From Takakia lepidozioides (Eukaryota > Plantae > Bryophyta): 64,000 bases of DNA. The stretch is taken from contig CM060734.1 of the NCBI GenBank assembly GCA_030704615.1, positions 41,664,001 to 41,728,000 on the forward strand. The letters are read 5' to 3'. Under the pieces are notes generated by a model that was not told the DNA's origin, ran no database searches, and worked only from the letters and a program-made list of their open reading frames with translations. The translations under genes were made by a program, and so were the position numbers. Positions 1 through 64,000 of the stretch are shown in pieces. Numbering within the stretch: the first letter of the stretch is position 1; the number at the start of each line of letters is the position of its first letter.

Positions 1-830
1 TTAAAGCCGGACAGTGTCACCTTTATATGTGTTCTCTCTGCATGCAGCCACGCTGGCCTACTGATTGAAGGAAGACGCTACTTTGATTCCCCGAGTCAAG
101 ATCATGGTGTCACTCCAACAGTAAAGCACTTTGGCTGTATGGTGAACCTTCTTGGACGTGTGGGACAACTGGATGAGGCAGTGGATCTGATTAATAAGAT
201 GCCAATCAATCCAGATGTTGTGGTGTGGAAGACCTTGCTTGGTGCCTGCAGAATCCATGGCAATGTGGAGATGGCTGAACGTGCGGCAACATCTATCCTC
301 AAGTGGGATGAACAGGATGCTGCGACTTATGTGTTGCTATCAAACATGTATGCTGCAGCTGGCAGGTGGGATGATACTGCAAAGGTGAGAAGAATGATGA
401 AGGTCAGAGGGGTTAAAAAGGAGCCAGGTCGCTGCTGCATTGAGGTTGGCAACAGGGTGCACACCTTCGTTGTAGATGACAAGTTGCATCCCATAATTAC
501 AGAAATCCATGCTGAGCTGAGAAGATTGTCTAGGCAGATGAAGGAGGCAGGGTATGTGCCTGACACGCGCTTTGTGTTGCATGATGTGGGGGAGGAGGAA
601 AAGGAATTTTCTCTTTGCCACCACAGTGAGAAGCTGGCCATTGGTTTTGGGCTGATCAGCACGACCCCTAGGACGCCTCTCCGTCTCATTAAGAATCTTC
701 GATGTGTGGTGACTGCCACACCTCCACCAAATTCATCTCAAAGATTGTTGGCCGCGCCATTGTTGTACGGGACGCTAACCGCTTTCACCACTTTGAAGAT
801 GGAATTTGTTCTTGTGGGGATTACTGGTGA
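1..830 (+). pseudogene. 3' part of a PLS-class PPR-E-DYW RNA-editing factor gene (5' end outside the window), frameshifted in the DYW domain
   Basis: Frame 1 is open from base 1 (LKPDSVTFICVLSACSHAGL...E1/E2...KKEPGRCCIEV...HHSEKLAIGFGL...KNLR). One base is missing at ~703-704. The shifted frame reads [41 protein letters not shown] with TGA at 828-830. Confidence 0.9.
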
Positions 831-2365
831 AAGGATGCTTTCTTGGAAACATGCGAGTTTCTTGCTTCATTCATTGATCTGTGTAGCTACTCAGATCATC
901 CACCATTTCCTGAGTATTGACCATGATGTACTGTTGAGTGCACATCCACGGGAAATGATAGTGGGGTCTACCCGGAATAGGTGGGAAGTCAGCCCATAAT
1001 TGCACTTGCCTGAAGGGGTGATATTGGACTGACTTTGGTGACAGTGGATGGAAATCAGAGTGCTGTCCTAATTCTGGGTTTGGGTGGTGGAGCTTCCCCA
1101 AAGCTTGAAGATGGAAGTGAATACGAATTTTAATGAGCTTGATTAGAGTGGCAGCCCTGTGCACAAGTGTGACAGCATCTTACATTTGGACATGTTTGTA
1201 TGTTTCTCGTGGTGCCGCTTTGGATGGAGCCCTTGACTAACTTGCATGAATACTGTCAAAAGCTAGCCTTAACCCACCAAGATCCAATCCCATGGTGGCT
1301 GCTTGAAAGTATAGTGATTGTAAGGGTATTTGGGTGTTTTGTTATTGATTGACGCAGCTTGACTCCCTCACACTATAACAATGGTTTGTGCATGTTGGAG
1401 TTCAAGGTTGGGGGACACAGTCCACCCACTTCAGAACACAATTGCTACATTGGAGATCAGATTTGGGAGCATGTATGAAACAACTGTGCATAGTTTCATG
1501 CAACAATAAGCGATACTGCTAGTGTCCACTGAAGCAGGTCCCTATCGCTGGTGTGACTCCCAGTGTTCTCAGTGACTACTTGAGCTGCCAATCTCAAACA
1601 AGCCGAAAAACTCTCCTAAAATCCACCTCAAGAAAAGGGAGGTCTTTTTCTCTTGCTTCCAGTAACCGCCCAACATCCCAAAAACGAAGCTCTTGGTCGG
1701 TTATGTTGGCTCAATTAATATCAATAAAATTACACCAAACTAAGGAATATGTGGATAATGAGTATTCACTACAGTTTGAAGTCAATCCTTCATATTAAGC
1801 TCAAGCTTTAGACACATCAAGTCATTAAAGATATACGCACTACTCCTTTGGCTCTCATCAGAAGGATTTGTAGTGAGCCGTGGTGCGATGCTCAACTCAA
1901 CTGTTGCGCGAAGGGTTGGGATTCCCATTTCCTCGCATGCGAGTTTTGGGGTAAAGTAATCAGATAGGATTGTAGGGATAGAATTGCTCAAAAAAGTGGA
2001 TGGTTCTCATGCGCTAAAGGAGTGAGCTGTGAATGAAGCACTGAAGATGATGAGAAAGAAGGGTAGTTAGAGACCAGCCGAGGTGGCGCCGCTGAGACTG
2101 TTTTAGACTGAAACAGATTGTAGACCAAGAGAACGCAACGTGGAGATGTAGAGCAGTAAATGTAAACACCGTGGATTGTGTAAGAGGATCATTAACGGGA
2201 TTGGTCACTTAGCCAACGACTGAATCGGATCATGGGTTGTGTGAACGTCATGTATTATGAAGCAATGAGAGAAGTGGAAAGAATAAGCTTAGATTTGTAC
2301 ACCATGTGTCACCTGTCTTTGCGTGGTCATTTCATAGGTGAAAGGTTAGTTGTGAAAGGTTTAGA

Positions 2366-4230
2366 CCAGTGTTGGACCGGTATATGGGGGCGTGGCGGGG
2401 TATCAGCACGGGTAAGGGTATTGCAGCAGGGTACCGGACCAGGCGGGTATAATAAACTGGCAATACCCTGGGCAGAACATATTGGGGCAATATAATAAAA
2501 CAATAATACCTAGGCTCCTACCAGACCAGCCTGGTATCACAAAGGAACGCAGCTTTGTCGAAAAATAAAAATCTGTCCAAATTATACCGCTGAGGTAAGC
2601 ACTTCAGCCGCTGAAGTGATCACCTCATGGGCTGAAGCGCTCACCTCAGCGGCTGAGTGTCGCAATTCATAATAACAAGGAGCGGGATCTCACCTTAGGT
2701 AATTTGAGGTCACCTTACAAGAGCCATATTACAGGCTGATAAATGAGACAATGCTCCAAGCCTAAGCAGATTTTCGCCAAAATCGTGTCTCAATCAAAGA
2801 GCCGCAACTCTCCATGCTGCACCCTAAATCCCTAAATCCCTAACGCTCCACATATTGATACCTAGGGTGCAAGCGACGGCGGTAGACATAGTACAGGTAT
2901 CTACAAAGCTGCATTCCTTGTGATACCAGGCTGGTATGGTGGGAGCCCAGCTTACATAGCCATAGTCATCCTCACTAAGCACATAATTTGTAGATGCACA
3001 TAATCTATAGCTGCTCCTACTGCCAACAGAGCTAACTACAGATAATTGCAGTAATCCATAGCTGCTCCTCAACTGATTGCATTCCTAAACCTACCATATC
3101 TGCTGCCTTAGCCCATGCTCATACTAGGAACGACAACGGGAGGAGGGAGCTGGTATCAACAACGAGTAGAAACGGCAAACCCTAACCCCGGCTGGGTAGG
3201 GTTTCTAAGGAAAAAACTACCTTACGAAGTCCCGGCAGGTCTGTTACAGGTGAAATTTTCCTACAGCCTATAACTGTCGGGTAGGGTACCTGATAAAGGG
3301 TTGATAACCGGGTCAACCCTCAGAATTTTGTGTGGCCTCGTTGTAATGAGGCCGCAGGGTGCAGAGGGGACAGTACCTGACAGCGCCCCGGTATGGGAGG
3401 GGTAACAATAATGTAAAATTGTGGCTGTATATCAGTAGGGTATCAATATTTGATTTTTTTCATCTCATATGGGGGGGAATATGAGTATTGCCTGCATAGG
3501 TATATGAAATATTCAATCTATTAAATAATATAACATGAAAAAAAGAATTGACCTTCACAATGGATCACAATTACACCACAATGCACACATAAACATACAC
3601 CTACTGCCCTTTGGAGGCTCACATGATGTGCAGACGGATTGCAAGGTGGTGAGCAAGGATCAAGGATTTCTTTTTTGTCGAAGACAATACGATTGATGAT
3701 CAAGAAGAGGACCTCATTGCAGATGGTGGCATGTTTGACAATGAGGCTTGCAATCAGTTTTCTTTTAACAAAGCTCACTTCACTTTGCGTACTTAAATCC
3801 ACAATGTTATTTTGTAATTTGCAACAGAATATTTACTTTGTGAAATCAAGTATGCTTCTAAATTAAATGATGAAAAATAGTGGTGGGCCGTTGGGGTTGG
3901 ACATGCCCATAGCCCAACTTCACATCTATACCATATGTATTGTCCTTGTTTTTGCCCATGTTTTCACATGGCCCGCCGCAAGGCGAAGTGACTCCCAATT
4001 ACGCCGGCTTCGGCCGGAGTCTTCTCTCTCTTGGCCCATAATACGGGTATTGCACTGGTATTTCCTTTGTCAATACCATCCTATGTAGGGTATTGACGGA
4101 GGTATTGGAATTGTCAATACCAGGCAGTTGGTTATCAACCCTAGTATTACAACAGCCAATACCAGCCGGGTCGGTTATTTAACACCCTGGTTGATACCCA
4201 GCCAGGCCCTATATACCAGTCCAACACTGG
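2366..4230. mobile_element. Non-autonomous hAT-like DNA element (TIR CCAGTGTTGGACCGGTATAT)
   Basis: 20-bp terminal inverted repeats at 2366-2385 and 4211-4230 with 1 mismatch, and many GGTAT/ATACC subterminal motifs. The flanks (gtttagac / gtaagtat) do not form a clean TSD. Confidence 0.7.
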
Positions 4231-5012
4231 TAAGTATCCAAAAATCTAAGGTTGGGGGTGCACCATCGCAGTTGACCTGCCCACATGGCAGGTCACTCGT
4301 ATCGTTTTGCGGCGGGCAAGACTTAGTTTAGTGATGTGGTCCCCTAAGGAGCTACCGGAAATGTTCAGCCTGTCGCTTGACTTGCAAATGACTACAAAAC
4401 TTAGAAAAAACGCCATCCAAAAATGTAGTTTGGAAATTTTCAAAAACGTTTTGGGCATTCGTCACTACCTTCATGCAATGGAGGACTCCAACAGAGGAAT
4501 TCGCATTCTTGAAAAAAATTGCAGCTTCCATGCAGCTTTCAATCTTTTAGTGTGGTGGAATTTCCATTTACCTTCCTTGGTTTATGAATGTGGAGGTTCG
4601 TGCCTCACGGAGAAAAATATCAAGTCAGCAAATCACCTTCGTCAAACTGCATTTTGTCAGCAATTTTTCTATGGAGTTGAAAAATTCACCATGGACTTTT
4701 GCTATAATATGCCAATTCTGACGTTCAATTCTTCCATGTAACGATAAGATAAAGATTCTTTAACTTTGACTAATAAGATTTAAGTTCCATGTAGTAGGTA
4801 GTTTAATGGTCATTTTTGTGGATGAATCTCCATTGCCAGATACAGCCTCATCCATGATACGAGGTCATGCTTTAGGGGGTGGTCCGGCAAAATGGCTCTA
4901 GGCACTTAGGGGTCAACATAACTTGCCCGGGGTGATAATAGGGTATTTCACTCTCAAGGCCGTCATTTTTGAGCTATTTCTACATTACTATGAGATCTGT
5001 ATGAAGTCTGAA

Positions 5013-5650
5013 CCAGTGTTGGACCGATATCATCAACAACATTTCATACCAGCCAGGGTATGGTATTGTCGGGGCAGGTAATGGTATCAAAGTAGGTATT
5101 AAACTTTTAATGTACCAGTCTGGTATGTATATCGTTTTTGTTTGGCCTGGTATGGTATGGTATGGTATCAGTATTGCAAATTTCAAATCTTATACTGGGT
5201 GTATATCAATACTGGTATCAATACAGTTTTTTTCTTTTTCTTCTTTTTTCCTTTAAAAAAAAAGCTGGATGCTGCAAAATAAAATAAAAATCTGTCCAAA
5301 TTATACCGCTGAGGTGATCACTTCAGCCATAATGCCCTACATGAGTAAAGTAAACAACAATGAAAGGGAAGCATAAGGGAAAGAGAGGCGTACCCTAGAG
5401 CATCTCATCAATCTCAGCAACTTCCTCAATATTGACAGCCCCCATCGCCATTCAGATCGCCTCAATCAAAGAGCCACAACTCTCCATTGCTGCACCCTAA
5501 ACCCCTAACGCTCCACATATTGCTACCTAGGGTGCAAGCGACGGCGGAAGACGGTTGAAAATAAAAATAAAAATAACTGTATTGATACCAGTATTGATAT
5601 ACCCCCATTATAAGATTTGAAATTTGAAATACTGATACCATACAACAAAC
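5013..5650. mobile_element. Truncated relative of the 2366-4230 element
   Basis: Starts CCAGTGTTGGACCG. Internal blocks ~5280-5328 and 5461-5548 match ~2562-2608 and ~2788-2882. No right TIR found, so the end coordinate is approximate. Confidence 0.6.
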
Positions 5651-5851
5651 TAGCATTTTAAAACATCGTGTGTGCGGGTGAATTCTGTGCTCACTATTCG
5701 ATGTTTCATCTATGTTCATCCACCAAAGTTATTCCATGGATGAAAATGGGCTTCCACTCAATGCACATGTTGATAACAGCCCAGGTAAGTGGATTCAGGG
5801 CAAGGGGGTCATGTAGGTGGGCAAGGGAGCCGTATCCACCTACTCGCACTT

Positions 5852-6040
5852 GAGCAGGTAGCCCAGTGGTTGGGTGTTTGTGCCTTGCCTGTGCATAACC
5901 TGGGTGATCCTGGGTTCAATCTTCAACATGTGCCTTCAGACCGTCCATTGGGCCCTCGATGGCCTGTGTGTTGAGCAGAAGGCTCTGTAAAGGCTCTGTA
6001 AATTCACTGGACGTTAAAGAAACTTTATCTTTTATCTTTG
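5852..6040 (+). mobile_element. Putative tRNA-derived SINE
   Basis: Pol III A box TAGCCCAGTGG (5859-5869), B box GGTTCAATC (5913-5921) and a (CTTTAT)n-like tail at ~6023-6040. No complete cloverleaf. Confidence 0.5.
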
Positions 6041-6473
6041 TCCAATGTTAATTCTGGTATGCGAGAGCATAGTTGTGGGCCTGGTATGTTGGTTGCCGGC
6101 CCTACAGTGTGGGAGCGAGACTCTGATGCCAACCGAGAATATGCGACCAACTTTTAGAAATCTCATGGCAGCTGCTGAATCGCTCCATCTCCACAGTCTG
6201 CTCTTTCCCCGTCAATTCGTTTTGTCCAAAGGGAAGATCCTATGTATGTTCACCCATTGTACAAAGTCTTACAGGGTTTCATCGAAGATCTGGCTAATAA
6301 CTGTAAAATCCGAGCGCAAAGATTCAAGCAGTACAAACACCGGTGTCCTACACATACGTGAACGTGGGCAGGTATCATGGGCCCCTTGCATTCTACTATT
6401 GTGCATCCATCAACTAATGTGAAAGAAGTTTTCCTCGGCACAGATCCAACTCAGATCCTACCAATTCTGCAAG

Positions 6474-6630
6474 CTAGTCGACTACCGATTGTTCCTCGTC
6501 CGGACCAAAGCCATTTCTCGTGAAAGCTGAGAAGTGTTGTACATTCGCAGAGAATCTAGTAGACTACCATTGTTTTTTCGGACCAAAAGCCATTTCTCGT
6601 GAAAGCCGAGAAGTGTTGTACAATTCCAGA
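6474..6630 (+). repeat. Two-copy tandem duplication, ~82-bp period
   Basis: ctagt(c/a)gactacc...ggacca(a)aagccatttctcgtgaaagc(t/c)gagaagtgttgtaca occurs at ~6474 and ~6556. Confidence 0.8.
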
Positions 6631-7431
6631 GCCTTTCCTTGTAGTTTTCACTCTCCGTAGGGGACCTTCCCTCTCATGTACAGTTGTTTGTCATATGCTG
6701 TTGTCTTTTCTAACAAGGCGTCAGATACACGGAGGCCCTGCCTTGTTTTACTGATATGCAGTTTTATGAACTGATCTTATGGCTAATAATAATGTATCTT
6801 AATTTTGAAGTGATTATGAATGATGCTCTATTTTAAAATGAAATGTCGTGTATTTAAATATGATGTAATTGTTCATAATGAATCATCACGGAACATAAAA
6901 TGATTGACAAATACAATAAGAGGTAAAAAATAAAAAAAAGTTGGACTATAAAAATAAATAAATAAACAAATATTGACAAAGTCGAGATGTTTGAAAGCTA
7001 AATAAATTAGTTTGTGATCTGTCCAATATTAGATGATCCACATTTACATGGAGATATTATTGTATTTGTCCAAATATGATCAAATTGAGATTGATAACCA
7101 GTTTGAGGATATAAAGACATATATTACATCTGCCACATTACTCCATTTATAAATATGAACTATGTATGCATGTCTTGTCAATCATTTTAATTACGCCACA
7201 TATACAACTCAATTCATATGTTTTTTTTTCAAATTTAATTTAATTTAATTTAATGGAATGACGGTTAATGAAATTTATCCAGTAACACTTACATTACTTC
7301 ATCCAACAACCAGCTTTGGCAACACCCAATACGCATATAAGCCACAAATGTCGCATATGGACATGTTCCCATTTTAAATATATATAAGTTCCCAATATCT
7401 TTCATGGGAACAACCCATGATATAAGGTTAA

Positions 7432-7670
7432 CCCTTAAGTGCCTAAACTCATTTTCACCCTTTGGTGGAAAAACTTGACCCTGGCCATCGGCAGAATCTC
7501 TGTGTCCCTGTAAAACTGACCGTTGGAATTACTTCCCATCTACCCCACTTCCTACCACAAAAAGTTCCATCAAATTCCAACTGCCAGATCTGAAGATTCT
7601 GAAGTGTAGAGTGGGGACAAAAAAAATCTCCACTAAGAACTAGGTGCCAAAAGAAAGCAGTGGGCAGCTC
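7432..7670. mobile_element. Truncated left end of a TTAA-flanked (piggyBac-like) MITE family
   Basis: TTAA (7428-7431) followed by CCCTTAAGTGCC; the next ~230 bp match the copies starting at 23514 and 28360. Confidence 0.7.
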
Positions 7671-8333
7671 TAAAATTTGGGCCAATTCACCAAACTGTTG
7701 CGTCGTCCCTACCCTTAGAAAAGGGCAGGGCCAATAAAGCTCTCCAGGGCTAACGGTGGGCTAAAGTTAAAAAACGTTTGGAAACGGTATCCACCGCACA
7801 CCTACCTACAGGTAGAGTTCCTGGGAACTTCGAGAGTCTTATTAGAGTAAAGATGTAGCATCGCTGGAGATGGACTTATTGATGGACAGTTTCCTGACAA
7901 CTCCTGGAGGAATGCTATCTGATACCCTCTTGCGCGGGTAGTCGATCAGTTTGATACCTCTCAAGAGAGAGAGAAAATGCGCAGGCAACGATCTCAATCA
8001 CTACACATGTGGGCTCTATCACATGCAGGTCTAGCTGGCCCTGATCGCCGTTCAGACCAGTAGCTAGTACCATAAGTTGTTTTGTTCACCAGGGAGACAA
8101 AAAATATTGATCATAGTCCTCCATCGATCCGGACCACCTGAGGAACTCAAAGACAGTCCTGAGCTAGCTATAACCTGCACACAGATATAATGGTTTCAGA
8201 GTTCAATATCTGAAAGTCATTGCGCATGCACAAGTTTAAGATCTACCACTGATGTTCGGGCGAACCTGCCTTTCCACCCTGCATGGACAATTCCTAGCGG
8301 TTGGAATGTGAGAATACCAGACTTGCACGGATC

Positions 8334-11300
8334 ATGGGTAGTACCAAAGTTACCGGGTCCCAGAGTGCAACGGCATTTGGAATTGGTGGGCAGTCTCCTG
8401 CATCGCCCACATGGTGGGGCGGGGATCATACAGTTATGCTGGACAAGTCAACAGAGCTGTCCAGCGCCATGACAAGTCCAAATTATCGGGTGGAACCCTT
8501 CAGTTTCGTTGAGAGTAGCTACAACACTTGCGTGACCGGCGATATCTACTCCACACTGCCAGGGAGGGTGGCTGGTGATATCCACTCCACAATGGGGACC
8601 CCTGTACACGAGGACCAGGTAGGGTGTCCAATTCCTGCATTGAGAGATCTAGGTACAAGTAAAATCTTTGAGCGCACGTGCAAAGCTCTAGATACACATG
8701 ACTAACGAAAGCTGCTCGATCTCATGAGCTTATGAGGTCCATAAACTGCACTTTCGAAGATTTGTTGCTTGGTTGTAGTGCCCGCCAGGATCAATTCTTA
8801 AAACTGAATGGTCCCTGCCGAGATGATCTAAGCTGCAGGAACATATTCTTATACTAATCGCTCATGTAGACAAAAAGATAACTGAGAGAGAATTCTCATA
8901 TACATATATGTTTGAACCACAAGGTTGACTGGTCACCCTTATTCAAATGTTCCAACATTCAGCTTAGAAATTATATATCTTTAGGAAAATTTCAGCATTC
9001 TACATGAGGCTTTCCACCCAAGTAGAGGATCTCTCGTTCGAAGTTGAGTAGTAGTTTTCGGGCTGCTTGTTGGGTCCAGGGCCCAACTTTTTTAGGATGC
9101 GCAAGCTTAGAATGTGAGCTCGCTTGAATGTAGGTGTTTGTGGTTCCCCTGCGCGGGTCAGAGACTCCAATCACACGCGCTAAGCTTCCCGGCATTAACT
9201 CTGGATCTGGGACTCCCGAAGTGCGGTACGAGCTGGAGAACTCAGACGCTGCGAATGTGCAAGAAGCGGCCATACGTATGTACAGAATACTGAAGCAGAA
9301 TAGGTTGGCGGGGGAGGCTGGGAGGGCCCTTCAGGATCTGATTTCTCCAGACTGTGTAACTACAGCCCGGACATTCAACGAGGGGATCCAGGGACCTCCC
9401 GATGACCAGGAGGAACTTGTTGGCATGGACTACATACTCAGGGATGGCATTGTCAATTACTTGCGTGATGTTGCCCGCCTGTCCCCGCCAATTCCACAGC
9501 AGGTACGGCCATTAGACCGTGGTTTCCTCAGGCTCAGGAACACTGAAATATGCTCAATTATCCCATTGGAGTTGTTCGATTTTCGCCACTTGAGGACCTG
9601 ACTTGTGTCATGTAGGCATCAAACCTGAAGTCAGGCGTTTGCTAAACATTACTTACTTCACAGGTGGTGCGATTCAGTGGTATCAATTACACGGCAAAGG
9701 TGACCCCAGCACCAACAGGGTATGAGACCTTTGGAAAGAAAATATTCGACTGCTTCTTTGGGCTTCCTCTCAGGCCGTTTCAGACTGCAAAGCCGCAAGC
9801 CACCACCCTCCAAATTCTTAAGGACATCAGTGGCTACATTATGCCTGGCTCCATGACCCTTCTTCTTGGTCCTCCAGGTACTGTAGAATCCGCAGTAGCA
9901 AACTTGTACCAAATTTTTCGTGATCTCGATCAATGTTTAGATGATTGTTCAGGCTTAAAGAATCAGCTGAAGGGGAAGATAACATTAGTGCATGTATGCA
10001 TGATGAACAATTGATCACTTGATATTCCCTATTTCATCCTAAATGTGTGTTAACCAGTGTGTACATAATGTACACATCCCATCTTTGTCAGACTAGGTCT
10101 CTGAGGGCGCCTCCAGGTACAACCCCCTCCTGTCGATTGACCCTCCTTTGGTGTTGAACTTGCGTTGCGCGCACGCATGCATGCATATGCTGTGACTAAA
10201 GTGCGAGCTCACTCAAATTCACCCTTGCAAAGTTATCAGAGCACTTATACTTAAGATGTTGCTTTGGGGTGGCATATTTCGTGTGCAGGCAGTGGGAAGA
10301 GCTCCCTCCTTCAGGTACAAGCTAAACTTCATAATTTCTCTAAAGGTACTATTCATGTGCAAGCTTAGGCTAGAAAGAGTGATGTCCACTTGTCCTTGTC
10401 CACATTGAGACGTGACCAGTGCTTCCCAGGACGTTTTCCGGGATTGGGTAGCTGGTTACGGACTAACACTCCATGCTTCGGATTCCTTTGTGAAAATGTG
10501 GACTTTGGGCCTGAGTGGAACTTCTGGCGCGTCTTTGGAAACTGTAGCCTCCGATCTCTATCCAACTTTCAAAGCTATCATCTTCCCTAGTTGTGAGAGC
10601 AGCTTTATTCAATAATTCATTGTAATTTGAAGTCTGAACCCAATGAGTGACAGGTTAAATTTCCCAAGTGCTTCTTGCATTAATCTTTCAATCTTCCAGA
10701 GATTTGAAAGTTCTAAGGATCCAAGGCGAGCTCTAATTCAACATGTTAATTTGTGCCTTGGAATGCGTGATAGGTGCTGGCTGGAAGGGCTCGCATAGAT
10801 AGAAACACCAAACTTGATGGCAGGGTCATGTACAATGACCGGGAAGCTTCGGAGGTTCTCCTCACTCTTATCATTGCGTACATCAACGGTCAATTGGACA
10901 AGTTTGTTTCTCTGACCAGAAAGTCCTAGAACAACAACTATCGTTTATGTCCGATTAGTTACGGGCTGTGTACAATTTTAGTTTGAACAGAGATAGATCT
11001 ACACATGAACCCCCCCTCCACTTGCAAGCGCTCCAAAGCCCCAAGTTCCTGAAGAGAGCACATAATTGGTTTTTACAGAGGATTCCTGAGGATTCCTTGC
11101 AAGTATGGCACTCCACTAATGCCAGAGTATTAAAAGGGCGATTGGATGTTCCCTTCTTTAGCGCGGCCACTTGGACTCTGTAGAATATAATGTACATTGA
11201 TGTAGACATCTAGCATTGAGTATCTGGGGATCATGCACTGCAGGCACATGCCATTTCTAACGGTCCACGAGACATTACAGTTCGCTGGAGACTGCACACA

Positions 11301-14300
11301 AGCAATGAAGACTCAAGATTTCACTCCCCAAATGCGCAAGTTCTTTGCCTATGCACTTGTAGAGGGCCAAGATCCCTACCTTGAGTACATCTTGCAGGTA
11401 CGCGATATCCAATTGTTCAAGATTTAATCTCCAAGGATGCCAATAATTTGCTCATGCGTTTGAGGAAGTCGATCTCTATGTCTATAGTACTTAGAAAGGA
11501 ATCGAGGATGGCTTTCAAGATCGAGTGCCCACATTGCATCTCTAATTTTGAACTCGATTTGACACCCCAGGTTCTTGGGCTGAAAAGCATAGAGCATCAA
11601 CTAGTGGGCGCCGGCCAAGATGGAATCACTGAGAACGACAGAGACCGTCTGACAACGGCAGAGATTGCAATGGGATCGTACTCCGTCATGCTGTATGACC
11701 AGCCTTGTAGTCGGCAGGAGTCTCTGGCCACATACGATCTAGTGTACACGTTACGTGCCATCAGTCGCATCCAGCAATGCTCCGCAGTGATGTCGCTAGT
11801 TCAGCTCTCCCCTGAAGTATTCGACCTGTTCGACCGGGTCATACTCTTGGGTGATGGGGAGCTCCTCTATCAAGGTCCTCGCCAGGATGTACTCCACTAC
11901 TTTTCCCACCTCGGGTATGTACAACCTGAACCCGCCGCAGAAGATCTTCTAAGAAAATTGAAGCAATTGTAAGCATCTGTACAGAGGATCGACCAGCAAG
12001 CAAATTTCCAGGGCTATATGTAAGTAGTCACAAACATGTACATATGCATGTGCACACATGTATACTTAAGTACTTGTACTCAAGCTGGAAGCTTTCGGAG
12101 AAGTTTACTTCACTTGCTCAAGCGATCCTCCTAATTCATATAAATTGTAACACATGATGTGGGCTCTCCAACGACGCCTTCCGTCATTACAACATGGAAG
12201 TCTAGAGCGTGTCTAGAGCACTCATGTGTTCATTTCTTGCAGATTTCAAAAGCCGCCCCATGTGGATGCCTGTGACTTTCTTCAAGAGATTGCCGCATGT
12301 GAAGGCCACCAATATATGGAGGCTGGGCGGTCGGCACCCCGCTTGGAGGACCTAGTTCATGCCTATAAATCCTCGGACCTTCACAAGGATGTGATGCGCA
12401 TTGTAAGGAGTGCAGATGTGTTGCACACATTTTGGGTGGAAAGTGAGCCCAATTTGGGCCTGTCAATTTGCAAGCATCCAAAGAACTTCAAGGACCCTAA
12501 CAGATCCTCTGATTCGATTGAAGGAGTCCCAGGTAAACTGCTCCAGCTCAAATTTCGATCTTGATCTAGTTGTACTTTTTGCAATGTCTACAGTACATGT
12601 ATAACTAGAGCTCACCTCGAGCTCACGAGTAAAATATTGGACACCTCAAGTCTGATTCCGCGGGGTGTTTCATGAGGATGAATTAATTGTGAAACCTGTG
12701 ATCACCTCCATATAGCTCTAGAGACAACAATTATTCGCTTCGTTGGAGTCTCAATGATTTATTATTGTTAAGGAATTCATATGCAGACTCCATGCATTTG
12801 GAGTGCATTTGCAACGAAACTCGAACCTCTGAACCTCTGTAACATTCAACCCGAGTCAAATGTCGTGGAAGAAAGCACACTCAAGTTCATGTGTCGATAA
12901 CTAACTGGGTAGAATTGTTTTCTGAGAACTTGGACAGTTTCTGGAATCAAATGAGGCTTTAAAAAGCAACCGGAATTGAAATACGGCCCAGGTTGAATTA
13001 TGTTCAGTGGTTCTTGCAGAGGTGGTGGTAGCACAGTTGTCCAGCAAAGTGGACCACACGCAAGGAATTGAGAGCACCAGCCGCATTCAGGTAGGCAAAG
13101 TTAGCTCACTTGGTTGAACATTGTGTATTTTTTCATCTGGCATCTTTCTCTCCTTCTTAGCTGTCTATTCTACAAGTTCTGATTGCACAGGCTGCGCTAC
13201 ACCCTTTCTACCACTCGATGATATCAAATCATGCGATCTGACTAACAATATTAAAATTTCTAGATCCTCAGGGGAGCTAGTGGCATACTGCTCAAGACGA
13301 TCAGCCAACCTCAAGTTCCTCCACGAACTGCACTAGACATGAATCCCATACTGTATCTCTCTTTCGTGGACCTCATGATCCTTTCTTTCTTGCCACGGTC
13401 GGCATAAATTTTCTTCCTTTCAAGATTTTCTTTCTCCTATCAGGTCAGGCTAATCAAGTGAAGTTCTGGACGTGCCCAGCGTACCAAAGTGTACTCACTA
13501 GGAAAGCATGGAACTGTTTGTGAGCAGGTGGGCGACGTCGTGACAGGCATATCAGTGCCAGGGTTAGACATGCAGTACTTGGCAGTGGGGTCCAGCGACG
13601 ATAAGCGTGTCAGAACTTCAGGGGTGATGAAGATTCTGGCCAATGCCCGTGGCCATGTCCGGCTGCAAGTCGAGCGCCGCCGAGTACGTTCTGCATTGAA
13701 CCTTCTTTTGCCGGGCAGTTTCATTCAAGTCCCCTGAACCAAGTCCGACCCTGGGACCAGTATTCTGTGTCTTTGGCCTGTCGTGACATACCCCATTTAC
13801 ATCAGAGATCCAAGTTCAGTCGTGCAGGAAGTGCCAAACTCTCGAACGGAACGTCTTAGATCAGTGCTGCAATCAAGTGTTTCGTAACACTTGAGTCTTT
13901 GACAGCACTCGGAGCCATTTGTTTTCTAAGTGTAGGGGACCTCATCGAAAACACATGTGACCAGTGCAGCCAAAAATATTTAGGTACCTTGAATGGGTAG
14001 CCAGGGGGGAGCCCGGGTAAAAGATCAGCAATGACGAGACATCACGATTGACTTCCAGGCACAGTCTAAATTGAAATTGTGCTTACCTGACACAGAATCT
14101 CGACGAGGACCTCTACTACGACGACGAGGAAGATACCGATGGGTTAAATGCTCAACAACATTATATCCAAAACTGGCGCGAATCAACCCGTACACTGATT
14201 GCCCGTCAGCTTAAGGTCGCCTATCGCCTGCGGATCCTCATTCTTCTTCGCTTAATGCAGGTAAAACTTCCTCCGTGATCAGGACTACCGCCTTACATAT

Positions 14301-17300
14301 TGGCTGTAGGTCCAATACGATGACGAAGGGCTCCAAGAATATGGAGCTCTAGTTAAATATATGAATTGTATGCGTGGCTCTGGTGGAGGACCCAAAACTC
14401 AAAAAATTTGCGGGCCAAAATGATCTGCAGGCACGAAAGGTAGCTCCTCATTTCAGGCTGCTCTTGAGTTGTATGACATGTAAGTGAATTAGACAAGTTT
14501 GAAGTCTGGACACCTAATGTTGCCAATCCTTGTACGGACAGGTAGTGATTTTGGGAGTGTGCACAGGGACAATTTTCTTCAAGCTTGGCGGGAAACCTGA
14601 TCTGCTGGACATGAATTCTATCCGAGGCCTGGGCTTCGCAGCGACAATGGCACTGTTGATGATCAATCTAGTGCAGCTGCCATTGTATATGATGCAAAGA
14701 CCCATATTCTACAAACAGCGAGATCAGAGATTTTTCAGATCTTCCTCATATGTTCTGGCACACACTGTCGTAAGTCTTCCCCAGTCTATTCTTGAGGTAA
14801 GCAAACACTGGACTTTGAAGGAAAGGAAGATAGCCAAATTTTTTGTAATACGTTAGGTTTAAAAGCCTCAGATCGCTCGGAGGGCAACTTAAGGCCAGTT
14901 AAATTTACTTTTGAAGCAAAGCTCTCTAGAAATCTGGTGAATGGAAGTAATGGGGGCATCCAGTCCGTTTCCTCGTACAGCCTCGTACTCACCTCTTAAC
15001 TAGCACACAAACTTATCCCAGTCACCGTGAACGTCCTAATAAGTGACTTAGGAGAACGTCGTTTCTGACGTTCCTGGTGTAAAAAGAAAAAAAAGTAAGG
15101 AAAACGCTTAGGGGTGGATGATAAAAACATTCATCCAAAATTTGAATGGATGAAAAATCGGGCAACAAACCCTAGATCCCTGCTAGAGCAGATTCTTTCG
15201 AAATCAAGCAACTACTCAGCCTGCGACGAGAGAGAGCGCGTTGCAGGAGGCAGATTCATGCTGCTGGGTGAGGAAAAACACAAGCGAGGTAGCTGTTGAG
15301 TGGCGTGGAATCATTATTGGGTGGCAGCAAGCAACATTCAGCTCAGTCCCACTTGTCTGGAAACTAAACACCTGCACTAGTTCGGACAGCAATGTTGCAT
15401 CCTCTTTTAGGAAGAGAGCACCAAAATTTTCTCCAAGCCTGCACTTGAATGATCATTGGTTGACTGTATCAATGCTCCAGTCCAGCATGAAAAATGTTGG
15501 GAAGTCAAGTGCAAACATTGTGGAAAAGAATTCAAGGTAGGGCCTGTTGGTCTCGTATTAGAGAGCATTATTTCGGAGAAGAGAACATTGAGGTGTGCAC
15601 CAGTGTCAGTGAGGAGATTTTAGCACCTGTGAGGGTAGTTGTGGACAAAATGAACCTAGAGAGAGCAACTACCAAGAGAAAAACAGAGGAAAGAGCCTCC
15701 CTGTCAAGTAAGAAATCATTGAGTGCTTCACAACCTACATTAGCTGCATCTTGGCAAGCTGCAAAGATGCGAAAACAAGATGTAGACCAAGCTGTTGCAC
15801 GTTTCTATTACTCATGTGGGGTTCCTTTCAACTATGCAAGGACCCCATATTTTCAGAGTATGATATCAGCCATTTCGAACTATGGGGCATGTTATAAAGC
15901 ACCTGGTTCAGAGCAGTTACGCACCACTTTGTTGCAGGATGTCAAAAAAGAGTTGAACAAAGACTTACAGCCCATCATAGAGTCTTGGAACAAAACCGGA
16001 TGCACATTGACTTGTGATGGGTGGTCTAATACCACCAATAGACCTCTACTTAATGCACTGTGTGTATCACCCAAAGGAGAGTTTTTCAAGAAGGCTATTG
16101 ATACGAGTGGACAAGAAAAAACAAGTGAGTACATCTCACAACAAATGATAGATGTCATGGAGGAGATAGGGTCTCAAAATGTTGTTCAGGTTGTCACAGA
16201 CAATGCAGCTGTCTGCAAGAGAGCCGGGAGACTCATAGAAGAGAAGTACCCTCACATTACATTTTCAGGATGTACTACACATTGCCTTGATTTGTGACAT
16301 TGGCAACTTAAAGTTGGTTTCCTTTGTCAAAGAAGGAAAGTCTGTGGTGAAGTTTATCACAAATCATCACCGCAGTCAAGCTCTTTTTCAGGAGTATTCT
16401 TTGAGAGACAAAGGAGTGGAGCTCCTCAAACCGGGAGAGAGACGATTTGGGATATTTTTCATCATGCTTAAACGATTGTTGAAGGTGAAAACACCACTTC
16501 AACAAATGATTGTTAGCAGGGAATGGCACAATTGGGATCAATCACGCAGCTCGGAGGGGGAAACAATTGCTGATAACCTACTGGCTCCTAGATTTTGGAA
16601 GAACTTGGAGCTCATTGTTGAGATTTCAGAACCCATCTTCACCTTGTTGCACATGGTTGATTCTAACATGCCAACATGGGAAAATTTTATAAGAAAATGG
16701 ATCAGTTCATTGAAAAAATGCATAGCTTATCAGGGCTGTCAACAGAGAAGAAGGAACAAGTTGTGGACATTTTGTAGGACAGATGGTTATTTATCCACAG
16801 TCCACTGCATTGTGCCGGATTTGTTTTAGACCCCGAGTGGAGAGGAAAGGGTCAAGCGGGAGACAAAGAGGTTATGAAAGAGTTTCGTATAATCCGGGAC
16901 AAATTCTATCCTGATGTTCAAAGTCAGGTTCTAGTGGAGAAGCAACTATCTACATTTTCGTAACATGGAAAGATTATTTTCTGATCCCGCTGTATCATTG
17001 GTGGCCAAAGAAGTTGTAGGTCATATTTGGTGGGAGTCTTATGGGGCTAAAACTCCAGAGCTTGAGAAGATTGCTATTAGAGTTCTTGCTCAAATTACTC
17101 CAACATCTTCATGTGAAAGAAACTGGAGTACATTTGAGTACATTCATTTTAAAAAGCGCAATTGTTTGACTTCTTCTAAAGCAGCTGATATTGTACATGT
17201 TTTTAACAACATTCAATTGCGAGATAAAGTTTTTGACCCTCACTATAAAGAGGAGTTTCTAGACTGGTCGGAGAGTGAGGATAGCGAGGAAGAGATTTGA

Positions 17301-20300
17301 GCTATGTATGTAGCATTATGTGTGCTCATACTGTGATGAATAAAATTCGTTCGTTGCTCATGCAGTTTTCTGTTACGTTTTCCAATTTCCTCTTCATTGA
17401 GAACTCCCGTTTTTTACGTTTTCAAGAATTGTTTTTTTGAACGCGTTTTCCGTTCGCGGTGACTGGGCAACTTATCTAGACCTGTCTCATTGAGAACTAG
17501 AATTCATCGATAAACATCGTATCCAGGGAGCAGCCTATCCCCGTGAAAGTTTTCAAAAGTCCTGCACTGATGTGTTAAAACATTCCAGGCATGTGTATAC
17601 AGCGCTTGTCTCTACTTTGCGGCAAGCCTTTCTACAAAGGGCAATGGGATCCACTTCTTCCAGCACATGTTGGTGATGTGCCTCGTCGCCTTCTTTGGTT
17701 CATCGCTTGTGTTCCTCCTCAGTGCTATTGCACCAATCCTCGAGGCTGCCAATGCCATGTCTGGTATGGAATCTCTCCTTCTTAGCACCATTGTCTCTCT
17801 GTTTCTTTGTTTCGCCAATCTACGGCATCTGGATTCTGGACGTCAGAGCAGAATCTCATCACTCTCTCTCACTTGCGTCCCTTGGCGGATATATGAATTT
17901 CTTTCTTTGAGTCTTTACTCCATTTCTTTTTTTATTCAGGACTCCTTTCTTAAATTGTCCTGTAGATGTAAGGTTTTTCTTTTTTTTTGAGTTGTTTGTG
18001 GGCTGCTGCCTATCGGAGCACCTTCTTATATTTACAGCGCTCGCCATCATGACATGTACATCAAATCCAACTATTCAACAAGCTAATAGCTTATATTTAC
18101 CAGTGTTGAGAATCCTCTCCCTCATTTCCATCTTTACTCCTCTGATCAGGCTTTTTGGTGGCATCATTTGCAGGATTGTTGTTTTCGTTAATTCTGTTGT
18201 TCGCAGGCTTTGTTATCTTCCCATCGAACATGCCTCGATACTGGAGATGGCTGCTCTATGTGAACCCCCTCCACTGGGCAAACCTCCTCTTTTGTATGAT
18301 TCAATATCAATCATACAAGCAACCATGCTCGGAGTTCATTCATGAACTCTATTTCTGCTATACTTATCCCAATGATACAGTTGGCAGTGCCTACCTTAAA
18401 CATTTTGAGATGCAAACTGAAGGGCAATGGTTATGGTTCTCATATTTGATACTGGTGGGTTGGATTCTAGTTGTTAACCTTCTCTCCTACCTGGCCCATA
18501 AGAAACTTCACTTTACCTCTGCGGCCCCCTCACTTCCCCAACAGACGATGTCCAAATCACAAAGTATGTCAAATACAGCGGTACCTGGGCCAATCAGTAG
18601 CAGCTGTGTTGACAAAGCTATGGACGATCCTTCCATATCTGGAATCTCATGGACAACGATGGTGAAGCAAGGCCAAGAGATTGTAACAACAGTGGGAGAA
18701 GACTGGGAGAAAGAGGACCTAGAATTTGGTTCAGATCAAGCAGAGACAGATGTCGTCGAAGCAACCCCTCGACAAGCATGGAAGGCATCACATATCCCGG
18801 TCAAGCCACTAACACTGTCTTTCTACAATCTTGTTTATCGAATTAGGGACCCCCGTGCAGTACAGGAAAGGATATTGTTGAATGGGATATCTGGATATGC
18901 TAAACCTGGCACCATGCTAGCTCTCATGGGGAGCACCAAATGTGGAAAGACAACATTGCTTAGCTGCCTTGCTGGCAGAGTTGAAAAGGGGGAGCTGAAA
19001 GGTGAGATTCTAGTTAATGGATTCAAGCTAAATGCGGCAACATTTTCTCGCTGCTGTGGGTTTGTTGAGAGATTAGATGCACACCAGCCATTCCTGACTG
19101 TTCGGGAGAGCCTAGAATTTAGTGCAAGCCTTCGATTGGGTGACCCTTCCGTAACACCAGAGGAAAGACATGCACATGTCCGACTTATCACGGGCCTCCT
19201 GAATCTATCAAGCGTGGGCAACCAATTGGTGGGGTCCCTAAGGGACGGCACCGGTAGGACATTTGAAATTGCAAAGAAGCTCACCATAGCTGTAGAGCTT
19301 GCAGCAAATCCAAGCATTCTTTTCTTGGATGAACCCACCTCGGGGCTAGACATTGTGGGAGCTCGCAACATCATTCATGGGATACAAACAATTGCAAAAA
19401 CCGGACGTACGATAATCACCACAATCCAAAATCCAAGCTCGCGAATGCTTAGTGCCTTCAACAGTGTGATCATCTTGAAGCAGGGTGGAGAACAAGCTTA
19501 TTTTGGTCCTGTAGAGTGGAATTGCAGCCAGCTCCTGGAATATATCAGCTCCATACCCAAAGTGCCAAAGTACGACCAAAAGCAAAACCCAGTAACTTTT
19601 GTGTCAGACTTGCTTGGGGAAGGAATCAAAAGGAGACAACCACTCCAAAATTTTGCTATCATCTATGAAAACAGCCCACTGGCAGGCCTCAATGCCGAAG
19701 AGTTGACCAGGCTTCGCAAACAAGTGAAGAAAAACGCACCGAAACCAGTGGAGTCAAGGTTTGCAGCACCCTATACAAGGCAGGCTGCAATGGTGTTCCT
19801 CCGGACACAACGGTTTCTCTATAGGAACGTTTCATACACGTTTGGTAAGGTGACAGGGTCTGTAGCTCTTGGATTGGTGATGGGCTCACTTTACTACCAA
19901 ATTGGCCAGAGCAATACCTACACGCTTACATCACGCTCTCTCTTCATCTATATTCAGGTACGAATCATTATAATCATGCTTTCTTTTTATCCCACAATCA
20001 ACCATTCTCAACGAAAAGTTTTTTCCTCCTTCACTTATGCAGCCACTACTTAAACAAGATGAAAGGAGCAAAAGAGGTTGTTGAGTAGGCATGCATCAAA
20101 GAAACCAAATCTACAGCACACGAGTTCCTTCTTGATAGTCACAGATTTGTTAGCTGCATCTATTGAGTCATATTGGCTAGGATATTACACATGACAGGAC
20201 CCAACCGACTCATTCATTGCACTTTGCAGGTGGTGCTTATCGGCGTTGTCACATCCACCAACGTCATCCCACAAATTGGCACGGATCGGCTTGCTTACTT

Positions 20301-20946
20301 TCGGGAGAAGAGAGCAGGGATGTACGCTCCCATTTTCTACCCGGTCTCATGGGCAGTGGCAGAAATCCCCTATGTTCTACTCTCAACTCTAGTATTTGTC
20401 GCCATAGCTAATGGGATGGCAGGCATAGCAACCGACACAGTGCTACACTTTGTGGAGTACTGGCTATGCTTGTTTGTCTTCACACTCTCAGTCACATACT
20501 TCGCTATGTTGTTGACCATAGCGACCTCAGCTCCCATGGTGGCCGCATTTGCTGTCTCCATCATCACCTCTATTTGGATAGCCACATCCGGCGTGGTTGT
20601 ACCAAAGCTTCGAATACCCTCCAGTTATACTTGGCTCTTCTGGGCCAACCCATTCCAGTATGTCACCAACAGTCTCACCTCCATTGGCTTCTACTGCGAC
20701 ACAAACACACCTGCTTGCTTGGCATGTGTGCCCAAAGTTCCGTGCCCACATTGCCCGTGTGCTCGCTTGGCAGATTTGCCCGCACAAACGTTTGCATGGG
20801 ACCGACTGAGATACACGCGCTCGCTGGAATACAGTCGCATCCCACTTGATTTCGCAGCACTGGCGGGCATGAGCACCATTTTTGCTCTGCTTGCCTTTAT
20901 CTCCTTTGTGGCATTCAAGCACAACAGCAAACCCGTTGTACACTAA
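8334..20946 (+). CDS. Full-size ABCG (PDR-type, NBD-TMD-NBD-TMD) transporter, ~1710 aa, with an inserted PDZ-like domain and degenerate ATPase motifs
   Basis: 15 phase-compatible GT-AG exons: 8334-8618, 9134-9502, 9664-9877, 10289-10314, 10774-10901, 11244-11397, 11571-11914, 12243-12532, 13020-13090, 13528-13683, 14096-14260, 14542-14796, 17589-17763, 18174-19957, 20230-20946 (5133 nt). PDR hallmarks: LLLGPPGSGKS, FDLFDRVILL, RPIFYKQRD, LTIAVELAANPSILFLDEPTSGLD, REKRAGMY. Exon 1 and the start codon are the least certain parts. Confidence 0.88.
15017..17467 (+). mobile_element. hAT DNA transposon with a frameshifted DUF659/hAT-dimerisation transposase, in intron 12 of the ABCG gene
   Basis: 17-bp TIR CCCAGTCACCG(T/C)GAACG at 15017-15033 and 17451-17467; 8-bp TSD aaacttat/caacttat (7/8). 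ORF pieces 15494-16297, 16287-16829 and 16965-17300 contain CDGWS, VQVVTDNA and WWESYG...SSCERNWSTF. Confidence 0.92.
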
Positions 20947-21446
20947 ATTTTGCTTCTTAACTCTTCATCATTCTTTCTTTCTTTGCTTACGTCAAGCGAG
21001 TGACCTCCTCTATGGTGCTACCCATATTTCTTGAGAAAATCACTATTGCATCTGGTCCCTCGCACCTTTTTTAGCAGATTGTAGCGACCACCATGCACTC
21101 CTCCAGCATTGCTAGGGAGGTTTCAAATTTATTATCATCAGGGTACACTCCACTAGAAAGAAAACTAATTTATCTAAAGTTTTATAAATTTCACGCGTTT
21201 TGGTGTCGACATAGACACCATTCACATGTCACTACCTAAATGTTCTAGATGAGTTGTTTCAATTAGGTATGATCATACCTACCGCATGTGAAACGAATAT
21301 TCTTTTCGTGGAATATGACAATGTGAGAGAGAGAGAAGACTCCAGCCGAAACCGGCGTAACTAAGAGCCACTTCATCTCACGGCTGCTGCCCCTTTTGGA
21401 GGTGGGCTTTATTTGCTTTATAAATTGTAACTTGCAGTACTCATAA

Positions 21447-22688
21447 GAGCATCCCCCCTCTACGCCTCTATGGACCCATGCACATGTACTTTTCTTATAT
21501 AGGTTCAAATTTCCTTGCAAACGTACCACACTCTTGCCCCGCTACCGTATCTGCCGTAAAGGGCGGACCCTGAACCCCTTCTCTTTCACTTTTTTTCCTG
21601 CACGATATGTGTAACCTAACTCGTCCCGCAACCGAGTCATCCTGACCATGAATATGTCAGAGCGTGCCTCCCAGCCTCTCACTTCCAAGACACCTGCAGT
21701 GCTTCCAGAGCCAAGGAAGAGCAAGAAAATGGGCAAACATGTACTAAATTGTATTGAGTACAATGTCATTAGCAATTCATTGCTAATACATACCGGAACT
21801 TGTCAAAGGTCAAACCTCTTCTCAAATGAGCTCCATGACGAAAATCAAATTGACCTTCAAAGTAAGTATCACATTCGTCCTCAATTATCATATTATGCAA
21901 TATGACACATGCAACCATGATGTCTGTAATGGTGTTTAGATCCCATTGTCTATAGGGGTTCCGAATGATATCAAATCGGCCTTGCAACACACCAAATGCC
22001 CTCTCTACATCTTTGTGGGCAAAGTCCTGCAACATAGCAAAATGTTGTCTCTTCTCATCCTCAAGCTCACGGATTGTTTGGACAAAGCACGACCATGGAG
22101 GGTAGATACCATCTTGCAAGTAAGTAATATGGAGGATAGACATTGCCCATGATAGTGAAGCTGACATCAATGACAGAGCCCCTCAAATAATTTGCAATTA
22201 GCGGCGAACGATCAAGAACATTGATATCATTGTCTTCCAGCTGCAGTACCTAACGCATACTATGTATGCATCTTCATAAGAAAACTTGGACCCGTACTAA
22301 CTCTTCCATAATGACAGCCTCTAATCTGTCATCACCTCACGCCTCCAGTCATCCATACTGTATATTGTATAGAAATTGAAAGCACAATGGTACAAAGGTG
22401 AGCCATGGGGAAGTAGAGATGACGGAGGTAGAAAAATGCTGGACTCAAGAGTTCTGACGGGGATGATGAAGGCAGGCAGTCGGTGGGGAACGTGATTGAG
22501 GAGCGTATGAGAACGTCGTTGGGAACTCCAGCAAGGCAGGAATATAGGATACAGGGGCATAACGAGGGGCAAGGGTGTGGCTTTGAGCAGCCGACCCCTT
22601 CACAAACCTTTTGAGAGCCTTGAACCAATCCCTTTGAGATAGCCATGATAGAGGCCGGGTCGTTTCAGTGAGAAGGGTGGGGATGCTC
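21447..22688 (-). mobile_element. Internally deleted PIF/Harbinger transposon
   Basis: TIR GAGCATCCCC / GGGGATGCTC with a TAA TSD on both sides (21444-21446, 22689-22691). DDE transposase fragment at 21769-22170 (DGIYP...KDVERAFGVLQGRF...ACVILHNMIIEDE). Confidence 0.92.
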
Positions 22689-22795
22689 TAACACAATACA
22701 CAAAGAACTTGGACAACACCGAATGCTTATCAAATGACTCTCATTAGTTCTTTATCTTCTCTCTACACGAATGATCTCTCTCTCACCTTAACATA

Positions 22796-23414
22796 CCGTA
22801 GTGGGATAGCTGGTTAGGCAGAAATTAACTCGAAAAAAAAAAACCTAAAAAATAAATTATTCTTGACAAGAGTGCCTAATTTCATAAAATTATCTTCAAA
22901 GAGTGCCTAATTTTCAAAATTTTCTCTAAACATGCGTATGGTATTAAAAATTTAATTTAAATTAGGGGAAAAAAGGAAAAATCTAAAAATGATATTCATT
23001 TAAAACGTCATCCATGGACCATGAACTCAGTTTTCAATTTTCATTCATGGCAGCGGCTGAGTTTTCATTTAGAACGTCATCCATGGACTCAATTTTCAGT
23101 TTTCATCCATGGCAGTGGCTGAGTTTTCATTTAGAACGTCATCAATGGACTCAGTTTTTAATTTTCATTCATGGCTGAGTTTTCATTTAGAACTTCATCC
23201 ATGGACTCTGTTTTCAATTTCCATCCATGGCAGCGGCTTATTTATATATTTTTGTGTTTTCATTTTGTGATCATTGTTTTCAGCTGCCTAATTTGAAAAA
23301 ATTACACATCCGAGATGCCTAATTTAAATTTTTTTCTCAAAAGTGCCTAACTACCAAATGGCCCCACAAATAATTATTAGGCAGGCAAGTGCCTAACCGG
23401 CTATCCCACTACGG
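22796..23414. mobile_element. TA-flanked MITE (Tc1/mariner-pogo type) with an internal minisatellite
   Basis: 25-bp TIR CCGTAGTGGGATAG(T/C)-type (24/25 match), TA on both sides, repeated TGCCTAA subterminal motifs, and ~4 copies of a ~60-bp unit at ~22995-23240. Confidence 0.85.
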
Positions 23415-26125
23415 TAGTGAGAGATTTCAAGATGTGAAAAGTCGTACCAACTAGTTAGATCTACTAGTGACTTATGCATATATTCTGTTCTAACTATCTT
23501 CCCACTAACTTGACCCTTAATTGCCAAAACTCATTTTCACCCTCTCATGGAAAAACATGACCCTGGCCCACAAAAAAAAATTTATCTGGAGAATCTCTGT
23601 ATGCCTGTAAAACTGACCGTTGGAATTACTTCCCATCTACCCCACTTCCTACCACAAAAAGTTTCATCAAAATCCAACTGCCAGGTAATTTAGTGTAGAG
23701 TGGGAACCCAAAAAAATCTCCACTAAGAACTAGGTGCCAAAAATGCAGTTTTTTGCTCGTATTTGGGCAGTTTTAATTTTTCCTTTTTGAGAGTCTCAAG
23801 AATGTTGTTCCATACCTGATAACACACATTCTCATAAATTTTCAGTTTTTTCTGAAATGTTGTCAAGTGGGCTCCTTTGTAGTGACAAATTGAGGGGTCA
23901 GAATATGCCATTTTCTGTGGGCAGGCCAAAATCTCTCTTCCTAAACTTATACAAAAAAATTCAGCTGGTCAATCCCTAATCCCTCTGGTTGAACATTCAT
24001 ATGAAGTCCCAGAACTTTGGAACCAATCAGCCAACGCCACCGCATCTTTAGGTTCCCTACCCAAGACTTCATATGGCACACCTATGTTATAGCCTGCAGG
24101 CCTAGGATATTTGGAGCCGTAAAAGGGCACGGGGTTTGGGAGCTCCTCGGCTACCCAGCCCTGCTTTCATGGGGGCCCACTCCACCCTCATACGGAATAC
24201 CAAAAAGGCCATGCTTCTACAAGACCCGGACCCCTTGAAAGATTCCAAATACCGGGGGTTTTATTCCAGAAGATTTCGTGGCACGGGCAAGAGGCCATGG
24301 GCTATTGAAAAGCGCGGGTAGAAATACCCCGGGGGTAGTAAAAGGCACGGGGTAACGAACCCATGCTTGGTGCTTTGGCTACCATCTGTATTATATGTCA
24401 TAATATACATACAGTATGTTATTACATACGCATTATATGTTTTTGATATTTTTGATAATCGAGTAAAATTGCCTGGACATGAACTCAGTTTAGGAATTTG
24501 CAACACATCTCTCTCACGTCCTCTCTCTTCATTGGAATTATCAAAAGCCAACAGTCAGTGTATTTGGAAGGGTTTATTTAAAGCCCTCTTATGTTGAAGC
24601 GATTGTACCCCTTCATACTATTGCCTGTAAGGGCTTGAATATTGTTGCATTTGGTTGTCTTATACTGACAATACAATATGGTGCACATGCGAGATTGTGA
24701 GCAACCATTATGAGCTCATGTGCAATTTTTTTGCCCAAGCAGATGCGCTAGCATATGGGAAGGTCAGCTCTTTGCTTCCAGTGTGCCAGCTTGAAATTTT
24801 ACTTACAGATGGGCAACAATTAATTGTTAGCTATACGGGTGGACTCTTTGCCGCTAGATGTTGCCTGTGTACCTTGATAGTTGACATTTGTAAATGGGTT
24901 TTTTGACCATGGCAGCAAACATCCCCGTGACCCCCTCTCTTCTCTATCTACCCTGAAAGATAACATGAGTATGATTTTACACAAAAGAATGTAATCACAT
25001 GTACATGGACACCTATGGATTCCTTCTAATACTATGCATATGAGATTGTTTTGTAGAATACTCCTAAATTGGTCACTTCACTTTCACACCAAGTCTGCAG
25101 TAATCCACATACCATCAAGGGATTATCTACTTACGAGATGGACTGCTTCACTAAACAGTGGCTATGGGAAGGTGAAAGGTTTGGTCATGATTGGGAAGGT
25201 CAATTTTAAATCTTTCAGTTCCTTAATGTTCCCATTGGTGCATTTGCTCTACCAAGAGTCCCTACTCTCAGATAGCCCACTAAGACAAAGACCATATTCT
25301 GTGAGTGATGGAAAAAAAAACAGTTCGTAAAGAGATTGTAGGTTTCAATCTCAAAAAAACATCTTCATTAGGTGGAGAACCTGTGGATGTAGCTTGCTCT
25401 TCGACCCTGCTGCACCAGGTCTTTCGAGGGCCCTTCCCTCACTGCACTCACATCCTCCACCACAAAGAAGCTGGCATGGTTCCTCCACTTTTCTACTTTT
25501 CTTTTGTCTCTTTGGCTTACACATGTCAGATTACACAACAGATACCATTCATGCTCCATTCACGCTTTGTTTAAGAAATTGCCTTAAGAAAACGGTTTAT
25601 CACTTGCTGACAAGAAAGTTTGTTAATATTATGTTTTTGTGCCTACTTTCTTAAAATGAGCCACCCCTATCACGAGGAGACACTTTCATCTCTCACAATT
25701 TGCAAATTGGTCTAAAATGCGGTAGCACCACGTTACAAATTAAAATGAAGAAATAAATAGCCAATAATACACACGAGAATTAGAGTTGAAACACTGATTA
25801 CTACCGATTAGGGAAAAGGCAAGAAGGAGTTCCATCTGCACTCCACAGCTTGGTGACTTACCATTTCAGAAGATCTAAAAAAGCACCTTATAAAAGGACA
25901 GTAACAAGAGGGCTCCGAGTTGAGCAAAACTCCCGCCTTGAGAGAGAGGACGTGAGAGAGAAGTGCTCCGAATTCCTAAACCGAGTTCATGTCCGGGCAG
26001 CTTTATCCGATTATCGAAATATCAAAAATATATTATGCGTATGTAATAACATACGATATGTATATTACAATATACGTTATGTATAATATAGATGGTAGCC
26101 CAGGCACCAAGCATGGGGTTCGCTC

Positions 26126-27251
26126 GAGTGTTGTGCGGGTATATTGATTTCAATATACCCTTAGGGTATAAGCAAATTATTTTTGTCAAATCATTTACCC
26201 TCCGGGTATGGATAAATTGAAATCTCAAAAATTTATTTACGGGTATGGGTAAATTAACTTTTCAGATTTCTATATAACCCAGGTATGGATATATATGCCA
26301 AAATATACCTTGAGGGTATGAATAGTTTCAGGGTATGGATAGTTATTTCCATTAATATATAATTTAAGAATATATGATGTGTTTTTTTTTTTTTTTTTTT
26401 TCTTCCAGAAAGGAAACCTGGGAGCGACTGCTCACAAGATGTTCTTCAATATGTACAAAACACCAAAAAAGAAAACAATCTATGGTAAGAGAGAAAATTG
26501 ATAAGATATTGCATAATATAATGGTATTAATTTCCAATGCAAGATGGAGGAGGTTTGAGATTAAAAAAAAAGCACATAGGGTGGTAGCTCAGCTGGTGTG
26601 TGTCACTCAGGTGGTTCGGGGTTCGAACCCTCTGCCCTACCCCGTGTGTGGGATTGTTCGTGTGACGATATGTTTGGGGGTTGATTATCATGTAGGTCTC
26701 ATGGCCCATAAATGAAAGGGGTTAATCTTTCCCCCTCTGAATACGTTGTGGGCTCTCGCTCCCAGATTTCCTTAAATAAATAAATAAATAAAAACCCCTC
26801 AAGGACCTAAATTGTGGGCTGTCAGGTTTCCTTTTATATATATATATATGCGAGATCTGAAGAGGTATTATTTGGGTTATATGACATTTAAGGAATGATT
26901 TATATGTAACATTTGTTTTAGCTGTGATTGGAGCTTTCTTATAGCTCAAGGCTCCCCAACAACACAACATAAAGAGAAAAGACCTAAAGGCTATGAAGGC
27001 ACATAAAGGGCCTTATATACCCTGACTAGATATACCCTTCATTTTAACATATACCCTTCAGGAAAGTAGGGTATATTGAGTGTCTTGATGCACGGTAAAT
27101 ATAAGGATAAGGGTATATCATAAAAATATACCCTGATATAAGGGTATACATTTAGGTACCTAAACTTGCCACACCAGGGTATATATATATCAATATACCC
27201 TGATATACCTGGCGGGTATATCAGGGTAATTCATATACCCGCCCAACACTG
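26126..27251. mobile_element. hAT-type MITE inserted into the right arm of the long-TIR element
   Basis: TIR (G/C)AGTGTTG(T/G)GCGGGTATAT; perfect 8-bp TSD GTTCGCTC at 26118-26125 and 27252-27259; GGGTAT/ATACCC subterminal repeats. Confidence 0.92.
26578..26794 (+). mobile_element. Putative tRNA-derived SINE inside the hAT MITE
   Basis: A box TAGCTCAGCTGG (26585-26596), B box GGTTCGAACCC (26620-26630) and an (AAAT)n tail at ~26774-26794. No anticodon arm. Confidence 0.55.
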
Positions 27252-28359
27252 GTTCGCTCCCCCGTGACTTTTACTAACCTGCGCTTTTCAATAGCCCATG
27301 CCCTCTTGCCCGTGCCACGGAATCTTCTAGAATAAAACCCCATAGTATTAGAATCTTTCAAGGGGTGGGGGTCTTGTAGAAGCATGGCCTTTTTGGTATT
27401 CCGTACCCCTCCACCCTATCAAACCCCCACCCTAGGTTTGGCCACCCCTCATGGGAGCCTTTGTCGAGCCGCGAGCTCTGCCGCCATCACGGCTGCACTC
27501 CCTGCAGTCCACCCTGCTATGAACCCATGGTGTTAGCCGGAGCTGCCATCGCCGTCGATCTCAGGCTAGGGCGCAGGTCTGGGAATACCCAGACCTGCGC
27601 CGGCCGCCATACCCCCGCCGGGAAATCAATGGGTTTGGGGAAGCGTGCCGCCCATCCCATTATGGGGTATCATTCATTCACCCTAACCTGACCACAGCTG
27701 CCATGTCAGCAACTTGGGCAGGTTAGGGGTGCCAAAATGGCTGAGTTGGCCCCTTTTCAATCGGTCCAGACCCCTACCCCTTCAGGCATTGGCCAATTGC
27801 CATATCAAGGGACCCGATTCTCTGTCGATTGAGCCCAAAAAAGGGCCAATCAGCCTTAACCACAGGAAGTTATGGCTCCCAACCGACCCAAAATGGGTCG
27901 ATATACCACTTAAGGGTTAACTCGAGTCACCAATGTCCAACAGGCCCCATAAAGAAAACACAGGTAACCATGGGATAGAGGTACCTAGGGTACCTAGGGA
28001 CAATGTGGGATAGTTTCCTCTCGGATCTTACACCCTTAGGGCTGTCTTTTCTTGACAAGAAAAGATATGTCTATTCGTCTATTGAGCCTGAGAGACACAG
28101 GTCTGGCTTGTTCAGTGAACTGTCGATTGTTGATGTGTTATGAAAGGATATAAGCTATGTCCGAGGCAGAGTTACACGGGAGGGCAAGCAACATCCTCAA
28201 TATTCATCATTTTTCTCTTCTTTCTTTGTGTGACGGTCTTCTGCTCTCCTCTCCACCATACTAACTGCCTTCTTCTTTAAACATGTAGATAAGAGTGTCA
28301 GTGGTGAGATATTTCTCATGAGAGGGCTTGAACCCATGGACAGAAATGTTGAACATTAA

Positions 28360-29358
28360 CCCTTAAGTGCCCAGACTCATTTTCTCCCTCTCGAGGAAAA
28401 ACATGACCCTGGCCCACAAAAACATTTTTATCTGGAATCTCTATGTCCCTGTAAAACTGACCGTTGGAATTACTTCCCATCTACCCCACCTCCTGCCACA
28501 AAAAATTTCATCAAATTCCAACTGCCAGATCTGAAGTATAAAGTGTAGAGTGGGGACAAAAAAAACTCTTCACTAAGAACTAGGTGCCAAAAGAAAGCAG
28601 TTTTTTGCTCGTATTTGGGCAGTTTTAATTTCTCTTTTTTTGAGAGTCTCAAGAATGTTGTACCTAATCCCTCCTGTTGAAGTGTCATGAACATCCATAT
28701 GAGATCCCAAAAAAAGTTTGGGGCCAATCGGTAACTGCTCTCACATCTTCAGGTTCCCTGCCCAAGACTTCAAATGGCACACCTATGTTATAGCCTGCAG
28801 GCCGGGGCTTGGGAGCTCCTCTGGCTTACCCGGCCCTGCTTTCATGGGGGGCCACGCCACCCTCAACCCTCTCAAACCCCCGCCCTATGTTTGGCCCACC
28901 CCTCGTGGCGTTTTCCTCGAGCCCCGAGCTCTCGGCTGCACTCCCTCCAGCCCGTCCTGCATGGCGTTGGCCGGAGCTGCCATCGCCGTCGATTCAGGCT
29001 AGGGCCCAGGCCTGGGAATGCCCAGACCTGCGCCGGGCGCCATGCCCAATCAAGGGGTTTGGGGGAGCGTGCCGCCCTAACCTTTATGGGGTGTCTTTCA
29101 GTCACCCTAACCTGACCGCAGTTGCCATGTCAGCAACTTGGGCAGGTTAGGGGGCCAAATTGGCCTCAAAAAGTTGAGTGTGCCCCCTTCCAATTGGTCC
29201 AGACCCAGGCATTGACCAATTGGCCAATGCCATATGAAGGGGGACCCGATTTTCTATCGATTGAGCCCAAAAAATGCCCAATCAGCCTTAACCACATGAA
29301 GTTATGGCTGGTTAAGCAAACCCAACCGACCCAGAGTGGGTCGCTTGGGCACTTAAGG
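28360..29358. mobile_element. Near-complete ~1-kb piggyBac-like MITE
   Basis: TTAA (28356-28359)+CCCTTAAGTGCCCA ... TGGGCACTTAAGG; the last G and the right TTAA are missing. No recognisable coding capacity. Confidence 0.8.
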
Positions 29359-30025
29359 CCTTGCATATCACTGAGCTGCCGTAAAGGAAATGGGGGCAAT
29401 ACTCCATGTACAGATGCAATTGTGTTCTGCAGGTTCTGTAAGTTAATTTAAGGAGTCTGAGCTGCAACCGTGTCACTGGCAGACGTGTGTCCATCAATTC
29501 TCACAGTTCAGAAGGCACGGGACCCCTTATCTGTCAATCGTTGCTACATTGTCATTTGAAGAGGATGTACTCATGTCATGTCTTTACATGCCATCATCTT
29601 CATATCTGGAGGGGAATTGGTCGGTAGCATAGTTCAAACTACAGACTCAGCTACAAATTTTTAGCTAAAAAGACTCTTACAAATTCACCAAAGAACAAAT
29701 ATATGTGTATGAAAGCCATACCACTCCCAATCTACAAAAATTCATAATCCATGTACCAGCTGACACTGAATTATCAGCATCCACCATTGTAGAGCTGTGA
29801 AGGAACTAGCCTCCCATTGTACAATTTCTTAATGTGAGCACACACAGCCTGAGTAGTTCTCATTAATCCCTATCCTCTTTAGACTTGCTTGTGATGGCCA
29901 AAATTTTACGTTAGTTCGTGTTGCTACCTCTCTCTTCTCTGTCTGTCTCTGTACGTCTCTGAGCATTCACGAGTGAACTGACAGCTTCAGAGGCATTCCA
30001 GCACTCTGGGTTTGAACACAACAGA

Positions 30026-32203
30026 TTAGATGTCCCATGCTACGATCTGATTCTCTGGGATGCCAGCCTCTGCAAGTAGATCCATTACCTCCTTCCTTGC
30101 TGCCTTTTCCACGCAGACAACAGCTGCCGTGGTCTCAGGGTCATATTCTATGTCATCCTCATCCCATAGTGAGCTGAATGAACCCACATATCCCTCCCAG
30201 TCTTCCCCTGACTTGTCATCAACAGTTGCACGGACCTTCACTTTTTTTGCCTCCCATTCGGTGAACTTTTGCTGGAAGTCCAGAGCCACATGTTAGAAGA
30301 CCCATTTTAGCATGAGTCAAACAAGTCACTCAGTATGATATGCAATGATAAGGGCGGGAAAAACAAGGACTGGATGTCTCACTCGAGCGAGCAAACTAGT
30401 CCAAAATGTCGGCAGGCAGGTTGCTTTGTCTAACTCCCTTCTCCAGTTCCTTCATTTCACACTTCTTTATAACCCAACCTAATTGTTCTTTCCTCCCAAT
30501 GTTGGAAACAGAGAAAGCAGACTGTTTTGGGCCAAGTAAGAATGCTTGTTGGAATGCTCCTTTCGTAGATTCCATTTAACTCCAAAGCCTTGGTGATAAA
30601 CAATACCTTATATGCGAGCAGGGATGGCTTGCGAGCAGAGTAGTACAAGCGAACATCTTCACGGAAACTCAGGTTAAGACTGCCCATATCACCATCCTTG
30701 TTTTCAAGAATGGAGCGCGCAACTGCAATGCCAGCCCCCTGTGCAAAAAGGGTGAGTGTCGGGAAGCGGGCCAAAAATATCACAGGCCGCAAGTCCAGGT
30801 CTGTTGCCTCAAATGGTCCCACCTCCAACTCCTCTCCTGCACCAATCTACACACCCATCTTAGAATCTAACAAGTAATATCTTTTTGCTTAATACATAGT
30901 GTAGCAATTAGCCATGAGCACGACTATAATGGGATTCTCTACAAGACTACCACCACAAGAATCTCACCCTATTAAGGAGGCCAGTCATCTTCACGCCCAA
31001 CCATGTGTTGTACATTAGGAAAGTCAGGACAGGCAAACTGAGTAGGTCAACACATGTGGACCTTCCCCTACTTCGGATGTGCGCATCCTAATATGACCGG
31101 ATCATATGTGTACATTTTGAAGGCTCCCTCTGTCACAGTATCTATGCTGCATGTGTATCTGTGTATGGTATTCAACAAAATTTACCCTCGGCAAGATTGA
31201 AAACTGCAGAAGTTGCTTCTTCCACATGGAGGTCCAAGGAGGCGTTCACAGATAGAGAGAACTGCGGCAGCTTTGTGGTGCCTGCGGGGATGTCGCCTCG
31301 AAGCTTGTACAGCACCGGAGCATTGATAACTGCAGAAAATGGAGGACTGGAGACTGCAATCTTCACTTCCTTGCCACCCACCTTCACTTGGGCCATCTGT
31401 CCAGGCTTGGTGTACGCCTTATCCAGCGCCACCATCTGAGACATTGGGCGGATTATGATACGCAGGCCATGCCGTAATCAACCTCCAGTATGTCATTCAA
31501 CACACTACTTGTCCAAGCATGTGACTCATGATAAAAACTGAAAATGTTCGCCCTCACGGCTTTGTGCTGGCGAACGATGGCCCAACTAGTTTCTCTCTTG
31601 TACCATATGGTTAGCTCCCAGAGAATTGTTCATCCTTGATAAATGTCAGTTGTAGGGACGTGAAACAGGCACGCCACCCATCCCTCTGCTATACAAAACC
31701 TGTTGACAATACACACAGACACACTTTGAGGAGGAAAAATACAGACGTACTTCTCTCGACACCTCTGTCTCTACAGTGATGCAGCGGATTCCAGTGGCGA
31801 CATCTTGGACATCAATGACCTTGGCAGAATGCCAGTCTTGGTGCTCAACAGTGTCGACCTCCTGGATTCTGAAGGTCCTGTTCTTTTCCTCTTCCTCCTG
31901 AATCGCCCTCCTCTGCTCCCAGAGCTCTGACCCTATTGTCTCTATTGCTACCTCTGGTGCCTCTACGCTGGCCACACACAGGGGCCTGCCCTCCTCACTC
32001 CTCTCAGATCGCCCTCTTTGCATCCCCCTTCGCACGCCACTCTTCAACCGGATTTCTCTGGAAGGTCCTGCCTTGGAAGAAATGTGGCCATTCACATGTG
32101 TTGGTGCATGCCCCGAAACTCCGTAGCCTTTGCAATTGTGATTGAGCACTTGGCAAGTGGAGAAGATCTCCGACAGCGGAGCTGCACACCTGAGAGACGC
32201 CAT
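30026..32203 (-). CDS. Plastid-targeted FNR-like FAD/NAD(P)-binding oxidoreductase (fruit protein pKIWI502-like), ~392 aa
   Basis: Exons 32203-31751, 31435-31186, 30836-30607 and 30271-30026 (1179 nt, phases compatible). Transit-peptide-like N-terminus; YTKPGQMAQVKV, SSPP, FAQGAGIAVARS, DVRLYYSAR...LAYKQKFTEWE, WEGYVG. Confidence 0.85.
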
Positions 32204-32890
32204 GCCTCCTTTCTTTGCAAAACTCGAGGCTCCAGCTACAAAATATACCCACGCACCGAACAGTAGCTTCTTTCTCTCTAGGCTCTTTTTCCTATATCTC
32301 TTCTGACCAGATAACAAATATGGGCGGTCGATGTACTAATCTGAACGGTTCGGACCTCCAATTCAGATCTGCTTCTGGATTTTAGAGTGAAATATCAACG
32401 TTATATCCTCACATCCAATACGCAAGTGCCATGCCATCTACGACAATTTCAGAGTGTTCAAAAGGCCTTGGCCGAGTAAAATTGCAGAAATCTGGAAAGA
32501 GAGAGTGTGAGTACTGTAGCTCGGTAGTTCAAATCCACATGTTTCGCCTAACAGTGCGATATCCACATTGCACTTCTGGGTTGCCAGTTATAAGGATATC
32601 AACATTCCAGAACCGAAATGTTGGTGACTGACTCCTGCTTAGCAATTCTTCAGCTATGCTAGCTTTCAAACTGAATGTGCAGTGACTAAAAACTAGTGTT
32701 GCACAGAAAGGCACCATCAAGCTTCACGTAATACACAGTACACCCGTTTCTTGGTTGGCAGTGGAACAGGCCCCATTGTTTGAGAATTTGAATTTCGGGC
32801 AGCTTCCAGAATTTGCTGGCATGCTTGTTCTATCAGAGGGACCCAGTAGGACCGCAGCTTGATACGGATTTTTTGCTTGGGGAACGGGAC

Positions 32891-33172
32891 GGCTATGCTT
32901 GTTTGTCTTCACACTCTCAGTCACATACTTCGCTATGTTGTTGACCATAGCGACCTCAGCTCCCATGGTGGCCGCTGTCTCTATCATCACCTCTATCTGG
33001 ATAGCCACATCCGGCGTGGTTGTACCAAAGCTTCGAATACCCTCCAGTTATACTTGGCTCTTCTGGGCCAACCCATTCCAGTATGTCACCAACAGTCTCA
33101 CCTCTATACGCTAGCTGGACTACAATCGCATCCCACGACTTCGCAGCACTCGCGGGCGGCATGAGCACCATT
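32891..33172 (+). pseudogene. Duplicated fragment of the last ABCG exon
   Basis: 32891-33104 is nearly identical to 20462-20681 apart from a 6-nt deletion and a few substitutions. After a ~130-nt gap, 33105-33172 matches ~20811-20881 less closely. Confidence 0.92.
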
Positions 33173-34101
33173 TAGAATTTATCATGTGTTTCCGAAGAAT
33201 GAAACAAGCTTGATGAAGAAGGGGCGAAATGGGATCATGTTTCAAACGCCTGTAATCGGAGGAATGAGTGAAGGTGGCCCCAAGTGAAGTTGATGATTCC
33301 ACAGCTGTCTGCAGAGAGATTTTGCTGGAGGTGAATGCTGTATTTGGCAGATTGGGTGAGGTGGCACAAAAATATAAAGAGAAATTAAGCACTTGGGATT
33401 CGGCTGAATATGAGAGCCTTTCTGAGATCTTACAATGCATTTCAATACGTTGCTCTCTCCTTCCCCGGTTACTCCTATTTGTTTATCAGTGTGATCAAGG
33501 TTCTGTATACAAAAAAGTTGAACAAGGGGAAGGAAAGGGCCTTTGGAGAGCAGTTTTTCCTCTTAAGCAACTACGATGGTGCCACCGCTTTAATTATTTC
33601 TCATCTTCTCCAAAAAATCCTTGACTGCCAGGCCTTCCCCAATAGGAGGTAACATAGATGAGAAATCTCCCCCTGGATTCATCTTGGCCACACCAAGGTT
33701 GTTTGCTTTGTTGGTATGGGGTTTCACAACAGTGGAAAATTCTGCTTTGACTGCTTGTACAACCGGTGGGGTGTGTCTGATGATTTAAGTGGCCTGCATA
33801 CACCATAGAGTGTGAATTCAAATACCAAGGATGGTCCCTGTTTGTGGATACCGACACTCGTCAATCACTAGCTTGGATCTGGTACCAACCGATCAGAAGA
33901 GAGGGGTTTCCTCTCTCTTTTGGGGGGATTACTCAGGTTTGCACATAGATTTCACTTCATAGAATCTGCCTAACAGCGAACATTTGATTCATGGGAGCTT
34001 TATACGGTAGTTAAAGGCACATCTGTGTCAATATAGGTACAACCAGCTTCAGCTTTTGGTTGCACCTGAAGTATGTTTATTCAGCTTTTCTCTGCGTGTG
34101 T

Positions 34102-37100
34102 TCAGAGTGTACTTCCACAAATGCAGTGACAATATTTTGCCAAAGCAGAGGAGCTGCCTGTGATGAAGCTGTTAGTATACTTGATCTGTAATTGTTCAGA
34201 AGAGCTGTGTTGTGAACATATTTGTTGCCTGCACAATGCTCGTGCAAAGATCTCTCATCACTCAAAGACTAAAGAACTAAACACGAGTGCCAAGCAATGG
34301 CCGGTGGGGCGGGGGTAGGGGTTACCTTCGTTTGGTGGTGTCCTGGTTTGATGGGCGTAGAGGAGACCTTTGTGGTGTCATTGGAGATGTGGGCTGCAAA
34401 AAGTATCATGTCAGGATCTTTAATGAACACATTTGTATTGCTGCCTAATAACCGTAATCTTGCACCCTGTAAGACATTTCTAACAAACCTTCCTAACTGC
34501 TTGAAACAGTTTTTCTTCCCCATCTGGTATCTGGTGTATTAAGCACTTCTAACATAAGATTCCCCTTTATCCATTCACCACAATCATCATGGCAGGTGTG
34601 TGATTATGTTTGTTGGTTTTCGTGAGAGAATAAAGGCTCTTATTTCTAGTACAATTCTCTTAGCACAAGCAAAACTGTTATTTTGGGGCTTTTTTGGTCC
34701 TCTCTCTAATACACTTTCTTTCTCAACAAAGGACATGGGAGGTGCAAGTCATCTAAACAAGCAGCAAAGAAATTTGGACCCACCCTGAAGTCAAAGTGTA
34801 CGTGTTGTTGATGTATTAAATCAGAAGGCTAAAAGACTTTGCATTTCAGGGCCATTCTAACATAGACAATCGACGACCTTTGATTTCATGGATTACTTGC
34901 TGGTTGTGAAACAAAAGATATATCGGAGATGCCCAGCCTGTGGCCAAGAAATGACTTATAGATAAAAGGTCTCACTGTTGTCCATCTCACACATAATTGT
35001 GCAGAGAATGTCATTCCATGAGGCAAAGAGTTACAGCTTACACCAACAATCCATGCATGTTGCATAAGTTCAACGGGCGTCATGCGCAGATTTTTGTCCC
35101 AGCACAAGCAGCCCTCCAAAAAGTTGATAAAGAGAGGGTCATTGCAGCCAATGGCAAGCGTCATGTCCTTCGTGCCAGGCCAGTGTTTCTTGCCCCATGA
35201 ATTTGCCACAATCCTTGGATTGTTATTGCTATCTGCACAAGAGCATGCAAACACAAGTCCTTTGTCTAAGTCCAAAGCTGCCTCTACCAGCAGGGGTGCA
35301 ACACTAGTCTTCTGACAATGGCTTTGTCAGCAGCAGAGAGATATTTGTAAATTGTGACATGTTCTGGCTCAACTGGTTTGTAACTGCAAATGTGGGATGA
35401 GACAGAGCTATACCAAAGAACATTTTTTTCCGGGTGGCATGGTCAAGGACAGAAGCGGGAGGCAGACCCAACACCTCCATCATGCATGCCAGCTGCTCCA
35501 CCTCATTCTCCCCTGGAAACAGCGGGTAGCCTGAGCCCCATCGATACTTCTCTATCAGACCATTGTTGTCTTCAAATAGCAACACTTCTCCATTTCATTG
35601 TCCATTAAAGGCAACATTCTACTGAAACAACATTGGGGCTACCTGAGGCTAGGCCCTCAAGGGACATCACCAAAACCTGTATTCAATGAGGACACTCTCC
35701 AATCCATGCATTGACCATGGTTTATTCTTGAGTGCATCAGGAGCTCTTTACCAGAAAAGAGCTCAGCAAGAATGCAACCAAAGCTCCAAATATCGATCGT
35801 CATGTCGTATGGCAGCCCTGCGCCCCTTCCCTTCCCTCTCTCTCTCAGCTTCCTCTTCCTGCAAACATCATGAACCTTAGCTGTGCACTTATTCAGAGAG
35901 ATGCCAGATGGTGGGATGTTCTGCTTGCAACTTCTGATGACCTTGGTTTTGAGTAATGTTGTTCTGGTGTTATGAAACATATTTTTGAATGGGAAGATCA
36001 AAAGAAGAACTTATAAGAGAAAAAAGTGACTTAACATGTGCATAAGAATGAAATTTCCTAGACAACAAGCATGGTAGACTTCATCAAACGCAAGGCTTGG
36101 CTGCTTAGAGTTGAGGGTGTTTGATATTTCACCAAGAATCACTTCAGGGGAGCGGTAAAAACGGCTCTGTACGTAGGTATAAACTGCAAAAAAGGAACCA
36201 ATCCAAAGCCGCTTGCTTCCATAAGTTTGAGATCATACTTGATGTTCAACACCCTTGACAATCCATTGGACACAACACTTGGTTCAAAGAGAATATGTTG
36301 GACAGAAAGAAAGGAATGATAGATCAAAACTTTATAATGTCCACTGGAAGCTCAAAGAGATCATCGGACAGAGGATATAGAAAACAAGAAGGAAAAGTAG
36401 GGACCCTAACAACCAGCCAAACAGAGAAGGTAGCCAAAATATTCTTTGTTTGTTTGACAGTATAGACATGCACTACTTCTGAGGCTAACTTTCCTCAATT
36501 GTAGGAGTACTGCAATGGCGATGAGAACTCAATCCAGAACAAGTATCTGTCTCTTGGGGGAGCTTTCTAGAGGAAATCTGGAAAGCTCAAACTAATTGCC
36601 TACGCCAGGATACTGTCTGTTCCCTTTTGTTCCACCAGCCACAAGGCTATGACAAACAATGTCTTTATGTGTACATTCTCTTTCTATTGCCCCAACTTTG
36701 GCTGAGGCCCTCAGCGTTGAGCACCAGAAGTGTTTTGGCAGCTTACCTTCATGAAGCCCTATATCCTCAGGTGACAGTTGGGAATCTTTTGATGTGGTTT
36801 TCTTGTTGTTCTACTTTGTCACAGACCTCAGAGGACCAACAGTGGAAGTCAAAAGTCTCTGTCGGTTTCTTTTCTTGAAGTTTCAAGTTTTCAACTAAGT
36901 GATGCCATGTGAAGGTTTGTGGAAGTTAGTAATCCCTCCTTTTCTGCTGTGTCAAACGGAACCTATGACCACAAGGCTACAGCAGGCACATTCTACAGAG
37001 TACAATTGTTGTCTTTCTCCCTGTTGCCACTCGAACTTTGGGTGCGCAAATGTGTATCAAGGAACAAAGATGGTAGTGCAAGAATGATGGAAGTGGAGAG

Positions 37101-40100
37101 TGAGGCACTTTGGCAGATGGACGGAGTGGGGTTTGAGGGGGAAGACAGGTACTTTTTTCATGGTCGAAGCAGCTGGATCCAAAGTCGATAACTTTGATCT
37201 TTGACATAGCTGGGTGTTGCAGCAATATGTTTTCAGGCTTCAAGTCGCAGTGTATAATATGCTGTTTTCGTAAAAAACACAAAGCGGCCAAGAGCTGGCT
37301 TGAAAAGCTCTTGATCACAATCAAACTAATTCCCTGCAGCCATAGTCTACAGTTTGAGGTTTGAAATCTCTAAACAGATAGGCAAGTGAATATAGTACTA
37401 GAGAGAGACAAGAGGTGATGCAAGTCCACTTCCGGCCTGCGCTAGTGACTACAGCATATGATCACACCACTTGGTGGCATTGAAGGTCTCACCCAAGTGG
37501 GCCTAAGGATCACCGTCTATACTTGCAAAGAGATTGTCAGGCACACAAATATTTGGTTACAAAATCACCAAGATTGTGCAATTGCACAACTCTGGATGGC
37601 TGCCATAATGTGCGATAAAATGTCTTGATAGTCAAGTTCGATGCAATGAAAAGTGTTTGATTTATAAGTGCCCCAATTTATATTTACAGATAAAACTTGG
37701 GGTATTTGCCAGAAGGTTTGCCCACAAAAGTTGATTCCAGTCATTGACTCACAGTGCACTGCATGAGGTTTGGATGCTGTCCCTGACAAATACCTTAGGT
37801 GTGTTTCAAAATTTATAAAATCCTTTGGGTGAGGGTCCAAACTTTTTCTGACATCCATTTGGACTTGGAAGTCACTTGTGCAACCCCATTTTTTCCTTTG
37901 ACCTCGGAGAATTTAATTAATACAGCAACTGATTGGACTGCTGAGTATTGCACATATTCACATGGGAAGAAAAAGTGCACCTGGTGCATGCATATTGACA
38001 CTACTGGCATCTCTTTCCTACAAAACACAAATATAACTATCATACCTATGTGGCATAAGGATACTAACCTGGAAGTTGTTGCGTTTGATGAGCTCGTAGA
38101 GAGAGATGTCATGGAGGGCAAAGGTGATGCATAGATGACCTCGGAAGTAGAAAGACTCAAAGATTGTAACGATATTTGTGCTCCCCGCTTCCTCTGCTGC
38201 CTGCCACACCGGGTCTTCCCTTCCCCACATCACTCACTACAGATCCCTGTTGATCAAGTGCTCTTTACCAGTTGACTCTGTGCCTGACCTGGAAAGGGAC
38301 AGACGGAGAGCTAGGTAAAAATGGGGGAAGGGACTAAGAGGGAGCAGGCATGAGGAGAGGGTGATGGACCATACAACACAAAGAGACACTTAAGTAGGGA
38401 CTTACTCGATCAGAAGTTTGAAATGAGATTTCCACTTTCAAGAACATTGCTGAAGAACAGCTTCTCCAGAATTAAGGAGCCAAGCGAAGATTGAAGCTTA
38501 ATCTTTGTCATAAGACACCAGCAAGTGGTAGGAGGGTCCCAGATTTGCTGTGTGAACTGAACCGCTTGGCCTGATAGGGATCATCTAGTTTGCGAGGACC
38601 AGAGAAGAAGACATAATCTGTCTTAAACACAAACTCGGACAAGACTTCTGATAAAGCAAGATCATAGAAGACCCACAACATCTAAATCCTTGACGAGATC
38701 AATATAGACAAAGGCGAGTGGACCTTGTCACGCAGATGCTCGAGGATTTTCACTTCCACCAGTGCCTGCTGATGGAAGCGTCGTTTGTTGCGTATCATCT
38801 TCACAGCTCGCAACACCTTGTACTTGTGGTCGGTGCACTTCAAGACTTGCCCAAAGCTGCCCTTACCCAGGATACCCAAAACCTCATATCGATACGCCAA
38901 GTGATCGTGATCTACCACATTGTAATCCCCTCTCTCATCGTCGTAGCCTGCATGATCTAATAAATCATTACCACCACTCTGTGTGTAATCCACATCCGTG
39001 AGAATGTGTTTACATGAGTATACAATTTGTGCTTGTAAACCACACAAAGATCTCTTTTTACTTTCATGTTTTCTTTCATGGTTGAAGGTGATCTGTTTCA
39101 ACAATGGGAAAGTTCAAAGCAAACAATGAATGAGCCCATAGTTGTATAACAACATTGATAAGAGGGTGATTGCATGCACACACAGAGAGGTAAACCACTA
39201 AATGGGGGCAGCAGGCTGTGTTTTCACTGGAATCATACTCCAGATTTGTGGGAGGCTGGAAGGGCACTGACCAAAATTGCAGTTTCCTGTGGAGCTGGAA
39301 GGCTGAAGCTTTTGACTATCAAGTCCAAGAAAGTAGGTTTGAGCATAAGGTAGAATTTCACGCTGCTCGAAATCCGTCATGTGGGTTGTACATTGCCTTA
39401 GTATCACTGTGTTATCCCCATGAAAATTCCAACAAATCAAGAACACTCAGTTCTGCGCAACAAGCACAGCTATGGCGTTGTGTATCATGAGCAGAAAGCT
39501 TTGGGTTGTTAGGTCACAGAATCACTTTGAGGAACTGAATTTGAGATGAGTTTAGAGGCAGAGCAGTCCGGACTACAAGACCAATGCCTAATTGCCACTC
39601 ATGTATGAGCAATAGGAGGATTCGAGCAGCTTAATTTCAGAGCTGTCTTCTGCAGGTTATCTTCCTCACAAGCATGTCCAAGCTTTTAGCTCTAAAGGTT
39701 GTCACCACTTGGTTTCCACTGCTACTGTTCAGAGCATATCTGGTACTTATGGAGGAGTGGGGATCTACAATCCTTCAGTCTATTCTTCAGCTAAGGCTCA
39801 TCAGAAGAATCACCATGTCACAGCATTCTTCTACATGTTTACCTTTTAGAGCCCATTCAGGTTTGGGGCCTGTTTGTGGCTTGCGCTTCAAGATACTTTT
39901 AGAAGATTGAGCTTCATGTTTTCCATTCATGTATAACAAGGGCCTGCGCCTTTGTCTTTAGCCTATGGCCTCTTTTATTGCCTTGGGACTTCTTGTCCTT
40001 TTGCCATTCCTCACCTTGCCTTTTAAGGATTTTCTTTCCTTTTGCTGAGGTGTTCTTAAGATGTCTTCTTTAAAAAAAATCAGTCTTTCATCTAGCCTAT

Positions 40101-43100
40101 TCCTCATGTGGCGAGAGAAACCAAGAAATGAACTTTACCATGTCCACAAGAGAATAGAGAGAGAGAGACATACTGTCAGGGGCGGCTGCAGCACCAGGAG
40201 AGGGAACAGGTACCAGGGCTGCAGCGCTTTTCTGCAAACCACAGAAGACAAAAGAGAATCAGGTACTTGTGTTTTAAATCACCCATTTAATCAAAGGAAC
40301 CAAAGATACCACAGACAGGGTATTTGCAACCATGGTTTGATTATGACTACACCTCACAGGGGAAACACATGAAGATGAAGTGAAGGGAGATTCAACAGGT
40401 TCTTTGTGGTTAGGATGTACTCATAAGACATTTGCAATAGCCTTGTGACCATAGACCCAGCACCCAGTTTGGGTGGAACAAGAGGGACAGACATTTGTGA
40501 AGGGCTCACTCCAGTAGTGGGACTGACCTTGATGCAAATAATTAGTTGGGGCTTTCAGATGTCCTCTACAAGGCCCTTCACACAAGCATCAATCTGCCGT
40601 GTGTGAGCTGCCCAGCAATTAGACCCCAACAGGGCCAGGGCTCTAGGCTCAGCCTTAAGATTTTGAAAGTTGGTGAACAGAGGTGCAGGACAATGTTCTT
40701 GATGGTCCTGAAGAGAGTTGCTCTCTGATGAGAATACCCCTGACAAAGCAAATATATCCAAATATCTCCATACATACAATTAAAGGTGACCAACAGAGAA
40801 GTACTGAGAAAATTTGATCGACGGTAGAGGGGTTTTCAGAAGAGAACCAGAAAAAAACAGCAAAGAAAAGAAAAACAGATGCAAGAAAAACAAAAAAAGG
40901 ACAAAATAGACACGGATACAAACAGAACGAACACTGATCAATTTTGAACCCGTAAACTGAGAATAGCGGTATAGACTTGGTGAATGTCTCTCACCAATCC
41001 ATTGACCAAGAACAACAACATGTATGGTAGTGACAAACCACCATCACTTCCCCACTACCTTCGTCAGCTCCCCACAAAGCATGGATAGATTGTACTCATA
41101 AGACGTTGTTTGCCGTAGCCTTGTGGCCATTGACCCCGCGCCCAGTTTGAGCGGAAACAAAAGGGACGGAACCTACCTCTGTCAGGGGCTGACGTTGGTA
41201 GTAAGACTTACCTTCATATAAAGAATTAATCCGGGTTTTCCAGATATCCTCTAGAAATCCCTTCACACAAGCATCAATCTGCTGTGTGTGATTTGCCCAA
41301 AAACTAGGCCTCAGGAGGGTTCTCTTGATAGATTTGAAGAGAGCGTCTCTTTGGTGAGAGAACCCCGGACACTGTATCAGAAAATGAATACTGTCTTCAG
41401 GTTGCCCACACAACGGGCAATTGCACTCTCCCTTTCCTCTCTGCTTCTGTTTGCTGTTCAAAGGTAGGCTTCCTGCCCTGAGTTTAAATTTCAGTCTAGT
41501 GCCGAGAGTGGGTAGACCCTTGAGGTCATCCAAGATGTCCTCCCCCATGTCACTGACTGGAAACAAGTTCAGGGAAGTTTTCTGCCTAACTTCATTTTCA
41601 TCAGACAATCTCGTGGCAACAGACATGGCTCTGGACACTACAGCCTCTAAGTCAGATTTATCCAGCAGCGGTTCCAGGTCCAGGTCCTTGAGAATCTCTT
41701 CTACTCTCTTCTGCCAGGACTTAGCCTGTTTGACAGGGCGGTCCTGTTTCCAAGATATAGAGTCGATTAACTTAGGATATCTGGTGTTGGACGTATGTTG
41801 CAGCTGACCAAATCTTCTGACCTTGAATTCATCTCGTCGGGAGCTTAAGGACGGAATGCCAAACTCACCCCAACAGCCACATTGGCTGTTTTGGAGCATG
41901 CTGACATACACTCCTTAAGCACCCCCGCTTGAATGGATTCTAAAGACTTAGCCTGGTTGGAGTTATCAACCCATATTGCAGATCTGTACTCCAAGGCAGG
42001 TCTAATAATGCGACAAAGCATGGTGTTCTTAACCTCAGAGTTGACCCCTCTGCAGTGGAAAACTTTAGTGAGCCCCAGAGCTTTGCCCTTGCCAGTTTGA
42101 ACAACTTTCCGCATCCCAATTACAATTGGAGGAAAACTCAATGCCCAGGTAAGTGTAGGAAGGGATCGGGATCTCTTGGCTACCCCACTGCCACTTAAGA
42201 TCACTTCCTCCCTCTCCTCTGTCGTTGAATGCTACCACTGCACATTTGCTGACATTAGCCTCTAGCCCCCAAAGATCAAAGTATCTCTTCGCGCAATCAA
42301 TCAACTCCTGGAGATTGGTTGGAGTCTCCCCTATGCCTGCGAAGTCATCCGCAAACATAAGGGCTGGTATGGTGGTATCACCCACCCTTTGAGGAGCGTG
42401 ATGCCACGGTAGTTCCCCGGTTCTTCTCGGTCACCCTTCTTGTGTAGATTGACAATGACCCCCTGTCGCCAGCGAAAGGGGATCTTTTCAGTCTTCCAGA
42501 TAAGGTTAAAGAGGAGAACTAGGGCCTCTATCATGGGATCGCCACCGTGCTTGATAAGCTCGTTGACAATTCCATCAGGTCCACCAGCTTTATATCCGTT
42601 TAAATGTTCAATTGCTTCCACAATCTCAGAAGAACTAATGGGAGCATTATAAGCCATTGAAATATACTCCAGTTCATCAGGGCTGTTTTGAATCATAGGA
42701 ACAGTTTTTCCAACTGTGTCCCTCCATTCAGCAGAAGACCCCTCACTGTTAGACCTAGAAGTTCTGCCAAGGATACTGTAGTGAGTTTCAAAGGTTTTGA
42801 CAATGTCAACCGATGAAGTCACCACTGCACCTTTAGTAGTCTTCAGCGCTTGTACTTGCTGACCGTTTTTCGGCTTGTACAAACGTTGAAAGGCCAACCA
42901 GAATTTCTTGTCATTACCACCAAGGTGGTTTGAGTTTATTTCACTGTATAACTTGTCCCAGTATAATTTCTTCTGAGACCTAACAAGCTGATTGATATCT
43001 TTACGGAGCTGGTAGAGTACCTCGCCCACAATTCTCTGTTGGTTTTGAAATTGCAGCACTCTTTATAGAGGGCTCATCTCTCAGCTATCTTGAGTTTAAT

Positions 43101-46100
43101 CTCATTGGTCCACCAATTAACAGCTCTACCGCAGACAATTAGTTTCCTCCCAATGATCTTGTCAGCCACAGAGGAAACGAAACTCTCCCAAGAGTCCACT
43201 GCTCTTTCGACTTCATTTCTTGCGTTGTCAGAGCGAGACTGAAGTTCTTGGAGCGATTGGACAAAATGAGGGAGAGCCTCTTGCAAGGCCTGGACATACT
43301 CAGCCTTGACCTCCTCATTATGGAATTTTTCTATGCGCCACTTCCGAATCAAACATTTCACAGATCTCTTGGTGTTGGGAAAATACCTTTTGATCTCAGT
43401 CCAAACCAGGAAGTGGTCAGAGGTACCAATATCAGTTCTGTCGATCAACACATTGGCACACTGGGGAAACAAATTTTTGTCCATTATGATATAGTCCACA
43501 ATGGAACGTTTCCCAGTTTGGGATTTCTCACGAGTCCACTGCACTTGGTCACCTCTTGTCCTGTTATTCAAGGTCAAAAGCTGAAGCTCTTCCAGACAGT
43601 TAATTAACCGTCTGCCATTAGAATTCAGCTCGTCCTCACCAAAAGGCCCAATGATATCGTCCTGATGGAGACCTTTGCCCACCCGGGCATTGAAGTCACC
43701 CAATAGAACCACCTGACCTTTGGCAAGGAACGAAGCACAGTCCAGCTTTACATGTTCGAAGGCTTTGTCTGCGTCAACACTAAGGGTCCCCTCTGTGGGC
43801 ATGTATACACACCCCACAAAGAGGTCCTTCGTATTCACGCCCTTCAGATTCAGAGATACTATGCTCATACCTCAAACCCTTGTTGATAATTTCACAATTA
43901 TCAAACAAGAAATCGAGGACAAAGAATCCAACCCCTTTTTGGCCGCGTTTGGCAGAGGCAGCCTTGAGAGTACACATCTTACCCTTGAAAGCATGGATAG
44001 AATGTACTCATAAGACGCTGTTTGCCGTAGCCTTGTGGCCATTGCCCCCGCTCCCAGTTTGAGTGGAACACAAAGCATGGATAGATTGTACTCATAAGAC
44101 GTTGTTTGCCGTAGCCTTGTGGCCATTGACCCCGCGCCCAGTTTGAGCGGGAACAAAAGGGACAGAACCTACCTCTGTCAGGGGCTGACGTTGGTAGTAA
44201 GACTTACCTCCATATAAAGAATTAATCCGGGTATTCCAGATATCCTCTAGAAATCCCTTCACACAAGCATCAATCTGCTGTGTGTGATTTGCCCAAAAAC
44301 TAGGCCTCAGGAGGGCCTGGGCTTTTGGCTCAGCCTCGAGACTTTCAAAGTTGGTAAACTGGGGTACAGGCACAATTCCCTTAATAGATTTGAAGAGAGC
44401 GTCACTTTGGTGAGAGAACCCCGGACAGTGTATCAGAAAATGAATACTGTCTTCAGATTGCCCACACAACGGGCAATTGCACTCTCCCTTTCCTCTCTGC
44501 TTCTGTTTGCTGTTCAAAGGTAGGCTTCCTGCCCTGAGTTTAAATTTCAGTCTAGTGCCGAGAGTGGGTAGACCCTTGAGGTCATCCAAGATGTCCTCCC
44601 CCATGTCACAGACTGGAAACAAGTTCAGGGAAGTTTTCTGCCTAACTTCATTTTCATCAGACAATCTCATGGCAACAGACATGGCTGAGGACACTAAAGC
44701 CTCTAAGTCAGATTTATCCAGCAGGGTCAAGACTTGCGGATCCAGGTCCAGGTCCTTGAGGATCTCTTCTACTCTCTTCTGCCAGGACTTAGCCTGTTTG
44801 ACAGGGCGGTCCTGTTTCCAAGATATAGAGTAGATTAACTTAGGATATCTGGTGTTGGGCATATGTTGCAGCTGACCCCACCATCTGACCTTGAATTCAT
44901 CTCGTCGGGAGCTTAAGGACGGGACGCCAAACTCACCCCGAACAGCCACATTGGCTGTTTTGGAGCATGCTGACATACACTCCTTAAGCACCCCCACTTG
45001 AATGGATTCTAGAGACTTAGCCTGGTTGGAGTTATCAACCCATATAGCAGATCCGTACTCCAAGGCAGGTCTAATAACGCGACAAAGCATGGTTTTCTTA
45101 ACCTCAGAGTTGACCCCTCTGCAGTGGAAAAATTTAGTGAGCCCCAGAGCTTTGCCCTTGCCAGTTTGAACAACTTTCCGGATATGTGCATCCCAATTAC
45201 AATTGGAGGAGAACTCAACGCCCAGGTAAGTGTAGGAAGGGAGGACTGGGATCTCTTGGCTACCCCACTGCCACTTAAGATCACTTCCTCCCTCTCCTCT
45301 GTCGTTGAATGCTACCACTGCACATTTGCTGACATTAGCCTTTAGCCCCCAAAGATCAAAGTATCTCTTCGCGCAATCAATCAACTCCTGGAGATTGGTT
45401 GGAGTCTCCCCTATGCCTGCGAAGTCATCCGCAAACATAAGGGCTGGTATGGTGGTATCACCCACCCTTAACCCAAATCCCTCACTTTCCACATCCTCGA
45501 GGAGTTTATTGATGAAAACATTGAAGAGCAGAGGGGAGAGAGTACATCCTTGAGCTACACCTTGGTCTATGTCAAAGAAGTTGGACTTCTGTCCATTAAC
45601 AGTGACACAGCTTTTGGTGTGAGCATACAAGTTGTGGACAACTCTCCACATCTTTCCCTTGATCCCACAAGACCAGAGGCGGAACCATAGGCCATCTCTC
45701 CACACTGTGTCATAAGCCTTTTTGACATCCAGGAAAAAGACATAAGTGGGTTTCCCTTCTTTTTTCCTTCCCTGGATAATCTGACTTAGAGTGAAGATAT
45801 GATCCACACAGCCCCTGTTTTGCCGAAAGCCAGCTTGGCCTTCGTGGAAACAACCTCTAGACTCCAGATCAACCTCGAGACGAGTACTTATAACTCTGCA
45901 GAATGTCTTGCCAACAGCATTGAGGAGCGTGATGCCACGGTAGTTCCCCGGTTCTTCTCTGTCACCCTTCTTGTATAGATTGACAATGACCCCCTGTCGC
46001 CAGCGAAAGGGGATCTTTTCAGTCTTCCAGATAAGGTTAAAGAGGAGAACTAGGGCCTCTATCATGGGATCGCCACCGTGCTTGATAAGCTCGTTGACAA

Positions 46101-49100
46101 TACCATCAGGTCCACCAGCTTTATATCCGTTTAAATGTTCAATTGCTTCCACAATCTCAGAAGAACTAATGGGAGCATTATAAGCCATTGAAATATACTC
46201 CAGTTCATCAGGGCTGTTTTGAATCATAGGAACAGTTTTTCCAACTGTGTCCCTCCATTCAGCAGAAGACCCCTCACTGTTAGACCTAGAAGTTCTGCCA
46301 AGGATACTGTAGTGAGTTTCAAAGGTTTTGACAATGTCAACCGATGAAGTCACCACTGCACCTTTAGTAGTCTTCAGCGCTTGTACTTGCTGACCGTTTT
46401 TCGGCTTGTACAAACGTTGAAAGGCCAACCAGAATTTCTTGTCATTACCACCATGGTGGTTTGATTTTATTTCACTGTATAACTTGTCCCAGTATAATTT
46501 CTTCTGAGACCTAACAAGCTGATTGATATCTTTACGGAGCTGGTAGTACCTCGCCCACAATTCTCTGTTGGTTTCCAAATTGCAGCACTCCTTATAGAGG
46601 GCTCGTCTCTCAGCTATCTTGAGTTTAATCTCATTGGTCCACCAATTAACTGCTCTACCACAGACAATTAGTTTCCTCCCAATGATCTTGTCAGCCACAG
46701 AGGAAACGAAACTCTCCCAAGAGTCCACTGCTCTTTCGACTTCATTTCTTGCGTTAACAGAGCGTGACTGAAGTTCTTGGAGCGATTGGACAAAATGAGG
46801 GAGAGCCTCTTGCAAGGCCTGGATAGAGAAAGTAAGCAAGAAATCAAATTCATAATGTGAATGGAAAGCCCTGAGGGTCAATGCGACAGTAGAACAACAC
46901 GAAAACCACACTAAAGGACCTGGAAACGAAGTGCACCATTCAGGTAAGTTGCCAAGCACTTGAGTCCTCAAAGCTGGAGGCTGAGAGGTAGGGCCATGGG
47001 ACACAGTAGAGAGAGAATGTACTCATAAACGCGAGAGAGAGAGACGGAGAGAGAAAGAGATAAATTATTTTGCAGACAGAGGAGGCTTACATCCTGCTTG
47101 GGCTGGGAAGCGATAAGTGAGGTTCTTTGACAGGGGCCCCTGTCCGTGAGTGCCAATCTTGGGGTTGCCTCAGCTACTACCTGCCACTCCCAGTATATTA
47201 CAATTCTTTTTGGTTTAAGACGACAACTCGTGTATTTTATCTTCAGTCACAATAGTGGTTTGTTATACAATGCATGTGGGTCCAATGTTGGCATGAATGA
47301 TTAAGTACAGAGCTTTCTGAAGGCCAGCATCAATTTCATTACAATGAAGTGTGCATCACATTACTGAAGTACTGATAGAAGCCCCATTCTTCCAGCTCTT
47401 ATCCCTTCTCCCCTAACCCCAGTATTCCCCCAGCCAAATCGGGCACTCTATACAGCCCGCAAGGCTGCAACAAGGATGTAAGAAAATGCATCTCTTCAAC
47501 TGCTCTTCGCAAAGAAACATAAAAAATGTTAGTCGGCCATCTAGCTCCCAGACCCAGTACTAAATGCCGTGCTTTTTTTGGCTCAATGCAAAACTGGTTT
47601 AGGATGCATGAAAAGGAGTGCCTCCTCAAGGTGAGCGGCCAAGCATTTAGACTGTTGATGCGCAACAGTACAGCAACAAAGAAAAACCAAGGAGAAAGGT
47701 AATTCTGGTCTTCAAAATTGACTTATCTGCTAATGATGAGAACTGTGAAAAAGGAAGGAATGCAACATAACATGCTGTATCTGTCTCTGTTATATGTATA
47801 TAACACAGGAAAGGGGCAAGACTTCATATTAAACCTTATAAGACAATTTTCCCAGGTACCTCAGCATTGCCGTAAAAACAGAAGCCGCAAGGACAAAAAC
47901 GCCAAGACCCCTCGAAAAAACAAAAGCTCAGGCAACTAAAACAAACTAGAAGGAAAACACTGCTGAACCACTCAACCATCCACCGTTGGACAGTTCGAAA
48001 AGCAAGAAGCAGCCCAATGAAAAGGAAAGGAGGCTGTGAAGCTACTGAGGCCCCAGTGGATATTGGAGTGTGAAGAAAGCTCAAGGTACAAAGAAAACTC
48101 ACAGCATTACACATCCGAGAAGTTTGAATGCTCTCAACTAGATTGCCTCCAAATCCTGCTGGTTCCCACACAAGCTGTTAGCTAGTTGTTCGTAGTTCAC
48201 ATAGAGGTAGATTCAACCAACACAGAGTTCTTCATGTCAGAGTCTCTGTCCTGCTCTTCCCCATACTTTAAGCTGATATTCTCAGCTTGACCTTGCAGAT
48301 TAAGATCTTACAAACCCATGTACCTCTTCACTATCCATGTCCATATACAAAGTCAGAAAGCATACATGCTTAAGTCTTCGTTTTGTCACAGAAAGAGCAA
48401 AGAAATGAAGTTTATAACGCAAAGAGCTTATGGGACAAGAGGAGGAAATGAGATGAAATTGTGCTGTATAACGTCCGCCTATGGGACAAGAGGAGGAAGA
48501 AAGACAGATATGAATGTGAATGAAGAAGAAGGAACTTAGGTCCAAGTGAGAGAAAGGATGGTGGGGGGTGGAGACATCCCAGAAGAGAGGGAGGGAGAGA
48601 TGTACTCTTGGAGATTTAACATGACCGTTGGAATAGTCCCTCCAGGAATTACCTCTGTAATAGAAGTTTAAAGTGTTGATTTGAGGCTTGGCATTGGAAT
48701 TGCATTAGAAAGTATAGTGTTCATTCCAGTAGTTCTACTCTAGAGGAATGAGAAGATAGATGCAGACAGAGTAAAACAGAGGCTCAGATGCATGCAGAAA
48801 CGGTTCAGCCCTGACAGCTAATCAGAAGGAATTGGCACCCATGTTCCAAAAAGTCAAGGTGTCAGGAGCCAAGGATTGGGAACCCAGAATATATATATAC
48901 TATCTGATGAGGACGAACTATGGTCGGCACCATAGACCATAAAAGCAAGAGCCGTACTAAGCTTGGTTGCTTGTTGGCCAGCCCAAGATCACCTATAGTG
49001 ACACAAATTGTCCCAAGAATTGCTGGAGATAAAGAGAGAGGGCATGGTACCAAGATGTACAGACGTCTGCCAGGTACCAAGATTCAGCTTTGGAGTGCTG

Positions 49101-50850
49101 CTTTTGATAGTCTGCATGTGCGTACTGTGGAGGCCCTCTCTGGCCACATCCCCACTGCCATTAGCAGTGTGGCTTTCGTCAACCACCCTGCACAATCATC
49201 AAACATGTATTTCATCCAATCAGATTTATTTACTATGTGGCTGCTTCACAAATGCTGAAGCCTTGTAGCCATGAATCCTACCAGCCATGACCTTTCCACA
49301 GCTGACAATAGCTCTTTCAGCAACAAGGGGTCCCAATTAGAGGTTTGGTGTGGCTGGTCCCTCATCCTGGGAAGAAGATGGAAACGTAAGCAGGGCAAGT
49401 GCAACATATTAATCTCATTTCAAGACCAAAATGCAACTGCTTCAACATACATCACTCTCAGAATAATTTGACAAGACTTCTCTAATGGGACTTTCCAAGT
49501 TTAAAACATAAACTGACAATCATCCTGAAGAGTGAGGTGAAATTATTCCACGGTGCTTGTGCAAGCCTTGCAATCATATACCCTATGCCAGTTCGGGAAT
49601 ATTGCCCAAATGATTCATATCCACTGAACCAGAAAAATACCAAAACCTACGTTGAAAGGGTGCCATGAATGACATTGGTGGAAATTGGTCAAATAAACCT
49701 AGGCAACTTCAGATGATTGAGGTGCTCTACCTCTGCAACTACAGCTAGCCACAATAATGGAAGATTGGAAAAATTGCCTGTAGCATGCCTCAGCCTCGGT
49801 ACTAATGTCAGCATCCAGTCGTCGGGCAGTCTTGATCTTCATTCGAATTTTCTCCTCCAACTGTAGCCTCTCTGAACTGGTGAATGCACGCGCAGTATGA
49901 ATTCCCATCTTCCCCTTCACCTGCAGATGCTTTCCGACCAGTGTGGATCCAATATGAGAGGAGTTTCCCATGTGCTGGGTCAATCTCCTTTCCAAGTCCC
50001 AATTATTTAGCTCCGGTTTGGTGGACCCTTCTAAACTCTGTGGCTTGTGAGACTTGAAGGATGCATCCAGCTTGATCACAGCTCCCATTGCATCACCCTC
50101 TGTCTCATTTGTCCTTTCCGTTATAGACCCCCTAATGTCCTGGGACTTTGAGTTGCTGGGAGCTGTCCCTCCTCTAGAAGTAAAGCTCCCACTTCTGTTA
50201 GAGCTGTCAGTCTGGGTTTTGTAGGTGGGCCTATAACTTCGGATGTTATCGGATGACATGGGCAAGCGAGTGGCAAGAGCAATCTGGTGTGGATTTGCAA
50301 AGTACTTCAATAGAGATTTATCTCGGCTTGAGTAGCTTCTTGACCCATTATCCCCTAAGAAAACACCTTTACCTTTGACGATTGGCATGGTGTTGATGGG
50401 TGTGCCATTGTTCGTCCAACTCAAGCGCTGGCTCCCATGTGTGATACAAGAGGTCTCTTTTAGGCTTCTCGCTGAACACTTGATTCGCTCAGTTCTGCTA
50501 CTTTCAGGGGCCGTTCCAGTTCTTCCAGATAATAAAGCTTGCGGGCCTGTGAAATCTAGTTCCAAATAATACCCAACATCGTCATTGCCCCTAGTTGCCG
50601 ATTCGGCTTGCTCTGCCAGGTTCCGGCGCACCTTTGCCAGATTCAATGTGGGCAAATCGTGTCTGGCCGTGCTGACGCGCCGGCTTCTGTCACCAGAGCG
50701 AAAGGTTCCCGCAACTTTGCTTACAGCAGAGATGGCTTTTGACGGTAGACTCTTGCTAGGCCTGCTTGATCCTGGGCGTGTACTGAAGTCGCGGCTGATT
50801 AGTGAGGTGAAATCGAACAGTTTTGTTTGGGCTGAATCTTTCCGTCTCAT
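34102..50850 (-). CDS. DYRK2: Class-2 DYRK (DYRK2-like) dual-specificity kinase with a long low-complexity N-terminus
   Basis: Secure core exons 39406-39272, 38947-38724, 38200-38069, 37333-37153, 36183-36133, 35817-35752, 35530-35414 and 35232-35042 give the NAPA region ([17 protein letters not shown]), DH box (GYDDERGDY), [22 protein letters not shown] and [13 protein letters not shown]. Tentative but phase-compatible exons: 50850-49778 (GC donor), 49366-49292, 49187-49078, 48652-48606, 47180-47091, 40231-40174, 34393-34326, 34228-34102. Confidence 0.8.
40416..40745 (-). mobile_element. Older, diverged 3'-end fragment of the LINE family found at 41091-46823
   Basis: Translates to [13 protein letters not shown] and carries the same 3' terminus (GTCTTATGAGTACA on the minus strand). 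Confidence 0.8.
41091..43987 (-). mobile_element. LINE copy B: 5'-truncated within the AP endonuclease, frameshifted, with an internal RT deletion
   Basis: APE motifs [21 protein letters not shown] and SDHFLV (43074-43977). The RT lacks the ~450 bp corresponding to ~45470-45920 (junction ~42389). C-terminal CxxC..H..C motif present. Confidence 0.92.
44003..44071 (-). mobile_element. ~70-bp LINE 3'-end mini-copy
   Basis: Matches the last ~70 nt of copies A and B and is flanked on both sides by AAAGCATGGATAGA. Confidence 0.85.
44087..46823 (-). mobile_element. LINE copy A: 5'-truncated, uninterrupted reverse transcriptase plus C-terminal CCHC (RTE/RTEX-like)
   Basis: ORF 44092-47004 contains [54 protein letters not shown] and [17 protein letters not shown]. 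Homology to copy B stops at ~46823; ORF sequence beyond that is host intron. Confidence 0.95.
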
Positions 50851-52952
50851 GTTTGAGGTTGAACTTTCCCCGAAGAAATTAGGCCACAGATTACAATGCT
50901 TCTTCTCTCGACCGACTTCGTTGTTAGTTGAGGTGTCAGATTAACAGAACTTACCGTACCCGGCATGAAGAGTTCCCTGTGGAAGTTCATACATGTATAG
51001 AGATCGTCGTCTCATGGTGGTCCATCTCTGTACCAAATTGGAATGAATTTGGGCCGTGACTGAGTCTGGACGGGAAACATTGTAAGGAGCATGTATGTAT
51101 GTACAGGTAATGAGCGAAGGAGAGAGGCGCAGAGAGAGTTCCTTAGAGGGGGGGGGGAGATGCAGGGAAGGAGCCCTGTTGTACGGCTCAGACAAAGAAA
51201 CGGAGCTTCTGGACGGGGAGAGGAGGGCAGAGCCTCATTAGTTACTAGAGACAAACAAACAGACGAGACTGACTCGTAGAGCACTAGAGGACTATGAAGG
51301 ACTGTGAAAGAGGACTTGCAGATAATGTAGATTCAGCTATAAGAGGCTCCAGAAGAGAGAAAGAGAAGGAGGGGGGGTCCGACAGAAAGATTGAAATGAA
51401 AAAGATTAAAACAACGAGAGAACCATTTTGAAGGAAACTTGCATACGGAAATCCCCTTCTGAAAACAACTGATATCAAAGTATGAGGCGCATCCGGTAGA
51501 CAATTCTTGAGGAGAGAAGGGAAATAAGAGTCTTTTCATAGCAGGAAAGGGGAGGAGCGGTTAGGGTCAGAAACAACGGTTGTACCGGTCATACTTTCTA
51601 TCAGGCTTGCTGGGCTAGTACAATGTTCTAGTTTTTAAGAATCCAAGTACCAGTCTGGTGGCGTGCCACAATGTGGCGTGTACAATGTCTGGTGGCGTGT
51701 ACACAGTGTTCCCAAAATTGAGAGAGAGAGTCCCTGTCGCTTGGAGAGAATTTAGGAGTTGTGCACCCAGATGACGAACCTGCTTCCAACAGGCGAACTG
51801 TACATGGAGATAGAGAAAGAAGTGCCACAGACAGACTTGCAGACAAGGAGATGCTTGAGCTTTCGCGAATTTAAAACATCTCAATTCTTGTCTCCTTAAT
51901 ACAACCATGGGGAACTTCAACCAAGTGGACTGGGCCCCACCGAGCCTCAAAACTCAAAACCCGACTGCAACATCATCTTGCGACATCATCTTGCGGTCGG
52001 ATTTGACCATATGGAAGGAGGACCTAATAATAAGTCACCCCCAAGGCGGCCTTCCTCTGACCATTCTAATAAGATGCAGAGAAAGGTGGATGATTGCAGA
52101 AACACAACTGCACAACCGCTGTGTGCTAGATCTTCACTTGGCCAGAGCTCAGACTCCAGAGATGATTGATTATATCATACCTTGAGTCACCCCTCGCAAC
52201 TTTTTACTAGCAAACGTGACAATGCTCCAATTCAGCCCTATGTTCTTCTCGCAAGAGGGAATGTTCATCGCCTGTAGCAATTCTATGCATGGTTACAGTG
52301 GTCCCCCAGCAACCAAAGAATTGATAATAATGGAGCCAGTTGCTGAATACCGAGCTTATTTGGCATTCGAACAGCTTTCTTCCTAGTTTGATGCCACTTC
52401 ACAATTGGCTTCATTCTTGGAAAAACTAGTACAAGGGTGGTGTCAATTTAGTTATGCACAAAAAAAACATAGGCACTCCCATATGTTAAAACCAGGTTAG
52501 ATGGTAAGCAGAAGTGTGGGTGGAGTGGATGGCCAAATTTTCTCCACCAACCAAGTTGCACAGCTTCCCACTCTAACACTCTCAGAAAACCTGTACCTGA
52601 AAGTCATTTCTACAGGTGCATAAAGAGATGACATCCACATACAATGAGAAAACAGAATCGTGTTCCATAACCTGTCGTCTTAATCCAACTTACACAACAC
52701 TACCTACACAATACCCTGCCAGTGGTCTGTTGTATTAAGAGAGACTGCAAGCTCCAGCTAAAGCTTTGCACACCATCTGAAGAAAAATTGTGGTCCAGCA
52801 TTGTGAGGCCACTTGAAGTGAGATCCATAGATTTAAAGGTATGATTGAAATCTGTCTCGGTTTATTGCCCCACACCAGAAGGTTGAATATACCACCCAAT
52901 GTGCTCCACCTGTTCAACAATGAAATCCTTCTACTATTTAAGACAACACAGC

Positions 52953-54365
52953 TCAATCAGCCTCCTCTCTGTCAGGAGGGAGGCCACATGGTACAAGCAT
53001 TTTCTGCACAGCAAGGAAAGAAAATAATCAACAAGAGAATGCTTAGCATTTTTCTCAAAATTGGCTAGTGCTGGAGAGAAATGCTTAAGGTACTCAGCAT
53101 TTACCGAAACTTACCTCTTCTCTCAGTTAAGTATACCAATCTCATCAGCCTAACCTCCCTGTGCTTAAAGAAAAATCACAAAATGCATACCATGGTGACT
53201 CGACAACTGCATAGCTGACAACAAAACCTAGCTATCTCATAAAAATGCATGTACAGAAAGCACCATCTGAAGTTTCCAGAACCCTGGCAAAAAAGACCTG
53301 CATAGATTTCAATGACCAGGATACCCATCAGACAGAAGGACACATGACCAGCCAACGTTCAACATCTGCACCAACTGCAGGTTGATAACAAACTGGACTT
53401 CAAACCACTGGAGGATTGCTTTACCTGCATGAAGTTGTACCGCTCCCGTCCAATGGACTCATTCTCAGCTATCGCAAAGAAGGCCAGAAGAGGTGCATGC
53501 CCGACATATGACGCATAGCTGTCTCTCTGAATGTTGACAGCCCACTCACTGTCCTCCATGAAACGGCATAGCACCATAAGATTACATTTAAAACTTGTAA
53601 ATTACGCAGGAAATCAGTTGCCAAGCTTTGCTTTAATTCTGGTTGCCTTCCCCATACAGCAAAGCATATTTGCTACGAGACTATTTACAGCAGTGATACG
53701 AAAGCACAAGGCCTCAACTGCAGTCTCAAACAGCTGCCTTCCTTGCTGATGTCTAAAAGAGGGTACCCCAAAAACAAACAAGTACACAATGATCAAGAGA
53801 AGTACAATACCAAGATGGACTGTGAGAGCTATGGAGGGCACAAGACAAAGGTGAGAAAACTTACAATCTGTTCAGATCAGCATGGCCTGTACCCACATAC
53901 TTGGCTTGCAAGTGCTCAAGCTGGCTGTTGATGTTGAATCTATCACTGGCCTGGCACATAAACCCCCCAAAACCCTAACTACAGTCAAGGTTGGGAGGCA
54001 TGCCTTGCCTAGTTTATTTTGCTATAACTTCTGGAAGACTGCACCAGGGGTAAACAACTCTTGTGGGGCGCATGCCCCACCCAAAAAAGAGTGACGGACT
54101 TCTATGGGCACCCAGCCAGGGCGTACAGCACCTGTAGGAAGGGAATGTGAGGTCGAGTACTCAGATGTTGGAGTAACGGCAAACATATCTACAATGCAAA
54201 CACTACTGACGAAACAAGGCCCAAAAACAAGTCCAACGAGCACATAACAAAATCGCACTATACCAAGAATGCATCAGAAAAAACCAGCTAACCCATCTTC
54301 TTATTGCAGGAGTAGAGAGCATCCATACCGCAGCGTCCAATCAAAGCTGAGAACTCTACCTGCAT
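52953..54365 (-). CDS. SF3B5: Splicing factor 3B subunit 5 (SF3b10), 88 aa
   Basis: Exons 54365-54360, 53950-53865, 53548-53425 and 53003-52953 give MQASDRFNINSQLEHLQAKYVGTGHADLNRFEWAVNIQRDSYASYVGH...ENESIGRERYNFMQKMLVPCGLPPDREEAD*. Confidence 0.97.
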
Positions 54366-54650
54366 GGCGGAAGAGGCCCTGGGCCAACGAGCTCAACTCT
54401 GAGCGGTGAACAGAGCGCGAGGCTGAAAGAGATATTCACGCAAAGAACACAAAACAAGCCTGCACCGAGGACACACTTCACACACTTCCAACTACAATTT
54501 TTCTTGGGGGAAACAGTTAGGCCTTCAAATGCGTAAGTAGACGCCCGAAAAAATTCGGGTCTGAAAATTCTCGATATCATAAGCTTTTAAGTAGTGGATT
54601 CTTCGCATTCTTGTTTGGCTCGGAGTCTCTCTTGGTTCGGAGGAAGCCGC
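54366..54650. promoter_or_regulatory. Probable bidirectional promoter/5'UTR region between SF3B5 and the PPR gene
   Basis: Divergent start codons at 54365 (-) and 54651 (+) with only 285 bp between them. Depends on the PPR exon-1 model. Confidence 0.5.
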
Positions 54651-57507
54651 ATGAGAGGGCGCTGCGCCTCTCTCCTGCGCGCGAAAACAGAGGCAGCACC
54701 CAAGACGCTGTCTTCTTGTTGCAGTGAACTTGCGGGATGCCTTACATCATGCAGCAGACTAGCACGCCTGGCTGTGGATCAGAAACGGGCGTCGAGCTTG
54801 TCAGTGCCGTGCCCGAGACCGTTCCAAGGGATGGCTGTGACGCTTCCCCAGCCCCAGAAACAGAAGAAAGGTAAAGATATGTAGCTCTTGCATGTCTTTC
54901 GGTTTCTGTAAATCTCTGTTTGGAGCGATCCAAGCTCCGAACAATCCCATACCCACTCCACTTTACGATCGTACCCACGCTCATCCTCCTTCTATCAGCT
55001 CCTTCAGTATCTCCAGCAATTTCTGAAACTTCTGATAAAAACTCTTCTTTCCGTTCATTTCTGGTTGAGAGAGAGATAGCTTGGTTGCTGGAGTTTTTTG
55101 TTTTGTATACCCCAATCTAACATAGATGTGACACATGTGGCTGTGTTTGCATTGCCAGTCACAGTGGGACTGAGAAGGCGAAAGGATTATGGAAGGCCCA
55201 CGCTAGCGTTTCTCTAAAGACTCACATTATGAGGAACTTAACGATCTATGCCGTGTATGCATGCAGGCACAGTAATATGCATAGAACAGCTTTGGCAGGA
55301 GTTCATGTCACATCCTTCACGGTGGTGGGACTGCAGGACTGATAAGGTAACGCAAACTCTACCGTCGCTCTAAGAAACTGTTCCTAAGATTGACCTTTTT
55401 GTGAGGAAACCTGTTATGATGTATTTTTGCCAGTTTTCAGGTTTCACAGAAAAGTCCAAGATCACCTTTCTTAAGATGTAAACACACAAAGGAGGTCCTT
55501 TCGATTGAGTATTGGGAGAACCCTCCTTGGGTGCAAGCACAACTAGCTGCCACGATACAAGGTCGAGCACAATCTGGTGATGGTTCTTGTCTTAATGTAC
55601 GCCATGGAGCTCCAAGCCGGAAACACAATGGGTACTGCTTTGATGATGATTCACGGGTTTCAAACCAGAACAGTTGAATTGCTAGAGTTTTTCCTCAAAG
55701 TGGATTATTGTGGTAGTTTTCCAAACCTGTTACTATATAGCAAGAAGCTATTGTCATGGAGATCCTTCTTGAACTAGTCAGGGAACTTTATGGTGTATGT
55801 CGTGAGTTTGAGTTGGAGGTTTGAACCACAAGTTGATAACCATGCAGGATGGCAGGGTTGAATCAGACACAGCCAAGAGATGGGGTCAATAGGAACTCAT
55901 CTGGCTGTGGTGGGGACGTGAGGAACCTATGTAAGGCTGGACGACTAAAAGAGGCTCTATATATTTTGAAACAACAAGGCATTTGGGCAGACTCCAATAC
56001 TTATGTCTGCCTTTTACAGGAGTGTGTCAACCTGAAGGACCTATCGAAGGGTAAGGAGGTGCATGCCCACATTATTGAGAGCGGTTTCAAGCCAAGCAAT
56101 TTTCTACTCAATACCCTTGTCAACATGTATGCCAAGTGCGGGAGCTTGGTGGATGCACGCACAGTGTTTGACCAAATGCCTGAACAAACTTTGTTTACAT
56201 GGACAATAATGATAGGGGGATATGCCAAGAATGGGTACGGTAGGGAGGCTCTCAAGCTCCATGAGCAAATGCAACAGGAAGGGGTGATGCCCAACAAAGT
56301 TACCTTCATTTGCCTTCTCAATGCATGTGCCAGTTTAGGAGCCTTGGAAAAGGGTAAAGAAATCCATGCTGACATCATCAAACATGGAATTACAGCAGAT
56401 ATCAATTTGGAGACTGCCCTTGCTGACATGTATGCCAAATGCAGGAGCATGAAGCATGCGCGGCAAGTGTTCGACAACATGTCTATACGAAATGTGGTCT
56501 CATGGAGCGCAATGATTGCAGGATATGCTCAGAATGGGTGTGGCAGGGAGGCTTTTGAGATCTATGCACAAATGCAACACGAAGGAGCAATGCCCAACAG
56601 GGTCACATTCACTTGCGTTCTCAATGCATGTGCCAGTCTACTAGACCTGAAAAAGGGCCGAGGTGTCCATGCTGACATCATCAAAGCTGGAATTGTACCC
56701 GATATCATTCTGCAGACTGCCCTTACTGACATGTATGCAAAATGTGGAAGCATGAAGGATGCCCGTGGAATTTTCAACAACATGGCTAAAAGGAGTGTGG
56801 TCTCATGGAATGCCTTGATTACAGGATATACTCACCATGGGTGTGGTAGGGAGGCTTTTGAGGTGTATGAGCAAATGCACCGTGAAGGGGTGACACCAGA
56901 CAGGATCACTTACACTGGGGTTCTCAATGCATGTGCCAGTGTAGGAGCCCTTGACAAGGGGAGGCAAGTGCATGTGGACATTAGCAATAGTGGAATTTTG
57001 CCAGAAATTATTCTGGAGAATACCCTTGTTGACATGTATGCCAAAAGTGGGAGGGTAGATGATGCACGTGAAGTCTTCAACAATATGGCTAAACGAAATG
57101 TGGTCTCGTGGAGTACCATGATTGCAGGATATGCTCAGCATGGGTCTGGTAGGGAGGCACTTGACCTCTTTGAACAAATGCACCAGCAAGGCTTCAAACC
57201 AGATGGTATTGCTTTTGTCTCTGTTCTCTCTGCATGTAGCCATGTGGGCCTAGTGGATGAAGGCCTTCACTACTTTGATTCCATCATTCGAGATCATGGC
57301 CTCACTCCTACGGTGGAGCATTTTGGCTGCCTGGTGGACCTTCTTGGCCGTGCGGGCCGATTACACGAGGCAGAGGGGTTCATTAAAAAATTGCCCCTTA
57401 AACCAGATGGTGGCATGTGGAGGGCATTGCTGGGTGCTTGCAGAATTCATGGCAACATGGAGCTAGCAGAATGTGTGGCAAAATGCATTCTCAAGATGGA
57501 ATCATAG
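54651..57507 (+). CDS. PLS-class PPR protein with an N-terminal OSB-type PDF motif; ends after E1 with no DYW domain; ~713 aa
   Basis: Exons 54651-54870, 55267-55346, 55450-55631 and 55848-57507. The PLS triplets in ORF 55849-57507 are unambiguous. Exons 2-3 give EQLWQEFMSHPSRWWDCRTDK|KSPRSPFLRCKHTKEVLSIEYWENPPWVQAQL. Confidence 0.85.
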
Positions 57508-58365
57508 CATGGTGTTGTGAATGTGTTGTTATTGATCATGTATGTAGAGGCAGGCAGGTGGAACAGTAAAGCTAAGGTGAGTACATGATAGGGGACAGAA
57601 GTGAAGGAGGCAGGTGCAGCAGTCAAGCCAAGTAACACATCAAGGCCACACCCATCAGAATTACATTGTTTGCAAGCAATAAGCGTGTCAATCAACATGA
57701 ATTAGTTGACATCTACTGGAGGGTCAGTAACTAATGTAGCTAATTCTCCTTTGTCCACCACAGACGATCAGCAGTGACATGCAACTAAACAAATGTACAG
57801 CAGGTATAACTTTGGCATGAGAGAAAGTGTAACAGAAGATCCATCAGGTTGAGCACTAATAGCAAAGATGAGGCTCATATTGTTCAACCATGGTTAGAAG
57901 CTCTTGAGAAAATTTGAAGATCCACATAAATTTTTAGCCTAAATACACTACACACCCTGGGACAAGAAAACTACACATTTAGATCATGAGTGAGGGTATT
58001 AATCACACCTCTAACTTGAACTAACTGCTAGATAGTTAACTGATCCTTAACTAACAAGGTGCCTGGTTGCAAGTGGCCCCACCTTTACTGCTGGTGGTTG
58101 AGAAAGGCCTTCCCCCCAAGGAATCCCTTTTAATTCATATTCGATCCCAAGAAAAAATATCCTTGGGGAATGCCATTCAAGACGTACATGAGAGGCATAA
58201 AGAACAACAATGGGTTGGTAGGGCCCAGGGGATCTGGAATCCATTGTGTTCTTCTGCCCCTTGGCTTCCAGAAACTGGAGCTGGGCTTTCCTGTTTATTC
58301 CAAGTGGAGGCCAATTCTCCCCCTTCATTCTCCCCCTCTTCTCAACATGTTTCAAGGATCTAGTT

Positions 58366-58622
58366 GAGATCACATGTCGTTCAGCCATATTGTTGAACAC
58401 TTTTACGTGCATCATTCATGCTCCCACATTGTGCATCATTCATGCTCCCACATTGGGCATACATGTCACTGGTCAGCAAGGGCAGTCTCCAGAATGAAAT
58501 CATGAACGTCCTTGCCCTTGTTCAGGGCTCCTAAGCTGGCACAAACATCGAGCACAACAGTGACTGTTGGGCATCACCCCTCTCGTTTCATTTTGCTCAT
58601 AGATCTTGAAAGCTTCCTTCCC
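58366..58622 (-). pseudogene. Decayed fragment of one PPR PLS triplet
   Basis: GKEAFKIYEQ...GVMPN...CASLGALNKGKDVH...LETALAD...MYAQCGSMNDA...VFNNMAERHVIS, with frameshifts and a 24-bp tandem duplication. Confidence 0.85.
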
Positions 58623-59284
58623 ACTAACGCTTGGCACTTCTATATGACCAGTAGACCAATCAAACAGTTGTATGTGTGACTTGAACATGAACCACTTGAA
58701 GTGGGTATACGGAGGCCACATCCTGCCTTGAGTGGTTTCCGGAGTTATATCCAGCACTACCAGTCACTGCCTTTGCCATCCAAGCATCTTTGCCATTTGG
58801 GCTTCACAATCTCTTTTGGTTCACTTTTCCCTTACTCTGCAGGAGAAATGAAAGAGGTGTGTATCTGTGTTCCTGTGTGTAGAAATGTGTATAAAAAGGA
58901 TCTTGGGCATTCCTCTGCAGCAGAATGTTACATCTCTGTAGTGAAGCAGTGCACGAACTTGAGTTACCCCTGTGGCATCAATTTACAACATTGGCATCAC
59001 AGCTACAATCTGGGTTGGGATACTAGATAAACCCCAATCACTCCCGAAAACTCACACCGCAGAGTCCCACAATACTTTTGTGACCCATCTCTAAATCTCT
59101 GTGCCATCAGAATTTGCCCACTCAACAAGGCACTAGTATCGTTCATTTCACATTTGAATTGTCGTCATCACCATTCGCAGCTCAGAGAAAGTGGAGTACC
59201 CAGTGTTGCATTCCAGTGTTGCATTCCATGACAGTTATATGTTTCTTTCTACTTTCAAAAATAAGGTCATATTATTGCCCCCTT

Positions 59285-62200
59285 TCACCAGTAATCCCCA
59301 CAAGAGCAAACCCCATCTTGGAAGCAGTGAATCCCACTGGCATCCCGAACAACAATTGCTCGCCCAACAACCTTTGAGATGAACCTGGCATCCATGTGGC
59401 AGCCACCACAGCACCGAAGGTTCTTGACAACACCGAGAGGTGTCCCAGGGGATGTGCTGACAAGGCCAAAAGCAATGGCCAGCTTCTCACCATGGTAGCA
59501 AAGAGAGAGATCATTTTGTTGCTCCTCCACATCCTGAAATAGAAAGTTTGTATGAAGCGTATATCGAGCCTCCTTCATCTGGCATGACAATCTCTTCAAC
59601 TCTGCATGGATTTCCTCTATTTGAGGATGTGATTTGTCATCTGCAACGAATTTATGCACCCGCTTATCAACCACAATGCAGCAGCAATCTGGATCTTTTT
59701 TGACATCTCTGTCCATCATCATTCTCTTCACCTTTGCAGTATCGTTCCACCTGCCAGCTGCAGCATAGATGCTTGATAGTAGCACATAAGTGCCAGCCTC
59801 ATGTGGATCCCACTTGAGAAGCCATTTTGCTGCACGTTCTGCCACCCCCACATTGCCATAAATTCTGCAAGCACCAAGCAGAGCCCGCCACACCGCAGCA
59901 TCTGGTTCAATTGGCATTCTGTTGATGAAGTCCACTGCCTCATCCAAATGCCCTGCACGGCCAAGAAGGTCCACCATGCAGCCAAAATGTTCCACTGTAG
60001 GAGTGAGGCCATACTCTCGAATCATGCAATGAAAGTAGTGACAGCCTTCATCTACTAGACCAACACGGCTACATGCAGACAGAAGACATATAAAGGTGAC
60101 CACATTTGGCTTCAACCCTTCCTGTTGCATTTGTTCAAATAGTTGCAGGGCCTCCCTACCACACCCATGCTGAGCATATCCTGCCATCATTGCACTCCAT
60201 GAGACAACAGTTGGATAAGCCATATTGTTGAACACTTGACGTGCATCCTTCATGCTCCCACATTTGGCATACATGTCAGCAAGTGCAGTCTCCAGAATGA
60301 CATCTGTTGCAATTCCAGTTTTGACGATGTCAGCATGAACCTCTTTGCCCAGTCCCAAGGCTGCTAGGCTGGCACATGCTTTGAGGACAGAATTGAAAGT
60401 GACTATGTCGGGCATCACCCCTTCCAATACCATTTGATCATACATTCCCACAGCCTCCATACCATACCCATGCTGAGCATATCCTGCGACCATAGCACTC
60501 CATGAGACCACATTTGGCTTCAAGCCTTCTTCCTTCATTAGTTCAAATAGTTGCAGGGCCTCCCTGCCACAACCATGCTGAGCATATCCCGTGATAATTG
60601 CATTCCACGAGACCACATTCCGTTGAGCCATACTGTCAAAAACTTGACGGGCATCCTTCATGCTCCCACATTTGGCATACATATCAACAAGGGCAGTGTC
60701 CAGAATGACCTCTGACGCAATTCCAGCTTTCATCATGGCAGCATGAGCCTCTTTGCCTTTTTCCAGGGCCACCATGCTGGCACACACATTGAGAATGCAA
60801 GCAAATGTGACCTTATCCGGGATCATCCCTTCCTGTAGCATTTGCTGATAGATCTCAAAAACCTCCCTACCACAGCCATGCCGAGAATATCCTGCAATCA
60901 TGACATTCCATGAGACCACATCTTGTTTTGCCATATTATCAAATACTTGACGGGCATCCTTTATGCTCCCACATCTGGCATACATGTCGACAAGGGCAGT
61001 CTCCAGAATATCCTCGGGCGCAATTCCAGCTTTCATGATATCAGCATGAACCTCTTTGCCCTTCTCCAGGGCCATCATGCTGGCACACGCATTGAGAATG
61101 CAAATAAACGTGACTTTGTCCGGCGTCATCCCTTCCTGCAGCATTTGCTCGTAGGCCTCAAGTGCTTCCCTCCCACAGCCATGTTGAGCATATCCTGTGA
61201 TCATGACATTCCATGAGACAACATCTCTCAGTGCCATATTGTTGAATACTTGACGGGCCTCCTTAACACTCCCACATTTGGCATACATGTCAACAAGGGT
61301 ATTCTCCAGAATGCTATCTGGTGCAATACCAGCTTTCACAATGTCAGCATGAACCTCCTTGCCCTTTTCCAGGGCTGCCAGGCTTGCGCATGCATTGAGA
61401 GCACAAATGAACGTGACCCGATCCGGCATCACCCCTTCCCTAATCATGTGCTTATAGATCTCAAAAGCTTCTCTACTCCACCCATGCCGATCATATCCTG
61501 CCATCATTGCAGTCCATGAGACCACATTTCGGTGAGCCATATTATCGAACACATGACGCGCATCCTTTACGCTCCCACATTTGGCATACATGGTGACAAG
61601 AGCAGTGTCCAGAATAATATCTGGCACAACTCCAGCTTTGCGGATTGCTACATGGACCTCTATACCCTTCTCCAGGGCTGTCAGGCTGGCACACACATTG
61701 ACAATGCAAGTGAATGTGACTTTGTTGGGTCTCACCCCTTCCTGTATCATTTGCTCATAGATCTTGAGGGCCTCCCTCAAGAACCCATGCTTTGCATATC
61801 CTGCCATTATTATATTCCATGTAAACAAGTCTCGGTCAAGCATTTTTTCAAACACTAGGCGTGCATCTACCACACTTCCACACTTGGCATACATGTTGAC
61901 AAGGCTGTTCAGTAGAAAAGTGTTTGGCTTGAATCCATTTTGGATGATGTGGGCATGCACCTGCTTTCCCTCTGCTAGGCCTTTCATCTTAGTGCATTCC
62001 CGCAAGAGACAGACATAAGTATTGAAGTCTGATGAAATATCTCCCTGGTTCAAAATCTGCAGCGCCTCTTTCAGTCGTCCTGCCTTACATAGTGTCCTCA
62101 CATCCGCACAAGTGCCAGAAGAGTTCTTGTTGACTCCCTCTCTCAGTCCTCTTTCAAAAACAGTGATCATGGTGGAGGTGCATGATCTAAACAACTGTGC

Positions 62201-63790
62201 CTGATTCAACCCTGCCATCCTGCATGATTAAAAATTCTTAGCCACAAACCTTGACACTCAAAACTCCCAAACAATACCTTGGACCGAAGTCAGCGTAAAT
62301 AAGAGCCTCGTCCCCTTATAGATACCAACCCCTTTCAAGGTTTGCAGAGAGTTCACCTCTAAGCTCCTACATACCTCAAAGCAAGATCTCTTCATGAGGA
62401 TAGGCTCATTGGTACATGTGAATAAGGTTTCTGTGTTGGTTACCCTTCCATATCAAAGCATCTCAGTTCACACTTGCAACACATATCGACTCAGACACAA
62501 GCTGCAATACCATTACTGTCCTTGCATGGACTGCATTTCTGAAAACCACATTCACCTTCACCCCGACAAAAATTACAAGATCAACATCTCATTCAAAAAC
62601 AGAAGAACCCTGCTCCCTGGAACATGTGATGGGTGGCTCACAGTCTCCTCTCTTGAAAATTTTACTGAGAGTACTAAGGAGAACACCTCAAAACTAATAG
62701 AGAAAGATCAGAATCTACATCTGTAAGGCAAGTGGAACTGTCATACTGGAAGCGCCCCACCAAATCCCCTCCACCATTGCTTGTCACGGGATTTTGCCTG
62801 GCTGCTTCCAACTCCAATTGACCATCTACCCAGACCATGCTCTTGTAGTGATCAATCCTCAGTGCTTCACTGGTTTTCTTGTGTGTGAAATACAGTTGTC
62901 TAGGACAGACCTGCACCCACATTCATCACTGCCGACCTTGGCTCCAAAACAAGATTGACTAGATTTTTTGGACATGTTTTCAGGTGGTTTTATATGTGTT
63001 TTTTGTGTCAGGGGTACCCTTTTTCAAAAGTCAACGAAAAGGCACTGGGCATTTAATGGTTGAAGATGCACCTCACCAACAGGCATTTAACCAGGTGTTG
63101 CAAAGACTAAATTGCCAAGTCTTCTTTTCCATCCAAAATCTACACCTTGTCAAACTCTCTGGTTTCTGGAAGACTGTTTCCATCTTTGAAAGTTCTTTAT
63201 CTTGGATGTGGTATACTCCAGTGGAGAGAGAGAGAGAGAGAGAATCATTACTTTGCGAGAATATGTCTGCTTCTACCGCAACGTAACTAGCACTCACCTT
63301 ATTGCCTTGATTGTCCCACAATGGACTGAGGTTTGAAATATATCTGTTCCACAGCTTCTCCTCGTCTGCATTTTGGCTTTTCGGAAAATGGCATGTGTTA
63401 GCAACTTGCTTCCTGAATGTGACCACGGTTGGCCACCCAATTTCTTCATGTCCAGGTGGCCTCGTTGGTCAACCCCCATAAACCTCATCCTCCTGTACTC
63501 CTCACAATCAGCTTGACACTGTTCCAAACAACCCTTAATCCAATGCAGTTTGGGAAATGCAGAGGACCATGTACATTGTGTAGCCCACACCGTCTTGAAG
63601 CTTTAAGCCCAGAGCCGGACTGGCAGGCCACGTAGCACCGGCGAAGCTGAGGGGTCCCCGAGATGCCTCGAAAACGTGTGGAGAAGGCAGGATCTCTCAC
63701 AGATGTCATGCATAATGTATGAGCTTCCATGGTTGCTCCTTCTCCAACCCTTTTGCCAAACCCACTTGCCACTGACCTGGAGAGGGCCAT
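59285..63790 (-). CDS. PLS-class PPR-E-DYW RNA-editing factor with an N-terminal OSB-type PDF motif; ~1129 aa
   Basis: Exons 63790-63568 (donor tentative), 63365-63298, 62910-62747 and 62219-59285. The 977-aa ORF has PLS repeats, E1/E2, HGE...CGGC and terminal DYW. Exons 2-3 give EEKLWNRYISNLSPLWDNQGNK|VCPRQLYFTHKKTSEALRIDHYKSMVWVDGQL. Confidence 0.88.
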
Positions 63791-64000
63791 GGCTGCTCCT
63801 TCTCCAACTCTGTTGCCAAACCCTTTAGCCCCTGCTCTTAAGAGATGGCGGTAGGGGTATTAAATCAGCCAGGACAGCAAGAGTATAGCAGGACATCCTA
63901 CACAAGCAGAGAGAGAGTGTAACTTTGCATCTCCGATAGGTGAAGAACAAGTGTGTGATATTGTATCAGATAGAATGCACATAAACTACTGGCAGGCCAG

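What the first reader, a model, noticed from the sequence alone, without database searches (positions are those of the whole stretch)
12421..13683. Canonical-order PDZ-like domain inserted between NBD1 and TMD1 of a PDR/ABCG transporter
Seen: exons 8-10 splice in frame to LHTFWVESEPNLGLSICKH...EVVVAQLSSKVDHTQGIESTSRIQVGDVVTGISVPGLDMQYL...TSGVMKILANARGHVRLQVERR, followed by an acidic stretch (DEDLYYDDEEDTD) before the usual pre-TMD1 helix (YIQNWRESTRTLIARQ). This adds about 110 aa where PDRs have only a short linker. Known: NLGLSI (GLGF carboxylate-binding loop), RIQVGDVVTGI (L..GD.I..V) and ILANARGHVRLQVER (alphaB-betaF) follow the non-permuted PDZ order. The familiar plant PDZs (CtpA, Deg proteases) are circularly permuted, and ABC transporters such as CFTR normally bind PDZ proteins rather than contain one. 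Inference: a transporter with a built-in cytosolic peptide-recognition module for scaffolding, sensing or self-regulation. Its own C-terminus is KPVVH.
Basis: partly seen in the sequence, partly recalled or inferred. Interest (0 to 1): 0.85.

Follow-up and report, generated by a model that had tools for sequence, protein, structure and literature searches.

The report
Plant ABCG transporter with built-in PDZ
An old, little-studied family of plant membrane pumps carries an unannotated protein-docking (PDZ-fold) domain inside it, and the branch holding this gene has lost key residues for burning ATP, so it may act as a sensor or scaffold rather than a pump.

Summary
Confirmed and extended. Exons 8-10 (12421-13683) encode 113 aa in frame between NBD1 and TMD1 of a full-size ABCG. 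Three flanking or internal splice joints appear in spliced contigs; the fourth matches a Selaginella intron in position and phase. The insert adds about 110 aa over canonical PDRs (201 vs 83) and marks one green-plant clade (Chlorokybus to angiosperms, probably Cymbomonas), likely the published 'V1-type' ABCGs. AlphaFold models of two orthologous inserts match only non-permuted PDZ domains (top Z 8.4 and 8.9; all 50 rows PDZ in four PDB searches), including plant LSF1. Pfam scores stay below cut-off, and no paper found reports the fusion. Corrections: LSF1 is already a non-permuted plant PDZ; C-termini are not conserved ligands, so self-binding is unlikely; the loop Arg/Lys and class-I His are absent. 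Beyond the finding: in this gene's subclade (44 proteins) the NBD1 Walker B Glu is always Gln and the signature Gly of the normally active site is always lost, while ATP-binding residues of NBD1 are kept. Best reading: an ATP-binding, hydrolysis-poor scaffold or sensor with a partner-docking PDZ (about 50%). The scan noted four similar loci in this genome (untested).

The parts
9134..20946 (+). Full-size ABCG gene, NBD1-PDZ-TMD1-NBD2-TMD2, at least 14 exons, about 1620 aa from 9134; first exon probably near 8400-8618, not fixed
   Evidence: Pfam ABC_tran, ABC2_membrane, PDR_assoc on exon ORFs; tblastn exon map from homologues; open frame
9868..10305 (+). NBD1 Walker A (GPPGSGKSS, split by an intron), intact
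   Evidence: Lys kept in 43 of 44 subclade members
11622..11705 (+). NBD1 signature degenerate (ITEND in place of I/VSGGQ/E) and Walker B with Glu replaced by Gln (YDQP)
12243..12532 (+). Exon 8: end of NBD1, then PDZ strand A (12421-12441), GLGF-like loop and strand B (NLGLSI, 12451-12468), variable loop
   Evidence: 5' joint in spliced contig
13020..13090 (+). Exon 9: PDZ strand C and helix-A region (GIESTS)
   Evidence: 3' joint in spliced contig; 5' intron position shared with Selaginella
13528..13683 (+). Exon 10: PDZ GD motif, strands D and E, lengthened helix B, strand F
   Evidence: both joints in spliced contig; secondary structure of orthologue models
14096..14260 (+). Exon 11: acidic spacer (14102-14140) and pre-TMD1 connecting helix
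14542..18500 (+). TMD1 (exons 14542-14796, 17589-17763, start of 18150-19958)
   Evidence: Pfam ABC2_membrane
18929..19438 (+). NBD2: Walker A GSTKCGKTT and Walker B LDEP kept, signature GRTFE degenerate, H-loop TIQNP without His
20231..20946 (+). Last exon: TMD2 and C-terminus ending KPVVH (not a conserved PDZ ligand)

Best explanation
The insert is a divergent PDZ-fold domain in non-permuted order. It was gained once, in the NBD1-TMD1 linker of a green-plant full-size ABCG lineage, and has been kept since. This gene belongs to the land-plant subclade in which both ATP sites have decayed. The protein most likely binds ATP at NBD1 but hydrolyses little or none, and works as a membrane-anchored scaffold or ligand/nucleotide sensor whose cytosolic PDZ docks a partner protein next to the helix that couples NBD1 to the membrane domain. 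Shown: spliced in-frame insert, conservation, single clade, motif decay. Predicted: PDZ fold (about 95%). Inferred: loss of hydrolysis, partner docking, signalling or scaffolding role.
For: Fold: two AlphaFold models of orthologous inserts (pLDDT 65 and 71) match only PDZ domains, top Z 8.4 and 8.9 over 81-91 residues, Foldseek probability about 1.0. Profile aligns end to end with Scribble PDZ2, E 0.01. Conservation: the window insert is 40-57% identical to fern, Selaginella and seed-plant orthologues, close to TMD1 at 48-57%. All insert-bearing proteins fall in one clade with SH-aLRT 97-100 on trees that exclude the insert. Motifs in 44 subclade members: NBD1 Walker A Lys 43, Walker B Asp 44, catalytic Glu to Gln 44, signature Gly 0, NBD2 H-loop His in register 2; canonical PDRs and the intact algal/liverwort sister group keep all of these. 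Glu-to-Gln blocks hydrolysis, and NBD2 plus the NBD1 signature form the only active PDR site (PMC8421411; PMC8544900).
Against: No biochemical data. The window's own NBD2 keeps Walker A GKT and Walker B DE, so slow turnover at site 2 is possible; 35 of 44 members have a His one position downstream that might substitute. Both membrane domains are as conserved as the rest, which also fits a retained transport path. The PDZ also exists in members with intact sites, so it did not arise as a result of ATPase loss. Models are of orthologues, have moderate confidence, and Foldseek E-values are above 0.001. No partner is identified.
Confidence: 0.5

Rival explanations
1. It is still a transporter or an ATP-gated facilitator with slow or single-site turnover, and the PDZ is a regulatory or targeting module that controls activity or membrane position.
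For: Both TMDs are conserved at 48-61% across vascular plants. Window, Cryptomeria and Adiantum keep NBD2 Walker B DE. A sister group has the PDZ with fully canonical sites (Chlorokybus, Closterium, Spirogloea, Riccia).
Against: The signature Gly of the active site is lost in 44 of 44; angiosperms further change NBD2 Walker A Gly (kept in 9 of 44) and Walker B Asp (Glu in 35 of 44), and grasses lose the Walker A Lys.
Confidence: 0.3
2. The PDZ fold does not bind C-terminal peptides. It serves as a structural part that packs on the NBDs or joins a complex through another surface, as the LSF1 PDZ helps form the BAM1-MDH platform. This is compatible with either role of the ABC core.
For: Loop basic residue is Glu in 40 of 49, helix-B first position is Ala, Leu or Thr, fifth position is bulky Tyr or Phe in 39 of 49, helix B is lengthened. 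The most invariant residues (Trp in strand A, Tyr in strand E, Gln-x-Glu-Arg in strand F, Gly-Asp) lie off the groove. LSF1 has the highest query TM-score (0.57) among Foldseek rows; its role is from PMC12892837.
Against: The G-L/I-G-L loop and strand B are well conserved (G41, L/I49, G40, L45 of 49), as expected for a working groove, though these are also fold residues.
Confidence: 0.15
3. The PDZ binds the transporter's own C-terminus (KPVVH) for self-regulation.
For: Both parts should be cytosolic in ABCG topology (established knowledge).
Against: C-terminal four residues of 58 members vary freely and usually end in a polar or charged residue.
Confidence: 0.03
4. The insert is a mis-spliced or chance sequence, or the gene is a decaying pseudogene.
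For: The exon 8/9 joint was not seen in reads; run X1 is only guessed to be RNA; an intron holds a transposon.
Against: Open frame of 1623 aa, four spliced joints, shared intron position, and more than 60 homologous inserts.
Confidence: 0.02

Closest known systems
V1-type full-size ABCGs of Cho et al. (PMC8359288)
   Same: Early-diverged green-plant full-size ABCGs of charophytes, mosses, Selaginella and Amborella, separate from canonical PDRs; my clade holds Chara, Selaginella and Amborella proteins. The identification rests on taxon pattern, not on shared accessions.
   Different: That paper mentions no PDZ (0 occurrences) and found no other angiosperm members; here many magnoliids, eudicots and grasses have one.
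Canonical plant PDR / full-size ABCG (AtABCG29-43 type) and yeast Pdr5
   Same: NBD-TMD-NBD-TMD order, same Pfam domains.
   Different: Linker 83 aa, no PDZ; one active ATP site with S-G-G signature, Walker B Glu and H-loop His. Only 20-41% identity by domain; separate clade.
PDZ-like domain of Arabidopsis LSF1 (PDB 8j5d)
   Same: Plant, non-permuted, colinear match Z 7.7, rmsd 2.8 over 87 residues, 21% identity; scaffold role in a complex.
   Different: Soluble plastid starch protein; no significant sequence match found, so direct kinship is untested.
Metazoan PDZ domains (ZO-1, MAGI, NHERF1, MUPP1, Scribble)
   Same: Same fold and order, Z 8-9; GLGF-like loop.
   Different: Basic loop residue and class-I His missing, longer helix B and strand B-C loop. 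These domains bind ABC transporter tails from separate proteins (NHERF with CFTR, PDB 6rqr); here the domain is inside the transporter.
Sulfonylurea receptors and CFTR (from my own knowledge)
   Same: ABC folds repurposed from pumping to regulation or gating.
   Different: ABCC family, keep one active ATP site, contain no PDZ domain.

Membership tests
PDZ fold | Six-strand, two-helix beta-sandwich | tested here: met
   Orthologue models match only PDZs, top Z 8.4 and 8.9. Helix A is poorly modelled and strand E is short.
PDZ fold | Non-permuted order, with the loop and strand B near the N-terminus | tested here: met
   Colinear alignments to Scribble PDZ2 and to ZO-1, MAGI, NHERF1, LSF1; no permuted HtrA or CtpA PDZ in the top 50 structural rows.
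PDZ fold | x-hydrophobic-Gly-hydrophobic carboxylate loop | tested here: met
   G-L/I-G-L in most members, N-L-G-L in the window.
Canonical peptide-binding PDZ | Arg or Lys four residues before the loop | tested here: not met
   Glu in 40 of 49 and in the window, aligned to Scribble Arg.
Class I PDZ | His at the first position of helix B | tested here: not met
   Ala 31, Leu 8, Thr 6 of 49; window Thr.
Pfam PF00595 PDZ | Score at or above the gathering cut-off, 23.2 bits | tested here: not met
   About 17 bits for Fagus and Selaginella inserts; best E 0.0034, 11 of 59 members hit at E up to 1; none on window exon pieces.
Canonical peptide-binding PDZ | Binds a C-terminal peptide by strand addition | not testable with these tools
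   Needs a binding assay.
Full-size ABCG | NBD-TMD-NBD-TMD order with ABC2_membrane domains | tested here: met
Canonical plant PDR clade | Groups with AtABCG29-43-type proteins | tested here: not met
   Separate, well-supported clades.
Active PDR ATPase | One composite site with NBD1 S-G-G signature plus NBD2 Walker A, Walker B Glu and H-loop His | tested here: not met
   Window signature T-E-N and H-loop Gln; signature Gly in 0 of 44.
V1-type ABCG (PMC8359288) | Early-diverged clade of charophytes, mosses, Selaginella, Amborella | tested here: inconclusive
   Taxa agree but the paper's accessions were not compared.

The most novel reading that the evidence does not exclude
A green-plant ABCG lineage gained a PDZ domain, and its land-plant branch became a hydrolysis-dead, receptor-like ABC protein that senses a ligand or ATP and signals or scaffolds through the PDZ. 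It is present from lycophytes to crops such as cassava, coffee, tea and millets, and was overlooked because the main model plants seem to lack it.
Probability: 0.35. Interest if true: 0.88.

Novelty: new variant of a known kind. Interest (0 to 1): 0.72.

Why it matters
ABC transporters are normally the clients of PDZ proteins, and non-permuted PDZ domains are rare in plants, with solved examples in plastids. A PDZ built into the cytosolic face of an ABCG is an architecture that I found neither annotated nor published. The clade offers a natural series from intact pump with PDZ (algae, liverwort) to doubly degenerate protein with PDZ (this gene, ferns, seed plants), which makes the pump-to-regulator transition in an ABC protein testable. 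Public records name these proteins as ordinary ABCG or PDR members, which would mislead functional work in many crops and trees.

Tried and rejected
Pfam and PDB sequence searches on single window exons gave nothing: the domain is split over three exons and divergent. Following the operators' note, the joined spliced model was never sent to any database or folding tool; it was built only inside local scripts to check the frame and to compare with proteins already fetched, and orthologues stood in for folding. So the window's own domain was not folded. ESM Atlas feature scores of 0.76-0.81 point to PDZ clusters but are under 0.9, leads only. Foldseek gave no E under 0.001. Five literature searches pairing PDZ with ABCG, ABC transporter or plant-lineage terms found no paper describing the fusion; the library lacks most subscription papers. 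Self-binding of the C-terminus rejected on conservation. A lineage-specific insertion rejected. Chara P0026 scores no insert, but its NBD1 model is garbled, so it is uninformative. The mixture-model tree did not finish; trees are LG+G4 quick searches. No sequence match to LSF1 was obtained, so the donor of the domain is unknown. Absence from Arabidopsis, legumes and Solanaceae was not tested; they simply did not appear in capped hit lists.

Full report
Observation. The finding lies in a plus-strand, intron-rich full-size ABCG gene at about 9134-20946. The surrounding window has DYW-type PPR genes, so the source is a land plant. Exons 12243-12532, 13020-13090, 13528-13683 and 14096-14260 have GT-AG ends and join without stops; dropping exon 9 breaks the frame. 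Intron-less contigs from one public run show the joints on both sides of exon 10, after exon 11 and before exon 8. The 8/9 joint was not covered, but Selaginella has a phase-1 intron at the same codon. The whole model is an open frame of 1623 aa from 9134.

The insert is a family trait. A search with the NBD2 exon found close relatives in Selaginella, Diphasiastrum, Taxus, many angiosperms, Riccia, Closterium, Spirogloea and Chlorokybus. Further searches added Cryptomeria, Adiantum, Amborella, magnoliids, eudicots and grasses. More than 60 of these carry a homologous insert, and none has a PDZ family precomputed. The span from the end of NBD1 to the pre-TMD1 helix is 176-204 aa in complete models against 83 in canonical plant PDRs. 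The window insert is 40-57% identical to fern, Selaginella and seed-plant orthologues, about as conserved as TMD1. On trees that leave the insert out, all carriers form one clade apart from canonical PDRs. The chlorophyte Cymbomonas has a linker of the same length that aligns colinearly with the profile, weakly (P 0.0014, probability 17%), so the gain may predate the chlorophyte-streptophyte split. The window gene sits outside the fern plus seed-plant group, which points to a lycophyte or bryophyte source. The clade probably equals the V1-type of PMC8359288, which reports no PDZ.

The insert has a PDZ fold in non-permuted order. Single sequences score below Pfam's cut-off (about 17 bits against 23.2). 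A 59-sequence profile aligns end to end with Scribble PDZ2 (E 0.01) and its hit list is dominated by PDZ domains. AlphaFold models of the Cryptomeria and Selaginella inserts (mean pLDDT 65 and 71) show strand, strand, strand, strand, short strand, long helix, strand. In Foldseek and in the independent VIA search of 48,161 chains, all 50 listed rows are PDZ-containing entries, top Z 8.4 and 8.9. Z of this size is only modest taken alone, but the uniform hit list and the agreeing profile alignment make the assignment strong. The plant LSF1 PDZ matches colinearly (Z 7.7, 87 residues, 21% identity; highest query TM-score, 0.57), so non-permuted plant PDZs are already known.

What the groove looks like. 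The loop reads G-L/I-G-L in most members and N-L-G-L here. The basic residue that precedes the loop in Scribble is Glu. The first position of helix B is Ala, Leu or Thr rather than His, the fifth is usually Tyr or Phe, and the helix is lengthened in this subclade. A class I specificity is therefore excluded; a hydrophobic or non-canonical mode remains. C-terminal residues of 58 members are unconserved, which argues against self-binding.

The ATP sites. PDR proteins hydrolyse ATP at one site, made of NBD2 and the NBD1 signature, and a Walker B Glu-to-Gln change blocks hydrolysis (PMC8421411; PMC8544900). The PDZ clade has three tiers. Chlorokybus, Closterium, Cymbomonas, one Spirogloea and one Riccia protein keep every canonical residue. 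A second group (Spirogloea, Riccia, Diphasiastrum paralogues) has lost the signature and mostly the H-loop. In the window's subclade of 44 proteins the NBD1 Walker A Lys (43) and Walker B Asp (44) are kept, the catalytic Glu is Gln in all 44, the signature Gly is never present, and the NBD2 His is in register in only 2 (35 have a His one place later). Angiosperms further erode NBD2 Walker A and B. The window gene keeps NBD2 GKT and DE but has a T-E-N signature and no H-loop His. I found this independently and then saw that the first stage had noted it for this gene (s1-461939).

Mechanism. Strong conservation over the age of vascular plants, with the hydrolytic residues lost and the ATP-binding residues of NBD1 kept, fits a protein that binds nucleotide but does not pump in the usual way. 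The PDZ sits just before the connecting helix that links NBD1 to TMD1, on the cytosolic side, where it could report conformation to a partner or hold a complex at the membrane. I put this scaffold/sensor reading at about 0.5, a slow or gated transporter with a regulatory PDZ at 0.3, and a purely structural PDZ at 0.15. Because intact members also carry the PDZ, its first role was as an accessory to a working pump. All functional steps are inference.

Novelty. Both parts are known kinds; the fusion and the double degeneration appear unreported in the literature I could search, which lacks most subscription journals. I file it as a new variant of full-size ABCG with a divergent PDZ-fold domain, not as a canonical peptide-binding PDZ and not as a canonical PDR. 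The scan noted four similar loci elsewhere in this genome; I could not check them.

Noticed in passing
window 15017-17467: hAT-like DNA transposon remnant in the intron between TMD1 exons: broken transposase frames, 11-bp terminal inverted repeat and a near-perfect 8-bp target duplication.
   Followed up: partly
window 32891-33173: A 96%-identical partial copy of the ABCG last exon (20462-20681, plus a short second piece), 12 kb downstream, with deletions; probably a captured or duplicated fragment.
   Followed up: partly
window 18520-18790: The TMD1-NBD2 linker is long, Ser/Thr-rich and acidic, a possible regulatory or phosphorylation region.
   Followed up: no
window 20640-20760: Cys-rich extracellular loop in TMD2; several of its cysteines are nearly invariant across the PDZ clade.
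   Followed up: no
window 139-999, 55849-57507, 59285-62218: PLS/DYW-type PPR genes, as for RNA-editing factors; 42331-47004 holds LINE-like reverse transcriptase and endonuclease frames on the minus strand.
   Followed up: no
P0005, P0006, P0269 (Selaginella): Fast-evolving Selaginella paralogues have a degenerate PDZ loop and further motif decay, suggesting loss of groove function after duplication.
   Followed up: no
ESM Atlas fold search, row 1: A diatom-rich cluster of 343-aa 2Fe-2S ferredoxin-family proteins matches the PDZ model (TM 0.55); a lead for an algal PDZ family related to the donor.
   Followed up: no
whole genome: The scan index lists 5084 windows; at 64 kb each that is about 325 Mb, which from memory matches the moss Takakia. 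A guess only, consistent with the tree position outside ferns and seed plants.
   Followed up: no
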